DNA from: Riemerella anatipestifer
GTDB lineage: Bacteria > Bacteroidota > Bacteroidia > Flavobacteriales > Weeksellaceae
DNA length: 64,000 nt
Direction: 5' to 3' (one strand)
Assembly (NCBI RefSeq): GCF_051132245.1
Contig: NZ_CP081184.1
Shown: piece after piece, positions 1 through 64,000 of the stretch
Layout of the letters: each line of letters starts with the position of its first letter
Numbering within the stretch: position 1 is the first letter of the stretch
The notes under the pieces: generated by a model
What the model was told of the DNA's origin: nothing
Seen by the model: the letters and a program-made list of their open reading frames with translations, nothing else
Database searches by the model: none
Program-made: the position numbers and the translations under genes

Positions 1-3000
1 TTCCGCTTATGGGGGCTCATTTACGGGTGGGCTTAATTATACCAACTCCGTTACACAGAGCCGCATCCAGTTTTTGGATATGAACGGCGACGGCTTGGCA
101 GACCGTGTGGTGTATGGCGATAGCCATACGCTGGTGTATCAGAATTTAGGCAACACTTGGGACACAACGCCTTTGGTTATTCCTAAAGTAGCGGGCAACC
201 CTATTGCCGTAAACCGAGCGATTAGCTACGGGGGCAGTGCCAAGTATTCGGTGTATTTCAAATTTAAGTTCATCAAATTTGGCTTCACGGCGGGGGGCTT
301 TGCAGGTAAGAGTACCAGCCGAATGGAGGCGGCGTTTATGGATGTGGACGGCGATGGCGATTTAGACTACATCTTGTCCGATGGCGAGGACGACCTCCGT
401 GTGGCGACCTCTAATATACGCCGTACCAATAGGCTTAAAAGCGTTAAAAATGCCACGGGTAGTACCTTCGAGGTTGATTACGAGTGGGTGGCGCCTACTT
501 ACGAAAACCCTAACAGCAAGTGGGTGCTAAGCAAGGTAACCACTTTTGACGGACATCAAGGCGATGGCGAGGACTATACCGTGAGCCGTTTCACCTATAA
601 AGACCCGTACTACGACCGCCGCGAGCGGGAGTTTTATGGGTTTGCCGAAGTAAAGCAGGAACAGCTGAACCCTAAGGACGGCAAGGTGCTAAGAACTTCC
701 GTGCAGCACTATTATAACAGGGATTACTTCCGCAAATCGTTGGCGAAAAACAGCTATACCTTAGACGCCCAAGGGCGAAAACTCACCGAAAGCACCGTGC
801 AGTATCAGATTAAAAACGCCCGTACCAATACCGATTGGGAGGCGGAGCGTTTGGCACTGCCTGAAAGCGATGCCATTTCGGTCTTTATTGCCCCTACGGA
901 AACCACCGAACGCCAATACGAGGGGTCGGGGTATTTGGAGCACAAAATCGCCCAAAGCTACGATGCTAAGGGGAACATCACCACTTATCAAGACTTTGGC
1001 ACGGGCAATCCCAACTCGGCACTCAAAGCCGAAATCACTTACTACGAGAGCGAAATCCCTTACTTTGGGGGCATTGCCAAGAGCATCACGGTTCACGATG
1101 CCAACGGTTTGGTACGGAAACGCGAGGCGGACATCAACCCGCAAACGGCAGAAACCACCCAAATCCGCAACTATTTTTCGGCAGACCGCTACGCCCGCAC
1201 CGACTTGTCTTACGATGCGTACGGCAACCTTGCCCAAATCACAGGGGCGGAGAACCACAAAGGGGAGCGTTCCAGCCTTCGCTATGAATACGACAACGAA
1301 ACGCACAGCCACCTGACGAAAATTACCGACCATTTCGGCTACGAAACCCGCACGGCGTACGACTACCGCTTTAACGCTCCGTTGGAAGTGACCGACCGCA
1401 ACGGGGAGCAGCTGCACTATACCATAGACGCTAAGGGGCGTACCACGCACATTTTGGCGCCTAAAGAAGCAGCGGCGGGCGTGCCTTATACGGTGGCTTA
1501 CGACTATTATCCGGAAGCCAAAGTGCCTTACGCCAAAACGAGAAACTACGATACCGAGCACGGCAAAGACATCATCACTTATACCTATACCGACGGCTTA
1601 GGGCGTACGCTGCAAGTCAAGAAAACGGCGGCACTGTTCCAAGGGAAAAACCAAGCCGATGCCGAGCGCCTCATCGTATCGGGCAAACAAGTGTACGATG
1701 CTTTGGGTCGGGTGGTAGAGAGCTATTATCCCACCACCGAAACGCCAAGCGAGGCGTTCAGCACCCAAGCGTCCACGGTAACGCCTACCACTACGGCTTA
1801 CGACGAGAAAGACCGCCCAATATTGCAGACCCTTCCCGATGGCAGCACGGTAGCCACGGCTTATGAGGTGTCGGAAACAGCAGGCACCAAGACCCTTAAA
1901 ACCACCGTAACCGATGCGTTGGGCAGGGTGTCCCATAGTGCCACCGATGTTTTGGGCAGAACGCTGAAACAAGTGCAGCCTACGGGGATAGAAACCACCT
2001 ACCACTACAACGCCCAAGGCGAACTCCTAAAAGTAACCGATGCCGAAGGACACCAGACCCTAAGCGAGTACGACCTTTTGGGGCGTCGCACCCAACTCAC
2101 GCACCCCGATGCGGGCATCACCACATTGGCGTACGATGCGGCGGGCAACCTTATTCGCCGTCAGACCGCCCAAATTCGGGAGCAGATGCCCGATGCGGCG
2201 ATAGAATACCACTACGACCACAACCGCTTGCAGGAAATCCGCTACCCTAAGCACCCGGAGAACAATGTCCGTTACCATTACGGTAAGCAGAGCGAGAGCC
2301 CTCGCCGTCGGGGACGCTTGTGGTTGGTGGAGGACGCCAGCGGCGGTACCGAGTATTTCTACGGCAGTATGGGCGAGGTTGAAAAAGAAATCCGCTCGCT
2401 ACGCATCACGCCGACGGAGGTGCACACCTACATCACCGAATACGGGTACGACAGCTTTAACCGTATCCAAACGATGACTTACCCCGATGGTGAAGTCTTG
2501 GACTTTGGTTACAATCGGGCAGGGCAACTCACCACCCTCACGGGTAAAAAGGGCAATTACGAATACACCTACCTTAAACAACAAGGGTACGATGAGTTTG
2601 AGCAGAAAGTGTATCGCCAGTACGGCAACGGCACCGAAACCCGTTATACTTACGACCCTACAATGAGGCGTTTGGCGACACTCAACACCCAAAATACCAA
2701 ACGAACCTTTCAAGACAACCGCTATACTTACGATTTGGTGGGGAACATCTTGCAGGTGGAGAACCAAGTCCCAATCGTGAATTACGCTTTGGGTGGAGCA
2801 AGTAGCTATCAATACCAATACGACGAGCTTAACCGTCTGATAAGTGCCACAGGAACTTACACAGGTGAGGCGACTTCTGCGGAGTACCAGCTCCAAATGC
2901 AGTATAATAAGCTCAACGGTATTGTTCAAAAATCCTTAATCCACAAGCAAAACGGTAAGGATAAAGGCTATGTGCTGGATTATGTTTATGACAATAAGTC

Positions 3001-4720
3001 CCACCCCCACGCCCTAAGCGAACTTAAAGATTCTACTACACCGAAGCCAAGGGCTTACGAGTACGATGGCAATGGTAATCCTATCTCTTACGAGGGCTTT
3101 AAGGACTTTAGAGTAATGGTATGGGACGAGGAGAACAGACTGCAAGGTTTAAACGACAATGGCAAACTCCACCTTTACACTTACGACCACACAGGCGAAA
3201 GAGCCGTAAAAAGTAGTGCGGAAAGTCAGAAGACTGTTATCAATGGGGTAAGTTCCGCCGTCATCGTTCACGCGGAGAATTATACGGCGTACATTAACCC
3301 TTATTTTGTAGTTAATAAGGGTAAGTTTACCAAGCATTATTTTGAAGGTACAAGCCGTATTGTTTCTAAGTTAGGGGAAGGTACATTTCATCAGCCGACG
3401 GGCTTAACCGCTGGCGGTATAGACTACATTAAGCAAAGTGCGAAAGTTCAAGAGGCGATTGACAGTTACATTAGAGGTCTGAATGTCCCACCAGGTCCGC
3501 CAACCCAGCACGGTATATACGGCACACCTGACTTTACAGGTGTAGAATATCCGTCGATTGACTGGAGTGATATATCTCAAGACCAAGAGCCACCAGAGGG
3601 TTGGCCAAGACCGCCGAAGTTTAACGAGCCGGGTGATGTGCCGGGTCCACCAGTACAATACGGCGACCCCGTGAAACCCGATAATGTGAAAGGTGGGTTT
3701 GGTTATGTGGATAATGGGATAGAAGAGAAAAACTTGTATTTCTATCACCCTGACCACTTAGGTAGCAGTAGTTACATTACAGACAAAGACGGGAACATCA
3801 ATCAACATACGGAATATATGGCGTTTGGCGAAATTCTGTTTGACGAGCATAAAGTGAGCAGAAGAATGCCGTATCTTTTCAATGGTAAGGAGTTAGATAG
3901 TGAGACAGGGTTGTATTATTATGGGGCGAGGTATTATGATCCAAGAGTAAGTTTGTGGCTGAATGTAGACCCGTTAGTAGAAAAAACAATGCAACCGTAT
4001 GCTTATACTAATAATAATCCTATAATGTTGATAGATCCTGATGGTAGGGCAGCAATGCCTCCAGATGATCATTTTGATCATAATGGGAAGTTTTTATACA
4101 CAGATAACAGAAAAACAAATAATATTATCATTCATGTACCGTATATTAGAGATAATTCAAATGTTTTTCAAAGTATATCAAATAGTCTCTTTGGAACCAA
4201 ATATGGAATAGAAAAAGGAATAAATCAAGTACAGTTGAAGGATTATAAATTTAATAATGTAAAGGATTTTGCTTTATTAAATAATATAGCAAAGCACTAT
4301 GCCAAAGATGCTGATGTAGATGTTAAGAAACTATATAATGGTAATTTTTCTGTGGGAGCGTTTAATAATGTTACAGGTGTAGGATTGGCACTCTCGGGAA
4401 AAAAGATTGGTTTTAATGGTGGTGAGTTTTGGGGGATGACACAAGAAGGAGCAATTCCAATGATGCATACGGATGGAAATAAGGTTGTCATTGATATTTA
4501 TAATAACCGTATAGCGGATATTTTTTTGAATGATAAATATAACTTTATTAGTGTTTTAGGTCATGAAGGAAGTTCAAAAGGACACTTAGGTTTACCAAAT
4601 GCAAAGCATAGTACAATTTACGAAAATCAAAAACAAAGACCTCTTTTTAAGTATACAACACCAGAGTTTAAAGAGCATGTTGAAAATAATATTAAATATT
4701 ATAAAAGCAATGGAGATTAG
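1..4720 (+). CDS. Rhs/YD-repeat polymorphic toxin, 5'-truncated by window edge. The reading frame is open back to base 2. It has an N-terminal FG-GAP/SpvB-like segment, many YD repeats and an RHS core ending ...YYGARYYDPRVSLWLNVDPL...NNNPIMLIDPDGR. A ~215-aa variable C-terminal toxin domain follows (CT-1, nt ~4075-4720)
   Basis: 1548-aa ORF with repeated YDxxGN/YxYDxxG motifs and the canonical Rhs core terminus PxxxxDPxGL. The core-encoding DNA is visibly GC-rich and the CT-encoding DNA is AT-rich, as in other Rhs genes. Confidence 0.9.
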   Translation, partial: SAYGGSFTGGLNYTNSVTQSRIQFLDMNGDGLADRVVYGDSHTLVYQNLGNTWDTTPLVIPKVAGNPIAVNRAISYGGSAKYSVYFKFKFIKFGFTAGGFAGKSTSRMEAAFMDVDGDGDLDYILSDGEDDLRVATSNIRRTNRLKSVKNATGSTFEVDYEWVAPTYENPNSKWVLSKVTTFDGHQGDGEDYTVSRFTYKDPYYDRREREFYGFAEVKQEQLNPKDGKVLRTSVQHYYNRDYFRKSLAKNSYTLDAQGRKLTESTVQYQIKNARTNTDWEAERLALPESDAISVFIAPTETTERQYEGSGYLEHKIAQSYDAKGNITTYQDFGTGNPNSALKAEITYYESEIPYFGGIAKSITVHDANGLVRKREADINPQTAETTQIRNYFSADRYARTDLSYDAYGNLAQITGAENHKGERSSLRYEYDNETHSHLTKITDHFGYETRTAYDYRFNAPLEVTDRNGEQLHYTIDAKGRTTHILAPKEAAAGVPYTVAYDYYPEAKVPYAKTRNYDTEHGKDIITYTYTDGLGRTLQVKKTAALFQGKNQADAERLIVSGKQVYDALGRVVESYYPTTETPSEAFSTQASTVTPTTTAYDEKDRPILQTLPDGSTVATAYEVSETAGTKTLKTTVTDALGRVSHSATDVLGRTLKQVQPTGIETTYHYNAQGELLKVTDAEGHQTLSEYDLLGRRTQLTHPDAGITTLAYDAAGNLIRRQTAQIREQMPDAAIEYHYDHNRLQEIRYPKHPENNVRYHYGKQSESPRRRGRLWLVEDASGGTEYFYGSMGEVEKEIRSLRITPTEVHTYITEYGYDSFNRIQTMTYPDGEVLDFGYNRAGQLTTLTGKKGNYEYTYLKQQGYDEFEQKVYRQYGNGTETRYTYDPTMRRLATLNTQNTKRTFQDNRYTYDLVGNILQVENQVPIVNYALGGASSYQYQYDELNRLISATGTYTGEATSAEYQLQMQYNKLNGIVQKSLIHKQNGKDKGYVLDYVYDNKSHPHALSELKDSTTPKPRAYEYDGNGNPISYEGFKDFRVMVWDEENRLQGLNDNGKLHLYTYDHTGERAVKSSAESQKTVINGVSSAVIVHAENYTAYINPYFVVNKGKFTKHYFEGTSRIVSKLGEGTFHQPTGLTAGGIDYIKQSAKVQEAIDSYIRGLNVPPGPPTQHGIYGTPDFTGVEYPSIDWSDISQDQEPPEGWPRPPKFNEPGDVPGPPVQYGDPVKPDNVKGGFGYVDNGIEEKNLYFYHPDHLGSSSYITDKDGNINQHTEYMAFGEILFDEHKVSRRMPYLFNGKELDSETGLYYYGARYYDPRVSLWLNVDPLVEKTMQPYAYTNNNPIMLIDPDGRAAMPPDDHFDHNGKFLYTDNRKTNNIIIHVPYIRDNSNVFQSISNSLFGTKYGIEKGINQVQLKDYKFNNVKDFALLNNIAKHYAKDADVDVKKLYNGNFSVGAFNNVTGVGLALSGKKIGFNGGEFWGMTQEGAIPMMHTDGNKVVIDIYNNRIADIFLNDKYNFISVLGHEGSSKGHLGLPNAKHSTIYENQKQRPLFKYTTPEFKEHVENNIKYYKSNGD

Positions 4721-5144
4721 ATATTTTATTATGATTGTGTTTGTAAGTATTATATTGGTAGGGTGTAATTTTAAGAAAGCCCCCATTATAAAACAACAAG
4801 AACTTTTGTACAATCATTCAGAAACAGATGGTAATTGCAAAATTATACTGAAAACCGTACTCGAAATAAATGAAAATAGAAATAAATATTTTTTAGTTTT
4901 AGACAATAATAAAATAGAACTTACTCATAGTCGTAAAGTTCATGATGGAGTAGAGTATATGGTTAGTCTTAAAATAAAAGAGGCTATATGTGAAGATAGC
5001 ATGTTTGTTCATAAAATCAAAAATAGTATTATAACGGATTTAAAAAATGAAAAGATAAGTAAAAGTAAAAACTATAAATTTGATGTAAGGTCTACAGTAT
5101 GGATAGGAAATGATGAAGAAAAACCGTATATAAATTTTAAGTAG
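4712..5144 (+). CDS. Candidate immunity protein for CT-1. Small lipoprotein-like protein (LVGC lipobox); its ATG overlaps the rhs stop (ATGGAGATTAG)
   Basis: AT-rich small ORF immediately 3' of the toxin domain with start/stop overlap, the usual toxin-immunity layout. Signal peptide with Cys. Confidence 0.5.
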
Positions 5145-5156
5145 TATATCAGGTCG

Positions 5157-5180
5157 GGTCGTGTATCAGAGTTAGTGATG
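5157..5180 (+). repeat. Cassette-boundary motif GGTCGTGTATCAGAGTTAGTGATG (copy 1)
   Basis: Near-identical 24-mer recurs directly after each immunity-gene stop codon (5157, 14912, 16712, 19281, 21283, 23815 x2, 23989; partial copy at 6598). Confidence 0.8.
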
Positions 5181-5203
5181 ATGATTTAAAATATTGAGGG
5201 ATA

Positions 5204-6199
5204 TTGTTATCCAGAGGAGAGGTTCTTTTAAATATTGGTTTAGACAAAGACGGTAACATTAGCCAACACACAGAGTATATCGCCTTTGGCGAGGTGCTGT
5301 TTGATGAGCATAAAGTAAGCCGACGAATGCCGTATCTTTTCAATGGTAAGGAGTTAGATAGTGAGACAGGACTATACTACTATGGAGCGAGGTATTACGA
5401 CCCGAGAGTAAGTTTGTGGCTGAATGTAGACCCGTTAGTAGAAAAAACAATGCAACCGTATGCTTATACGAATAATAACCCTATAATGTTGATAGACCCA
5501 ACGGGTATGGAGGCAGAGGATTGTCCTACTTGTCCAAAACCAGAGAGAGCGGAGCAAACTTTTAGGGTAAATAATAACACCTATGTTGCGACCCCTGCAC
5601 AAGAAAATTCTAATAATTTAGAGTGGGTAAAGCAGAGAGATATAGAAGGCGTAACGCTAACAAGAAACAAGGCAGATGAAAATATAAGAGCAGCAAGGTT
5701 GCGTTTAAGCCAAGCCATAGCTAATAGTCCTGCGGCTAAGTCTGTGGAACGATTTGAGAAAGGTTTAGCAATAGCAACGGGAGGTGTTATTTTAGTCCCG
5801 CTACTACCTTATGCGGTAAGTACTGGTTCTACTTCTGTATTAGCGACTAAAGCAGGTATTAGTATAGGTACACAGGTAATGGTCAGCCAAGATGTAAATT
5901 TGGTAAAGTTGGGAGCAGATACATTCTTAACTCCTTTAGCGGGTACTTTGGTTGGTAATTCATCAAACTTGAGTGCAAAACAATTAATAAATCAACGGTA
6001 TGAAAGTGCTTTTTCAATGTCCTCAAAGCAAGAGTTATTTGTTGGGGTAAGTACTGATTTGGTTTTTATGGGGCGTAATAATTTATATAAAAGAGCAGGT
6101 CTTCCAATAGTAGGGAATACTATAATTGAAGTACAATCCGAAATACTTTCACAAGAAATATCAAAACATATTCAAATAAAATTAAATAATGGAAAATAG
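5204..6199 (+). CDS. Orphan Rhs C-terminal fragment. It has only the last ~100 aa of the RHS core (DKDGNISQHTEY...DPTGMEAEDCPTCPKP) plus a distinct Gly/Ala-rich hydrophobic CT (CT-2)
   Basis: Homology to main rhs residues ~1240-1335 starts at nt ~5237. Different C-terminal domain. No YD-repeat body. Confidence 0.7.
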   Translation: MLSRGEVLLNIGLDKDGNISQHTEYIAFGEVLFDEHKVSRRMPYLFNGKELDSETGLYYYGARYYDPRVSLWLNVDPLVEKTMQPYAYTNNNPIMLIDPTGMEAEDCPTCPKPERAEQTFRVNNNTYVATPAQENSNNLEWVKQRDIEGVTLTRNKADENIRAARLRLSQAIANSPAAKSVERFEKGLAIATGGVILVPLLPYAVSTGSTSVLATKAGISIGTQVMVSQDVNLVKLGADTFLTPLAGTLVGNSSNLSAKQLINQRYESAFSMSSKQELFVGVSTDLVFMGRNNLYKRAGLPIVGNTIIEVQSEILSQEISKHIQIKLNNGK

Positions 6200-6593
6200 T
6201 AAGAAGAATACAGTATTGTTTATATCTTTTGTTATAATTATTACGACTACTGTTTTTACATATCGAAAATTTGTTTTGTTGCCAAATTTTGCCTTAAATG
6301 GAAAATATACGATAGGGGTTGTTGATAAAGTTGAGATGAGTATGAAGGGAAGTATATATAACATATATTTCAAGTATAAAGTTGGAGATATTCTATATTA
6401 TTCTAACAGTTCTCATAAAGTATCAGGTAATCCTAAGAAGATTTACGGGAAAAAGTTTATGGTAAATTACTTAGATGATAACAAAGAAAAATCGGAGATT
6501 ATATTGAGTATTCCTATCCCTGATAGTATAAAATCCGCTCCTGCTGAGGGTTGGAAAGAATTACCAGAATGGGCAAAGAAGGAGAAGAAGTAA
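6189..6593 (+). CDS. Candidate immunity protein for CT-2 (N-terminal TM helix)
   Basis: AT-rich ORF overlapping the orphan-CT stop. Followed by a partial boundary motif at 6598. Confidence 0.45.
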   Translation: MENSKKNTVLFISFVIIITTTVFTYRKFVLLPNFALNGKYTIGVVDKVEMSMKGSIYNIYFKYKVGDILYYSNSSHKVSGNPKKIYGKKFMVNYLDDNKEKSEIILSIPIPDSIKSAPAEGWKELPEWAKKEKK

Positions 6594-6597
6594 TGTA

Positions 6598-6735
6598 TTA
6601 AAGTTAGTGATGCTTATCTCCTATTCACTGCATCAGCCTTGCGTAAAATTTCCATCGAGATGGAAATTTTCCTCCATCGAGATGGAGATTTTTTTCCATC
6701 GAGGAGGAAAAAAGTTTGGGGCGGAGAAGAAATTT
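6598..6735. repeat. Palindromic REP/MITE-like element family A, copy 1 (core AAAATTTCCATC-GA-GATGGAAATTTT). Its 5' end carries a partial cassette-boundary motif (AAGTTAGTGATGCTTATCTCCTATTCACTGCATCAG)
   Basis: Same element at 25718-25850 and 45343-45412, with core CTCGCGTAAAATTTCC-N8-GGAAATTTTACGCGAG. Confidence 0.7.
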
Positions 6736-6775
6736 TGTTAGCTTTGGATAGTAATAATTTTTTAATTGTAATGTT

Positions 6776-7153
6776 ATGAAATACAAGTTAGTACAAAGAG
6801 GGAAACCCGGAGATTCGGAAGCCCCAAAGAAGTGGTACGCAAACCCTGTAAAAACGGGAAGCGTTAATCAAAAAAGCCTGTCCAAAGAGATTTCGGGGCG
6901 TTCCTCGCTTACGGCAGGAGATGTGAGCAATGTAATTCAGAACTTGTTGGATATTCTACCGTCAAAACTTGTGGAAGGCAACAGTGTACAGTTGGGGGAT
7001 TTCGGTACATTTAGAGTGTCTTTTTCCAGTGAAGGCGTAGATACAGAGAAAGACTTTACGACGGATAAAATTAAAGGTGTAAAAGTCTTATTCACTCCGA
7101 GTTCGGATTTTAAAAGAGTGTTAAGTGAGATGAGGTTCGAGCAGGAAAAATAA
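6776..7153 (+). CDS. Bacteroidota-type HU-family DNA-binding protein (HU-HIG-like, ~125 aa)
   Basis: Size and C-terminal KGVKVLFTPSSDFK-type HU fold signature. Sits between a family-A and a family-B repeat. Confidence 0.6.
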   Translation: MKYKLVQRGKPGDSEAPKKWYANPVKTGSVNQKSLSKEISGRSSLTAGDVSNVIQNLLDILPSKLVEGNSVQLGDFGTFRVSFSSEGVDTEKDFTTDKIKGVKVLFTPSSDFKRVLSEMRFEQEK

Positions 7154-7159
7154 GACTGA

Positions 7160-10100
7160 ATGCAGGTCGTACCTTCTAAAGCGTTGTGTTATTCGCGTAA
7201 GGGATGGCAGCGGTTACCCCACAGGCACAAAGCGGTGGGGTCTTTTGATGTAGGTGTGGCGAGGAGTAAAAGCGAACAGCCCGACCCGAGTAGTGGGTTT
7301 CAGCATTGGCGGGGGATACGCCCAAGAAAAGGAAAAGGACGCCAACTCACAGACAAAGGGGAGCGTTCGAGCCTTCGCTATGAATACGACGAGGAAACGC
7401 ACAGCCACCTGACGAAAATTACCGACCATTTCGGCTACGAAACCCGCACGGCGTACGACTACCGCTTTAACGCTCCGTTGGAAGTTACCGACCGCAACGG
7501 GGAGCAGCTGCACTATACCATAGACGCTAAGGGGCGTACCACGCATATTTTGGCGCCTAAAGAAGCAGCGGCGGGCGTGCCTTACACGGTGGCTTACGAC
7601 TATTATCCGGAAGCCAAAGTGCCTTACGCCAAAACAAGAAACTACGATGCCGAGCACGGCAAAGACATCATCACTTATACCTATACCGACGGCTTAGGGC
7701 GTACGCTGCAAGTCAAGAAAACGGCGGCACTGTTCCAAGGGAAAAACCAAGCCGATGCCGAGCGCCTCATTGTATCGGGCAAACAAGTGTACGATGCTTT
7801 GGGTCGGGTGGTAGAGAGCTATTACCCGACTACCGAAACGCCAAGCGAAGCGTTCAGCACCCAAGTTTCTACGGTAACGCCTACCACTACGGCTTACGAC
7901 GAGAAAGACCGCCCAATATTGCAAACCCTTCCCGATGGCAGCACGGTAGCCACGGCTTATGAGGTGTCGGAAACAGCAGGCACCAAGACCCTTAAAACCA
8001 CCGTAACCGATGCGTTGGGCAGGGTGTCCCATAGTGCCACCGATGTTTTGGGCAGAACGCTGAAACAGGTGCAGCCTACGGGGATAGAAACCACCTACCA
8101 CTACAACGCCCAAGGCGAACTCCTAAAAGTAACCGATGCCGAGGGACACCAGACCCTGAGCGAGTACGATCTTTTGGGGCGTCGCACCCAACTCACGCAC
8201 CCCGATGCGGGCATCACCACATTGGCGTACGATGCGGCGGGCAACCTTATACGCCGTCAGACCGCCCAAATTAGGGAGCAGATGCCCGATGCGGCGATAG
8301 AATACCACTACGACCACAACCGCTTGCAGGAAATCCGCTACCCTAAGCACCCGGAGAACAATGTCCGTTACCATTACGGTAAGCAGAGCGAGAGCCCTCG
8401 CCGTCGGGGACGCTTGTGGCTGGTGGAGGACGCCAGCGGTGGCACCGAGTATTTCTACGGCAGTATGGGCGAGGTTGAAAAAGAAATCCGCTCGCTACGC
8501 ATCACGCCGACGGAGGTGCACACCTACATCACCGAATACGGGTACGACAGCTTTAACCGTATCCAAACGATGACTTACCCCGATGGCGAAGTCTTGGACT
8601 TTGGCTACAATCGGGCGGGGCAACTCACCACCCTCACGGGGAAAAAGGGCAACTACGAATACACCTACCTTAAACAACAGGGGTACGACGAGTTCGAGCA
8701 GAAAGTGTATCGCCAGTACGGCAACGGTACTGAAACCCGTTATACTTACGACCCTACAATGAGGCGTTTGGCAACGCTCAACACCCAAAACACCAAACGA
8801 ACCTTCCAAGACAACCGCTATACTTACGATTTAGTGGGGAACATCTTGCAGGTGGAGAACCAAGTCCCAATCGTGAATTACGCTTTGGGTGGAGCTTCGT
8901 TATATAGCTATTCTTATGATGAATTGAATAGATTGGTAACGGCAGAGGGAACTTATACAGGCGACCAAAGCCAAGCCAGTTATACGCTGAATATGCAGTA
9001 TAACAAACTTAATGGCATCGTTCAAAAATCCTTAACCCACAAGCAAAACGGTAAGGACAAAGGTTATACATTAGATTATACCTATAACAATTCTAAACAC
9101 CCACACGCTTTAAGTATCCTAAAAGATACCACCACGCCTAAACCTCGCACCTATGAGTACGACGGCAATGGTAATCCGATAAGCTACGAGGGCTTTAAGG
9201 ATTTTAGAGTGATGGTATGGGACGAGGAGAACAGAATGCAAGGTTTAAACGACAATGGCAAACTCCACCTTTACACTTACGACCACACAGGCGAGAGAGC
9301 CGTAAAAAGTAGTGCGGAAAGTCAGAAGACCGTTATCAATGGCGTAAGTTCCGCCGTTATCGTTCACGCCGAGAATTACACGGCTTACATCAACCCTTAT
9401 TTTGTGGTTAATAAGGGTAAGTTTACCAAACATTACTTCGAGGGAACTTCGAGGATAGTAAGCAAACTGGGCGAAGGTACCTTTCATCAGCCAACAGGTA
9501 TAACCGCTGGTGGGATAGATTATATCAAGCAGTCAGCTAAGGTACAAGAGGCGATTGATAGTTATATTAGAGGTCTGAATGTACCACCGGGACCGCCAAC
9601 CCAGCACGGTATATACGGCACACCTGACTTTACAGGTGTGGAATATCCGTCTATTGACTGGAGTGATATATCCCAAGACCAAGAGCCACCAGAGGGTTGG
9701 CCAAGACCACCGAAGTTTAACGAACCGGGCGATGTGCCGGGTCCGCCAGTACAATACGGCGACCCAGTAAAGCCTGACAATGTTAAAGGAGGCTTTGGTT
9801 ATGTGGATAATGGGATAGAGGAAAAGAATTTATACTACTATCACCCTGACCATTTGGGTTCAAGTTCATACATTACAGATGTTAATGGTGATATAAACCA
9901 GCATACGGAGTATATGGCATTTGGTGAGGTATTGTTTGACGAACACAAGGTAAGCCGACGAATGCCGTATCTTTTCAATGGTAAGGAGTTAGACTCTGAA
10001 ACAGGGCTATACTACTACGGTGCAAGGTATTATGACCCAAGAGTATCTATATTCTTAAATGTAGACCCGTTAGTAGAAAAAACAATGCAACCGTATGCTT

Positions 10101-10834
10101 ATACGAATAATAATCCTATAATGTTGATAGACCCAACGGGTATGGAAGCAGAAGACCCGCCAACGAAATCACAATATATAGGACAGATTTACAAAGACGA
10201 CACGGGTACTTTTGTAGGAGGAAAGGACGGTTCTTGGAATGCAACAAGAAATGACGGCTCTAAAGAAACTATAATACCAGAGGTTAACTTGACGGCGAAG
10301 TCAAAGAGTAGTCAGAATGAACAAGCTGCAAGAATGCGTTTAAGCCAAGCTATAGAGAATACTAAAGCAGGGCAATCAATGAAATCTTTAGAGAGTTTTA
10401 TGTTTTATGATATGCCAATGAATATAGCAGGAGGAGAGTTAATTTCTGCTGGTTTAAAGGCTGCAAATATCTCTACAAGAGTTGGTAATTTTTTAAGTAG
10501 ATTTACGACAGCAGAGGGTTTTATGGGAGGAGCTATAGGTTTTAGATTACCGTTTAATTTAAATGTAGGATTGTATGCATCAGAAAATACACTTACATAT
10601 GGAACTTTTAAATGGAGTACCATTGCACCTAAAGTTTTAACTAAGAATGAATGGTTTGGGAGAAATATGCTTCAAATAACTCCAGAGTTTCAGTCAACAT
10701 TAGGCAGTTGGAGTAAGCAAGTTATTCCCAAAGGAACTTATATAAAGGTGGGATTAGTAGGTCAGCAAAGAGGAAATGCTCTGGGAACTTGGGTGCAGAT
10801 TTATGCTCCAAATAGAGTCCCATTTATTAAATAA
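7160..10834 (+). CDS. 5'-truncated rhs duplicate (rhs fragment 2). Near-identical to main rhs residues ~397-1335 from nt ~7356 on. The non-homologous N-terminal 65 codons are read through repeat B1. It carries a distinct Gly-rich CT (CT-3) after DPTGMEAEDPPTKSQ
   Basis: ~2.8-kb near-identical duplication of 1264-4050. The junction (KGERSSLRYEYD) coincides with the end of repeat B1. No credible native start; likely expressed only after recombination into the main gene or from an internal start. Confidence 0.75.
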   Translation: MQVVPSKALCYSRKGWQRLPHRHKAVGSFDVGVARSKSEQPDPSSGFQHWRGIRPRKGKGRQLTDKGERSSLRYEYDEETHSHLTKITDHFGYETRTAYDYRFNAPLEVTDRNGEQLHYTIDAKGRTTHILAPKEAAAGVPYTVAYDYYPEAKVPYAKTRNYDAEHGKDIITYTYTDGLGRTLQVKKTAALFQGKNQADAERLIVSGKQVYDALGRVVESYYPTTETPSEAFSTQVSTVTPTTTAYDEKDRPILQTLPDGSTVATAYEVSETAGTKTLKTTVTDALGRVSHSATDVLGRTLKQVQPTGIETTYHYNAQGELLKVTDAEGHQTLSEYDLLGRRTQLTHPDAGITTLAYDAAGNLIRRQTAQIREQMPDAAIEYHYDHNRLQEIRYPKHPENNVRYHYGKQSESPRRRGRLWLVEDASGGTEYFYGSMGEVEKEIRSLRITPTEVHTYITEYGYDSFNRIQTMTYPDGEVLDFGYNRAGQLTTLTGKKGNYEYTYLKQQGYDEFEQKVYRQYGNGTETRYTYDPTMRRLATLNTQNTKRTFQDNRYTYDLVGNILQVENQVPIVNYALGGASLYSYSYDELNRLVTAEGTYTGDQSQASYTLNMQYNKLNGIVQKSLTHKQNGKDKGYTLDYTYNNSKHPHALSILKDTTTPKPRTYEYDGNGNPISYEGFKDFRVMVWDEENRMQGLNDNGKLHLYTYDHTGERAVKSSAESQKTVINGVSSAVIVHAENYTAYINPYFVVNKGKFTKHYFEGTSRIVSKLGEGTFHQPTGITAGGIDYIKQSAKVQEAIDSYIRGLNVPPGPPTQHGIYGTPDFTGVEYPSIDWSDISQDQEPPEGWPRPPKFNEPGDVPGPPVQYGDPVKPDNVKGGFGYVDNGIEEKNLYYYHPDHLGSSSYITDVNGDINQHTEYMAFGEVLFDEHKVSRRMPYLFNGKELDSETGLYYYGARYYDPRVSIFLNVDPLVEKTMQPYAYTNNNPIMLIDPTGMEAEDPPTKSQYIGQIYKDDTGTFVGGKDGSWNATRNDGSKETIIPEVNLTAKSKSSQNEQAARMRLSQAIENTKAGQSMKSLESFMFYDMPMNIAGGELISAGLKAANISTRVGNFLSRFTTAEGFMGGAIGFRLPFNLNVGLYASENTLTYGTFKWSTIAPKVLTKNEWFGRNMLQITPEFQSTLGSWSKQVIPKGTYIKVGLVGQQRGNALGTWVQIYAPNRVPFIK
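7195..7323 (+). repeat. GC-rich structured repeat family B, copy 1 (GCGTAAGGGATGGCAGCGG...GTGGCGAGGAGTAAAAGCGAACAGCCCGACCCGAG...TTGGCGGGGGATACGCCC)
   Basis: Copies at 25941-26067 (+) and 45101-45213 (-). An internal hairpin covaries between copies (ACCCCAC/GTGGGGT vs CCACAGC/GCTGTGG vs GCTAC/GTAGC). Confidence 0.7.
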
Positions 10835-10851
10835 ATGATAATAAAATTAAA

Positions 10852-11214
10852 ATGGCACGAATAGAGTTTAAAAATTTAGATCAAATTATTAACATGGGTG
10901 GACCATGGGTTGGCGATTTATATATTGATGGTATTAAGATAGAAACAAATATTATTGAATGTAATTATATTGATAAAATAGATTTTTTCTATTTTGTTAA
11001 GTTTTTCGAAACTTCTAGAAAACAAAATGATAATTTTTTTTTAGTCTTGAAAATAGATAAGAATAATTTAAAGATTGAAATGTCTAAAGAAAAATTTGAT
11101 AAAATATATATAGTGGATGTTAAGGATAATAATATGTATTATACAATGGGGTTTCATAAGAATCTAAAGGTAGTAAGTAAGATCTTGACATGGGAAGATT
11201 ATGGAAAAGTATAG
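10852..11214 (+). CDS. Candidate immunity protein for CT-3
   Basis: AT-rich 120-aa ORF 18 bp after the rhs fragment stop. Confidence 0.4.
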   Translation: MARIEFKNLDQIINMGGPWVGDLYIDGIKIETNIIECNYIDKIDFFYFVKFFETSRKQNDNFFLVLKIDKNNLKIEMSKEKFDKIYIVDVKDNNMYYTMGFHKNLKVVSKILTWEDYGKV

Positions 11215-11254
11215 CCGATACATATTGTTAATAATATAAATAAGGAACTAAAAT

Positions 11255-11620
11255 TTGGCTTTATTAAACCTATTCCTTAAAACAATGAAAGATATATTGC
11301 AAAAAAAAATATTTGATATAGCGTATAGAGCTAATGTTCCAATTGATTTATTACCGAGTATAAATATTTCTAATGATTATGCTAAACCTTATATTGAAAT
11401 ACAGGATAATTATTATTATTATGTAATTAGAGAAAGAGGAGAAGAATATGAAAGAACTTTGTACTTTGATATTAAAAAACTATTATATAGGGTTTTTGAT
11501 GATATTTCGTTTGATATGGCTAAGATGATAAATTTTAATAGTGAAAGTGGAGAATATGTATTTTATCTATTAGAAAAAAAGAAAGAAATATTTAATAATA
11601 TGAAGTCATTAATAGGATAA
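11255..11620 (+). CDS. Hypothetical small protein (second candidate immunity/orphan immunity gene)
   Basis: AT-rich ORF in toxin-immunity context. Confidence 0.3.
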   Translation: MALLNLFLKTMKDILQKKIFDIAYRANVPIDLLPSINISNDYAKPYIEIQDNYYYYVIRERGEEYERTLYFDIKKLLYRVFDDISFDMAKMINFNSESGEYVFYLLEKKKEIFNNMKSLIG

Positions 11621-11727
11621 GTGTGTATGTTAAAATTAATTAATATCAAAACAAAAAATCTCACTTTCTTGTATATTTTACAAAAAATAAATATTTTAGT
11701 GAAGTTTAATATTAAAACAAATAAATC

Positions 11728-12285
11728 ATGGCAAAAAGTAAAAATAATGTAATTACCCACGGTTTAAGTGGTAAAGTAGGAGACTTATTGGTATTTAGCC
11801 AAAGAAATGGTAAAACTATAGTATCAAAAGTACCCAAAAAAAGTAATAAGGTAACAGACAAGCAGAAAGAACAAAGGGTCAGATTCCAAGAGGCAGTGTT
11901 ATATACAAAATCAATATCTCAAAAGCCAGACTTGCAAAAATTGTACGAAGAAGAAGCCAAAAGTAAAGGACTAAGTATCAATAATGTTGCAGTAGCAGAC
12001 TTTTTAAAAGCCCCTCAAATAGAAGAAATAGACCTTTCTCATTATACAGGTAAAAAAGGGGAGCCTATTAAAATCAAGGCTTTTGATGATTTTAAAGTAA
12101 AAAAAGTAACTGTAAGAATAGAAAATTCAGACAGTACCTTAGTAGAAGAGGGGGAAGCAGTAGAAGAAGGTTTATATTGGGTTTATACAACCACCTCTAA
12201 TAATGCAGAATTATCGGGCGATAAAATCACAATTAGAGCATATGATTTTTCGGACAATATGACAGAAAAAGAAGAAGGGATATAA
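11728..12285 (+). CDS. Hypothetical protein (185 aa, Lys/Glu-rich)
   Basis: Clean ORF ending in the hairpin GGGATATAAGTATCCC; no recognisable family. Confidence 0.35.
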   Translation: MAKSKNNVITHGLSGKVGDLLVFSQRNGKTIVSKVPKKSNKVTDKQKEQRVRFQEAVLYTKSISQKPDLQKLYEEEAKSKGLSINNVAVADFLKAPQIEEIDLSHYTGKKGEPIKIKAFDDFKVKKVTVRIENSDSTLVEEGEAVEEGLYWVYTTTSNNAELSGDKITIRAYDFSDNMTEKEEGI

Positions 12286-12289
12286 GTAT

Positions 12290-12366
12290 CCCTCTCGGAG
12301 TTCTCTCGAACACATCTCGAACCTACTCCGAAGCGATACGCAAAAAAAATAGGCTGTCAATATGGC
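12290..12366 (+). repeat. Variant-B cassette leader segment (CGGAGTTCTCTCGAACACATCTCGAACCTACTCCGAAGCGATACGCA)
   Basis: Matches the variant-B leader of the 19320 cassette; precedes rhs fragment 3. Confidence 0.6.
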
Positions 12367-12450
12367 AGTAGAGCAGCAGAATTTTGAAATAGCACGAGGA
12401 AAAGGAGTATATCTTACGGCACCGAAACCCGTTATACTTACGACCCTACA

Positions 12451-14532
12451 ATGAGGCGTTTGGCAACGCTCAACACCCAAAATACCAAACGAACCTTCCA
12501 AGACAACCGCTATACTTACGATTTAGTGGGGAACATCTTGCAGGTGGAGAACCAAGTCCCAATCGTGAACTACGCTTTGGGTGGAGCAAGTAACTATCAA
12601 TACCAATACGACGAACTTAACCGTCTAATAAGAGCGACAGGAACTTATACAGGCGAGGCAACTTCTGCGGAGTACCAGCTCCAAATGCAGTACAATAAGC
12701 TCAACGGTATTGTTCAAAAATCCTTAACCCATAAGCAAAACGGTAAGGATAAAGGTTATACATTAGATTATACCTATAACAACCCTAAACACCCTCACGC
12801 TTTAAGTATCTTAAAAGATACTACCACGCCTAAACCTCGCACTTACGAGTACGATGGCAATGGTAATCCTATCTCTTACGAAGGCTTTAAGGATTTTAGA
12901 GTAATGGTATGGGACGAGGAGAATCGTTTGCAAGGATTAAATGATAACGGTAAGTTGCATTTATATACTTACGACCACACAGGCGAGAGAGCCGTAAAGA
13001 GCAGTGCAGAGAGCCAAAAAACGGTGATTAACGGCGTAAGTTCCGCCGTCATCGTTCACGCGGAGAATTATACGGCTTATGTTAATCCTTATTTTGTAGT
13101 TAATAAGGGTAAGTTTACTAAGCATTATTTTGAAGGTACAAGCCGTATTGTGTCAAAATTGGGAGAGGGAACATTTCATCAGCCAAGTGGACTAATGGCA
13201 GGCGGTATAGACTACATTAAACAAAGTGCGAAAATACAGGAAGCCATAGACCAATATATCAAAGGATTAAACATTCCGCCAGGTCCTCCTACTCAACACG
13301 GCATTTATGGAACGCCTGATTTTACTGGCGTAGAATATCCGTCGATTGACTGGAGTGATATATCCCAAGACCAAGAGCCGCCCGAAGGGTGGCCACGCCC
13401 ACCTAAGTTTAACGAGCCGGGCGATGTACCGGGTCCGCCAGTGCAATATGGCGACCCAGTGAAACCAGAAACGGTAGAGGGTGGTTTTGGATTTAAGGAT
13501 AATGGCGTGGAGGAAAAGAATTTATACTACTATCACCCTGACCACCTCGGCAGTAGCAGTTATATTACAGATGCTAATGGCGATGTAAACCAACATACGG
13601 AATATATGGCGTTTGGAGAAGTGTTATTTGACGAGCATAAAGTGAGCAGAAGAATGCCTTATTTGTTTAATGGAAAGGAGCTGGATAGTGAGACGGGATT
13701 GTATTATTACGGTGCGAGATATTATGATGCGAGAGTAAGTTTGTGGCTCGGTACAGACCCATTGAGTGGGTATAACCCAATAATGGAAACAGAGCATTAT
13801 ATAGATGGTCAGCATAACGGAGGAGTATTTAACCCAATGAATGGAGCGACTTACTCTTATACATATCAAAATCCTGTGGTGTTTATAGATCCTAATGGAA
13901 AACAAACCTATTCTTCAACTATCATTGGTACTATTTTAAAACCATATAATTCAGATTATTACAGATTTAGAGAAAGTGCTGCATACCTTTTAAGTAAAAC
14001 ATCAGGTGTGAGTTTTGAAAAAATAAAAGCAGGTAGAATAATTAAGAGTAATCCCGAAGTATTTAATATCCCTTTTTATAGTTCAGGCTCAATAACACTT
14101 CCTTTAGGTGGTAAGAAAAACATTATTTCAACAAAAAACTTTTTTAAGAGCGGTTATAATAGATTGATAGGATATTTGGAGCATATGGCACATGAAGTTA
14201 AACACTTTGATCATATAGATGCTCATAATGCAGATTTAGAAAAATATATTACTGAATTTTCAAAACAGTATATTAAAGCTGGTTCACATGATGGAGCAAA
14301 GTATGAAAGACAAGCTGATTTTGGAGAGTATGTAATGGGAGGATTTGTAGATTTTACTGATAGGTATTATGGTAAAAATGAATTAGCGAAAATATTTGAA
14401 AATAAATCCAATACAGAAAAAGATGTTATGGGAAGAATAGATCAATGGTGGGGAAATTTTCAAAAATCTCCTGAGTATAAAAAAGCATTAGTTGATTATT
14501 ATAAAGAAAGAGTTGATAAAAGTGAAAAATAA
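12451..14532 (+). CDS. 5'-truncated rhs duplicate (rhs fragment 3). Homologous to main rhs from residue ~853 (GTETRYTYDPTMRRLATLN; homology from nt ~12419). Its CT (CT-4) contains an HEVKH (HExxH-like) motif
   Basis: Near-identical to 2633-4000 of the main gene. The RHS core ends DARVSLWLGTDPL, then a divergent pre-toxin segment and a ~260-aa CT with LEHMAHEVKHFDH. Confidence 0.75.
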   Translation: MRRLATLNTQNTKRTFQDNRYTYDLVGNILQVENQVPIVNYALGGASNYQYQYDELNRLIRATGTYTGEATSAEYQLQMQYNKLNGIVQKSLTHKQNGKDKGYTLDYTYNNPKHPHALSILKDTTTPKPRTYEYDGNGNPISYEGFKDFRVMVWDEENRLQGLNDNGKLHLYTYDHTGERAVKSSAESQKTVINGVSSAVIVHAENYTAYVNPYFVVNKGKFTKHYFEGTSRIVSKLGEGTFHQPSGLMAGGIDYIKQSAKIQEAIDQYIKGLNIPPGPPTQHGIYGTPDFTGVEYPSIDWSDISQDQEPPEGWPRPPKFNEPGDVPGPPVQYGDPVKPETVEGGFGFKDNGVEEKNLYYYHPDHLGSSSYITDANGDVNQHTEYMAFGEVLFDEHKVSRRMPYLFNGKELDSETGLYYYGARYYDARVSLWLGTDPLSGYNPIMETEHYIDGQHNGGVFNPMNGATYSYTYQNPVVFIDPNGKQTYSSTIIGTILKPYNSDYYRFRESAAYLLSKTSGVSFEKIKAGRIIKSNPEVFNIPFYSSGSITLPLGGKKNIISTKNFFKSGYNRLIGYLEHMAHEVKHFDHIDAHNADLEKYITEFSKQYIKAGSHDGAKYERQADFGEYVMGGFVDFTDRYYGKNELAKIFENKSNTEKDVMGRIDQWWGNFQKSPEYKKALVDYYKERVDKSEK

Positions 14533-14911
14533 ATATTTTTATATTGTGATCTTTCTGTGCTATTTTTCATGTAGCACAGATTATAGGGTAGTGTTAGATG
14601 GTCAGAGTAATTCAATTATTATACAACCAGATATAAGCTATAATAAAACGATAAATTTATCAGTTTTTGATATGGAAAATCATTTTGAAAATGAGTTTAA
14701 AATAAAAAAAGTAGATAACTCATCAAAAAATGTTATATCTTTCAATAAAGATATTAGTAGTCAATATAGTATAGAGGATAGTAATGGGAAAAGTATTAAA
14801 CGAATAGATTTATATCCTAATCGTCAATACTTTTTGAGTTCTGTAAATTCAGATGTAGTCTTAGAAGTGGAATTTAAAACTAATAGCAAGGGAGATATAG
14901 TGAAGAAATAG
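14492..14911 (+). CDS. Candidate immunity protein for CT-4 (lipoprotein-like; true start probably the GTG at 14519)
   Basis: Overlaps the toxin stop; signal peptide with FSCS; followed immediately by the boundary motif. Confidence 0.4.
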   Translation: MIIIKKELIKVKNKYFYIVIFLCYFSCSTDYRVVLDGQSNSIIIQPDISYNKTINLSVFDMENHFENEFKIKKVDNSSKNVISFNKDISSQYSIEDSNGKSIKRIDLYPNRQYFLSSVNSDVVLEVEFKTNSKGDIVKK

Positions 14912-14935
14912 GGTCGTGCATCAGAGTTAGTGATG
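14912..14935 (+). repeat. Cassette-boundary motif (GGTCGTGCATCAGAGTTAGTGATG)
   Basis: Starts 1 nt after the immunity stop. Confidence 0.8.
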
Positions 14936-14944
14936 CTAAAATAA

Positions 14945-15078
14945 ACTAAAAAATGTACTGTCAAACTGTCATAAAAACGAAAAGTGCGTTTCGGGGTTTC
15001 GTCGGACCTACGACGGAGACACGACGGAGCGATGACGGAGCGGTACGCAATAAAAAAAGACTGCCAAAATGGCAAAAA
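14945..15078 (+). repeat. Conserved cassette leader, variant A (ATGTACTGTCAAACTGTCATAAAAA...GTTTCGGGGTTTCGTCGGACCTACGACGGAGACACGACGGAGCGATGACGGAGCGGTACGCAATAAAAAAAGACTGCCAAAATGGCAAAAAGG). In-frame ATG at 14953
   Basis: Near-identical copies at 16745-16878 and 21325-21458; variant B at 19312-19448. Contains 3x ACGACGGAG-like direct repeats and the hairpin TGCCAAAATGGCA. Confidence 0.8.
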
Positions 15079-16491
15079 GGCAAGTTTACAAAACATTATT
15101 TTGAAGGTACAAGCCGTATTGTGTCAAAATTGGGAGAGGGAACATTTCATCAGCCAACAGGTCTAACCGCTGGCGGGATAGATTATATCAAGCAGTCAGC
15201 TAAGGTACAAGAGGCAATTGATAGTTATATTAGAGGTCTGAATGTACCACCGGGACCACCAACCCAGCACGGTATATATGGTACACCTGACTTTACAGGA
15301 CAAGAGTACCCAAGTATAGATTGGTCAGACATTAGCCAAGACCAAGAGCCACCAGAGGGTTGGCCACGCCCGCCGAAGTTTAACGAACCGGGTGATGTTC
15401 CGGGACCTCCGGTACAGTATGGCGACCCAGTGAAACCCGATAATGTGAAAGGTGGGTTTGGTTATGTGGATAATGGGATAGAAGAGAAAAACTTGTATTT
15501 CTATCACCCCGACCATTTAGGAAGTTCTTCGTATATCACGGATAAGGACGGTAATATCAATCAGCATACCGAATATATGGCATTTGGTGAGGTATTGTTT
15601 GATGAGCACAAAGTGAGTAGGAGAATGCCATACTTATTTAATGGTAAAGAATTAGACTCTGAAACGGGGTTGTATTATTATGGAGCGAGGTATTATGATC
15701 CAAGAGTGTCTATATTCTTAAATGTAGACCCGTTAGCGGAGAAAGCACCAAATTGGACACCATATCGTTATGGTTTTAATAATCCGATAAAATATACTGA
15801 CCCTACAGGACTTTTTGAAACTAAGTTTGGTGCTTGGTGGCATCGATTATGGAATGGAGGAGGTCATAGTAGTAGTATCAAGTATAATGAAAAAAATAAA
15901 GAATATTATTATAATAGACTTAATAATTCTACAGGAAATGAAATTAACTTTTCTGCTGTATATGGTGGAAAATCAAAAATTTCAATCAAGAATACTGCTG
16001 GATATGAATTTAAGGGAAGCGTTGAATTAGGACTTTTAAAGGTAAGAGATAAAGGAACAACAGGATATGAAATTAAAGGACCAACAATTACTTTAGGTGA
16101 GTTATCTATTGGTAAAAGTACTTCGGGTGATAAATTTTTGAAGGCGTATAATCCTTTCTATGAGTTGGGAATGGGAAGAAGGTTAAAAGGCGGTTTGGGC
16201 GGAGTAAAACTTGAAACGAAATATGGAGATTTTAAAGCATTCCGAAGATGGGAACTCCCAACAGTTTGGTTTCATATTGACCATAATGAAATAAATAATG
16301 TAGCTTCATATATGGAGTACAAAGATGAAGTAGGTATAGGTAAACCATGGTTAGAGTTTAAGGTAGAAAGAAGTAATCGGGGCATAATATTGAGATGTGG
16401 AATTCAAGAAGATTGGGGAATATCTATCAACAATGTGCTTGGTATAAAAGGTGAGTTTAGATATCAAGGTATAACAGAAATATCCTACTAA
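14953..16491 (+). CDS. Orphan rhs C-terminal cassette 4. Leader peptide MYCQTVIK... is fused in frame to the RHS core tail from GKFTKHYFEG (nt ~15079). CT-5 (~260 aa) is unclassified
   Basis: Homology to main rhs residues ~1080-1320, then a divergent CT after DPLAEKAPNWTPYRYGFNNPIKYTDPTG. Confidence 0.7.
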   Translation: MYCQTVIKTKSAFRGFVGPTTETRRSDDGAVRNKKRLPKWQKGKFTKHYFEGTSRIVSKLGEGTFHQPTGLTAGGIDYIKQSAKVQEAIDSYIRGLNVPPGPPTQHGIYGTPDFTGQEYPSIDWSDISQDQEPPEGWPRPPKFNEPGDVPGPPVQYGDPVKPDNVKGGFGYVDNGIEEKNLYFYHPDHLGSSSYITDKDGNINQHTEYMAFGEVLFDEHKVSRRMPYLFNGKELDSETGLYYYGARYYDPRVSIFLNVDPLAEKAPNWTPYRYGFNNPIKYTDPTGLFETKFGAWWHRLWNGGGHSSSIKYNEKNKEYYYNRLNNSTGNEINFSAVYGGKSKISIKNTAGYEFKGSVELGLLKVRDKGTTGYEIKGPTITLGELSIGKSTSGDKFLKAYNPFYELGMGRRLKGGLGGVKLETKYGDFKAFRRWELPTVWFHIDHNEINNVASYMEYKDEVGIGKPWLEFKVERSNRGIILRCGIQEDWGISINNVLGIKGEFRYQGITEISY

Positions 16492-16493
16492 AT

Positions 16494-16709
16494 ATGATTA
16501 TAGTAAAAACAATTATAATTACGGTTATTGTTATTTTATTTGGAATAATCTTCTATAATATGGTAATATATGATAAGATAATAGATAAAGAATTGAGTGG
16601 AAAGGAACTTGATGCTTTAGAAAGAAAGAAAGTTTATAAATTAAAAATTTACTTTTTTTTGATGTTTGTGTTTATAGTTTTAGAATTTCTTATAGAAGGA
16701 ATAGGATAA
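16494..16709 (+). CDS. Candidate immunity protein for CT-5 (71 aa, two TM helices)
   Basis: Starts 3 nt after the toxin stop; followed by a degenerate boundary motif at 16712. Confidence 0.4.
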   Translation: MIIVKTIIITVIVILFGIIFYNMVIYDKIIDKELSGKELDALERKKVYKLKIYFFLMFVFIVLEFLIEGIG

Positions 16710-16744
16710 TAGGTCGTATATCAAACTATGTAATAATAAAATAA

Positions 16745-16878
16745 GCTAAAAAATGCACTGTCAAACTGTCATAAAAAGGAGAAATGCGTTTCGGGGTTTC
16801 GTCGGATCTACGACGGAGACACGACGGAGCGATGACGGAGCGGTACGCAATAAAAAAAGACTGCCAAAATGGCAAAAT
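16745..16878 (+). repeat. Conserved cassette leader, variant A (copy 2)
   Basis: See 14945-15078. Confidence 0.8.
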
Positions 16879-18240
16879 AACAAGTTTACCAAGCATTACT
16901 TTGAAGGTACAAGCCGTATTGTTTCTAAGTTAGGGGAAGGTACATTTCATCAACCGTCTGGTATAAATGCAGGAGGAATTGATTATGTGAAACAATCCGC
17001 AAAAGTGCAGGAAGCCATAGACCAATACATCAAAGGATTAAACATTCCGCCAGGTCCGCCAACGCAACACGGCATATACGGCACACCTGACTTTACAGGA
17101 CAAGAGTACCCAAGTATAGATTGGTCAGACATTAGCCAAGACCAAGAGCCACCAGAGGGTTGGCCAAGACCGCCGAAGTTTAACGAGCCGGGCGATGTGC
17201 CGGGTCCGCCAGTACAGTATGGCGACCCCGTGAAACCCGATAATGTGAAAGGTGGGTTTGGTTATGTAGATAATGGGATAGAGGAGAAAAACTTGTATTT
17301 CTATCACCCTGACCATTTGGGTTCAAGTTCATACATTACAGACGCTAATGGCGATGTAAACCAACATACCGAATATATGGCGTTTGGGGAAGTGTTATTT
17401 GACGAACACAAGGTAAGCCGACGAATGCCGTATCTTTTCAATGGTAAGGAACTGGATAGCGAGACGGGGTTATACTACTACGGTGCGAGGTACTACGACC
17501 CAAAAACAAGTATTTGGCTGAATGTAGACCCTTTGGCGGAGAAAACAATGCAACCGTATGCCTATACGAATAATAACCCTATAATGCTGATAGATCCTGA
17601 TGGACAAGAACCTACGCCTTTTTATATAAAACTATTAGGGCATATAGGATATTATGCTTGGAGGGATAGAGATTTTAGGAGACAAAATCCAGGTAAAACA
17701 GCTCCTGATTATTATATGGAATATGGTCATAAATACATAAATAGGTTCACTAATGAAACTAGCAAAACTATGTCACGTTCGGGTAAGATTTGGTTACGAG
17801 AGGCTCGTAAAAACTTACAAGTAGCGATTGAAGATAGATTAGCTAAACCTGATGGTGCTGATTTAGAAAGAGATAATGATAAATTTAGAAGTTTTGCTTT
17901 TGATTCCCATATCAGTGCGTATTGGAATGAGACAGGAAAAGTACCATTATACACATTAGGTGCTGTGGATTTAACAAAAATATTGTTAACACCAGATGTT
18001 AAAGACTTAGTTAGTTCTGATGGATTACGTCAAGTAAAAGGCATGATAGGTAAATTTATAGTTGAAAAACCAGAAGAATTGAAGCGCATTTTAGGTGATG
18101 CTTACGATAATAAGGGGGAAATTATGAATTTGATAGAGAATAAAGCAAAAAAAGAGGGTGTAAGCATAAACAAAATTAAAAATGCTTTAAGTCCATTACT
18201 GATGCTTATTCCAAGTAAAGAACAAAATAAAACAGAATGA
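16753..18240 (+). CDS. Orphan rhs C-terminal cassette 5; CT-6 (~210 aa after DPDGQEP) is unclassified
   Basis: Same leader plus RHS tail architecture; distinct CT. Confidence 0.7.
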   Translation: MHCQTVIKRRNAFRGFVGSTTETRRSDDGAVRNKKRLPKWQNNKFTKHYFEGTSRIVSKLGEGTFHQPSGINAGGIDYVKQSAKVQEAIDQYIKGLNIPPGPPTQHGIYGTPDFTGQEYPSIDWSDISQDQEPPEGWPRPPKFNEPGDVPGPPVQYGDPVKPDNVKGGFGYVDNGIEEKNLYFYHPDHLGSSSYITDANGDVNQHTEYMAFGEVLFDEHKVSRRMPYLFNGKELDSETGLYYYGARYYDPKTSIWLNVDPLAEKTMQPYAYTNNNPIMLIDPDGQEPTPFYIKLLGHIGYYAWRDRDFRRQNPGKTAPDYYMEYGHKYINRFTNETSKTMSRSGKIWLREARKNLQVAIEDRLAKPDGADLERDNDKFRSFAFDSHISAYWNETGKVPLYTLGAVDLTKILLTPDVKDLVSSDGLRQVKGMIGKFIVEKPEELKRILGDAYDNKGEIMNLIENKAKKEGVSINKIKNALSPLLMLIPSKEQNKTE

Positions 18241-18241
18241 T

Positions 18242-19279
18242 ATGAAAAAATTACTAATGTGTTTTCTGATGATTTTAGTAGCTATGGGATGTGAAGATTA
18301 TGTTAAAGAAAAAGATAATATTGAAATTCTCATATTTGAAGGGATGAAAGGAGAGTCGAAGTATATGTTTTTTATCAATCCGAAAGTAGGTTATTCTTTT
18401 AATAATCACACTGTAAGTGATTGGCATAGAGTTACAGAAGAACAACTCAAACAACCTAACTTTTTCCCAAAATCTACTGATATTTCTATTATTTATAAGA
18501 CCATAGATGGCGGTAAAACTTGGGCTAGTGTATATTCAATAGATGATTTTCGTTTTGATAAAGTTGCTTTTTCTGATAAAAATCGGGTTTACATAAAAAT
18601 CATTAATAGTAAAGAGACTTTGAATAATAAACTTTTAAAGTTTGAATTGGAAACTAATAAGGCTACTGTTTTTAGTTTTAATTTTGAAAGAATGGGTGAA
18701 ATATGGGCAATCAATCAAAAAGTTTTCATAAATAGCAAAAATAACGGTATTAATACTTTATATAGTATTGATAATGATTTTACTAAAATAGATTCAATAG
18801 AAGAAAATAAAATTTTTAAAGATAAAATAACTTTATTAGACAATACTCCATATACTATAACTTGGGATAATGAACTTTATAATATAGAAAAAAAAGAAGC
18901 TATTAGGTTATGTGATATTGAACTTGAGAGTATTATTGAAATGGGGAAATCTAATATATTAGTAGCTTGTAAAAAAGAATTTTCTATTATCCTCGTTGAA
19001 TATGACACAAGTACCAAAAAAAGAAAATATTTAAAGGAGTTTTCTGGTTATGATATAGTGAAAGGTTTGCAAAGTAATGATAAGGTGATTTGTGGATTTA
19101 TAGGAAGTATAAAGGGAATGTTTACAGAATATGATTTATTTTATAGTCTAGATAAAGGTAAAACATGGCATATACAAGAACTTAAAGAAAAGAGTTATAT
19201 CTCCTCTAGTGCTTTAGTGGATGATATATTATATATTTTTAGTGGGGGTAAGAGGATGCAAAAAATTTTATTAAAATAG
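18242..19279 (+). CDS. Candidate immunity protein for CT-6: lipoprotein with BNR/Asp-box-like repeats (DGGKTW, DKGKTW), probably a beta-propeller
   Basis: Lipobox LVAMGC; two SxDxGxTW-like motifs; position directly 3' of the toxin. Confidence 0.45.
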   Translation: MKKLLMCFLMILVAMGCEDYVKEKDNIEILIFEGMKGESKYMFFINPKVGYSFNNHTVSDWHRVTEEQLKQPNFFPKSTDISIIYKTIDGGKTWASVYSIDDFRFDKVAFSDKNRVYIKIINSKETLNNKLLKFELETNKATVFSFNFERMGEIWAINQKVFINSKNNGINTLYSIDNDFTKIDSIEENKIFKDKITLLDNTPYTITWDNELYNIEKKEAIRLCDIELESIIEMGKSNILVACKKEFSIILVEYDTSTKKRKYLKEFSGYDIVKGLQSNDKVICGFIGSIKGMFTEYDLFYSLDKGKTWHIQELKEKSYISSSALVDDILYIFSGGKRMQKILLK

Positions 19280-19280
19280 G

Positions 19281-19304
19281 GGTTGCGTATCAGAGTTAGT
19301 GATG
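19281..19304 (+). repeat. Cassette-boundary motif (GGTTGCGTATCAGAGTTAGTGATG)
   Basis: Directly after the immunity stop. Confidence 0.8.
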
Positions 19305-19311
19305 TAAAAAC

Positions 19312-19448
19312 GTTAAAAAATGTACTGTCAAACTGTCATAAAAAGTAAAAATAAGTTTCGGGGTTGTATCGGAGTTCTCTCGAAGAGATCTCGAACCTAC
19401 CCCGAAGCGGTACGCAGTAAAAAAAGACTGCCAAAATGGCAAAAAGGC
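19312..19448 (+). repeat. Conserved cassette leader, variant B. The central 40 nt are replaced by ATCGGAGTTCTCTCGAAGAGATCTCGAACCTACCCCGAAGCG; same length and frame as variant A
   Basis: Flanks identical to variant A; the middle matches the 12290-12366 element. Confidence 0.8.
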
Positions 19449-20921
19449 AAGTTTACCAAGCATTATTTTGAAGGCACAAGCCGTATTGTTTCTAAGTTAG
19501 GGGAAGGAACTTTCCACCAACCAAGTGGACTAATGGCAGGAGGAATTGATTATGTGAAACAATCCGCAAAAGTGCAGGAAGCCATAGACCAATACATCAA
19601 AGGATTAAACATTCCGCCAGGTCCGCCAACGCAACACGGCGTATACGGCACACCTGACTTTACAGGGCAGGAGTACCCAAGTATAGATTGGTCAGACATT
19701 AGCCAAGACCAAGAGCCACCCGAAGGGTGGCCAAGACCGCCTAAGTTTAACGAACCGGGAGATGTACCGGGTCCTCCAGTGCAATACGGTGACCCAGTGA
19801 AACCCGAAACGGTAGAGGGCGGATTTGGATTTAAGGATAATGGCGTGGAGGAAAAGAATTTATACTACTATCACCCTGACCACTTAGGTAGCAGTAGTTA
19901 CATTACAGACAAAGACGGCAACATTAGTCAGCACACAGAGTACATCGCCTTTGGCGAGGTGCTGTTTGACGAGCATAATGTGAGTAGGAGAATGCCGTAT
20001 CTTTTCAATGGTAAGGAGTTGGATAGTGAAACAGGATTGTATTATTACGGTGCGAGGTATTACGACCCAAGAGTGTCTATATTCTTAAATGTAGACCCGT
20101 TAGTAGAAAAAACAATGCAACCATATGCCTATACTAATAATAATCCTATAATGCTAATAGACCCAACGGGAATGGAGGCAGAGGATTGTCCTACTTGCCC
20201 CAAACCGTTATATGAAGGACAAGAGATAAAAGGGAGTGATGGCAAACTGTATGGGGCAGCAAGACAGCAAGGAGATATACATTGGGATGTTCCAACAAAA
20301 CCCCTAGAATGGTTACCGCAAACAAATATTGAAGAAGTTACTTTAACGGGTAAAGCTAAATCATCTTTCACAAGTACAGATACATCTCTGTCAAATTATA
20401 ATTTTCCAGTATCTTCACTTCCAAATGGTAAGGTTGAGATGATGAGTGGTATGTTGGATATAGTTGGAATGCTTCTAGCTAACTCTGAATTGGGGAATAA
20501 ATATATGGTGGGAGTAGCTGGGGTAGCAGCAATAGCACTAACGAAAGGTAAAGCAACAGATGATGTACTAAAAGCTGAAAGTAATTTATGGAAAGTTGGT
20601 AAATATAGTGAATTAAGGGGAACGCAAGTAGGTTTACAAGCACATCATGTTGGGCAGAGTGCATTAATGAAAAAAATGGTAAAAGGTTATAATCATAATT
20701 CAGCACCTTCAATACTTGTTCCTGAAATAGGACATGTTTTTAAGGGGCCATTTGGAAGAATTTCTACATCTACAAAGGGATTAACTACCCCTCGTCAAGT
20801 TTTGGCAAGGGATATTTTTGAATTACGTAGAGTTTATGGTCCACAAGGAATACCTAATACTTCACTACAAAAATTGATTCAAATGAATAAAACAATGTAT
20901 CCTTCATCATTTTCTAAATAA
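19320..20921 (+). CDS. Orphan rhs C-terminal cassette 6. CT-7 contains a QAHHVGQ motif (possible Tox-AHH/HNH-fold nuclease) and shares the DPTGMEAEDCPTCPKP linker with cassette 2
   Basis: Leader plus RHS tail plus distinct CT. An AHH tripeptide with a downstream His (GHVFKG) is consistent with AHH-family HNH nucleases, but this is unproven. Confidence 0.7.
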   Translation: MYCQTVIKSKNKFRGCIGVLSKRSRTYPEAVRSKKRLPKWQKGKFTKHYFEGTSRIVSKLGEGTFHQPSGLMAGGIDYVKQSAKVQEAIDQYIKGLNIPPGPPTQHGVYGTPDFTGQEYPSIDWSDISQDQEPPEGWPRPPKFNEPGDVPGPPVQYGDPVKPETVEGGFGFKDNGVEEKNLYYYHPDHLGSSSYITDKDGNISQHTEYIAFGEVLFDEHNVSRRMPYLFNGKELDSETGLYYYGARYYDPRVSIFLNVDPLVEKTMQPYAYTNNNPIMLIDPTGMEAEDCPTCPKPLYEGQEIKGSDGKLYGAARQQGDIHWDVPTKPLEWLPQTNIEEVTLTGKAKSSFTSTDTSLSNYNFPVSSLPNGKVEMMSGMLDIVGMLLANSELGNKYMVGVAGVAAIALTKGKATDDVLKAESNLWKVGKYSELRGTQVGLQAHHVGQSALMKKMVKGYNHNSAPSILVPEIGHVFKGPFGRISTSTKGLTTPRQVLARDIFELRRVYGPQGIPNTSLQKLIQMNKTMYPSSFSK

Positions 20922-20931
20922 TTTAATTTTT

Positions 20932-21270
20932 ATGACGGCAGAAAAATTTATCAATGGTATTTATAAAGAGTGTGTTACAGATCAATTAAAAATATATGAA
21001 AATTTGCTTGAAAATACACCTAAAGCAACTGATCCGACTTGGATTGATATTATAAATATTTATAAAAATCTTAGTGTTAAGGAGAAAAAGTCTTTTATTG
21101 ATTTTTTAAAAATAGTAGAAGTTAATACAGTTGCCTCTATTTTGAGTATTATAGATGGAGATAAGCCAATAAACAATAACTTTCTAACATTTGAATTAAA
21201 GTCAGAAAGTGGGGAAAATATGAGTGGGGACCTTACGTATAGGTTCTTGGAGAAAGATGATCTTATATAA
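20932..21270 (+). CDS. Candidate immunity protein for CT-7 (112 aa, soluble)
   Basis: 10 nt after the toxin stop; followed by a degenerate tandem boundary motif at 21277-21315. Confidence 0.4.
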   Translation: MTAEKFINGIYKECVTDQLKIYENLLENTPKATDPTWIDIINIYKNLSVKEKKSFIDFLKIVEVNTVASILSIIDGDKPINNNFLTFELKSESGENMSGDLTYRFLEKDDLI

Positions 21271-21324
21271 AAGGAGGTGTATATCATGGTTGGGTGTATA
21301 TCAAAGTCAGTAATGTAAAAACAA

Positions 21325-21458
21325 TTTAAAAAATGTACTGTCAAACTGTCATAAAAAGCAAAAATAAGTTTCGGGGTTTCGTCGGACCTACGACGGAGAC
21401 ACGACGGAGCGATGACGGAGCGGTACGCAGTAAAAAAAGGCTGCCAAAATGGCAAAAA
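21325..21458 (+). repeat. Conserved cassette leader, variant A (copy 3). Here it is fused to a different rhs junction (HPHALSILKD, main-gene residue ~1002)
   Basis: The same leader is joined to a more 5' point of the rhs body. Confidence 0.8.
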
Positions 21459-23171
21459 CACCCACACGCTTTAAGTATCTTAAAAGATACCACCACGCCT
21501 AAACCTCGCACCTATGAGTACGACGGCAATGGTAATCCGATAAGCTACGAGGGCTTTAAGGACTTTAGGGTAATGGTATGGGACGAGGAGAACAGACTGC
21601 AAGGTTTAAACGACAATGGCAAACTCCACCTTTACACTTACGACCACACAGGCGAAAGAGCCGTAAAGAGTAGTGCAGAGAGCCAAAAAACGGTGATTAA
21701 CGGCGTAAGTTCTGCCGTTATCGTTCACGCCGAGAATTACACGGCTTATGTTAATCCTTATTTTGTGGTTAATAAGGGTAAATTTACCAAGCATTACTTT
21801 GAAGGTACAAGCCGTATTGTGTCAAAATTGGGAGAGGGAACATTTCATCAGCCGACAGGTCTAACCGCTGGCGGTATAGACTACATTAAACAGAGTGCGA
21901 AAATACAGGAGGCAATAGATAACTATGTGCGTGGTTTAAATATCCCACCAGGTCCACCAACCCAGCACGGCATTTATGGAACGCCTGATTTTACTGGCGT
22001 AGAATATCCGTCGATTGACTGGAGCGATATATCCCAAGACCAAGAGCCACCTGAAGGGTGGCCACGCCCACCTAAGTTTAACGAGCCGGGCGATGTTCCG
22101 GGTCCGCCAGTACAATACGGCGACCCAGTAAAACCCGATAATGTGAAAGGAGGATTTGGCTATGTAGATAACGGAATAGAGGAAAAGAATTTATACTACT
22201 ATCACCCCGACCACTTGGGTAGCAGTAGCTACATTACAGACAAAGACGGCAACATTAGTCAGCACACAGAGTACATCGCCTTTGGCGAAATTCTGTTTGA
22301 CGAGCATAAAGTGAGCCGACGAATGCCGTATCTTTTCAATGGTAAGGAGTTAGATAGTGAGACAGGGTTGTATTATTATGGAGCAAGGTACTATGACCCA
22401 AGAGTAAGTTTGTGGTTAAATGTAGACCCGTTAGTGTCGGAACCCAATTTTCTTTCTGTTTTAGGAGAAGAAGACATTATAGAAGATAATGGAGGCGGAA
22501 TATTTAATCCAGATAATCTAAGTGTTTATAGCTATTCTCACGATAATCCTGTGATGTTATCTGATCCAGATGGCAGATGCCCTACCTGTTTAGTTGGGGC
22601 AATTGTAGGAGCAGCTACAGACTATGGGATACAAGTTGCGTCAAATTATATAAGTGGTAAAAGAGGTGTTGATGCTTGGACAGATAACATTTCATTATCA
22701 TCAATAGCTTTATCGGCTGCAGAAGGAGCTTTAACACAAGGTGGTAGTGCGTTGAGAAAAGCTGCTGTTTCAACAACAGTAATGATAGCTAAGAATACAA
22801 TAGATATAAATACTACTAAAGGAGTAAGTGTAGAGAAAAATGTTAGGAATATAGCTAAAAATACTATCATAGATGCCTCTGTAGGAGCAACTGTAAAGGG
22901 AATAGGGAATTTAGCTAAGACTAAGGGGTTAAATAAGCTAGCCGATAAGGTACACTTAAATAGTAATAATAAAGCTAAAAACTTTATACAAAAGACAACG
23001 GGGCTAAACTCTAAGCAGTCTAGAGAATTTGCTAAGAAATGGGATGTCAGAGGGGTATCCAAGCAACTAAGAAATGGTATTAACAATATACCGAATAAGA
23101 CATTGGAAAATATGTCAAATTCATATATCAAATATGGTGTAGATAAGTTTAAAGAAAAAACAAATGAATAA
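21333..23171 (+). CDS. Orphan rhs C-terminal cassette 7 (longer rhs tail, ~330 aa of core). CT-8 is a Gly/Ala-rich hydrophobic domain after DPDGRCPTCLVGAIVGAATDYG
   Basis: Leader plus rhs homology from ~21465; distinct CT. Confidence 0.7.
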   Translation: MYCQTVIKSKNKFRGFVGPTTETRRSDDGAVRSKKRLPKWQKHPHALSILKDTTTPKPRTYEYDGNGNPISYEGFKDFRVMVWDEENRLQGLNDNGKLHLYTYDHTGERAVKSSAESQKTVINGVSSAVIVHAENYTAYVNPYFVVNKGKFTKHYFEGTSRIVSKLGEGTFHQPTGLTAGGIDYIKQSAKIQEAIDNYVRGLNIPPGPPTQHGIYGTPDFTGVEYPSIDWSDISQDQEPPEGWPRPPKFNEPGDVPGPPVQYGDPVKPDNVKGGFGYVDNGIEEKNLYYYHPDHLGSSSYITDKDGNISQHTEYIAFGEILFDEHKVSRRMPYLFNGKELDSETGLYYYGARYYDPRVSLWLNVDPLVSEPNFLSVLGEEDIIEDNGGGIFNPDNLSVYSYSHDNPVMLSDPDGRCPTCLVGAIVGAATDYGIQVASNYISGKRGVDAWTDNISLSSIALSAAEGALTQGGSALRKAAVSTTVMIAKNTIDINTTKGVSVEKNVRNIAKNTIIDASVGATVKGIGNLAKTKGLNKLADKVHLNSNNKAKNFIQKTTGLNSKQSREFAKKWDVRGVSKQLRNGINNIPNKTLENMSNSYIKYGVDKFKEKTNE

Positions 23172-23484
23172 AAAATTAAAAATAGGTATTATATTGGTAT
23201 GGCTTATATTTATTAATTATCTCAATAGGGATACATTAATGTATAAGCCTCTTTTGAGCAGTAGTTTTATACAAAAGGAAATAGTACAAGGAAGAATTAT
23301 AAATGAGAAAAACCCTTTGAGAAGAGGTTTTTTAACGGGAGCATTTACATATTCTTATTGTTTTGAGGTAGAGAATATAGTTTATACTAATGATAGCTAC
23401 AATGAAAAATATGAAGTGGGGGATATAGTTTTAGTAGAGTATAGTAAGAAATTTCCTTTTATGAATAGAATAGTGGAAAAATAG
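23164..23484 (+). CDS. Candidate immunity protein 8a (TM anchor plus conserved C-terminal domain)
   Basis: Overlaps the toxin stop. The C-terminal ~60 aa are identical to the next ORF. Confidence 0.45.
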   Translation: MNKKLKIGIILVWLIFINYLNRDTLMYKPLLSSSFIQKEIVQGRIINEKNPLRRGFLTGAFTYSYCFEVENIVYTNDSYNEKYEVGDIVLVEYSKKFPFMNRIVEK

Positions 23485-23503
23485 AGGTTATAAAGGATAA
23501 CAG

Positions 23504-23815
23504 ATGAATAATAAGGGTAAAATAAAGCTATTAGCATTGATCTTAATATTATTAGTTTTATTCAAAGAGATTGTGGTATACAAACCTATTTTAAATTTTT
23601 TTCCAACAAATAAAAAAGAAGGAAGAATTATAAATGAGAAAAATTATCTAAGAAGGGGATTTTTAACAGGGGCATTTACATATTCTTATTGTTTTGAAGT
23701 AGAGAATATAGTTTATACTAATGATAGTTATAATGAAAAATATGAAGTGGGAGATATAGTTTTAGTAGAGTATAGTAAGAAATTTCCTTTTATGAATAGA
23801 ATAGTAGAAAAATAG
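23504..23815 (+). CDS. Candidate immunity protein 8b, tandem paralogue of 23164-23484
   Basis: Identical C-terminal sequence GRIINEKN..KFPFMNRIVEK; divergent N-terminal TM segment. Confidence 0.45.
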   Translation: MNNKGKIKLLALILILLVLFKEIVVYKPILNFFPTNKKEGRIINEKNYLRRGFLTGAFTYSYCFEVENIVYTNDSYNEKYEVGDIVLVEYSKKFPFMNRIVEK

Positions 23816-23866
23816 GTCGTGTATCAAAGTTGGTCGTGTATCAAAGTTAGTGATGATGATGATTTA
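23815..23866 (+). repeat. Tandem double copy of the cassette-boundary motif (GGTCGTGTATCAAAGTT GGTCGTGTATCAAAGTTAGTGATGATGATGATTTAGG)
   Basis: Terminal copy of the array, immediately before the IS1-family transposase region; a further copy at 23989-24012. Confidence 0.75.
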
Positions 23867-23972
23867 GGTTATTAAGTGTTTGGTTGTTAGAGGTGATGTT
23901 ATTGTAGATAAGTCTTAAAAGATGAATGATAGATATATTAGAGTAACAAAAAAGTGATAAAAAAGGAGATAA

Positions 23973-24695
23973 ATGATAGAAATTAAGACCTCGTGTATCA
24001 AAGTTAGTGATACCAAGATGTGTCCCCATTGTTTATCAAAAAAAATTATTAAAAATGGACGCACCAAGACCTTAAAACAACAGTATTACTGTAAGGAGTG
24101 TTATCGTCGTTTTATAGATTATTATACCTATCATGCTTATCATTCAGAGATTAACCGCAAAATAGTGATCTATACAAAAGAGGGTTTGGGGATTCGTTCT
24201 ATAGCGAGGGTATTAGGTATATCTGCTACCACTGTACTGAAAAGACTTTTGGCTATAGCTAAAGCATTGTCTTCTCCTTTGATAGCCTACGGAAAGGAAT
24301 ATGAGGTAGATGAGATTTGTAGTTATGTGAGGCATAAAGGAAATAAAATTTGGATTACTTATGCTATGGAGCGTGATAGTGGAAATGTGGTGAGTTTTAA
24401 CATTGGTAGGCGAACTAAAACCACTTTGTCAAAAGTAATTACCACATTGCTTTATAGCCGTCCAAAGCGTATCTATACAGATGGTTTACATCATTACCGC
24501 TACTTGATTCCTCAAAATATACATAAGGTTTCCCGCTATGGCACTAATAAAATAGAACGATTGAACCTAACCTTGAGAACTAAACTAAGGCGTCTAAATA
24601 GGAGAACGATTTGTTTTAGTAAGAGTCTTTGTATGTTTATGGCGATAATGAAAATGATAAGGTTTATAGAATCAGAAGTATTTATTAATAAATAA
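23973..24695 (+). mobile_element. IS1-family transposase gene (fused InsA-like zinc finger/HTH plus InsB-like DDE domain; probable start MCPHCLSKK at 24018). Element termini not identified
   Basis: CPHC...CKEC zinc finger; the C-terminus NKIERLNLTLRTKLRRLNRRTICFSKSLCMFMAIMKMI closely resembles the IS1 InsB C-terminus ([24 protein letters not shown]...). Confidence 0.7.
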
Positions 24696-25171
24696 TGAGA
24701 AATAAAATAATTAACATATTAGTTATAGCTATAGCTTTTATGGATTATATGTTACATCTTAATTTTTTGGTTTTGACTAATGTTATATATCTTAAGATCC
24801 TTTTATTTAGTGCTGTAATAAGTCTGTTATTACTATTCCTTTTAAGAATAAGATGGCAAAAACTCATTAAAATCTTTTTTTTAGTAGGAATTAGTGGCTA
24901 CTTTATACATTTTTCTTTCCTATATATAAAAGCTAAAAATTATAAAGTTTTTAAAGAAATAGTACCATTGAATGGTTATTATACGAGGAGAATTAATGGA
25001 GTTTTATTTACATTCAGAAATAAGAATTTTGATAGACCTATAAGTAAAATTAGTAGTAAAATATTAGAAAATGATATTTTAAAAAAATATGAATTGGAGT
25101 TGAAATTAGTAGAAGTTGGTGATGATGTTTACTTTATATCTACGAAAAATATAGTTCTTAAACGAAATTAG
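24695..25171 (+). CDS. Hypothetical membrane protein (3-4 TM helices)
   Basis: ORF with hydrophobic N-terminal half; may be an orphan immunity gene or IS cargo. Confidence 0.3.
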   Translation: MRNKIINILVIAIAFMDYMLHLNFLVLTNVIYLKILLFSAVISLLLLFLLRIRWQKLIKIFFLVGISGYFIHFSFLYIKAKNYKVFKEIVPLNGYYTRRINGVLFTFRNKNFDRPISKISSKILENDILKKYELELKLVEVGDDVYFISTKNIVLKRN

Positions 25172-25243
25172 ATATATGAAAAAAATAAATTTATTATTTC
25201 AGTTTTTGAAGTAGGAAATATGAAGGAAAATAATAACATATAG

Positions 25244-25699
25244 TTGGTAATTATGGATATTGAAAACTTAAATGAATTAAAAGTACTTGTTAATAGTAAG
25301 AATGTAAATAATTTTGTTGATGAGTATGGAAGGAATCTACTTCAAAATGCAATTATAGACAATCCTATGGCAATTGATTTTTTAATTGAGGTAGGTATAG
25401 ATATAAATCATATTGATTCTAATAAACAAAATGCTTTACACTTTTGTGCTGAATATGCTAATTATGAATTAGCAGAATTACTTCTTAAGAAAGGTATATA
25501 TAAAAATCAAAAAGATATTTATGGTAATACTCCTATGTGGAGAGCCGTTTTCAATGCAGATGGAGAATACAGCTTGGTGAAATTGTTAAAAAAATATGAT
25601 TGTGATTTTTTATCAAAAAATAATAATAATAAGTCTCCATTAGATTTTGCGATACAAATTGGTGATAACGAATTGCAAAATATTTTATTGAGGAATTAA
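25244..25699 (+). CDS. Ankyrin-repeat protein (three or more ANK repeats), possibly an orphan Imm-Ank-type immunity protein
   Basis: NALHFCAEYANYELAELLLKKG / GNTPMWRAV ankyrin consensus; located at the end of the polymorphic-toxin array. Confidence 0.6.
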   Translation: MVIMDIENLNELKVLVNSKNVNNFVDEYGRNLLQNAIIDNPMAIDFLIEVGIDINHIDSNKQNALHFCAEYANYELAELLLKKGIYKNQKDIYGNTPMWRAVFNADGEYSLVKLLKKYDCDFLSKNNNNKSPLDFAIQIGDNELQNILLRN

Positions 25700-25717
25700 A
25701 TAGATTAAATCGTGATG

Positions 25718-25850
25718 TTAGCTCTCATTCACTGCGTCGGTCTCGCGTAAAATTTCCTGCCCGATGGAAATTTTACGCGAGGCCGACGGAAAAATCACGC
25801 GAGGCTGATGGAAAAAATTTTGCTCCTCGATGGAGTGAAATGGGCTTCGG
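25718..25850. repeat. Repeat family A, copy 2 (CTCGCGTAAAATTTCC-TGCCCGAT-GGAAATTTTACGCGAG perfect 16-bp stem)
   Basis: See 6598-6735. Confidence 0.7.
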
Positions 25851-25940
25851 GGAGGGTGTTTTTTGTTTTGGGGGGTGTGCGTGGTGGTTGCAAGGTGGTG
25901 GTGGAGCGTGGGGCTTGGCGCTGTGGCTAGGGGTGGGGGT

Positions 25941-26067
25941 GCGTAAGGGATAGGAGCGGCTACCCCACAGCCACAGAGGGTAGGCACCGTGCGGAAGCTG
26001 TGGCGAGGAGTAATAGCGGATAGCCCGACCCGAGCAGCGGGCTTAAGCGCTGGCGAGGGATACGCCC
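25941..26067 (+). repeat. Repeat family B, copy 2, preceded by a G-tract-rich segment (25850-25940)
   Basis: See 7195-7323. Confidence 0.7.
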
Positions 26068-26087
26068 CTGTAAATAAGATGGTGGAG

Positions 26088-29000
26088 CTAGCTTCTCTTT
26101 AGGGCTTCTTGTATCCCCTTTAGTCCGTCCGAAAATTCGGCAAGTAATGCGGCTATTTGTGCCATTCTATCGTTCTCGCCTAGTCCTTTGAGACGCTTGT
26201 TCTTCTGGAAGGTTTCTTGTATGTGGTGCCATCTGGTGGCTTCGGTTTCGGTAAGGAGTGCCATCATTTCTTTTAGTTTGAGTAGGTTGGCTTCTGCACC
26301 TGTGGTGAGGGTTTGGGATTCGTTTTGGTAGTGTTCTAGGATAAGTGCTTGTACTTCTGCCTCGGAGAGTATGGGCTGTACTTTGGTAACTAGCTTGCTC
26401 ATATCTCGGTAGGAGCCTTGTAGCTTAAATGCGGGCTCGGTTCTGTAATCGTCTTCCATAGCGGCGGATTGTATGTACTGGGAATTGACTTGCAGTACGA
26501 CCTGCCTTATTTGTATGATTTTCTCCAAAACGGCTCTAAAGTCGGCTATCTCTTGTGCCGTAAAGTTGCCTTCTATGGTAGGGTCTGGCGTTTGGTTTTG
26601 TATGGCGTCGTAGAGCTGATATAGGTTTTGGTAGGCGGGTTGGGTAAGCCTAGTGAGGTAAGGGTTGGAGGTAATGGCGTTTTCGATAAGGCTAAGCTCA
26701 AATAGGTCTGTTTGTGTGCCTGATATGTCGCCTAGGTTATAGATGTCGGCACGGTTGGCCAGCATATCTGGGATTTGGAACTTGTCGCCGCTTTCCGTAT
26801 ATGGGTTGCCCGCCATTACTAGGCAGAACCTTTTGGAGCGCATATCGTAGGTTTTAGAAACGCCGTTGTAGATGCCTTCTATTTTTCGTTGCCCATCTGC
26901 TAAGGAAATGAATTTTTGTAAAAACTCGGGGTTGCAGTGTTGTATGTCGTCTAGGTACAGCATTACATTATCTGCCATTTCTAGGGCGAGGTTGAGCTTT
27001 TCTAGCTCCTGTCTAGCTCCTGCATTTTTGGCTTCGCTAGGGTCGGTAGAGGTAATTTCGTGCCCGATGGCAGGTCCGTTGATTTTCATAAACACCAAGC
27101 CCATTCGGTCTGCCACATACTCCATCAGCGTAGTTTTACCGTAGCCAGGAGGCGATACCAAGAGCAGCATTCCCATTCGGTCGGTTCTCTTTTGTTCTCC
27201 CAAAGCTCCTATTTGCTTTGCGAGGTTGGCTCCAATGAGGTTGAAGTACACCTCGTTAATGAGTTTGTTTCTCACGAAAGAGCTAAGCACCGAGGTCTTG
27301 AACGAGTCGAGCTTTAGTTCCTTTTTCTTCTTCTCTATCCATTCTTTCTTTAGCTTTTGTAGCTCGGTGAACTTAGGAATGATGTTCTGGTGGTAGTAGC
27401 TTAGCCTTTGGCTGAAGTCGTGGAAGTCTAAAATATATTCTGTATTGGTATCCAAAGACTTTAGCCCTGCAATGGCTTCGGTGTGGCTTACTGTGGAGAT
27501 TTGGTTCTCGTGGAAGTTTTGGGTAATGATAAATGCAGAAGCCTCCTCTATAACCATTTGGCTTGCTTCTGTATGCTCGGCAAGGAGGAAGGTTTTTAGG
27601 GCATTTTCTACAATATCATAACACGCCGAAGGGTAGTGGTGCAAATCTTCTATTTGCTGACTGAACACGAGGTCTTTGCCTTTTTCTTTTAATCCGTTAA
27701 CGAATTTCTGATAGAGTTCTGCTGCTTCTTTTGAGATTACAAAGCGGTTTCGGTCCTCTTTCTTGAGGTACACGGCAGCGTTATAGGCAGAGGTGTGGCA
27801 GAAGCCTTGGAAGTCTTTATTAAAATCGTCTATCTTTTGGGATAGGGTAGCGTTGAGGTAGGTAAACTGCTTAGAGTTGGCAAAGGTGTCCGATAGTAGG
27901 TGTACTGCCGAAAACTGTTTTTCGTAAAATACCTTTTCTTCTGGGGCAAGGAAGAACCAAAATAGCTGTGCCAAAGCCCTTTCGGACGGGTTGTATCTAA
28001 GAAGTCCTAAGTGGTTGTTGAGCTGTTGTAGTTTGGTGAGAATCAGTAGGGCATCTTCATCGTGTACGCCTTTTACTAAGCCCTCTCCAAAGTGATTTTT
28101 GAGGAATTGCTCTATGAGCAGTCGGTTGGTTTCTTCGGACGAAATAGCGGGGTTTTTAAGGAAGATTTCCCAAGCGAGGTATTCCATCTTTTTCACCTCT
28201 GTATTTTCCGAAACAAATTCTTGATGCCATACTTCCTGATAATCTTGTATCGCCTCAAAAGCCAATGGTTCGTAGAAGCTCGTCCCAGTAATATGGTAGT
28301 AGTAGGCTCCTTGTCTTAGCACTAAGCTAAGGTCTAGCTTCTGCTGATTAACCGCAAACTGGTACTTGCCGAAGTTAATGGTATTCTCGCCATCGGTATA
28401 GATTTCCTTTTTGTCTTTAAGTTTGCGTATAGCGTCTTGTTGAGCTGTTTTTAGGTGGGTTTGTAGTTCTTCAGCTTTGTTGCTATCCTGTAAATCGTTA
28501 AGCTGGGCAACGAGCTCTCTTAGCTTGTCCACCATCAAATCGGAAGCGAAATAGCCGTTGATTTCCACTTCTGTATCAAAAGATTCGGCTTTGCTGATGA
28601 TGCTCTTCAAGATTCGCTCTCCAGACTGAAATAGGTTTTGTGTTCTTCTGTTTTGAGCCTCGGTAAGCTGCACCATTTTGTTCTGAAAATGGGTGTAAAC
28701 TTCCTCTCTCTTATCGGCGATTATCTGTATAAACTCCTCAAAGTCTATGAATTTGGTCTCTAGTTCTTCTAGTTGTATGGAGAGTTTGGTAAGGTATTCG
28801 TCTGCCTTATCTGGGGTGTTTGCCAACTCTAGGAAGTTGATGGAGGCTTGGTCAAACAATGTAATTTGAGCTTTGAAATCTGCAGAAAGCTCTGTTCCAG
28901 AAATTTCTCTTTTCTTGTTGTTAAGTTCTATTCTCTGCTGGTTGATTTGCGAGAAAATCACCGAAATTTTTTCTATGATTTGGGTAGAATGGGAGGCATC

Positions 29001-30899
29001 GTCTATCTTTAAATTGTTAACGATGTTTACCAATAGTTCTAGCTGTAGTGCGAGTTCGTCTAGGCTTTGCTCTATATTCTTAGCCTCCACCGATTTGGAT
29101 AACTGCTGCGTTTCGCTAATAAGTGCATTTATCTTGTCCTCGTAAACCACCAAAGCATCGTCTTGTAACAAAAACTGAACGCATTGTGCCGCGAGTTCGT
29201 CAGCCCTTTCATTAAGCTGTTGCTCCCACGCTTCTATTTTGGGCAGGTCGGAATATTGTAGTTCTTTGGCACTTATCATTTCGCCCCTTAAGGTTCTTAT
29301 TTCCGACAGGGTTTCTATAAACTGGTGCAAAGCGGTATAGTTTACCAGCGAGGTTTGCGAAAGCAGTTGCTTAAACTTTTCTTCTAAAGTATCTAATGCG
29401 GCTTGTGTGTTTTTTCGGATTTCTACCACCTTTTCATACTCGTTAATGGCGGCGTGAGCTATCTTTCGGATTTCTGATATAGGCTCCGATAGATGCTTTA
29501 CACTTTCTTTATCCAAAAAATAGTAGTTGTCTAGAATGGAAGTGGCTCTTTTTACAATATCGGTATATAGCCCTGCGTAAGAGTCTTTTTTGTTGAGTAG
29601 CACTATAAGCTCTTGGCAGTCTGCCATAGCCTTTACGAGGTCTTTGTTGCCAATCTTAAAAAGCTCGTTTTCTCTAAGAGTTTCACTAATGACAAGTTCT
29701 TTGGTAAAAGGCGTTTGCCATAGCTGTACTAGATGGTTTTTGCTTTCCTCAGTATTTTTAAGGTAGGCTAGGATACCGTTGTCAAAAAGGCTGAAACCAT
29801 TACAATAGATAGGCGTATCTATGGTCTGATTGATGATGTTATAAGGGATAAGAGCGTAATCATTAGAAGTTTCGTCATAAAAAGCGAAGAGGAAGTTTTC
29901 TCCGTTGCTGGCAGTTATCTTTCTGTCAAAGAAAATATTTTTCTCTTCGGTTTCTATCACCTTTATTTCGCCTGTTTGGAGGGCAAATCCGTTGGAGTAA
30001 ATAACGCCTTGGTTCTCGGGAAGAAGTATAGCCGAATGTTTGAGGCTATCTACACGCTTTACCTTTTTCTCTTTATGGTTGTATATAAAGTAGCGTTCGT
30101 CTTCTTGGTAAGGTTTTATTTTGAATAATACGAGGTTGTCATAATCAAAAAAGTGTACTTCGGCATCGTCTAGCGTTTGGTCTTTATGAGCTACGGGTTC
30201 GCTGTAAATTCCTTTGCCTGTTTGGGTATTATCTTCCACTTTAATGGTAATATCTCCGCCTATGGCTTCCACAAAAACCTTGTCTGCCAGAGAAATGTGC
30301 GGGTGCCTACCTGTACGGTGCATATCTCTAGTGGCTTTAACCCACTGGAACTCGTGCTGTGGAGGATACTTTACCTCCGAAGCACTTCTAGAATCTATAA
30401 AGTGCAGTTCGTTGTCTTTTATTAACCATTTAAAAGCCTTAATATCCGAAGCATTTGCAGAGAGCTGAAATACGAAGTAAAGATAATTTTGGGTATAATA
30501 GAACCTAACGAATTGGGTATTTCTATAATATTTGTAAAGATTTTTGAACTCTTGTACAAAATTGGCATCATCTAGAAAAGTGATGGGTTGTGGCTCAAAA
30601 CGATTTTCTTGAAAGGCATAAAGGGCAAATACATCAGTAACTTCCACTTCTGTTTTCAGACCTAAGTGGGTATTATAACCTACGATGCACAGATGGTTAA
30701 CGGCAAATAGGTCTTTTATCTTACACGACTGCTCTGTAGAAATTCGTTCGTTGGCAATCAGTGAGAAGTCTATTCCTCCAAATACTTTCTTTCGGTCTTC
30801 ATTAAGGGCAGCGAGTTTATGAGAAAGATGGTTTTTCTGTTCGTTAAGTCGGTTCTGAATAATCTCGTAAGTACCTGATTGTAGATTGTCCTTTGACAT
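26088..30899 (-). CDS. Giant (1603-aa) protein. It has a ~1200-aa mainly alpha-helical/coiled-coil N-terminal region and a MoxR/AAA_5-like ATPase module near the C-terminus (Walker A LLLVSPPGYGKTTL, Walker B VMLYLDDIQH, FCLVMAGNPYTESG...ANRADIY sensor region)
   Basis: Motifs read directly from the translation. Last gene of the apparent PspA-NfeD-flotillin operon. Probably what automated pipelines label 'DNA repair ATPase'. Confidence 0.8.
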   Translation of the reverse strand: MSKDNLQSGTYEIIQNRLNEQKNHLSHKLAALNEDRKKVFGGIDFSLIANERISTEQSCKIKDLFAVNHLCIVGYNTHLGLKTEVEVTDVFALYAFQENRFEPQPITFLDDANFVQEFKNLYKYYRNTQFVRFYYTQNYLYFVFQLSANASDIKAFKWLIKDNELHFIDSRSASEVKYPPQHEFQWVKATRDMHRTGRHPHISLADKVFVEAIGGDITIKVEDNTQTGKGIYSEPVAHKDQTLDDAEVHFFDYDNLVLFKIKPYQEDERYFIYNHKEKKVKRVDSLKHSAILLPENQGVIYSNGFALQTGEIKVIETEEKNIFFDRKITASNGENFLFAFYDETSNDYALIPYNIINQTIDTPIYCNGFSLFDNGILAYLKNTEESKNHLVQLWQTPFTKELVISETLRENELFKIGNKDLVKAMADCQELIVLLNKKDSYAGLYTDIVKRATSILDNYYFLDKESVKHLSEPISEIRKIAHAAINEYEKVVEIRKNTQAALDTLEEKFKQLLSQTSLVNYTALHQFIETLSEIRTLRGEMISAKELQYSDLPKIEAWEQQLNERADELAAQCVQFLLQDDALVVYEDKINALISETQQLSKSVEAKNIEQSLDELALQLELLVNIVNNLKIDDASHSTQIIEKISVIFSQINQQRIELNNKKREISGTELSADFKAQITLFDQASINFLELANTPDKADEYLTKLSIQLEELETKFIDFEEFIQIIADKREEVYTHFQNKMVQLTEAQNRRTQNLFQSGERILKSIISKAESFDTEVEINGYFASDLMVDKLRELVAQLNDLQDSNKAEELQTHLKTAQQDAIRKLKDKKEIYTDGENTINFGKYQFAVNQQKLDLSLVLRQGAYYYHITGTSFYEPLAFEAIQDYQEVWHQEFVSENTEVKKMEYLAWEIFLKNPAISSEETNRLLIEQFLKNHFGEGLVKGVHDEDALLILTKLQQLNNHLGLLRYNPSERALAQLFWFFLAPEEKVFYEKQFSAVHLLSDTFANSKQFTYLNATLSQKIDDFNKDFQGFCHTSAYNAAVYLKKEDRNRFVISKEAAELYQKFVNGLKEKGKDLVFSQQIEDLHHYPSACYDIVENALKTFLLAEHTEASQMVIEEASAFIITQNFHENQISTVSHTEAIAGLKSLDTNTEYILDFHDFSQRLSYYHQNIIPKFTELQKLKKEWIEKKKKELKLDSFKTSVLSSFVRNKLINEVYFNLIGANLAKQIGALGEQKRTDRMGMLLLVSPPGYGKTTLMEYVADRMGLVFMKINGPAIGHEITSTDPSEAKNAGARQELEKLNLALEMADNVMLYLDDIQHCNPEFLQKFISLADGQRKIEGIYNGVSKTYDMRSKRFCLVMAGNPYTESGDKFQIPDMLANRADIYNLGDISGTQTDLFELSLIENAITSNPYLTRLTQPAYQNLYQLYDAIQNQTPDPTIEGNFTAQEIADFRAVLEKIIQIRQVVLQVNSQYIQSAAMEDDYRTEPAFKLQGSYRDMSKLVTKVQPILSEAEVQALILEHYQNESQTLTTGAEANLLKLKEMMALLTETEATRWHHIQETFQKNKRLKGLGENDRMAQIAALLAEFSDGLKGIQEALKRS

Positions 30900-30994
30900 T
30901 TTATGAGCTACGATTTATGGTTGATAATAATGTTAGAATCTGAAATAAAGGGATAAAAGTCCGCCCACATTTTAAGTGAGCGGAGTTTTCTTTT

Positions 30995-33007
30995 CTATCT
31001 GATAGGTTTATCTTGGATGCCTAAGTGTTTGGCTACATCTAAAGCTCTGGTAAGAAGACCTTGCTCTTGTGGTTCTGCAACCCCTTTGAGTTTGAAGATG
31101 AGAGAAGCAATACTTAGGTTTTTAATATCTTCTGAAGAAATTTTATACTTTTCTACCATCTGCATTACCTTTTCTACCAGATTGTTTTCGCTATCAGAAT
31201 CTAGTAGAGATTCTTTTAAAATCTGTGCATTTTCGCTGTGTTGGATAAGTTTATCTATTCCTTTACCAGCCGAAATTTGTCTTACAACATTATCAAAGAA
31301 AGAGTGGTCGCCTCCTACAATGTCTATTTTCGCTGTTTTAAAGGCTTCTCCTAGCACCTGTGCTTGAGCTTGGGCTATCTCTTTCTGAATGTTTATTTCA
31401 GCTAATTCTACCTCTTTCTCCTTAGCTAATTTCAATCTGAACTCTTCGTGTTCTTTTCCAGCATCGTTGAGTTTTTTCATAGCTTCGGCTTTTTCGGTGA
31501 TACCTGCGGCTTCGGCTAGTGCTTTTTCTTTAATTACATCAGCTTCTGCTAGACCTTCTATCTTCTTAGCTTGAGCTTTTTTCTCTATGATGTTGGCATC
31601 TACAATACCTTGTCTTTCTGATGCTTCCGCTTTTGCGTGCATCACTTGAGCTTCTGATAATCCTATAGTAGCCTCCTCTTTTGCAAGAGCATCTGCAATT
31701 ATTTTTCTTGCTTCGGCTTCTTTTTCGGCGGCATCTCTTTTGGCTTGTGCTTCAATTACATATTTTTGAGCGTCTTTTTCGGCAGCGAGTTTTCTTGCTT
31801 CTGCTGCCTTTGTTTCTGCGATGAGTCTTTCTTCTGCTTCTCTTGCAGCTATAATGAGTTGTACTTGTTTGTCTCTTTCTGCGGATTTAAGTGCTTCTAC
31901 ATCGTAGATGTTTTGTTGTTCTTCTACTACTGTTTTTTCTTTGGCTAGTCTTTCTCGGATAACATCTTGAATGTTTTTCTTCTCTAGTTCTACTGCCTTA
32001 TCTTTTTCTATGTCAGCTAAAGCTACAATTCTTTCTCTTTCTGTAGCTTCTAGCATTTTATCCTTCTGTACTCTTTCGGTTTCTACCAAGTCGGCTCTTT
32101 CCTTGTTTTTAGCAGCGATTACCACTTGTCTTTGTTTGTTTTCTTCTGCAATTTGTAGTGCTTCTTCTGTTGCAATTCGTACAGATTCGTATTTTAATCT
32201 TTCCTCTTCAGCTACTTTCAGGATTTCTGCGTTTTCTCTCGCCTTGATGTTTTCAACCTCTCTTTTTTGTGTTTCTTCTTTTTCGGCTAATTGTTTTTCT
32301 AATTCTAAGATAGCCTCTCTAGCTTCTACATCTTGTTTTTTTATGGTTTTTTCTTCTTCTCTTCTTACAAGGTTAGCCTTTATATTCTGAGAAGCCGTGA
32401 GTTCTGTAATTTTTTTAATACCTTCGGAATCTAAGATGTTATCTTTGTTAAGATATTCAAGTTTGGTTTGTTCTAAATAGTCTATGGCACAGTCGTCTAG
32501 TACATAGCCATTAAGGTCGGTTCCAATGATGTTTAATATTTCTTGTCTAAACTCACTTCTGGCTTCGTAAAGTTCGATGAAATCAAATTTTTTACCAACA
32601 GTTTTTAGAGCTTCCGAAAATTTTGCTTCAAAAAGTTCTCTAAGGGTAGATATATCGGAGGCTCTTTGGCAACCAATGGTTTGTCCTACATTGATGATGT
32701 CATCTACGGATTTATTTACTCTTACAAAGAAGGCTACTTGAATATCAGCACGCATATTATCCTTACAAATCAACCCGTCTTTTCCTTCTCTAGAGATTTC
32801 TAATTTTTTAACAGAAATATCCATTTGTTCCAGCCTGTGGATAATTGGGATTACTACTCCTGCATTAAAGAACACTTTGGCACCTCCGTATCCTGTTCTA
32901 AGTAATACTACGCCCTGTACTGTTTTTTTGTACATGGATAAAATCCAAAAGATAAGCCCTAAAGTTGCGATGGCAATTACAGCAACGCTAATGTAGAATG
33001 TTGTCAT
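30995..33007 (-). CDS. Flotillin-family (SPFH/band-7) protein, YqiK-like: N-terminal TM, SPFH domain, long EA-rich coiled coil
   Basis: TM helix plus LLRTGYGGAKVFFNAGVVIPIIHRLEQMDISV SPFH signature; ~300-aa Glu/Ala/Lys-rich coiled coil. Confidence 0.8.
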   Translation of the reverse strand: MTTFYISVAVIAIATLGLIFWILSMYKKTVQGVVLLRTGYGGAKVFFNAGVVIPIIHRLEQMDISVKKLEISREGKDGLICKDNMRADIQVAFFVRVNKSVDDIINVGQTIGCQRASDISTLRELFEAKFSEALKTVGKKFDFIELYEARSEFRQEILNIIGTDLNGYVLDDCAIDYLEQTKLEYLNKDNILDSEGIKKITELTASQNIKANLVRREEEKTIKKQDVEAREAILELEKQLAEKEETQKREVENIKARENAEILKVAEEERLKYESVRIATEEALQIAEENKQRQVVIAAKNKERADLVETERVQKDKMLEATERERIVALADIEKDKAVELEKKNIQDVIRERLAKEKTVVEEQQNIYDVEALKSAERDKQVQLIIAAREAEERLIAETKAAEARKLAAEKDAQKYVIEAQAKRDAAEKEAEARKIIADALAKEEATIGLSEAQVMHAKAEASERQGIVDANIIEKKAQAKKIEGLAEADVIKEKALAEAAGITEKAEAMKKLNDAGKEHEEFRLKLAKEKEVELAEINIQKEIAQAQAQVLGEAFKTAKIDIVGGDHSFFDNVVRQISAGKGIDKLIQHSENAQILKESLLDSDSENNLVEKVMQMVEKYKISSEDIKNLSIASLIFKLKGVAEPQEQGLLTRALDVAKHLGIQDKPIR

Positions 33008-33058
33008 ATTAGTTTAATTTATTTTTTAATGATAGTTTGTTTTTCATTATTTTGGTTA

Positions 33059-33712
33059 TTAAAGCTCATAGTATTTCTCTACGAAATAATATTTTTTATC
33101 AAGATGTTCATCTATGATGATGACTTTGTCGTTTTCTTTTAAAGGTATTCCGTCTTTGCTTTTTACTAATAGCTTAATTGGGTCTTGGTTGATAACTAGT
33201 TCTATCATACCTATTTTATCTTGTTCTATACTAGATTTTAGTGTGCCTACTCTCCCTAAATAGTCGTATGCTATTTCTCCTTTATGATTAATTTCTTTAA
33301 ATATTGGTTTTAAAGGCATAGACATATATTTACTGATAAACAAACTTATAAAAAAAGCAGGAAATATCGTTATAAAATATGCCCATTGTGGTAACATAAT
33401 AAAGTAACTGATATTAACATTGATAAGCCAAGTAAAAAGCAATACTAGGGTTAAAAAGAAGGTGATAGGAACAATATCTAAGTTTAAAAACTTTAGAAAC
33501 TGAATAAAAGCAGAGGGCTCATGAGGTACTTCTAGCGTTCCATCTGGATTTTTAACAGCTATACTATCAGATTCTAAATCTAGGTCTAAATCAAAGTCTC
33601 CTAAGCCAGAAAATATAGTGAGTAGCCAATACAATACGCTTAAAATGAGTAATATGCTTAGTACAGTATTGGCTGGATTGAAAGATACTTCTATAAGCTC
33701 TCGGATAGTCAT
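33059..33712 (-). CDS. NfeD/YqiJ-like membrane protein (N-terminal TM helices plus C-terminal OB-fold beta domain)
   Basis: Topology and size match YqiJ/NfeD partners of flotillins; directly upstream of the flotillin gene. Confidence 0.55.
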   Translation of the reverse strand: MTIRELIEVSFNPANTVLSILLILSVLYWLLTIFSGLGDFDLDLDLESDSIAVKNPDGTLEVPHEPSAFIQFLKFLNLDIVPITFFLTLVLLFTWLINVNISYFIMLPQWAYFITIFPAFFISLFISKYMSMPLKPIFKEINHKGEIAYDYLGRVGTLKSSIEQDKIGMIELVINQDPIKLLVKSKDGIPLKENDKVIIIDEHLDKKYYFVEKYYEL

Positions 33713-33718
33713 TGTGGA

Positions 33719-34420
33719 TTAGGAATTTTTAAGTTGTTCTTTCAGTGCTGCTAATGCTGTTTCTGCTTTCGCATTAGAAGTATCCGCAGCTTGATTTATT
33801 TCCTCATCTATACTTTTGCTAGCATTGGCTATTTCTCCATAAGCATCTGCGACAGCTTCTTGCTGAAGTACTTTTTCTTTCATTTTTTCTAACATACCGA
33901 TGGTACTATCGTTTGAAAGTTGAGACATTTTTTGGTTAATATCTTTAGTTGCTTGGCTTACCTGTACTCTTGCCTTTAAAGTTTTTAGTTCGCTTTCCCA
34001 TTTGGCAATGTTGGATTTAAGCGTGTTGATATTTGCTTGCATTTTCTCAACATCACTTTCTAATTTTTTACGGTCGGTTTCTGCGATTTTAGAATCGGCT
34101 AAAGAAAGTTCCTTCTTTTTAAGAGCTTCCTTAGCTAATCTATCCGCCTCTTCGGTTGGCATTTCTTCCTTCATTCCTTTTTGAACAAGAATAATGGCTT
34201 TACTTTGATACTCTTCCGCTTGGTTCTCTAAGGCTGTTTGTTCGTTTTTTCTTCTTATTGCTAAGGCTTTCACTTGAGCTAGAGCATCTATGCTTTTGCT
34301 TAGCTGGTCTTTCATTTCTCTAATGCCCTGTTCGGTCATTTTAATAGGATCTTCTAATTTATCTATTGCAGCGTGAGTTTCTGCATTGCCTATTCTGAAA
34401 AGTCTTTTAAGTATGTTCAT
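33719..34420 (-). CDS. pspA: PspA/IM30-family protein (phage-shock protein A / Vipp1 / LiaH family, ESCRT-III-like)
   Basis: The N-terminus MNILKRLFRIGNAETHAAIDKLEDPIKMTEQGIREMKDQL aligns with E. coli PspA [40 protein letters not shown]; ~230 aa, coiled coil. Confidence 0.75.
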   Translation of the reverse strand: MNILKRLFRIGNAETHAAIDKLEDPIKMTEQGIREMKDQLSKSIDALAQVKALAIRRKNEQTALENQAEEYQSKAIILVQKGMKEEMPTEEADRLAKEALKKKELSLADSKIAETDRKKLESDVEKMQANINTLKSNIAKWESELKTLKARVQVSQATKDINQKMSQLSNDSTIGMLEKMKEKVLQQEAVADAYGEIANASKSIDEEINQAADTSNAKAETALAALKEQLKNS

Positions 34421-34496
34421 TTTTTATTTTTTTAATTAGGTTAATAATAATTCTAAGATAAAGTAAATTAAGGTAACGAGTAAGTATGCCATAGTG

Positions 34497-34928
34497 CTAA
34501 TCTTTACTATATTCTATCATTTCCGATGAATACTCACTTAATAATAAACTTAGTGAATTTATGGTTGACATAAGCTCGTTTTGGTCCAAATTCTCTGTTT
34601 GTAAGGTGTTGCGAAAAATTACCTTTTCTCCTGTTTCATCTAGTACAAAAGCTCCGTGAACAATATCTCTATTCTTAATTAGAAGTTCTTTAAATATATT
34701 TTGCTTATTATTTTTGCAATAAAATAGAAACTGTTCTACGATGAGGATTTGTGGAGCAATGGCTATCATCATATTTTTAATGCCATCTGTTTCTTTTTCA
34801 ATGATGAATACTTTATTGTCTGCACTCTCGTATATGAGCTGAAACTCCCATTCTAATAACCATTCTTTAATGGTTTGAAATAAATTAAGCTGTTTCATAG
34901 TTAATAATTTTGCTAATATTTTATGCAA
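34497..34928 (-). CDS. YbjN-like (T3SS-chaperone-fold) small protein; true start probably the ATG at 34898
   Basis: ~135-aa acidic protein whose pattern resembles the YbjN family; first gene of the putative operon. Weak call. Confidence 0.35.
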   Translation of the reverse strand: MHKILAKLLTMKQLNLFQTIKEWLLEWEFQLIYESADNKVFIIEKETDGIKNMMIAIAPQILIVEQFLFYCKNNKQNIFKELLIKNRDIVHGAFVLDETGEKVIFRNTLQTENLDQNELMSTINSLSLLLSEYSSEMIEYSKD

Positions 34929-34992
34929 ATATAATTATAAAAATTAAAATTGCAAATATTTTTAACATTAAAGAGAAAAATATTTTTTAGTT

Positions 34993-35011
<19 letters not shown>
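34910..35011. promoter_or_regulatory. Divergent promoter/operator region: a perfect 19-bp inverted pair TTGCTAATATTTTATGCAA (34910-34928) / TTGCATAAAATATTAGCAA (34993-35011), each preceded by a Bacteroidota -7-like TAnnTTTG
   Basis: Identical 19-mers in inverted orientation 64 bp apart, each abutting the start of one of the divergent genes. TATATTTG and TAGTTTTG match the Bacteroidetes sigma-A -7 consensus TAnnTTTG. Confidence 0.5.
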
Positions 35012-37643
<2,632 letters not shown>

Positions 37644-37779
37644 TTATAAAAAAGATTATATTCTGTTAAAAAAAATGAATATGCTTGAAGGTAATTTTAA
37701 ATTATTTTTATTGGTTCTTGTTTAATAAAACGACAGAAATGAGTTATCTTTGACCCCATTGAAAACTTTAAGAAAGTAA

Positions 37780-38373
37780 ATGAGGGCAGAAGTAAAACAG
37801 TTTCAGTACGAAGTACAAGCATATCAAGAAGATTGTGTTGGGAACATCATTAGTCTTTTTGAAGATTTCAGAAATGAAGTACCATTCACTAAAGCATTAC
37901 AAACCCATCAAGAGCCCGTAATCTCTAGCATCACCATAGAACGCCTCAAACGAGCAGGGCAGAGCATCGCCCAAAAAATAGAAGAAGAAAACACCCGCAG
38001 AAGCACCTCTGGCGAAGACCCAAAACCAATGCCCGATTTAGGATTTAAAGTGTTCGACAGCACAGAAGACCCTCAACTAGAGCTCAACGAGGAAGAAATA
38101 GTTTTCCCAGAACTCTCCAACGATGCCCTAAGCCGCATCTACAATATGATATTTACCGTAGGTATAGACGAGCCTACACAAGCCCCAGAAGTAGTAGTAG
38201 AAGACGCCATCTACAAAATAGGCCACTACTACTACATTACCAATAGCCATAGCCTAACCCCAGAACAGTACGCTATGGCAATAAAAAACGGCAAAGTATT
38301 TATAGACGGCTGGACGGCAAGCCTCAACGGCACAATGCAGAGCTATAAAGAAGAAGTAAAAATCGTGTTTTAG
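37780..38373 (+). CDS. Hypothetical protein (197 aa, acidic)
   Basis: ORF only. Confidence 0.35.
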   Translation: MRAEVKQFQYEVQAYQEDCVGNIISLFEDFRNEVPFTKALQTHQEPVISSITIERLKRAGQSIAQKIEEENTRRSTSGEDPKPMPDLGFKVFDSTEDPQLELNEEEIVFPELSNDALSRIYNMIFTVGIDEPTQAPEVVVEDAIYKIGHYYYITNSHSLTPEQYAMAIKNGKVFIDGWTASLNGTMQSYKEEVKIVF

Positions 38374-38516
38374 GCACAAGACCTCATTTCAGTTTCCGTT
38401 TACCAGCACTTGCGGGCTTACTCACTAGAAGTCGGCAAGTGTTTTTTTTATCGCCCAAGCAAAGTAGGGGCTACCCTCCCAGCCGCATAAATACCCACTA
38501 CTTGATTAACCTCTAC

Positions 38517-38679
38517 CACCACCGTTTTATAGGACAAGTTGTCTTGTTTCGCCTTTCACACAAGTGTATTTAAGTTCCCGCAGGTTGATTGTACCCAATC
38601 ACCATTGTTTTATAGGACAAGTTGTCTTGTTTTGCCTTTCACACAAGTGTATTTAAGTTCCCGCAGGTTGATTGTACTC
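38517..38679. repeat. Tandem direct duplication (~80-bp unit x2) containing the small hairpin ACAAGTTGTCTTGT
   Basis: Unit CACCGTTTTATAGGACAAGTTGTCTTGTTTCGCCTTTCACACAAGTGTATTTAAGTTCCCGCAGGTTGATTGTAC repeated with 2-3 substitutions. Confidence 0.8.
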
Positions 38680-38802
38680 AACTCCACATAACATTAGAAT
38701 AAAAAAAATAGAAAAAAATTTTGCAGAATCAATTATTGTATATACATTAGCCTCGCTGAAATTATCCGCTAGACGGGCAATAAATTGATAACTTAACTTA
38801 CT

Positions 38803-38970
38803 ATGAACATTTTAATTTTAACATTAGTTTTTGCTTTAATTATAGCAAACTTTATTTGGGCAGTCGTAAATATTGGAAAAAACGAACCTAACAGACTATT
38901 ATGGCATTTATTTGTATGTTTTTTTCCTGTATTTGGTCCGCTTGTATTCTTAGCGAAGAGTAGAAAATAA
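38803..38970 (+). CDS. Unannotated 55-aa small membrane protein, PLDc_N-like (W...FFPVFGPLVFL motif)
   Basis: ATG 38803 to TAA 38970. MNILILTLVFALIIANFIWAVVNIGKNEPNRLLWHLFVCFFPVFGPLVFLAKSRK has two TM helices and the Pro-Gly motif typical of PLD-nuclease N-terminal-domain peptides. Confidence 0.4.
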   Translation: MNILILTLVFALIIANFIWAVVNIGKNEPNRLLWHLFVCFFPVFGPLVFLAKSRK

Positions 38971-39600
38971 TACAGAAACAGAGGTAAATGAGGCGAAGAG
39001 CCTCATTTTCTATTAAAATTTGTAAAAGAGAGAAGAGTAATTCAAGAGGGAGCTAAGACATATTATTCTGTAAAAAAAAATCTTCTCGCAAATTGGTTTA
39101 GCTCTGTAAAGCCAAAAATACATTTACTACAATAGAATTGAATAAGCAGCTGATTTTAGTTTGTGTACCAATAGTTTCCGTTTAATAAATCCGTTTTTAG
39201 AACAAAACTTCTCCTTGTTTGCCCATTCGCCAACCAAATTTTAAGGAGAATAAAACCAATTTTAAGAGGCATTAGTTTCTTTAATCTATAAGGTATCGGA
39301 ATAGATAGTTCTGCTTCATAGATAAATTTAATTTTGGGGAAGATATTCTCCAAATAAGCCCTAGACTAAAGCAATACGGAACGAAACTAATGCTACCACA
39401 TCAGTACGATAGTAAAAAAAATAGAACAAAAATTTTGTAGAGTCAATTATTGTAGATACATTTGTCCCGTTAAAATTACTCACTAGATGTACAACAGTCT
39501 TTCAATAATGCCGTGTTTTATGATGTGTCTTGCACAAGATGCGGCGATAGATGGTACACCAGTGTTTTAGACAACAATAACAAATTAAGCACTTGTATAT

Positions 39601-39636
39601 AGCCGCTACTTAGTAAAAGTAAGCGGCTTTTTTATT
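39601..39636 (+). terminator. Rho-independent terminator-like hairpin (AGCCGCTACTTA-GTAAAA-GTAAGCGGCT plus TTTTTTATT) with no upstream ORF; candidate end of an sRNA or attenuator 35 nt before the TonB-receptor start
   Basis: GC stem plus U-tract read from the sequence. Confidence 0.4.
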
Positions 39637-39670
39637 ATCACGAATTTAATTTTTAAAAAGTATAATTATT

Positions 39671-42412
39671 ATGAAACAGTCATTACGAACAAAATCTTAC
39701 CTCATTACAGCCTCGGCGTTGTTTTTTGTGGGAGAAGGACTTTATGGACAAAGCAGAAAGGATACTGTAAAGACCAAACAAGTAGAAGAAGTAGTACTAC
39801 TAGGGAGCCGTTCTGGAGCTCGTTCTAAAACGGATAGCCCCGTGCCAGTAGATGTGTTTGATGTTCAAAAAATGGGGGTTACATTGCCTCAAACCAATAT
39901 CAACCAAATACTGAATGTGGTAGCTCCATCATTTACTTCTACCGTACAGACGGGAGCTGATGGTACAGACCACCTAGACCCTGCACAGCTTAGAGGCTTA
40001 GGTCCAGACCAGGTCTTGGTATTAGTTAATGGTAAAAGGAGGCATACCTCTGCCCTCATCAATGTTAATGGGACACCAGGGAGAGGTACCGTAGGTACCG
40101 ACCTCAACGCCATACCAGCCTTTGCACTTAGCAAAATAGAAGTGCTTAGAGATGGTGCTTCGGCACAATATGGCTCTGATGCTATTGCAGGGGTAATGAA
40201 CCTCAATCTTAAAAGAAATACAGGCAAATTAGAAGGGCAACTCTCCTTCGGAGCTAATCCGAGCAACGCCTCTAATAACCACACCAAAGGGATAGATGGG
40301 GAAACCTTTCAGGTAGATTTAAACTACGGTAATAAGATAGGTTCTAAAGGTGGTTTCTATAACCTTACTTGGTCATCTCAATTCAGAAATCCTACCTATC
40401 GTGCCAACGAGGAAGAAGGTAAAATCTTTAACGCCTATAATGCTATAGAACGAAGAGCGGCAGAGGGAGGCGTTAATCTATCCTCACTATTCACGAATAT
40501 CAATACCACGCCCAACCAGCAGCAGTTGGTAGATTATATTCATAATTATGCCCAAAAGGTAGCCTACTTTGCACCAGATTTTCAGAACAAGATACAGGCT
40601 GCCAACAGCATTAGTGCTTTGCAGAAAATACTCTCGGAAGACGTTACCAACCAAGAATTAGCGTATCGAGGGCTTAACCGAAAAGATTTTAATATGCTCG
40701 TGGGGCAATCTAAACTAAGCACTCACCAGTTTTTTGCCAACATAGAAGTCCCCTTGAATGACGAGTGGAAGGTCTATACCTTTGGGGGATATGGCTTCAG
40801 AAACGGGACTTCAGGAGGCTTCTACCGAAGACCCAACCAATCCAGAACCTTTACAGGGTTTAATCTTGATGGCTTCTTACCTAATATCAATACCAATATA
40901 GAAGACCTCTCGCTAGCGGCAGGTATCAAAGGGAATTTAGGAGCGTGGCAAGTAGATTTGAGCAATACTTTTGGGCAGAACAGTTTTGATTATAATGTAA
41001 GAAACTCTGGCAATACCTCGTTGAGGTTCAACTCTCCAAATGAATTTAATGCTGGAGGGTTGCGTTTCCTTCAAAACACGCTTAATTTAGATGTTTATAG
41101 GAATTATGATGTTTGGGCAGGGCTTAATCTGGCTTTTGGAGCAGAGCAGAGAACCGAAAACTTTAAAATTAGAGAAGGCGAGCCTGCTTCTTATCTTTCC
41201 TATGATGTGTTTGGTAACCCACAAACGGCACGAACGCCCAATAGCCAAAAACCAACGGATTTCTTTGGGAATACTCTACCTGGTGGCTCACAGGTATTTG
41301 GTGGCTTCCGTGCAGAGAATGCAGGTAGTAATGGTAGGAGCTCCTACGCATTCTATGCCGATGTAGAAGCTAACTTTACCAAAAGGTTTCTAGTTGCAGC
41401 AGCTACTCGCTTTGAAAATTATTCGGATTTTGGGTCTACACTAAACTACAAGTTAGCCTCCAGAATAAAAGCAACGGATAATCTTAATTTCCGTCTAGCA
41501 GGTTCTACTGGATTTAGAGCTCCATCTGTACACCAGATTTATTACAATACCACTTCTACACTTTTCCTTAATGGGCAACTGCAAGAGGTAGGGACTTTTA
41601 ACAATCACTCTAGAATAGCCAATCTGTTAGGGATTCCTAAACTTAAGCAAGAGACTTCTCAATCTGTAAGTGCAGGATTTACTTATCGTATTCCTATTGC
41701 AAGATTAAGCATTACAGGAGATGCCTACTTTACACGTATCAACAATAGAGTGGTGCTTACGGATACCTTCAGAGCAGGAGCTAATACAGAACTGCAAAAT
41801 CTATTTGCACAAGCTAACGTAAATGCGGCACAGTTTTTTGCTAATGCCATAGACACAGAAACTAAAGGGCTAGATGTAGTGATAAGCCACGATTTTAAAA
41901 ATAATGATTTTAAACTAACTAATGATTTTGCTCTTAACCTTAGCCAAACAAGAAGGGTAGGAGAGATACATTCTTCACCAGTGCTTAAAGCAGCAGGTTT
42001 AGACGAGACTTATTTCTCCGAGCGTTCTAGAATTTACGTAGAAGAAGCTATTCCTAGATTCAAGGCGGGGCTTTCTCATACCCTTAGTTACAAAAAACTG
42101 AATGTTTATTTAAGAAATAGCTATTTCGGAAAAGTAACAGGAGCTGATGTTGTAGATGCAAACGGCGATGGTATTACGTTGCCTAACGAGCACCAAATAA
42201 TGACGGATAGAGTAGTTACAGATTTATCTATTGGATATGCTTTTTCTCCTAAAATTACCTTTACACTAGGAGCCAACAACCTATTTGATGTTTATCCTAG
42301 CCGAAATCTTCCTGCTTCTACCAGTAATGGACAGTTTGTTTACACACGAGCGACCTCACAGTTTGGGCTCAACGGAAGATATGTGTTTTCTAGATTAAGC
42401 TTTAACTTTTAA
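39671..42412 (+). CDS. TonB-dependent outer-membrane receptor (plug plus 22-strand barrel)
   Basis: Signal peptide; plug-domain motifs (DQVLVLVNGKRRHTS, IEVLRDGASAQYGSDAIAGVMNL); C-terminal ...RLSFNF. Confidence 0.85.
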   Translation: MKQSLRTKSYLITASALFFVGEGLYGQSRKDTVKTKQVEEVVLLGSRSGARSKTDSPVPVDVFDVQKMGVTLPQTNINQILNVVAPSFTSTVQTGADGTDHLDPAQLRGLGPDQVLVLVNGKRRHTSALINVNGTPGRGTVGTDLNAIPAFALSKIEVLRDGASAQYGSDAIAGVMNLNLKRNTGKLEGQLSFGANPSNASNNHTKGIDGETFQVDLNYGNKIGSKGGFYNLTWSSQFRNPTYRANEEEGKIFNAYNAIERRAAEGGVNLSSLFTNINTTPNQQQLVDYIHNYAQKVAYFAPDFQNKIQAANSISALQKILSEDVTNQELAYRGLNRKDFNMLVGQSKLSTHQFFANIEVPLNDEWKVYTFGGYGFRNGTSGGFYRRPNQSRTFTGFNLDGFLPNINTNIEDLSLAAGIKGNLGAWQVDLSNTFGQNSFDYNVRNSGNTSLRFNSPNEFNAGGLRFLQNTLNLDVYRNYDVWAGLNLAFGAEQRTENFKIREGEPASYLSYDVFGNPQTARTPNSQKPTDFFGNTLPGGSQVFGGFRAENAGSNGRSSYAFYADVEANFTKRFLVAAATRFENYSDFGSTLNYKLASRIKATDNLNFRLAGSTGFRAPSVHQIYYNTTSTLFLNGQLQEVGTFNNHSRIANLLGIPKLKQETSQSVSAGFTYRIPIARLSITGDAYFTRINNRVVLTDTFRAGANTELQNLFAQANVNAAQFFANAIDTETKGLDVVISHDFKNNDFKLTNDFALNLSQTRRVGEIHSSPVLKAAGLDETYFSERSRIYVEEAIPRFKAGLSHTLSYKKLNVYLRNSYFGKVTGADVVDANGDGITLPNEHQIMTDRVVTDLSIGYAFSPKITFTLGANNLFDVYPSRNLPASTSNGQFVYTRATSQFGLNGRYVFSRLSFNF

Positions 42413-42594
42413 ACTTTATAAAAATGCTACTTTAGTAAAAATAGAGAATAAAGTAGCATTTTTTGTTACAATATTATCACAGGCCATTTTCTTTTGTGTG
42501 TAGATTAACATTTTTTAGCCTAGTTTCTTTGTGGAACTCCAAAAAAGGTTATATTTGTTGGTCTTTAACGAAAAAGCATAACAATTTTTAATAT

Positions 42595-44379
42595 ATGGAT
42601 ACAACAGTTAGTAAAAAAGGTCACCCAGCGGGGCTGTATCTTTTGTTCGTAACGGAAATGTGGGAGCGTTTTAGTTATTATGGTATGAGAGCCTTATTTG
42701 TATTATTTATGACTAAGGCTTTAATGTTTGATAAAGGATTAGGTGCCCAAATTTATGGTAGTTATACTGGATTGGTATACCTAACACCTTTGATTGGTGG
42801 GTATATAGCAGATAGATATTGGGGGAATAGAAAATCTATAGTTGTAGGAGGTATTTTGATGGCTTTAGGGCAGTTCTTAATGTTTATGTCGGGATACTTA
42901 TATGAGAGTAAGGATATTGCTCCTTTATTTATGTTTACAGGTTTAGGATTCTTAATTTTTGGGAATGGCTTTTTTAAACCTAATATTTCGTCCATGGTTG
43001 GACAATTATATTCTGAAAATGATAGTAGAGTAGATGGTGCTTTTACTATTTTTTATATGGGAATCAATTTGGGTGCCTTTATAGCTCCTTTATTATGTGG
43101 ATATTTGGGAGATACAGGTAATGCTGCAGATTTTAAGTGGGGGTTCTTAGTAGCTTGTATAGGAATGATATTGAGTGTTATTATTTTTTTACTATTTAAA
43201 AATAAGTATTTAGTTACTCCAGAAGGAGAAGCTATAGGTGGAAAACCAACTATTAGTGAGACTCCCGTGAAAGATGATGTAGTTAATGTTGGTTTAGCAG
43301 ATGATACCAGTGCTACAAAAAAAGCGGCAGCAACAAAATTGATGATAGTATGGGGAGGGATTTGGTTAGTTTTATTAGGTGCTTTTTACTTTTTAATGAG
43401 TGGAGATGATGGGAATAAAGATTTAATAGGTGCCTTTATTTTCTCTTTAACATTAGCTGCACCAGGGTATATCATATCTGACCCGTCACTAACCAAGATT
43501 GAAAAGAAAAGAATTTGGGTAATATATATAGTGGCTTTCTTTGTCATATTCTTTTGGTCTGCTTTTGAGCAAGCGGGGGCTTCCCTTACCTATTTTGCAG
43601 AAGAACAAACAGATAGACATTTATTAGGAAAAGTAGTACCAGCATCTTATTTTCAGTCAATCAATGCAGTAGCGATTGTTGTTTTTGCTCCAATATTTGC
43701 AGTTATATGGTCTACTTTGAGTAAAAGGAAAATGGAACCTGCTTCCCCATATAAACAGGCTATAGGTTTATTTTTGCTGGCTTTAGGATATTTAGTAATT
43801 GCTTTTGGAGTAAAAGGCTTAGCTCCAGGAGTGAAAGTAAGTATGATGTGGCTAGTAAGTTTATATACAATACATACATTTGGGGAATTATGTCTTTCGC
43901 CTATAGGTTTATCTATGGTTAATAAACTAGCTCCTGTAAGATTTGTTTCATTACTAATGGGGGTTTGGTTTTTAAGTACAGCAACGGCTAATAAATTTGC
44001 AGGAACGTTATCTTCTTTTTATCCACAATCATATGTTTCTGTAAATAAGGTTCAGAATTTTGAAAAAGAAGTAAATACTTCTCTCATAAATAAAGATTTT
44101 AATATCAAAGACAAGAAGAATGTTGTTCAGATTGATGGACAAAATATGATACCTTTTGATAAGATTACTGTAGCAGATATTAAGAATGAAGACTTGAAAC
44201 AAAACATAAAATTAGAAATAGAGAAAGCACAAGTAGTAAAAGAAAAATCTTTTTTAGGATTTAAAGTAGCTAGTTTGTATGATTTCTTTATGTTATTTGT
44301 ATTTATGTCTGGTATATCTTCAGTTATTTTATTTTTACTAAGTAAGTATTTGGTTAAAATGATGCACGGCGTTAAATAA
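42595..44379 (+). CDS. POT/PTR2-family proton-dependent di/tripeptide transporter
   Basis: PTR2 signature GGYIADRYWGNRKSIVVGGILMALGQF; 12-14 TM helices. Confidence 0.85.
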   Translation: MDTTVSKKGHPAGLYLLFVTEMWERFSYYGMRALFVLFMTKALMFDKGLGAQIYGSYTGLVYLTPLIGGYIADRYWGNRKSIVVGGILMALGQFLMFMSGYLYESKDIAPLFMFTGLGFLIFGNGFFKPNISSMVGQLYSENDSRVDGAFTIFYMGINLGAFIAPLLCGYLGDTGNAADFKWGFLVACIGMILSVIIFLLFKNKYLVTPEGEAIGGKPTISETPVKDDVVNVGLADDTSATKKAAATKLMIVWGGIWLVLLGAFYFLMSGDDGNKDLIGAFIFSLTLAAPGYIISDPSLTKIEKKRIWVIYIVAFFVIFFWSAFEQAGASLTYFAEEQTDRHLLGKVVPASYFQSINAVAIVVFAPIFAVIWSTLSKRKMEPASPYKQAIGLFLLALGYLVIAFGVKGLAPGVKVSMMWLVSLYTIHTFGELCLSPIGLSMVNKLAPVRFVSLLMGVWFLSTATANKFAGTLSSFYPQSYVSVNKVQNFEKEVNTSLINKDFNIKDKKNVVQIDGQNMIPFDKITVADIKNEDLKQNIKLEIEKAQVVKEKSFLGFKVASLYDFFMLFVFMSGISSVILFLLSKYLVKMMHGVK

Positions 44380-44391
44380 CATATTAAAAAA

Positions 44392-44422
44392 AAACTCTGA
44401 ACTTCAAAGTTCAGAGTTTTTA
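44392..44422 (+). terminator. Rho-independent terminator (CTCTGAACTT-CAA-AGTTCAGAG plus TTTTT)
   Basis: Perfect 10-bp stem then U-tract, 13 nt after the transporter stop. Confidence 0.7.
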
Positions 44423-44483
44423 ATTTTATATTTATTTTGGTTTAAAAAAGAATTATGTACATTTGTTGCCTAATTAAAGGAAA

Positions 44484-45026
44484 TTGATAATGAAAAAAGT
44501 AATTATAGTATTCGGATTGTTTGTGTTTAATTTAGTGTTAGCGCAAGAGGTGAAATGGCTTACTTTTGATGAGGCTTTGGCGGCTCAAAAGATTAAACCA
44601 AAAAAAATCTTAGTAGATGTATATGCACCTTGGTGTGGTCCGTGTAAACTAATGGAAAAGGAAACCTACGGTCACCCTGAAATAGCTAGAATTATTAACG
44701 AAAACTATTATGCCGTTAAATTCAACGGCGAAGGCGATGAGGTTGCCCATTATCAGAACAGAACTTTCACTAACCCTAATTATAGAGCTAATATGTCGGG
44801 AAGAAATGCCCCGCACGAATTAGCTAGATTTCTAAATGTGAGTGCTTACCCAACCACAGTTTTTCTAGATGAGATAGGTAAACCAATTACCAATCTAGTG
44901 GGTGCTTTTAAGCCAAAAGAATTGGAGCTTTACCTTTCGTTGTTCCACAAAGACGAGTACAAAAAGATAGAAAATAAGGAACAGTGGGATGCTTTCCAAA
45001 AAAAGTTTGAATCGGTTATTAAGTAG
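44484..45026 (+). CDS. Secreted thioredoxin-family protein (WCGPCK active site)
   Basis: Signal peptide plus CGPC motif. Confidence 0.75.
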   Translation: MIMKKVIIVFGLFVFNLVLAQEVKWLTFDEALAAQKIKPKKILVDVYAPWCGPCKLMEKETYGHPEIARIINENYYAVKFNGEGDEVAHYQNRTFTNPNYRANMSGRNAPHELARFLNVSAYPTTVFLDEIGKPITNLVGAFKPKELELYLSLFHKDEYKKIENKEQWDAFQKKFESVIK

Positions 45027-45053
45027 CCCTGCGATTTGTGTAGAATACGAAAC

Positions 45054-45096
45054 CAAGCGTCTTTCTCTATAAGAAGAGAAAGGCGTTTTTTATAAA
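45054..45096 (+). terminator. Terminator hairpin (GCGTCTTTCTCT-ATAAGAA-GAGAAAGGCG plus TTTTTT)
   Basis: Stem plus U-tract after the thioredoxin gene. Confidence 0.55.
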
Positions 45097-45100
45097 AAGA

Positions 45101-45213
45101 GGGTGTATCCCTCGCCAATGACTTTACCAGTCGCTCGGGTTGGGCTATCCACTTTTACTCCTCGCTACAGCCATACGAAGCCTCATAGAGATAGTAGCTC
45201 CTGTCCCTTACGC
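45101..45213 (-). repeat. Repeat family B, copy 3 (reverse orientation)
   Basis: Reverse complement matches B1/B2 conserved blocks, with a covarying hairpin. Confidence 0.7.
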
Positions 45214-45342
45214 TCTTACTCGCTCTATTTATTTCGCTTAGTCTGATAATTCGTTCCCGTATTTCGTAACACTTTTATGTCGCTTTAAGCCCTAACAAAA
45301 TCTGCCACCTCGAAGCTATTTTTACTCTATAGGGGAGGACTA

Positions 45343-45412
45343 TTTTTTTCATCAGTCTCGCGTAAAATTTCCATCGGGCAAGAAATTTTACGCGAGGCCG
45401 ACGCAACGAAAG
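45343..45412. repeat. Repeat family A, copy 3 (CATCAGTCTCGCGTAAAATTTCCATCGGGCAAGAAATTTTACGCGAGGCCGACG). A boundary-motif-like sequence GGTTGCCGCTGGATACCAGAGTATATATAAGTTAGTGGCAAC follows at 45478-45521
   Basis: See 6598-6735. Confidence 0.65.
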
Positions 45413-45646
45413 TGCTTAGTTCCATAGAAGTTCAGTAGTGCTAATTTTAGCAACTTACCCACGCTGCAATCTTATATCGTACTTGGTTGCCGCTGGATAC
45501 CAGAGTATATATAAGTTAGTGGCAACTTCCCTTCAACGGCAAGGAGGTAATCTTTTTCTTTGGATACAGTAAGAGTCTTTTTTTAAGGAGTTATAGGTAC
45601 AAAGTTTAAATTTAATTAAATTTGTTTCCTAGAAAATAATACTAGA

Positions 45647-46900
45647 ATGAAACATCTATTTAGCCTATGCTTTTTCATTTTATCTCTAGGGTTAAAGTCT
45701 CAAGAGGTTAAAAAAAAAGACACCATTATTCTACTTAAAAAAGATACTGTTTTATCCTCTAAGACGGTTAAACAGCTGCACTTAGAGGCTCTCCCTTACT
45801 ATAGTTTTGGTAAAGGTGTAGGAATTACTTCTCCCGATAGTCTATTCCAATTTAATATTCGTTTTAGAATGCAGAACAGGCTAGAAGCGGATTTTAATGA
45901 TAACAGAAATACAGAGTATAAAGCAGCCATCCGCCGTCTTCGTTTGAGGTTTGATGGGTATGTGGGTAATCCTAGGTTTTTGTATGCCATACAGCTTTCC
46001 TTTGCTCCTGATGATGTGGGTGAAATTAAAGAAGGGAATCCTCTTAACATCATAAGAGATGCAATTGTATTTTATAAAGCCACCAATAAACTTATGCTTG
46101 GTTTCGGACAAACAAAACTACCAGGTAACAGACAAAGGGTGAACTCATCGGGAGCATTAGACCTTACTGACCGTTCCATCAACAACGCTATGTTTAACAT
46201 TGATAGGGATTTTGGTTTCCAAGCCATTTATAACAATACTAAAGCTAACGAGTTTGGGTACAGCTTAAAAGCCGCTATAACTACTGGGGAAGGAAGAAAC
46301 TTTAATGACAAAACTGACGGACTTGCCTACACTGGGAGAGTGGAACTCTACCCTCTAGGAGCTTTTAAGAATAATGGAGAATTTTTTGAAGGCGACCTAC
46401 AACGAGAGCCTACACCTAAGATTTACCTAGGAGGCACTTATCATTTTAACCAAAGGTCTAACTTTTCGCAAGGACAAAGGGGTAAAGAATTACTAGAGAG
46501 TAGAGATTTGCAGTCTATCCTTTTAGATGGTATGATGAAATACAATGGCTGGACAGCTACCGTTGCTTATATGAGCAGAAGCACCAGCAATCCACTCACA
46601 CATAATGCCGATTTTTCTAAAGTAATACCTGTGGCGGCAGGACACGGCTATGATACTCAATTGAGTTATATTTTCCCTAAGAATTGGGAAGTTATTGGGC
46701 GTTTCTCTCAAATGACACCTAATAAAACTATACAGAACTTGATACCAAAACAAAATCAACTTTCCTTTGGTATTACCAAGTATATTTGGGAACACGCCTT
46801 TAAAGCTCAAGTAGAAGTAAGTAAGAACAACTTCCTCTATATAGATGGAAGAAAGGACAATAATTGGTACGCTAGATTTCAGGTAGAAATAGGAATTTAA
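45647..46900 (+). CDS. Outer-membrane beta-barrel porin (phosphate-selective porin O/P-like)
   Basis: Signal peptide; alternating amphipathic beta-strand pattern; weak family call. Confidence 0.45.
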   Translation: MKHLFSLCFFILSLGLKSQEVKKKDTIILLKKDTVLSSKTVKQLHLEALPYYSFGKGVGITSPDSLFQFNIRFRMQNRLEADFNDNRNTEYKAAIRRLRLRFDGYVGNPRFLYAIQLSFAPDDVGEIKEGNPLNIIRDAIVFYKATNKLMLGFGQTKLPGNRQRVNSSGALDLTDRSINNAMFNIDRDFGFQAIYNNTKANEFGYSLKAAITTGEGRNFNDKTDGLAYTGRVELYPLGAFKNNGEFFEGDLQREPTPKIYLGGTYHFNQRSNFSQGQRGKELLESRDLQSILLDGMMKYNGWTATVAYMSRSTSNPLTHNADFSKVIPVAAGHGYDTQLSYIFPKNWEVIGRFSQMTPNKTIQNLIPKQNQLSFGITKYIWEHAFKAQVEVSKNNFLYIDGRKDNNWYARFQVEIGI

Positions 46901-46908
46901 TTATTACA

Positions 46909-47394
46909 ATGAAATACCTTAATAATAAATGGATTTTCCTAGTTTTAGGACTATTAGCAGGGACTTTAATAGGAGTTAAATGTTTTCAGAAATCTAGTCC
47001 TGATGCCCTAAATAATGTTACCTCAGAGGTTAGCACAAGTGCGTCTTCTCAAGAAAGCACTCAGCAAGATATTGAGGTTCTTACAGAAGAAAACACCGTA
47101 ATTGCTTATATAAAAGAACATCACGAACTTCCAGCGTACTACATTACCAAAAGTGAAGCTAAAAAATCAGGGTGGAATCCTTCCTCTGGTAATCTTTGCG
47201 AAGTGCTGCCTGGGAAAGCTATTGGTGGAGATAAATTCCGAAACAGAGAAAATCAGCTTCCTAGAGGAGACCGTTACTACGAGGCGGACATCAACTACCA
47301 ATGTGGTAGAAGAAATGCCGACAGGCTCGTCTTTACAAAAGACGGTAAAGTGTGGATTACCAAAGACCATTACAAAACCTTTCAAGAGAAGTAA
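46909..47394 (+). CDS. Secreted guanyl-specific ribonuclease of the barnase/RNase Sa/N1-T1 family
   Basis: FRNRENQLPRGDRYYEADINYQCGRRNADRLVFTKDGKVWITKDHYKTF aligns with RNase Sa FQNRESVLP...YYHEYTV..GARTRGTRRIIC....YYTGDHYATF, including the catalytic Glu, Arg and His; signal peptide. Confidence 0.7.
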   Translation: MKYLNNKWIFLVLGLLAGTLIGVKCFQKSSPDALNNVTSEVSTSASSQESTQQDIEVLTEENTVIAYIKEHHELPAYYITKSEAKKSGWNPSSGNLCEVLPGKAIGGDKFRNRENQLPRGDRYYEADINYQCGRRNADRLVFTKDGKVWITKDHYKTFQEK

Positions 47395-47459
47395 TTATTT
47401 ATCAATAAAAAAATCCCTTAGCAAAAAGCTAAGGGATTTTTGTTTTATTAACCTATATT

Positions 47460-48029
47460 TTAAAAGAATTTACCTCTTTGTCTCATATTAGGGTTATGCA
47501 TATGTTTCTGCATAGTAGGCATTTTAAGTTGGTCTTTCATCGTTTTAATATGCTCTGTCATCATACCCGAACTATCTAGTCTTTTCGCTTCTTCTAGAAG
47601 TCTTTGGGCTTCTTGTTTGCGTCCTCTTTGCATTGCTCCTGCTGCTAAATTAAGGGTTGCCATTGCACGGTCGTGTTTCATATTCAGACCATATTCTAAA
47701 GCCTTTTTCATTAGAGGTTCTACCTTTCTAGGTTCGTCTTGAGCTAGAGTAAGCCCTTGTAAGTAATGATAATAACCGTATTGCGAACGGTGCAACTGAC
47801 TTTTATAATTCTTTATAGAAGCTAGCCATTGTGCGGCTTTAGGGAAGTTCTGCTTTCTTAACTGCCAAAACGCAAGAAGGATAAACTCATTTTTGAAGAA
47901 TAATATAATAGGCAACGAGGATAGTAACACCATTACAATACCCCAACCTATATTTCTATTAAACATCAAATAAACACCAAAAGCTATCATAAGAGCAGCT
48001 ACCACAAGTTTAATATACTTATTATTCAT
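47460..48029 (-). CDS. Hypothetical membrane-anchored protein with TPR-like C-terminal helices
   Basis: Two N-terminal TM helices plus helical repeat region. Confidence 0.35.
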   Translation of the reverse strand: MNNKYIKLVVAALMIAFGVYLMFNRNIGWGIVMVLLSSLPIILFFKNEFILLAFWQLRKQNFPKAAQWLASIKNYKSQLHRSQYGYYHYLQGLTLAQDEPRKVEPLMKKALEYGLNMKHDRAMATLNLAAGAMQRGRKQEAQRLLEEAKRLDSSGMMTEHIKTMKDQLKMPTMQKHMHNPNMRQRGKFF

Positions 48030-48100
48030 CTGTTTTAGTTGTTTTTTAGTTAAGATTTTTGCAAAGATAAGCCATATTCTTCAAAGAAGCCAAGTTTCTA

Positions 48101-48688
48101 CTACTCACGATTACCAAAAGCACGTTCGTATTCTTCCGCAGCTTCCGTTAATGTTTGGTAAAAACCTTCCCCATACTTTCTGATTAAAGGCGTTTTTAGA
48201 AACTTATATACAGGTACTTTAAGCTCTTTTCCTAAAGCACAGGCATCGCTACATATCTTCCACTCATGATAATTGAACGCTGTAAAAGTAGAGTATTCTG
48301 TAATTCTAATAGGGTACAAATGGCAGGAGATTGGTTTTTGCCAATCGATAGCTCCTTCTTCATAAGCCTTCTCTATACCACATTTGGTGATACCATTTTC
48401 ATCAAAAATAACATAAGCACAATCTCTATTATCAATCAATGGTGTTACTAAATCACCCTCAAAATCTTCCACGGAAGTTCCTTGCTCTTCTATGGCTTTA
48501 ATTCCTTCTGGGCGAAGGTAGCTTTTAATTTTAGGATAAATATCGTCCAATATTTTAATTTCCGACTGTTCTAGTGGAGCTCCAGCATCGCCCTCTATAC
48601 AACAAGCACCTTTACATTTGTTAAGGTTGCATACAAATTCCTCCGAAAACAAATCCTCCGAAATTAGTTTATCTTCTATCTGAATCAT
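48101..48688 (-). CDS. Conserved Cys-rich protein (DUF3109-like)
   Basis: CNLNKCKGACC Cys cluster; family assignment tentative. Confidence 0.4.
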   Translation of the reverse strand: MIQIEDKLISEDLFSEEFVCNLNKCKGACCIEGDAGAPLEQSEIKILDDIYPKIKSYLRPEGIKAIEEQGTSVEDFEGDLVTPLIDNRDCAYVIFDENGITKCGIEKAYEEGAIDWQKPISCHLYPIRITEYSTFTAFNYHEWKICSDACALGKELKVPVYKFLKTPLIRKYGEGFYQTLTEAAEEYERAFGNRE

Positions 48689-49605
48689 AAATTTATTATT
48701 TCTTTAATATCTAAAAAAGTTCCTATTTTAAACAAAACCAAACTCAAAATAACCACCCAAAGCCCTAGCTCTTGCTTCCAATATTGTGGTATAAATCTTA
48801 ATGCTCTACTCACGATAATACTTACTGGTAATGCAATGAATAGCAGATATTCGTACACCGTCCCCATATATAAAAATATCGTTATAGATTGAGTGAGTGT
48901 ATATAGCAATATAAAAGTGTATTTAAACCTACTAATAGGGCTTTTCTTATTAAAATGAATAAAATGATTGGCAACGGCATAAAACACCATCAGTAAAACA
49001 GGTAGCAGAAAATACAACGGATAGTAATTCTCTTGAAGTCGAGGCGTAATTAAAGGTAGATAAGCTGGATTAAATGAATTGTTCCCAAGGAGATACATTA
49101 CTCCAAAGTAAGACAATAATACTAGCATAAAACCAAAAACTAGCCTAAATATATTGAGCCCTATTTTATCTGAAGTTGCTATTAGATGGATAATTACAAA
49201 AATGGTAAATGCCCACACCGTAGGTAAAAATAAATATCCCAAAGCAAGTAACGCCCCCACAATCAGATAGTAATTTTTCTTAAAAACTTCCTCTCCAGTG
49301 GTTAAAATAAGTAATACAAATGCATTAGTGAAAAGATTAAAGGCTATCCCAATATCTAAATTCCCTTCATAAAAAGCAAATACAACGAAAGTATAAATAA
49401 AAAACGGTACGTGTCTATTATAGTTCAGTCCTATCTTATTAAATAAAAAATACCCTAAAGCAATACCCGTGAAGCTAAATAAACCAGAAAAAGCCTCTAC
49501 AGTATTGAAATTTAAAGCATTAAACCCGATTACCATAAGAAACAAAACACCTATATAGATAGGAATAGAAAAAATTTTAATTTCATTTGAGAGTAATCTG
49601 AACAT
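48685..49605 (-). CDS. Polytopic membrane protein (8+ TM helices), unknown function
   Basis: Hydrophobicity pattern. Confidence 0.4.
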   Translation of the reverse strand: MFRLLSNEIKIFSIPIYIGVLFLMVIGFNALNFNTVEAFSGLFSFTGIALGYFLFNKIGLNYNRHVPFFIYTFVVFAFYEGNLDIGIAFNLFTNAFVLLILTTGEEVFKKNYYLIVGALLALGYLFLPTVWAFTIFVIIHLIATSDKIGLNIFRLVFGFMLVLLSYFGVMYLLGNNSFNPAYLPLITPRLQENYYPLYFLLPVLLMVFYAVANHFIHFNKKSPISRFKYTFILLYTLTQSITIFLYMGTVYEYLLFIALPVSIIVSRALRFIPQYWKQELGLWVVILSLVLFKIGTFLDIKEIINL

Positions 49606-49648
49606 TTTTTTATAATTTTGTGCAAAGTTAATTTAAAAAAGAAAAACA

Positions 49649-49882
49649 ATGACTTCTTTCTGGTTATTTTTAAGCGATTTATTTAAATGGTCTTTTGGAT
49701 TCTATGATGCTGCTGGTAATATTTTGAACTGGGTTCTATTCTTACTAGGTTGTGGGTTCTTCATCTACTGGTGCTATACATTAGTAGTTACTCTAGGAGG
49801 AGACAAGGATAAGGAATACCATTCGCCTACGGAAGGTAAGTTCCCTTACTACGATACCAATATTTATAAAAAAGAAGGTTAA
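49649..49882 (+). CDS. Small membrane protein (77 aa)
   Basis: ORF with 2 TM helices. Confidence 0.3.
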   Translation: MTSFWLFLSDLFKWSFGFYDAAGNILNWVLFLLGCGFFIYWCYTLVVTLGGDKDKEYHSPTEGKFPYYDTNIYKKEG

Positions 49883-50050
49883 TCCTTCATTATAAGAATA
49901 TAACAAAACCCTATATTTAACAATATGGGGTATTTTTGTTATACTTCATAAACCATTCATCTTTTCTAGATGTAACAGAAAATTCAAAAATTTCTTTAGC
50001 TATATCGAAATTTGATTTAATTTTGCCCTTATTTTTAATTCAAAGATTAA

Positions 50051-52036
50051 ATGTCTACACTTAACGGAGAGCATTCTCATTTTGACACAAAAAAGCTCTC
50101 AATCATCGGAGTATTAGTCTCTTTAGGTATTGTTTTCGGAGACATAGGTACTTCTCCTCTCTATGTAATGAAAGCCATTGTTAATGCTAGAAAAGATGCT
50201 TCTATTCCTTTTGATGAATATATAGAAGGTGCTCTTTCTTGTATCATTTGGACGCTTACAATTCAAACCACTATAAAATATGTACTCGTTTCTTTAAGAG
50301 CAGATAACAAAGGTGAAGGTGGTATTTTAGCATTGTTTTCATTAGTCAAAAATCTAAAAAAAGGGTGGCTATACCTAATTGCAATACTAGGTGCCTCTGC
50401 ACTGATTGCAGACGGAGTAATAACACCATCACTTACAGTAATGTCTGCTATTGAGGGGTTGAAAATCTATAATCCCGAGACTCCAGTAGTTCCCATTACA
50501 TTAGGGATATTAGTAGCAATCTTCTTTGTACAACAATTTGGAACTTCGTTTATAGGTAAATTTTTTGGACCTGTAATGGTACTTTGGTTTTTGGCTTTGG
50601 GAGGTTTTGGTTTCTTTCGTTTGGCAGAAGACTTAGAGGTTTTAAAAGCCTTTAATCCTTACTATGCTTACAAACTGATAACACACTCTCCTAGTGCCAT
50701 CATTATAATGGGAGCGGTATTTCTTTGTACTACGGGAGCCGAAGCGCTTTACTCTGATTTGGGGCATTGTGGAGCTAAAAATATTAGAGTAAGCTGGAGC
50801 TTTGTTAAAGCAATGCTTATTCTCAATTATTTAGGTCAAGGAGCATGGATATTAAAATATAATCATGAAACTCTTGGCAGCCTCAACCCTTTCTTTGGAA
50901 TAATGCCAGATTGGTTTGTTTTACCTTCAGTAATACTGGCTACTTTAGCAGCTATTATTGCTAGTCAAGCCCTCATTACAGGTTCTTTTACGATATTTTC
51001 AGAAGCAATGTCGCTCAATTTTTGGCCTATCCATAAAATAGATTATCCTTCTGGAGTTAAAGGACAAATGTATATTCCTAAAATTAATTGGGGACTTCTC
51101 CTTATGTGTATAGTAGTGGTACTTTACTTCAAAGAATCCGAAAAAATGGAAGCCGCTTATGGACTTTCTATCACGGTAACTATGCTTACCACTACTTTGC
51201 TACTATCTTTTTTCCTTATCAAAAAACGAGTTAATAAGTTATTGATTTTTCTATTTCTAGGTATTTACGGTACAATAGAGTTAGGTTTCTTCAGTGCTAA
51301 TGTGATAAAATTTCACGAGGGCGGTTGGATTACGGTAGTTCTTGCTGGTTTTATAGGTATTTGTATGTATGCTTGGTATAATGGTAGAATGATAAAAAAC
51401 AGATTTATAAAATTTGTAAAACTAGAGAATTATATTTCTACGATTAGAGATTTAAAACTAGATGATAGTGTGCCTAAATATGCTACTAACCTAGCCTTCT
51501 TTAGCCGTGCTAAAAGGGAAGATGAAATAGAGTCTAAAATTATTTATTCTATAATTAGAGCTCAGCCCAAAAGAGCTGATCATTATTTTATACTGAACAT
51601 CATCAATCAAGAGAACCCTTATACTTTTAAATATGAAATAGATGAGGTGTTACCTGGTACTATTTATAAAATCAATTTCTTACTAGGTTTTAAAATAGAT
51701 AGAAGGATAAATGATTATTTCCAAGATGTATTAGAGGATATGATGAATTCTGGAATTATCTCCGATAAGAGTAACTATCCATCGCTTAGAAGCCATAATA
51801 TACCTCCAGATATGAAGTATGTGATTATAGATAATGTCTATATAAATGATAAACTTTTTACCATAAAGGAAAAAATTACAATGAATATTTATAACTTTGT
51901 AAAAAAATTAGGTAGCAACGATTTTAAAGCCTTTGGGCTTGCCACACACAATGTGGTCGTAGAATCTGCACCACTTTTGTATTCGGCAGCAGGAGATCAA
52001 CGCATACAAATGGATAATTTTAAAACAAGTAATTAA
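50051..52036 (+). CDS. kup: KUP/HAK/KT-family potassium uptake transporter
   Basis: GDIGTSPLYV signature near the N-terminus; 661 aa, 12 TM helices. Confidence 0.9.
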   Translation: MSTLNGEHSHFDTKKLSIIGVLVSLGIVFGDIGTSPLYVMKAIVNARKDASIPFDEYIEGALSCIIWTLTIQTTIKYVLVSLRADNKGEGGILALFSLVKNLKKGWLYLIAILGASALIADGVITPSLTVMSAIEGLKIYNPETPVVPITLGILVAIFFVQQFGTSFIGKFFGPVMVLWFLALGGFGFFRLAEDLEVLKAFNPYYAYKLITHSPSAIIIMGAVFLCTTGAEALYSDLGHCGAKNIRVSWSFVKAMLILNYLGQGAWILKYNHETLGSLNPFFGIMPDWFVLPSVILATLAAIIASQALITGSFTIFSEAMSLNFWPIHKIDYPSGVKGQMYIPKINWGLLLMCIVVVLYFKESEKMEAAYGLSITVTMLTTTLLLSFFLIKKRVNKLLIFLFLGIYGTIELGFFSANVIKFHEGGWITVVLAGFIGICMYAWYNGRMIKNRFIKFVKLENYISTIRDLKLDDSVPKYATNLAFFSRAKREDEIESKIIYSIIRAQPKRADHYFILNIINQENPYTFKYEIDEVLPGTIYKINFLLGFKIDRRINDYFQDVLEDMMNSGIISDKSNYPSLRSHNIPPDMKYVIIDNVYINDKLFTIKEKITMNIYNFVKKLGSNDFKAFGLATHNVVVESAPLLYSAAGDQRIQMDNFKTSN

Positions 52037-52061
52037 ATAATTCTAAAAATAAAAAGACTCG

Positions 52062-52529
52062 ATGGAATATCAAGGAAAAGATATTGAAATAATAAAAGAC
52101 GCTCTAAAGCAGTATTTACAAGAAAACGGATTTAGAAACACGCCTGAACGCTATACTATATTAGAGGAAATTTATAAACTTGATGAACATTTTAATGTAG
52201 ATGACCTCTACCTCATTATGCTTAATAAGAAATATCATGTGAGTAAAGCCACTATCTACAATAGTATAGAAATTTTTCTAGATGCAGGGCTTATTCGTAA
52301 GCACCAGTTTGGCGAAAAATCTATGACTTCGGCTTCTTATGAGAAATCTTTCTTCGATAAACAGCACGACCATTTGGTAATCTATAAAAAGGAAGGAAGC
52401 AAAGAAATTGCGGAAATTATAGAGTTTTGTGACCCTCGTATCCAAGGAATTAAAGATTCTATAGAAGAAATATTTGGAGTGAAAATAGAAAATCATTCGC
52501 TTTATTTCTACGGTCATAAAAAGGCATAA
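52062..52529 (+). CDS. Fur-family transcriptional regulator-like protein
   Basis: Winged-helix region TPERYTILEEIY...VSKATIYNSIEIFLDAGLI resembles Fur/PerR DNA-binding domains; metal-site residues not clear. Confidence 0.5.
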   Translation: MEYQGKDIEIIKDALKQYLQENGFRNTPERYTILEEIYKLDEHFNVDDLYLIMLNKKYHVSKATIYNSIEIFLDAGLIRKHQFGEKSMTSASYEKSFFDKQHDHLVIYKKEGSKEIAEIIEFCDPRIQGIKDSIEEIFGVKIENHSLYFYGHKKA

Positions 52530-54281
52530 ATGAGGCTAATTATACTCGTACTAATGTGCTTAGGGTTTTCTGTATGGGCACAACAGAAAGAGAAAACCTC
52601 TACAATGCCATTGGCAAAAGATGCGTATTTTAAACCGAACCCTAATACCAAAGGTGCTGTTGCAGGAAATGAAGAAAAACTAAAACACATTCACTCAGAT
52701 TCTTTGGTTAGACGCCCCGATTTATACGAGGGTAATCCTGTTTTTATTGGCAATGTAGAGTTTCAGCATCAAGGCTCAGTTTTAAAGGCGGATAAAGTTA
52801 TTTTTTACCAAAACGATAATTTTGTAAAAGCAATAGGCAATGTAGTGCTTACCACTGCCGAAGGTAACCGCATTACTTCCCAAGAAATGGAATATGATGG
52901 TAAAACTCAAAGAGGTATCGCAAGAAAGAATGTAGTACTTACAGACCCACAACAAACCATAAAAACAGAAACGCTCTATTACGACCGTTTACCCAATACG
53001 GCTTATTTTAATTCGGGAGGAACTATTTACAATGTCAGAAATACCATTTGGACGCAGGTGGCCACCTATAACATCAACACGCAGACGGTAGATGTTTCAG
53101 GCAATGTAAGTATTGACAATGATAAATATCGTGTAGAAGGTTCTAAAATCATTCAAAATCAAAAAACCAATGTAGCAGAGTTTCTAGGTGCTACGAAAGT
53201 CATCAATAAACAAAATCCTAGAAATTATGTCTATACAGAAAAGGGGCGTTATCTTATGACTTCCAAAGAGGTATATCTTAATAAAAACTCTAGAATACAT
53301 TACAATGGGAAAGTCCTCACGGGAGAAACCATGTATTATAACCAAAATACAGGCTACGGTACAGCTAAGGGAAATGTCTATTTAGACGACCCAAAAGAGA
53401 ACCGATTTATCAAAGGAGGTTACGGTGAAATTTATGAGTTCAGAGATTCAGCTATGGTAACAGAAAAACCTTATGCGGTGAAGATAATGAAGGAAGATTC
53501 AATCTACTTCGGAGCAGAAAAAATATTAGCCTTCCAAAAGCCAGATAGCACGGGGATAAAAAAAAGCTATCTTAGAGCCTTTCGTAAAGCTAGAATTTTC
53601 AAATCTAATTTCCAAGGCAGAGCCGACTCTCTAAGTTTCAACGAGACTGACGGTATTTTACACCTTATGGGAAAACCGATATTTTGGACGGGACAAAAAC
53701 AAATCTCAGGGGATAAAATAGAGGTCTATATGAATACCCAAAAGGAAGAATTAGATTCCATCAAAGTAATAGGAAATGCTTTTGCTATTAGTAAAGCCGA
53801 TTCGCTTAATAATAAAGATGAGTTCAACCAAGTGAAGGGCAATTTTATGACGGCGTTTTTTGTAGATGGAGAACTTAAACTTACCAAAGTGATTGGCAAT
53901 GCACAAGCCATAACCTATGCCGATTCTCAAGATGAAAAAACAAAACAAGTTGACCGTATTGGTCTCTCTTTTTCTACTTGTGGAGCTATAGAAGCTTTAT
54001 TTGAAGAAAAAAAGGTACAAATCATCTCGTGTAACATTGGGGCAAATACCGATGTGTATCCGATGAGTATGGTAAACAAAGAAAAACGATTTTTTCCAGA
54101 TTTCAATTGGAATACCAGAGACCGACTGAAACATTGGAAAGATATTTTCCTAGACACGCCTAACTATCCCGAGACAGAATATGTGTCTGATGACGGCCTT
54201 TACCAAAAAGCTCAAGAGCTGAAACAAAAGCAAGAAGAAGCAAAAAGGAAAAACGAACCCAAAAGAAAAAAACGAAACTAA
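52530..54281 (+). CDS. OstA-like (LptA/LptD N-terminal-domain) periplasmic/outer-membrane protein
   Basis: Signal peptide; repeated beta-jellyroll-like segments; Lys-rich C-terminus; tentative. Confidence 0.45.
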   Translation: MRLIILVLMCLGFSVWAQQKEKTSTMPLAKDAYFKPNPNTKGAVAGNEEKLKHIHSDSLVRRPDLYEGNPVFIGNVEFQHQGSVLKADKVIFYQNDNFVKAIGNVVLTTAEGNRITSQEMEYDGKTQRGIARKNVVLTDPQQTIKTETLYYDRLPNTAYFNSGGTIYNVRNTIWTQVATYNINTQTVDVSGNVSIDNDKYRVEGSKIIQNQKTNVAEFLGATKVINKQNPRNYVYTEKGRYLMTSKEVYLNKNSRIHYNGKVLTGETMYYNQNTGYGTAKGNVYLDDPKENRFIKGGYGEIYEFRDSAMVTEKPYAVKIMKEDSIYFGAEKILAFQKPDSTGIKKSYLRAFRKARIFKSNFQGRADSLSFNETDGILHLMGKPIFWTGQKQISGDKIEVYMNTQKEELDSIKVIGNAFAISKADSLNNKDEFNQVKGNFMTAFFVDGELKLTKVIGNAQAITYADSQDEKTKQVDRIGLSFSTCGAIEALFEEKKVQIISCNIGANTDVYPMSMVNKEKRFFPDFNWNTRDRLKHWKDIFLDTPNYPETEYVSDDGLYQKAQELKQKQEEAKRKNEPKRKKRN

Positions 54282-54309
54282 CAATTTACTTTTTAACCTT
54301 TAATAGACT

Positions 54310-55491
54310 ATGCAACAAGATTTCTTTAAATATCAAGCTCAAACAACACCTTTTGCTTCTGGGTTTGAGGCAGAAAGAGCAGAAGGGAACTATATTTATG
54401 GAAGAGATGGCAAAGCCTATCTAGACTTTGTAGCTGGAGTGTCTGCTAATACTTTAGGGCATTCGCATCCAAAAATCATTAACGCTATTAAGGAGCAGGC
54501 GGATAAATACCTCCACATAATGGTCTATGGAGAGTATGCACAAGAGAAGCCTGTGGCATTGTGTAAACTACTAGCAGAGGCAACTCCCGCTCCATTAGAG
54601 GTTACCTATTTGGTTAATAGTGGAGCCGAAGCCATAGACGGAGCGTTGAAACTTGCCAAAAGATATACAGGAAGAGAGGAAATTATAGCTTTCAAAAATT
54701 CTTATCACGGCAACACTCACGGAGCATTGAGTGTTTCTGGTAATGAAGTGCATAAAAGAGAATTTCGTCCATTGTTGCCTATGGTTTCGTTCATAGAGTT
54801 TGATAATGAGGGAGATTTGGTCCAAATCACAGAAAAAACCGCAGGCGTTATTGTAGAAACCATACAAGGAGCGGCAGGTTTTCTAGTGCCTAGTCCAAAC
54901 TATCTTATCCAACTAAAAAAAAGATGCGAAGAGGTAGGTGCTTTACTCATACTAGACGAAATACAGCCAGGTTTTGGACGAACAGGCAAACTGTTCGCAT
55001 TTGAACACTTTGGCATTGTACCAGACATTCTAGTGATGGGCAAAGGTATGGGCGGAGGCGTTCCAGTAGGAGCATTTATGAGTTCTAGGGAGATTATGCA
55101 AAGTCTTTCTCATTCTCCTAAATTGGGACATATTACCACTTTTGGAGGTAATCCTTTGATAGCTGCAGCCAGTTATGCAACCTTAAAAGAAATCCTAGAA
55201 AGTGGGTTAATGGAAGAAGTAGAAGAAAAAGAAACTCTTTTTAGACAGCTATTGGTGCACCCAAAAATCAAAAACATCAATGGTAAAGGGCTAATGCTAG
55301 CCGTTAATCTAGGCTCACCAGAATATACCCTAAGAGTGGCTAAAAAATGTATGAATAAAGGGCTTATTGTATTTTGGCAACTGTACCGAAACGAATATCT
55401 AAGAATCTCGCCACCGCTTACTCTAACAAAAGAGGAAATACAGAAAGGGTGTCAAATTATACTAGAAACCTTAGACGAAGAACCATTATAG
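54310..55491 (+). CDS. Class-III PLP-dependent aminotransferase (acetylornithine/ornithine aminotransferase-like)
   Basis: LILDEIQPGFGRTGKLFAFEHFGIVPDILVMGKGMGGG with PLP-binding Lys. Confidence 0.8.
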   Translation: MQQDFFKYQAQTTPFASGFEAERAEGNYIYGRDGKAYLDFVAGVSANTLGHSHPKIINAIKEQADKYLHIMVYGEYAQEKPVALCKLLAEATPAPLEVTYLVNSGAEAIDGALKLAKRYTGREEIIAFKNSYHGNTHGALSVSGNEVHKREFRPLLPMVSFIEFDNEGDLVQITEKTAGVIVETIQGAAGFLVPSPNYLIQLKKRCEEVGALLILDEIQPGFGRTGKLFAFEHFGIVPDILVMGKGMGGGVPVGAFMSSREIMQSLSHSPKLGHITTFGGNPLIAAASYATLKEILESGLMEEVEEKETLFRQLLVHPKIKNINGKGLMLAVNLGSPEYTLRVAKKCMNKGLIVFWQLYRNEYLRISPPLTLTKEEIQKGCQIILETLDEEPL

Positions 55492-55766
55492 CATTAGGCG
55501 TATAAGTTTTATAAATATTTGGGCGTGTCCCAAGCCGAGGCTATTCCCTACGCTTATGGGTCGGTCTGCGGGCAGTCGCTCTTTTTTAGCCGAAGCTCTC
55601 CAGCGGCTAAGCCCAACCTTTCTCCACCTCCGAAAAAAAAGGAGCTCCAACAATGCCCTTTGCCCTCACGCAGTAAAACTCTAAAAATCATAAGATTTGG
55701 TCTTTAAGATTTGCTGGAGTTTGTTTATATTTGTGGGTTACCTGTAAGTCTACTAAAAAAATGTAA

Positions 55767-56312
55767 ATGACAGAAATAAAAAATAGAAAAGAGAATATCA
55801 AATTGATTCTTATTGCTTTTATTTCAAGCCTTATTCTACTATTTTTTGCTACTAAATGGTACTTCTATGAATTACCAGATCAAAATAGTATAGTGGAAAT
55901 TAATGATGTTTTTAAAGAAAAGATTAAAACTGAACGCGGATATAAAGGAAAAATAAGCCTAGTTATCAAATTAAGAAGAAACCCTAACATTAATTTTAAA
56001 ATAAACAGTATTTCTTGGCGAACAACAGATTCCCGTGAATTAATTGAAGAAAATAAAATTGGAGATTCAATTACTTTGTATGTTAAAAAAAGTGATTATA
56101 AAAGTAAAATTTTGAATCCAGAAACGAACGATTCTTATGTTGATGTAGTAGAAATCAGAAACAATAAAACGGTTTATTTGTCTTTAAGTGACTATAATAG
56201 AGTTCATTCTGTTAACAATATATTAGGAATTTTATTCTTTAGTTTTTTTGGAGTATTTATGTTTATACTTGGATTAATGGGCATTAGATACCATAGAAAA
56301 AACTTTAAATAA
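55767..56312 (+). CDS. Hypothetical membrane protein
   Basis: ORF with N- and C-terminal TM helices. Confidence 0.3.
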   Translation: MTEIKNRKENIKLILIAFISSLILLFFATKWYFYELPDQNSIVEINDVFKEKIKTERGYKGKISLVIKLRRNPNINFKINSISWRTTDSRELIEENKIGDSITLYVKKSDYKSKILNPETNDSYVDVVEIRNNKTVYLSLSDYNRVHSVNNILGILFFSFFGVFMFILGLMGIRYHRKNFK

Positions 56313-56566
56313 AGACTTGCAGGTAACATAGTATTTACAATAGGGGCTTACTAATGAAGTTTAGAGTTAAAAATTCCCGCCTCCGCAAAGCGGCAAAATG
56401 TTATCTGCAATTTCCCATCTCAAAGGACGATTTTTTTAAGGCGCTAATGAATTAAAAATTTTACCATTTTAGACAATCAAATAGTAAAATAGATAGAATT
56501 TATGACTATTTGATTATTGAAATTAAAATATAAAGTTATTCAGAATTTTGTGAAAAAATAATGTAA

Positions 56567-57049
56567 ATGAATAAAGTCGCTAAATTAGAATTTAATTCTG
56601 ATAAAAATGTTGAGACTCTAAAAGAGTGCTTTGCTAAATATTTCAACCTTAATCCTGAAAGGAAAAGTGATTTTGAAGACTTTTTCAAACATGAAAATAG
56701 TAAATATCAGGGAATTTTAAAATCTGATAATACATTTTCAATTAAAGCCAACGAGTTAATTTTTTCAAAAAATAATGGAATTGATTTTTTCTTTACCACT
56801 GTGCATGGAAAAATATCTGAAGAAAACAATAAAACTTTAGTAAAATTGGAAGCCGAACTAAGTAGACCAATTATGACTATCTTATTAGTCTCAACTATTA
56901 TCTATCTAATAATTATGTATTTTAGTTTTTCATCAGGTATATTCGGAGTAACTATTTTTGTTGGAATTTATTTCTACGCAAGGAGAAAAGTTAAGGACGA
57001 TTTTGAAATATTTAAAAATGAAATACTGCAGATACTCAACCGTTATTAG
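56567..57049 (+). CDS. Hypothetical protein with C-terminal TM helix
   Basis: ORF only. Confidence 0.3.
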   Translation: MNKVAKLEFNSDKNVETLKECFAKYFNLNPERKSDFEDFFKHENSKYQGILKSDNTFSIKANELIFSKNNGIDFFFTTVHGKISEENNKTLVKLEAELSRPIMTILLVSTIIYLIIMYFSFSSGIFGVTIFVGIYFYARRKVKDDFEIFKNEILQILNRY

Positions 57050-57057
57050 AAATCTTA

Positions 57058-57509
57058 TGAATAAGTACTACCCATTTGTACTTATTTTTGTTATTGTATT
57101 TTTTATTATCACATCTTGTGCTGAAAAAAAAGAATTCAATTCACTCGTATACCGAAGTGGTGGATTTGGCATAGAAAATTATCATTTAATTTTAAATCAT
57201 GATCGGAGTTTCGCTCTAAAGGTAGAATACAACCCTCTTACTGCTGATTCTACAAATGTGGGAACTTTTAAAGGAAAAATAAGTCCTGAACAAATGGAGA
57301 AAATTGAGAAAGCTGTTGCAAAAATTACAAAAAAAGGTTACGATTACAATGATCCTGAATTTGTTTTGGATGCGGGGAATTATGAAGTCATAATTAATAT
57401 TGACAAATCAATAAAGGTGTATAATACTAACAATGCAACTGATGAATTTTATAATGATATAATAACTCCCTTGAATCAAATCTGTGAAAGAATATTAACA
57501 GCTCGGTAA
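57058..57509 (+). CDS. Hypothetical lipoprotein (IITSCAEKK lipobox)
   Basis: ATG at 57058 inside the listed 56958 ORF gives a signal-peptide/lipobox start. Confidence 0.35.
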
Positions 57510-57590
57510 AATGGTAGATTCAATGCTAATCCCAATTTTTGAGTATAACGGTATTGCTTTACTAAGAAATAACAATCTTCTTTCTTTCAA

Positions 57591-58913
57591 TCACTTCAGC
57601 ACTTTTCTAATCAAAGTTTTTTTACCATCAATTTTGTCTAAAGGTTTTAAGCCTAAAATCTCCAAAATAAAAGGGTAAACATCTACATTTCTAAATTCCG
57701 AAATCTCTTTGTTTGATTGAAACTGAACTCCGTTAGCAATGAACATCGCATTCATATCCTTTACCCAATAAGGATTGTAGCCGTGTTTTCCTAAAGTGGT
57801 TTTTTGTCCTTGTTCTAAAAATATTTTTGGAGCTTTGGGCAGAAGGTAAATATCTCCCATTCTGCTAAAACGGTCATCACGAGTAGCGTAATGCAATTTT
57901 TTGGGTAGTTGTTTGGCTAAAACCACCTTGTACTCCAGAGTAGCCTCTTGTTTTAGTTTCTTATAAGTTGCGTTAATATTATGTTTGTCTAAAACAGAAA
58001 TTCTGACTAATGTTTGAGAATTAACATATCGGTATTGATTTTTATCCTTCAAAAAAGAGGGTATTTCTAAAGGGTTTTTAATATCTACATTCGTCATTCC
58101 GTGGTCTGATACAAATACGAAATTCACATTAGGTAAATTTAGCTCTTTTACGCGTTGTACCAGTTCGCCAATGCTTTTATCTACTAGTTGTACGGCATCT
58201 CGTGTTTCAGGAGTTTCTGTTCCGTAGATGTGCCCTGCGTGGTCAACTTCGGGATAGTATAGTGTGATAAAATGCGGACGAATTTCTTCAGGTAGTTTTA
58301 GCCAATCTATAATCTGGGTTACTTTTTCTTCGGGAGTTACTTTTCCGCTATATTTATAAGCGTAGGTAGGTCTTACACCACCAGCATCGCCATCACTTGC
58401 AACCCACATCATTGCGGCAGAAAGCATACCACTTCGTTCCGCTACACCCCAAATAGGATAACCTCCTAACCAAGAGCCGTCACGAATATTTTTGGGATTA
58501 CCAAAATAGAAAGCCTCTTTTCTTTTTTCATCATAGAAATGATTATCCACCATACCGTGGTGCGAAGGATACAATCCCGTAACTAAAGTATAGTGGTTGG
58601 GACCTGTAATAGAAGGATAAGAGGGTATCATAGCTTTGGCACGAACGCCACTTTTACCAAGGGTGATGATGTTTTCGGCATTATATTTTTCGGGATAGTC
58701 GTGGCGAAACCCATCGGCAGAAATCAAAATAACATAAGGCTGTTTCATTGCCCATTCGGTATTTTTTCTGTGAGGCTGTACAATTTTTAAACTATCATTT
58801 TGTGCAAAACATAATACAGAAAACAGAATGGCAATAAGCAAATTCAGTTTCCTAGGACTGTATGGAAAGATTAGTTTATTCTCCGTAAAATTTAATCTAT
58901 GAGTTGTAAACAT
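57591..58913 (-). CDS. Alkaline-phosphatase-superfamily nucleotide pyrophosphatase/phosphodiesterase (NPP/ENPP-like)
   Basis: ISADGFRHDY, TGLYPSHHGMVDN, VSDHGM metal-site motifs. Confidence 0.75.
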   Translation of the reverse strand: MFTTHRLNFTENKLIFPYSPRKLNLLIAILFSVLCFAQNDSLKIVQPHRKNTEWAMKQPYVILISADGFRHDYPEKYNAENIITLGKSGVRAKAMIPSYPSITGPNHYTLVTGLYPSHHGMVDNHFYDEKRKEAFYFGNPKNIRDGSWLGGYPIWGVAERSGMLSAAMMWVASDGDAGGVRPTYAYKYSGKVTPEEKVTQIIDWLKLPEEIRPHFITLYYPEVDHAGHIYGTETPETRDAVQLVDKSIGELVQRVKELNLPNVNFVFVSDHGMTNVDIKNPLEIPSFLKDKNQYRYVNSQTLVRISVLDKHNINATYKKLKQEATLEYKVVLAKQLPKKLHYATRDDRFSRMGDIYLLPKAPKIFLEQGQKTTLGKHGYNPYWVKDMNAMFIANGVQFQSNKEISEFRNVDVYPFILEILGLKPLDKIDGKKTLIRKVLK

Positions 58914-58954
58914 TTTATGAAAATATGGTATTCTTTATCATTATTTTTATGATA

Positions 58955-59746
58955 TTACCTCCATTCTTCAGGAATATCACATACAGGGATTGGGTTCATT
59001 TTGTGCTGAGCCGCTTTGTGCATTCGGTCAAAGATGGTATAGACTTCTCGGTCTCTTCCTGTGTAATCTTCTAGGGTTTTGGTAGGGTATTCTTTCTGTA
59101 TTTTTTCAAGTTCTGGGTAGGTAGCTCCTATTTGTTGCTCATCGGTTCTGTCTGTATCCCAAAGCCCATCGGTAGGAATTGCCTCTTGGATACTTTTCAC
59201 GAGATTCAAAGCTTTAGAAAGGTGGTAAACCTCCGTTTTGTAAAGGTCAGCGATTGGAGAAACATCTACGCCACCATCGCCATATTTGGTGTAGAAACCA
59301 ATCCCAAAATCTTCCACCTTGTTGCCTGTACCACACACGAGGAGTCCGTTAATTTGTCCGTAATAGTAGAGCGTAAGCATTCTTAATCTACTTCTGGTAT
59401 TAGCAAAAGCCAATTTTTCGTTAGGGTAGAGGTCATCTTGGACATTAAAGGTCTTATAAAGCTCCTCAAAAGCAGGAGTGAGGTTTACGCTCATTGCTTC
59501 CACATTATCAGGAAAGCGTTTTTTGAGGTCTTCTATATGTTCCCACGCACGGCTCACTTGGTCTTGCTGTTGTCTAATGGGCATTTCTAGTAGTAGGGTT
59601 TTAAGTCCCGTCATCGCACATAGTGTAGAAACTACTCCAGAATCTACACCGCCAGAAACTCCTACCACATAGCCTTTTGCATTAGCTTTTTGGGCGTAAT
59701 CTTTTAACCAATTTACAATGTGCTGAATTACTTTATCTGTTTGCAT
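58955..59746 (-). CDS. nadE: NH3-dependent NAD+ synthetase
   Basis: GVSGGVDSGVVSTLC PP-loop; 263 aa. Confidence 0.9.
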   Translation of the reverse strand: MQTDKVIQHIVNWLKDYAQKANAKGYVVGVSGGVDSGVVSTLCAMTGLKTLLLEMPIRQQQDQVSRAWEHIEDLKKRFPDNVEAMSVNLTPAFEELYKTFNVQDDLYPNEKLAFANTRSRLRMLTLYYYGQINGLLVCGTGNKVEDFGIGFYTKYGDGGVDVSPIADLYKTEVYHLSKALNLVKSIQEAIPTDGLWDTDRTDEQQIGATYPELEKIQKEYPTKTLEDYTGRDREVYTIFDRMHKAAQHKMNPIPVCDIPEEWR

Positions 59747-59834
59747 AGCTTTTTGTGATATTTAAAATTAGAAGCGTAAAAATACAGAAGTTTTTGGATT
59801 ATGGACTAAAATAAGCGTTTAAAAATGATTACTT

Positions 59835-60830
59835 TTGCGACTTAGAAAAATCTTTAGAACAATGATGAAACACATTAGTTGGTTAATCCTATTACTTGGA
59901 GTGCTAGTTTCTTGCCAAAAGGAAGACAAAGGCTGGAATATAGACCTCAAAGCACCTTTACCTAAGGTAAAAACCGTAGATATTTCTCATCAGTTTTACG
60001 ATGAAAATTACTCTTTGGAAGATTTTAAGAAGGAATACCCTTGGTTTCAAGGGACGGTTTCTGATGAAGATTTTATGCTAAGAAGAAAAGACACCTTGGA
60101 GATAAACATCTACAAAGAAGCCCTCAAAAAAGTGAATGTGCCAGAGTTAGAAAAAGGCTTGAGCGAACTCTTTGCCCGTGTGCAACATTACTTCCCTCAA
60201 TTCAAAACGCCTGTGGTTTACCTTTATTCTTCTGCTGTGCAAGATGTGGAAGTTCCCGTCTTTTATCACGCCGAAAAAAACTGGCTCTTTATAGATATTG
60301 CCGCCTTTATGGGGGAGGGCAACCGCTATTATAGAGGTGTTAATCAGTATTTACAAGTTTCTATGAACCCTCAAAACTTATTACCTAAAGCTGCTTTAGC
60401 GTTGTCGGAACACATCGTGCCGATGGATAGGAGCGAACAAAAATTCATAGACAAAATGATGTACGAAGGAAAACTAATGCTTTTACAAGACGCTCTGTTA
60501 CCCAACACAGCCGATTATTTAAAGATAGGCTACACACCTAAACAATACGAGTGGGCGACTCAAAACAAAAGTAACATTTGGAACTTTTTTGTAGAAAATG
60601 ATTTGTTGTTTAGCGACGATATGCAGCTTTCGGGGAGATTTTTAGCACCCGCACCATTCTCTAAGTTTTATACAGAAGTAGATAACGAGTCTTCGCCTAG
60701 AGTAGGCGTTTATACAGGGTGGGAGATTGGCAGAAAGTTCTTTAAAGAAAAGCCAGAAACACCACTTCCTCAATTCTTGAATATGAAGGGCGAGGAGATT
60801 TTTAACCAATCCAAATATCAAGGTAAGTAG
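59835..60830 (+). CDS. gldB: Gliding-motility lipoprotein GldB-like
   Basis: ~330-aa lipoprotein (LVSCQKEDK lipobox) followed by a ~108-aa GldC-like gene, as in Flavobacterium johnsoniae gldBC. Assignment from size and synteny, not verified. Confidence 0.5.
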   Translation: MRLRKIFRTMMKHISWLILLLGVLVSCQKEDKGWNIDLKAPLPKVKTVDISHQFYDENYSLEDFKKEYPWFQGTVSDEDFMLRRKDTLEINIYKEALKKVNVPELEKGLSELFARVQHYFPQFKTPVVYLYSSAVQDVEVPVFYHAEKNWLFIDIAAFMGEGNRYYRGVNQYLQVSMNPQNLLPKAALALSEHIVPMDRSEQKFIDKMMYEGKLMLLQDALLPNTADYLKIGYTPKQYEWATQNKSNIWNFFVENDLLFSDDMQLSGRFLAPAPFSKFYTEVDNESSPRVGVYTGWEIGRKFFKEKPETPLPQFLNMKGEEIFNQSKYQGK

Positions 60831-60860
60831 CATACAATTAAAAAAAATTAAAGATAGATT

Positions 60861-61187
60861 ATGAGAAAAACACAGATAACAGTAAATGTAGAGCTAGACG
60901 AAAACCATATTCCAGAGAAAATGACTTGGCACGCCCAAGATGGCGGGATAGAAGCTCAAGAAACCAAAGCCACAATGATTTCTGTTTGGGACGACAAAAC
61001 GATGGAAGCACTTAGAATAGACCTCTGGACTAAAGATATGCCCGTGGATCATATGAAACGTTTTTTCCACCAGATATTAGTTTCTTTGGGGCACACTTAC
61101 CAGAGAGCTACAGGGGAAGACGATGTTGCCCAATGGCTAGAAGAGAAAGCGGAAGAATTTGCCGTAAAATCAGCCATTAAAATGTAG
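60861..61187 (+). CDS. gldC: GldC-like small soluble protein
   Basis: 108 aa; N-terminus MRKTQITVNVELDENHIPEKMTWHAQDGG typical of GldC; immediately 3' of the gldB-like gene. Confidence 0.5.
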   Translation: MRKTQITVNVELDENHIPEKMTWHAQDGGIEAQETKATMISVWDDKTMEALRIDLWTKDMPVDHMKRFFHQILVSLGHTYQRATGEDDVAQWLEEKAEEFAVKSAIKM

Positions 61188-61207
61188 CGTTTTAAAAAAT
61201 TAACCCA

Positions 61208-61756
61208 ATGCAAGAGATAGTAGAAGTTTTAAAGTCTGGGGGAACAGTGCTTTACCCTACGGACACCATTTGGGGGCTAGGTTGCGACGCCACAAACCCA
61301 GAAGCCATACAAAAGATTTACAAAATCAAAAAAAGAGAGCCACATAAATCCCTCATTATTTTGGTAGATACCGAAAAAAGGTTGCAAGATTTAGTAGAAG
61401 TACCAGAAATGGCGTGGGAAATTATAGACCTTAGCGAAAAACCCGTTACGATAATCTACGATGCTCCCAAAGGCTTACCCAAAGAACTCTTGGCAGAGGA
61501 CGGCAGCATAGGAATTAGGCTCGTAAAAGACGCTTTTTGTCAAAAACTCATTGGTAAGCTCAACGCCCCGCTGGTTTCCACATCTGCCAACTTTAGTGGC
61601 GACAAAAGTCCCAAGCAATTTTCGGATATTAGTCCCAAACTCATAAACGCCGTAGACTTTGTAGTAGAAGAACAAAAGGATAAAGTATCCCAATGGGCAG
61701 GGTCTTCGGTCATTAGAATATGGAAAGACAACAGAATAAAAGTCTTGAGAGAGTAA
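61208..61756 (+). CDS. tsaC: L-threonylcarbamoyladenylate synthase (YrdC/TsaC family)
   Basis: GGTVLYPTDTIWGLGCDATNPEAIQKIYKIKKR YrdC signature; 182 aa. Confidence 0.8.
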   Translation: MQEIVEVLKSGGTVLYPTDTIWGLGCDATNPEAIQKIYKIKKREPHKSLIILVDTEKRLQDLVEVPEMAWEIIDLSEKPVTIIYDAPKGLPKELLAEDGSIGIRLVKDAFCQKLIGKLNAPLVSTSANFSGDKSPKQFSDISPKLINAVDFVVEEQKDKVSQWAGSSVIRIWKDNRIKVLRE

Positions 61757-61899
61757 GCCATTCACAATAATTAAAAAAATCCCGAAAATACCTCAATCGC
61801 TTCTAAAAAAACATAATAAAGTCTTATAAGTGTCCTTTTTCAATCCCAAAACGCCAACCTTTGGGCGTTAATAAAAAATAATGCTTCAATTTTTAACCT

Positions 61900-62270
61900 A
61901 AAAGTACCTTAGGCGATAGAAAAAATATCGGTAGGGATAGAAAAAAGTCGTGTAGGAACACAAAAATGGTCTGTAGGAATACAAAAACAACGGTGAGGAA
62001 TAGAAGAATGGCAGTGAGGAACACAAAAATGGCTTGTAGGAACACAAAAACGGCTTTGAGGAATAGAAGAATGGCAGTGAGGAACATAAAAATGGCTTGT
62101 AGGAATATAAAAACGACGGTGAGGAATAGAAGAATGGCAGTGAGGAACATAAAAATGGCTTGTAGGAATATAAAAACGACGGTGAGGAATAGAAGAATGG
62201 CAGTGAGGAACACAAAAATGGCTTGTAGGAATACAAAAACGGCTTTGAGGAATAGAAGAATGAACAGTTT
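61900..62270. repeat. Tandem repeat array, ~17 units of 21 bp organised as ~5 higher-order 63-bp units (GTGAGGAACAyAAAAATGGCTT GTAGGAATAyAAAAACGrCG GTGAGGAATAGAAGAATGGCA)
   Basis: Contiguous periodic repeats without spacers. Spurious ORFs are predicted on both strands. Confidence 0.85.
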
Positions 62271-62315
62271 TTGTCTATAAAATTGATAATAATTCAAAAA
62301 GAAACTAATTAGTTG

Positions 62316-62353
62316 TAAAAAATCCCCTTTTCTTCAAAGCAGAAAAAGGGATT
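62316..62353 (-). terminator. Terminator hairpin for the flavin-reductase gene (bidirectional GC-poor stem AAATCCCCTTTT...AAAAGGGATTT with flanking T-tracts)
   Basis: Inverted repeat plus U-tract immediately 3' of the 62362 stop on the minus strand. Confidence 0.5.
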
Positions 62354-62361
62354 TTTGATTT

Positions 62362-63183
62362 TTAACAGGCTAAACATTGCCACGCTTCTTCTATTTTTGC
62401 TTCGGCAAGTAAGCGTTGAGCCTTCAGATGAGTGGCTTCATCATCGGTATAGCTGCCTTTGGGCAGTCGTTCCACATTAGCGAGCATTCCCAAATCATTC
62501 CCTGTAAATACTTTACTGTTTTTTATTTCACAAGGCAGTTGGTCTATGCCAATCCCTTTAGTTACTAGAGGTTTGGGGACTTCAAACAGGTTGTCCGCAT
62601 TGTTTCTAGAATACCAGTTACCCCCCAGTCTTGCCACAAGGTCTAGTTTGGCTTGGTCTAGTGTGCCATTTTCGTTCAGATATTCCTCTCGGATATGTAT
62701 TTTAACCACTTCCGAAATCACCAAGTTCCCCGCACCACCTTCTGTGCCTAGAGGTTTTACCTCTAAGACCTTACATTCTAGGTTTACGGGACATTCTTCT
62801 ATAAGTTTGGGAGCAATTAGGTCGGCATCTTTCATTGTAAACCCCGCTTTCACAAATTCATTGATGCTTTTATCGTATTCCGTAGAAGAAAGAGACATTT
62901 GTTGCACGATGGGGTAGTTTACGATACCGATATTAACTTCAGGAACTTGTAACACATTCTCTAAGGTATCTTTAGTGCTGTTATCTCTCATCCTTCTAGA
63001 AGGAGAAAAAATCACAATGGGCGGATTACAGCTAAAAAGATTAAAGAAACTGAAAGGTGAGAGGTTAATATTGCCTTCTTGGTCTATGGTAGAAGCTAAA
63101 GCAATAGGTCTAGGAGCAATGGCGTGTTGCAGTAGCATCTGAACCTCAAATGGAGGAAGTTCTTTTGGGTTGATAGTTTTCAT
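62362..63183 (-). CDS. Flavin reductase-like FMN-binding (split-barrel) protein
   Basis: HAIAPRPIALASTIDQEGNINLSPFSFFN flavin_reduct-like motif. Confidence 0.65.
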   Translation of the reverse strand: MKTINPKELPPFEVQMLLQHAIAPRPIALASTIDQEGNINLSPFSFFNLFSCNPPIVIFSPSRRMRDNSTKDTLENVLQVPEVNIGIVNYPIVQQMSLSSTEYDKSINEFVKAGFTMKDADLIAPKLIEECPVNLECKVLEVKPLGTEGGAGNLVISEVVKIHIREEYLNENGTLDQAKLDLVARLGGNWYSRNNADNLFEVPKPLVTKGIGIDQLPCEIKNSKVFTGNDLGMLANVERLPKGSYTDDEATHLKAQRLLAEAKIEEAWQCLAC

Positions 63184-63215
63184 TTACTTTGATTTAAAGC
63201 GTAAAAATACAAACT

Positions 63216-63713
63216 TTAAATGAAATTAACCATAACCGACCCCGATTGATGATAGAAAAAATCGCTTTCTTCAAATTCAATATTAGTTTTGCTTTTAAGG
63301 GTATCAAAGACCAACTTTTGCAAAACGCCATCTCCAATGCCGTGGATTATTTCCAATCTTTTTATTTTATTGAGTTTACAAAAGTCCAGCGTTTCCTCTA
63401 GTTTTTGTTTTTGAATAAATAGCCGTTCAAAACTATCGTAATGTTCAGGGTTGTTTACCAACTGGTCAAAATGAAGGTCTAATATCAAGTGCTGATTTTT
63501 CTTTCTAGGAGGTCTAGAGGTTTGATTGGCTTCTTGTTTTCGTACAATAGGCGTTTGTTCATACAGAGAGGCATCTCTTAAAGTGAGCAGATGTTTGGGA
63601 TAGCGGTGAGTAAAATGGTATTCGTCTCGGAAAACCACCTCGTTGCCGTGTATAGAAGTAACAATACCCCACAAGTCATCATCAATCACAGAAACGCTAT
63701 CTCCTATTTTCAT
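63216..63713 (-). CDS. Smr-domain protein (MutS2 C-terminal-like small nuclease domain)
   Basis: LILDLHFDQL...IIHGIGDGVLQ Smr motifs (LDLHG / HGxG). Confidence 0.55.
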   Translation of the reverse strand: MKIGDSVSVIDDDLWGIVTSIHGNEVVFRDEYHFTHRYPKHLLTLRDASLYEQTPIVRKQEANQTSRPPRKKNQHLILDLHFDQLVNNPEHYDSFERLFIQKQKLEETLDFCKLNKIKRLEIIHGIGDGVLQKLVFDTLKSKTNIEFEESDFFYHQSGSVMVNFI

Positions 63714-64000
63714 CTTTTACCGAGTTCTATCACTTCCAAATCTTTGATTTCTGCTCCATCAATCTTAAAACGCATCATAGTTCGCACTTGGTGCCACCCT
63801 TGAGTACCTGCTGCTCCAGGGTTGAGGTGTAGGAGTTGATGCTTTTGGTCGTACATTGCTTTTAGAATATGTGAGTGCCCACTAATGAACAGTTGAGGTG
63901 TTTTTTCTAGAATTTCTTTTCTTGCTAGAGGGCTATATTTGTTGGGGTAACCACCAATGTGAATCATCAGAACTTCTACTTCTTCACATTTAAATCTTAA
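63710..64000 (-). CDS. Metallophosphoesterase (YfcE/calcineurin-like), 5' end beyond the window
   Basis: FISGHSHILKAMYDQ...LNPGAAG phosphoesterase motifs; the ORF is open to the window end. Confidence 0.55.
   Translation of the reverse strand, partial: LRFKCEEVEVLMIHIGGYPNKYSPLARKEILEKTPQLFISGHSHILKAMYDQKHQLLHLNPGAAGTQGWHQVRTMMRFKIDGAEIKDLEVIELGKR

What the first reader, a model, noticed from the sequence alone, without database searches (positions are those of the whole stretch)
14912..21458. Conserved boundary-motif-plus-leader spacer precedes each orphan cassette; the leader occurs in two same-length variants that keep an in-frame ATG
Every short orphan cassette is preceded by the same ~150-nt spacer. 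It starts with the 24-nt boundary motif directly after the previous immunity stop codon. About 15 nt later comes a ~130-nt leader (ATGTACTGTCAAACTGTCATAAAAA-N9-GTTTCGGGGTT-[40 nt]-GGTACGCARTAAAAAAAGRCTGCCAAAATGGCAAAA). The leader carries an ATG in frame with the rhs tail, so each orphan could be translated on its own as MYCQTVIK...-RHS tail-CT. The central segment is exactly the same length in variant A (three ACGACGGAG-like direct repeats) and variant B (TCTCGAA-type repeats). Both keep the reading frame, and both keep the TGCCA-AAA-TGGCA hairpin. Standard Rhs orphan modules do not have a dedicated, portable leader like this. Possible roles are a downstream homology arm for double-crossover cassette replacement, an internal promoter or 5' UTR giving independent expression of truncated toxins, or a recognition site for a recombinase.
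Basis: seen in the sequence. Interest (0 to 1): 0.78.

Follow-up and report, generated by a model that had tools for sequence, protein, structure and literature searches.

The report
Conserved leader before orphan Rhs toxin cassettes
Each spare toxin cassette in this Riemerella-like Rhs array starts with the same ~165-base junction, built from the end of an IS1 element, stop codons in all three frames and a strongly conserved leader with an in-frame ATG, which suggests the spare cassettes are kept translatable rather than left as silent debris.

Summary
Four full spacers lie at 14912-15075, 16712-16875, 19281-19442 and 21292-21455, with a fifth partial one at 12251-12367. It is not a local duplication: the same spacer, including variants A and B, occurs in Riemerella anatipestifer, R. 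columbina, Bergeyella, Ornithobacterium and another Weeksellaceae genome. Two leader blocks are 94-97% identical across 18 copies, while third codon positions of the adjacent rhs tail are only about 49% identical and a 10-nt island between the blocks varies freely. That pattern indicates purifying selection on the nucleotide sequence, not the peptide.

The 24-nt boundary motif is the left-terminal sequence of an IS1-family element. The link after it usually carries TAA in all three frames just before AAAAAATG. ATG to junction is exactly 123 nt and in frame in 18 of 20 copies; the two exceptions have one 11-nt repeat unit fewer or more. The leader is joined to at least three different rhs positions.

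Best reading (about 40%): a portable stop-and-restart translation leader that keeps displaced rhs-CT/immunity modules translated, and along which cassettes recombine. No promoter, linked recombinase, known RNA family or base-pair covariation was found. This is a new variant of known Rhs orphan arrays.

The parts
74..4720 (+). 3' part of the full-length rhs gene that heads the array (N-terminus lies outside the window); C-terminal metallopeptidase toxin domain
   Evidence: Pfam RHS_repeat, TcdB_toxin_midN, Tox-MPTase2. Syntenic with the 3044-aa rhs of R. anatipestifer NJ-1, locus L007.
5157..5180 (+). Boundary motif copy, followed by about 20 nt resembling the IS1 left end and then the short orphan 5204-6199; no leader
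   Evidence: the orphan has the Rhs_assc_core domain
6589..6612 (+). Degenerate boundary motif overlapping the stop codon of ORF 6189-6593
7160..10834 (+). Long rhs orphan of 1224 aa. Homology to the first rhs gene starts at 7353. Its ATG lies 64 codons upstream, in frame, inside a copy of a dispersed genomic repeat.
11728..12285 (+). Gene of a conserved ~186-aa Flavobacteriia family (here called ORF186). In several genomes it heads an alternative orphan module.
12251..12367 (+). Partial leader: variant-B 11-nt repeats plus Box3, and no Box1 ATG. The Box3 ATG at 12362 is frameshifted relative to the rhs frame here.
12451..14532 (+). rhs orphan (693 aa as listed) with its C-terminal toxin domain; putative immunity ORF at 14492-14911
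14912..14935 (+). Boundary motif of spacer 1, the same sequence as the left terminus of an IS1-family element
14936..14952 (+). Link CTAAAATAAACTAAAAA: TAA in all three frames within 16 nt of the ATG, then an A-rich -1 to -6 start context
   Evidence: A at -3 and -6 favour initiation in Flavobacterium (PMC6847099)
14949..14977 (+). Box1, AAAAATGTACTGTCAAACTGTCATAAAAA, containing the ATG at 14953. Mean identity 97% across 18 copies from 10 fetched loci (8 genome assemblies) plus the window.
14978..14987 (+). Hypervariable 10-nt island (mean identity 66%)
14988..15042 (+). GTTTCGGGGTT followed by 11-nt periodic units, variant A (core GACGGAG). There are three perfect-register units.
15040..15075 (+). 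Box3, GCGGTACGCAATAAAAAAAGACTGCCAAAATGGCAA: an A7 run, the TGCCA/TGGCA hairpin and a second ATG at 15069 that is out of frame. The sharp 3' edge is fused to rhs. Mean identity 94%.
14953..16491 (+). Orphan ORF 1: leader, rhs tail and C-terminal toxin domain (512 aa). Putative immunity ORF at 16494-16709 starts 2 nt after the stop.
16712..16875 (+). Spacer 2 (variant A), ATG at 16753; orphan 16753-18240; putative immunity ORF 18242-19279
19281..19442 (+). Spacer 3 (variant B, core CTCGAAS), ATG at 19320; orphan 19320-20921; putative immunity ORF 20932-21270
21292..21455 (+). Spacer 4 (variant A), ATG at 21333, fused to rhs 318 nt further upstream in the core (9095-type junction). Orphan 21333-23171; putative immunity ORFs 23164-23484 and 23504-23815.
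23815..23855 (+). Boundary motif with a 17-nt tandem partial duplication; its second copy is the left terminus of the IS1-family element
23830..24659 (+). IS1-family element, cut short on its right side compared with L007. A second, inner motif copy at 23989-24012 encodes the transposase N-terminus ..SCIKVSD.

Best explanation
The spacer is an inherited cassette-junction module of Weeksellaceae rhs arrays. It is not protein-coding sequence in the usual sense.

Shown:
1. Its first 24 nt are the left-terminal sequence of an IS1-family element.
2. The link that follows usually carries TAA in all three frames, so whatever immunity ORF lies upstream is terminated.
3. AAAAAATG follows within 6 nt. 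The 123-nt leader is open and in frame with the 5'-truncated rhs tail in 18 of 20 copies.
4. Box1 and Box3 are held almost invariant at every codon position, while a 10-nt island, the peptide sequence and the neighbouring rhs synonymous sites drift.
5. The 3' two-thirds (11-nt repeats plus Box3) form a unit that also sits behind a 186-aa gene, where the Box3 ATG starts 705/727-aa rhs ORFs.

Inferred:
- The array is read through as one transcript from upstream.
- Ribosomes that finish the immunity gene terminate in the link and restart at the Box1 ATG. Bacteroidia do not use Shine-Dalgarno sequences; they use A-rich contexts.
- The displaced rhs-CT is therefore translated, and the immunity gene that begins between -8 and +10 nt of its stop codon stays coupled and protected from polarity.
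- The shared module also gives cassettes a common sequence along which they are reshuffled.
For: Frame evidence:
- ATG to TGGCA is 122 nt in 17 of 19 copies and also in the Ornithobacterium copy. The Box1 ATG is in frame with rhs in both junction classes, 9413-type and 9095-type.
- A third rhs junction, in Ornithobacterium (QGYDEFEQ), is fused in the same 'LPKW' frame.
- A short divergent leader in L071 also appears to carry an in-frame ATG, judged by reading the alignment.
- P(no in-frame stop) after shuffling is 0.10 for variant A and 0.065 for variant B.
- The only two out-of-frame copies differ by exactly one 11-nt unit: L016 has one fewer and L085:11109 one more.

Stop-and-restart context:
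- Three-frame stops lie within 16 nt upstream of the ATG in 11 of 19 copies.
- All six bases before the ATG are A; A at -3 and -6 are positive determinants of initiation in Flavobacterium (PMC6847099).
- The immunity ORFs start at +2, +1, +10 and -8 nt relative to the orphan stop codons.

Conservation:
- Box1 is 97% identical, Box3 94%, repeats within a variant 96%, the N10 island 66%, and third positions of the rhs tail 49%.
- N10 and link alleles are shared between genomes but differ within a genome, so the boxes are not being kept alike by conversion within one genome.

Other:
- The Box3 ATG opens 705/727-aa rhs ORFs in R. anatipestifer loci L084 and L085.
- In Snodgrassella alvi, rhs orphans that keep their start sites are transcribed and toxic (PMC5727410).
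Against: - No expression data of any kind were available.
- No promoter was found, so transcription has to be assumed to come from upstream.
- A start region does not need 29 + 36 invariant nucleotides and a periodic repeat block. The boxes must therefore be recognised by something not identified here.
- Predicted RNA folds partly sequester the ATG.
- Several copies in the ORF186 context are frameshifted or carry stops (window 12362, L013, L084:173). Two Box1 copies are out of frame.
- A fragment holding only the last ~200 aa of the Rhs shell plus toxin has no obvious use as a protein.
- The copies are related by descent, so the frame statistics rest on only 3 or 4 independent junction and variant events.
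Confidence: 0.4

Rival explanations
1. The spacer is a DNA-level recombination or mobilisation module. It would be either the shared homology through which whole rhs-CT/immunity cassettes are exchanged between arrays and species, or a site bound by a transposase, recombinase or nucleoid protein. In that case Box1, the 11-bp periodic units and the Box3 palindrome are protein-binding sites, and the sharp 3' edge at the palindrome is a strand-exchange point.
For: - Both edges are sharp and have variable flanks: unrelated immunity genes on the left and at least three rhs positions on the right.
- The left edge is an IS1-family terminus, and an IS1 copy sits in two arrays.
- All motif copies are co-oriented, including those in Flavobacterium.
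- The 11-bp periodicity is maintained in three allelic forms: A, B and the Cruoricaptor form GTAAGAS.
- All four combinations of link type with A/B, and of A/B with junction class, are present.
- The block pattern of conservation suggests recognition of specific sequences.
Against: - No recombinase gene is linked to the arrays in the window, L007, L084 or L085.
- No inverted copy of the motif exists anywhere, and the two spacer ends are not inverted repeats.
- No target duplications were seen.
- The same few junction positions recur beside highly diverged tails, so the junctions look old and inherited rather than made repeatedly.
- The C-to-T change in the hairpin (6 of 19 copies) keeps a G-U pair in + strand RNA but gives a mismatch in DNA.
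- Homology alone would not leave a 10-nt hypervariable island between invariant boxes.
Confidence: 0.25
2. The spacer is a cis-regulatory RNA leader that gates expression of the orphan. Alternative pairings would form between GUUUCGGGG or the Box1 CUGUCAU and the repeat units, with the second AUG held in the Box3 hairpin. Slippage of the 11-nt unit might add a phase-variable on/off switch.
For: - The + strand RNA folds far better than shuffled sequence (z = -3.7 for variant A and -5.0 for B), whereas the - strand gives -0.3 and -3.0.
- The hairpin polymorphism is compatible with G-U pairing only on the + strand.
- The repeat units are complementary to the upstream segments in both variants.
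- Unit number is 2, 3 or 4 among 20 copies, and only 3 keeps the frame.
Against: - There are 0 compensatory base pairs, and the predicted folds of A and B differ.
- No Rfam family matches, even at E up to 10.
- Three imperfect units are few for a hypermutable tract, and 18 of 20 copies have three units.
- No variation within a single strain could be examined.
Confidence: 0.15
3. The spacer is a non-functional scar. An IS1 end plus a fragment of an older module was created once and has been carried along passively with the cassettes by duplication, gene conversion and horizontal transfer. The open frame is then a coincidence.
For: - The motif is IS-derived.
- Partial, truncated and decayed copies exist (L011:3883, L011:7924 and L071:1474; window 12251).
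- Only a few independent junction events underlie all copies.
Against: - Box1 and Box3 are 94-97% identical across five genera, while adjacent synonymous sites are near saturation (49%) and an internal 10-nt island drifts (66%).
- The few variable sites in Box3 show all four allele combinations within 10 nt, as expected if only those sites are free to change.
- Alleles are shared across species rather than made uniform within a genome.
Confidence: 0.1
4. The spacer is an internal promoter that transcribes each orphan and its immunity gene independently.
For: - The conserved non-coding block lies directly upstream of each ORF.
- IS ends often carry promoters (general knowledge).
Against: - No TTG-N17-23-TAnnTTTG match (at least 5 of 6) lies on the + strand in any spacer. 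The same scan finds a perfect site upstream of the HU-HIG gene at 6739.
- The sigma-70 scan is at background level.
- The most conserved bases lie at and after the ATG, not upstream of it.
Confidence: 0.08

Closest known systems
Rhs orphan toxin/immunity arrays formed by C-terminal displacement (Jackson 2009; Koskiniemi 2014, as cited in PMC5727410)
   Same: A full-length rhs gene is followed by 5'-truncated rhs-core fragments. Each has its own polymorphic C-terminal toxin and a small downstream ORF, and each shares core homology that allows it to be brought back into use by recombination.
   Different: Here the orphans do not simply begin inside the core. Four of the seven in the window are capped by a conserved non-rhs module, made of an IS1 end, three-frame stops and an ATG leader, that is under nucleotide-level constraint across genera. 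I found no description of such a module in the papers searched.
Snodgrassella alvi Rhs loci, in which orphans keep translational starts and are transcribed (Steele et al. 2017, PMC5727410)
   Same: Truncated downstream rhs genes with intact starts that appear to be expressed units rather than silent reserves.
   Different: No shared portable leader, IS-derived boundary or repeat block is reported there. Expression has not been measured for the present organism.
Integron gene-cassette arrays with attC sites
   Same: Co-oriented compact cassettes. A recurring 60-170-nt element starts at or next to the stop codon of each cassette, and the variants have the same length and foldability but different sequence.
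   Different: There is no integrase gene, and no R''/R' (RYYYAAC/GTTRRRY) core sites were seen. The cassette 5' ends are homologous rhs sequence, and the element carries a start codon in frame with the next ORF.
IS1-family insertion sequences and their solo ends
   Same: The 24-nt motif is the left terminus of an IS1-family element in the window, in L007 and in a Riemerella plasmid. IS ends commonly block incoming translation.
   Different: Beyond the motif the leader has no significant similarity to the IS. No right-end inverted copy was found. The solo ends sit at a fixed place, right after immunity genes, and always in one orientation.
Contingency loci switched by tandem repeats whose unit length is not a multiple of three
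   Same: An 11-nt unit lies between the start codon and the body of the ORF. Copies with 2 or 4 units are out of frame and copies with 3 are in frame.
   Different: There are only about 3 imperfect units, and no variation within a strain has been shown. The repeat block also occurs upstream of a start codon in the ORF186 context, where it cannot shift a frame.

Membership tests
Rhs orphan (C-terminal displacement) array | A full-length YD-repeat rhs gene at the head of the locus | tested here: met
   Pfam RHS_repeat and TcdB_toxin_midN on 74-4720. The 3044-aa homologue in L007 is syntenic.
Rhs orphan (C-terminal displacement) array | Downstream 5'-truncated genes keep the Rhs-associated core and carry divergent C-termini | tested here: met
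   TIGR03696 Rhs_assc_core on the two orphans tested, 14953-16491 and 5204-6199, plus weak Pfam RHS hits on the other orphans. The tails are 70-93% identical, then the C-termini diverge.
Rhs orphan (C-terminal displacement) array | Each toxin is followed by a cognate immunity gene | not testable with these tools
   Small ORFs follow every orphan at -8 to +10 nt from its stop. One has a weak Imm63 hit. Immunity function was not tested.
IS1-family element terminus (for the 24-nt motif) | The sequence lies at the outer edge of the segment that carries an IS1 transposase, in independent insertion contexts | tested here: met
   Window 23830-24659 matches L007 15345-16173 at 98.7% with different left flanks. 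An outer copy is also present in a non-rhs plasmid context. The transposase hits NF033558 and PF03400.
IS1-family element terminus (for the 24-nt motif) | An inverted copy at the other end of the element | tested here: not met
   No minus-strand match with up to 5 mismatches in the window or in any of the 86 loci held at that point. The local alignment to the right-hand regions is weak.
Integron attC site | A linked tyrosine integrase (intI) and an attI site | tested here: not met
   No integrase among the Pfam-scanned ORFs of the window or among the called genes of L084 and L085.
Integron attC site | R''/R' core sites (RYYYAAC ... GTTRRRY) bounding an imperfect palindrome | tested here: not met
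   Judged by reading the alignment: no such pair lies at the spacer edges. No formal model was run.
Known structured RNA family (Rfam 15) | Covariance-model match at the gathering score | tested here: not met
   0 hits in the window. Only chance-level snoRNA/sRNA hits with E of 1.5 or more.
Bacteroidetes sigma-A promoter | TTG about 19 nt upstream of TAnnTTTG on the coding strand | tested here: not met
   No + strand match in any spacer. There is a perfect match at 6739 before the HU-HIG gene.
Phase-variable tandem-repeat switch | A repeat unit not divisible by 3 inside the ORF, with copy-number changes that shift the frame | tested here: inconclusive
   Units of 2, 3 and 4 occur among copies from different genomes and cassettes, and the frame follows the unit number. 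No comparison within a strain or at the same locus was possible (one search returned a single genome).
Miniature inverted-repeat element (MITE) | Terminal inverted repeats and a target-site duplication | tested here: not met
   The two ends are unrelated (read). The flanks are an immunity gene on one side and rhs on the other, not an interrupted sequence.

The most novel reading that the evidence does not exclude
The spacer is a purpose-built cassette adaptor. Its three-frame stops and in-frame restart codon would make every displaced toxin/immunity pair an expressed unit. The 11-nt repeat block (2, 3 or 4 units; only 3 is in frame; three allelic repeat sequences with the same period) would act as a slippage switch or a protein-binding array that turns individual orphans on and off, or marks them for exchange. 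That would be an integron-like or contingency-locus logic for polymorphic toxins, not described so far for Rhs systems.
Probability: 0.15. Interest if true: 0.85.

Novelty: new variant of a known kind. Interest (0 to 1): 0.6.

Why it matters
Orphan toxin modules are usually treated as silent spare parts that matter only after recombination into the main gene. A junction module kept nearly invariant across genera, while the neighbouring coding sequence saturates at silent sites, points the other way. This module stops the upstream reading frame and offers an in-frame start to the truncated toxin gene. That suggests selection acts on the orphans, or on their immunity genes, where they sit.

It also gives a concrete, mutable handle for testing whether and why orphan cassettes are translated in a phylum that lacks Shine-Dalgarno-led initiation: the ATG, one 11-nt unit, Box1 and Box3. 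Finally, it links IS1-family ends to the architecture of rhs arrays throughout Flavobacteriia.

Tried and rejected
1. Genome-collection scan with TACGCANNAAAAAANAGNCTGNCAANATGGCA. I mis-specified the pattern by one base in the A run, so its 0 hits mean nothing.
2. Protein search with the 52-aa leader peptide found no candidates. This is uninformative, probably because orphans cluster under other representatives; gene callers do call ORFs from the Box1 ATG in L084 and L085.
3. Metagenome scan with ACTGTCAAACTGTCATAAAAA gave two chance matches only.
4. blastn of the spacer against plasmids found nothing.
5. Idea that the whole leader is a decayed 5' end of an IS1 transposase gene (M-x-C-x-x-C ... 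KNGK). nhmmer and shuffled local alignments show no significant similarity beyond the 24-nt motif. Rejected.
6. MITE idea: no inverted termini and no interrupted target. Rejected.
7. attC idea: no integrase and no core sites. Rejected.
8. Sigma-54 promoter and Pho-box readings of TGGCA.. and CTGTCA..CTGTCA: the spacings are wrong (judged by eye).
9. Box3 as a minus-strand terminator. It is flagged by the scan, but the common C-to-T variant would break the stem on that strand.
10. -1 frameshifting at A AAA AAG plus the hairpin: the heptamer is not aligned with the leader frame (judged by eye).
11. Relation between the variant-A repeats and the CGAYGGA-rich array-end element (6597-6711, 25700-26088). 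That element is a dispersed genomic repeat, also present at 45101-45405, and the spacer HMM does not hit it.
12. Covariation test of RNA structure: 0 compensatory pairs.
13. Polymorphism of repeat number within a species: only one extra genome could be retrieved.

Full report
**1. What is in the window**

The left 26 kb is one rhs array on the + strand.
- ORF 74-4720 is the 3' part of a full-length Rhs protein (RHS_repeat, TcdB_toxin_midN, metallopeptidase toxin tip).
- It is followed by seven 5'-truncated rhs fragments, each with its own C-terminal toxin domain (CT) and small downstream ORFs: 5204-6199, 7160-10834, 12451-14532, 14953-16491, 16753-18240, 19320-20921 and 21333-23171.
- 7160-10834, which looks like a main gene, is itself an orphan. 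Its homology to the first gene starts only at 7353.
- An IS1-family transposase gene lies at 23973-24695.

The closest relatives of the rhs tail are Riemerella anatipestifer (93% aa), Bergeyella sp. and R. columbina. The end of the array, including the IS1 copy, is syntenic with R. anatipestifer NJ-1. The source genome itself is on record only as a fragmented short-read assembly whose contigs break inside the leader.

**2. The observation**

Four co-oriented spacers lie at 14912-15075, 16712-16875, 19281-19442 and 21292-21455 (chance expectation 0.00). Each consists of the following, with coordinates for copy 1:
- the 24-nt motif (14912-14935);
- a 17-nt link;
- Box1, AAAAATGYACTGTCAAACTGTCATAAAAA, with the ATG at 14953;
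- a 10-nt variable island;
- GTTTCGGGGTT plus 11-nt periodic units;
- Box3, GCGGTACGCARTAAAAAAAGRCTGCCAAAATGGCAA, ending at 15075.

Variant A (unit core GACGGAG) and variant B (core CTCGAAS; copy 3) align without gaps. ATG to junction is 123 nt in both, with no in-frame stop. The ORFs continue for 495-612 aa.

A fifth, partial copy (12251-12367) has variant-B units and Box3 but no Box1. It follows the 185-aa ORF 11728-12285.

The motif alone also occurs at 5157, 6589, 23815/23832 and 23989.

The leader's 3' edge is fixed, but it is fused to different rhs positions: the equivalent of 9413 in three orphans and 9095 in orphan 21333.

**3. It is not a local artefact**

An HMM of the four spacers finds full copies in:
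- R. anatipestifer NJ-1 (two copies), RCAD1090, and two further assemblies, L084 (three copies) and L085 (two copies);
- Bergeyella sp. RCAD1439 (five copies);
- R. columbina;
- Weeksellaceae bacterium TAE3-ERU29.

A further copy, found by reading the fetched sequence, lies in Ornithobacterium rhinotracheale.

Both variants and both junction classes recur in other species and assort independently. A and B each occur with the 9413-type and the 9095-type junction, and the two main link types each occur with A and with B. None of the fetched Flavobacterium loci has the leader.

Three null results are uninformative. My first genome-collection pattern was mis-typed. The peptide search found nothing even though such ORFs are called elsewhere. 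The metagenome scan gave only chance hits.

**4. Conservation pattern**

Mean pairwise identity across the 18 standard-length copies:

| Segment | Mean identity |
|---|---|
| Box1 | 97% |
| Box3 | 94% |
| Repeat block, within a variant | 96% |
| 10-nt island | 66% |
| rhs tail (next 300 nt), codon positions 1+2 | 82% |
| rhs tail (next 300 nt), codon position 3 | 49% |

- Every codon position in Box1 is fixed. The changes that do occur alter the peptide (Y/H, N/S, P/S), and variants A and B encode unrelated middles. The constraint is therefore on the nucleotides, not on a protein.
- Island and link alleles are shared between genomes but differ within a genome. This argues against homogenisation within a genome and for long-term purifying selection.
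- The three variable Box3 sites show all allele combinations within 10 nt, as expected if only those sites are free to change.

**5. The boundary motif**

- Window 23830-24659 and L007 15345-16173 are 98.7% identical. The shared segment begins exactly at the motif, but with different left flanks: an immunity stop codon in the window, and the middle of an rhs tail (...GEGTF) in L007.
- An IS1-family element on a Riemerella plasmid, in a non-rhs context, has the same outer motif. It also has a second copy about 155 nt further in, overlapping the N-terminal codons of the transposase. The window element has the same arrangement.
- The motif is therefore the left-terminal sequence of a Flavobacteriia IS1 group.
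- It occurs only in the rhs orientation in all 35 hits. These include Flavobacterium loci, where the motif plus about 85 nt resembling the IS left end sits between the immunity gene and the operon terminator.
- No inverted right-end copy was found.
- Beyond the motif the leader is not significantly similar to the IS.

**6. The link**

In 11 of 19 copies the link reads CTAAAATAAACTAAAAAATG. This places TAA in all three frames within 16 nt of the ATG, with the last TAA in the ATG's own frame 6 nt upstream. The six bases before the ATG are all A. A at -3 and -6 favours initiation in Flavobacterium, whose ribosomes ignore Shine-Dalgarno sequences (PMC6847099).

**7. The frame**

- ATG to TGGCA is 122 nt in 17 of 19 copies plus the Ornithobacterium copy.
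- The two exceptions are 111 nt (L016, one unit fewer) and 133 nt (L085:11109, one unit more). Both are out of frame.
- Three different rhs junctions (KGKF.., KHPH.. and QGYDEFEQ.. in Ornithobacterium) are fused in the same 'LPKW' frame.
- The chance of no in-frame stop is 0.10 for variant A and 0.065 for variant B.
- Because the copies are related, this amounts to a handful of independent events. It is suggestive, not proof.

**8. A second context**

- The repeat block plus Box3 also follows a gene of a widespread ~186-aa Flavobacteriia family (ORF 11728-12285 in the window). This arrangement is seen in R. columbina, R. anatipestifer, Ornithobacterium and, in diverged form, Cruoricaptor.
- In L084 and L085 the Box3 ATG (CTGCCAAAATGGCAGTAGAG...) opens 727/705-aa rhs ORFs. 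In the window copy and some others this ATG is frameshifted or followed by a stop.
- Cruoricaptor has a third repeat allele (core GTAAGAS) with the same 11-nt period.
- Where the 186-aa gene sits away from rhs, it is followed by an ordinary terminator or by unrelated genes.
- The unit tied to the 5' end of orphans is therefore repeats plus Box3. Box1 and the link are one of two alternative 5' partners.

**9. Tests of other readings**

- *Promoter:* no Bacteroidetes -33/-7 match on the + strand of any spacer, although the scan finds a perfect one before the HU-HIG gene. Sigma-70 matches are at background level.
- *RNA:* the + strand folds well (z = -3.7 and -5.0). However, the folds of A and B differ, RNAalifold finds no compensatory pair, and Rfam has nothing. 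The frequent C-to-T change in the hairpin keeps a G-U pair only in + sense RNA.
- *Recombinase or integron:* no integrase or recombinase is linked to the arrays.
- *MITE:* the ends are not inverted repeats.

**10. Interpretation**

*Shown:* an inherited, nucleotide-constrained junction module consisting of an IS1 terminus, three-frame stops, an A-rich ATG and a leader of fixed length fused in frame to truncated rhs.

*Inferred, about 40%:* it works as a stop-and-restart translation leader on a read-through transcript. This would keep displaced rhs-CT ORFs translated, along with the immunity genes that start within -8 to +10 nt of their stop codons. Orphans that keep start sites and are transcribed are known in Snodgrassella alvi (PMC5727410), so expressed orphans are not unprecedented. 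A shared portable leader is not described in the papers I could search.

The degree of conservation exceeds what a start region needs, so an unidentified partner that recognises Box1, the repeats and Box3 is likely. This keeps two rivals alive: a recombination or mobilisation site (about 25%) and a regulatory RNA or phase switch (about 15%). A passive scar (about 10%) fits the conservation pattern poorly.

**11. Verdict**

This is a new variant of a known kind of system (Rhs orphan arrays), of moderate to good interest, and it can be tested directly with start-site mapping and a few point mutations.

Noticed in passing
window 23815-23855 and 23830-24659: The IS1-family element starts with a 17-nt tandem partial duplication of the motif. 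Compared with the copy in R. anatipestifer NJ-1 (L007 15345-16173), it loses similarity after 24659, so its transposase C-terminus is replaced. The IS right end could not be defined.
   Followed up: partly
window 23164-23484 and 23504-23815: Two tandem paralogous small ORFs (106 and 103 aa), 89% identical over 220 nt, lie after the last orphan. The same protein precedes leader-bearing orphans in R. anatipestifer L084 and L085.
   Followed up: partly
window 25700-26088; also 6597-6711, 7195-7323 and 45101-45405 (minus strand): A dispersed repeat, partly G+C-rich, with palindromic CCATCGAGATGGA-like units closes the array. It also occurs away from rhs. A piece of it supplies the 64 in-frame codons and the ATG in front of the long orphan 7160-10834.
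   Followed up: partly
window 6776-7153: An HU-HIG family DNA-binding protein gene sits between two parts of the array, 6 nt before the ATG of the long orphan. It has a textbook Bacteroidetes promoter: TTTG, 20 nt, then TAGCTTTG at 6739.
   Followed up: partly
window 11728-12285; L080, L084, L085, L088, L090, L092: This 185-aa ORF belongs to a widespread, unannotated ~186-aa Flavobacteriia family (410 hits). Some members carry a precomputed hit to Pfam PF17936. In R. anatipestifer one paralogue follows a Fib_succ_major/PTL_trimer protein, while others sit inside rhs arrays, preceded by the boundary motif.
   Followed up: partly
L046, L048, L054, L059, L028, L031, L032, L062 (Flavobacterium species): In these Flavobacterium rhs loci, the motif plus about 85 nt resembling the IS1 left end occurs downstream of the rhs tail match with no transposase nearby. 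In L048, the one locus read in full, it lies between the immunity gene's stop codon and the operon terminator. The IS1-derived boundary is therefore much more widespread than the leader.
   Followed up: partly
L048 12200-12313: A long (TTAG)n tetranucleotide microsatellite lies just downstream of the rhs operon terminator in Flavobacterium notoginsengisoli.
   Followed up: no
window 26088-30899 (minus strand): A 1603-aa DUF3686/DUF7902/AAA ATPase gene abuts the array end. A large minus-strand ORF occupies the same position in L007.
   Followed up: no
window 15040-15075 and the equivalent positions in the other spacers: Box3 contains the heptamer A AAA AAG followed 2-3 nt later by a hairpin that holds a second ATG. 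On the minus strand the same bases look like a small hairpin plus T-run terminator. Neither reading fits all copies.
   Followed up: partly
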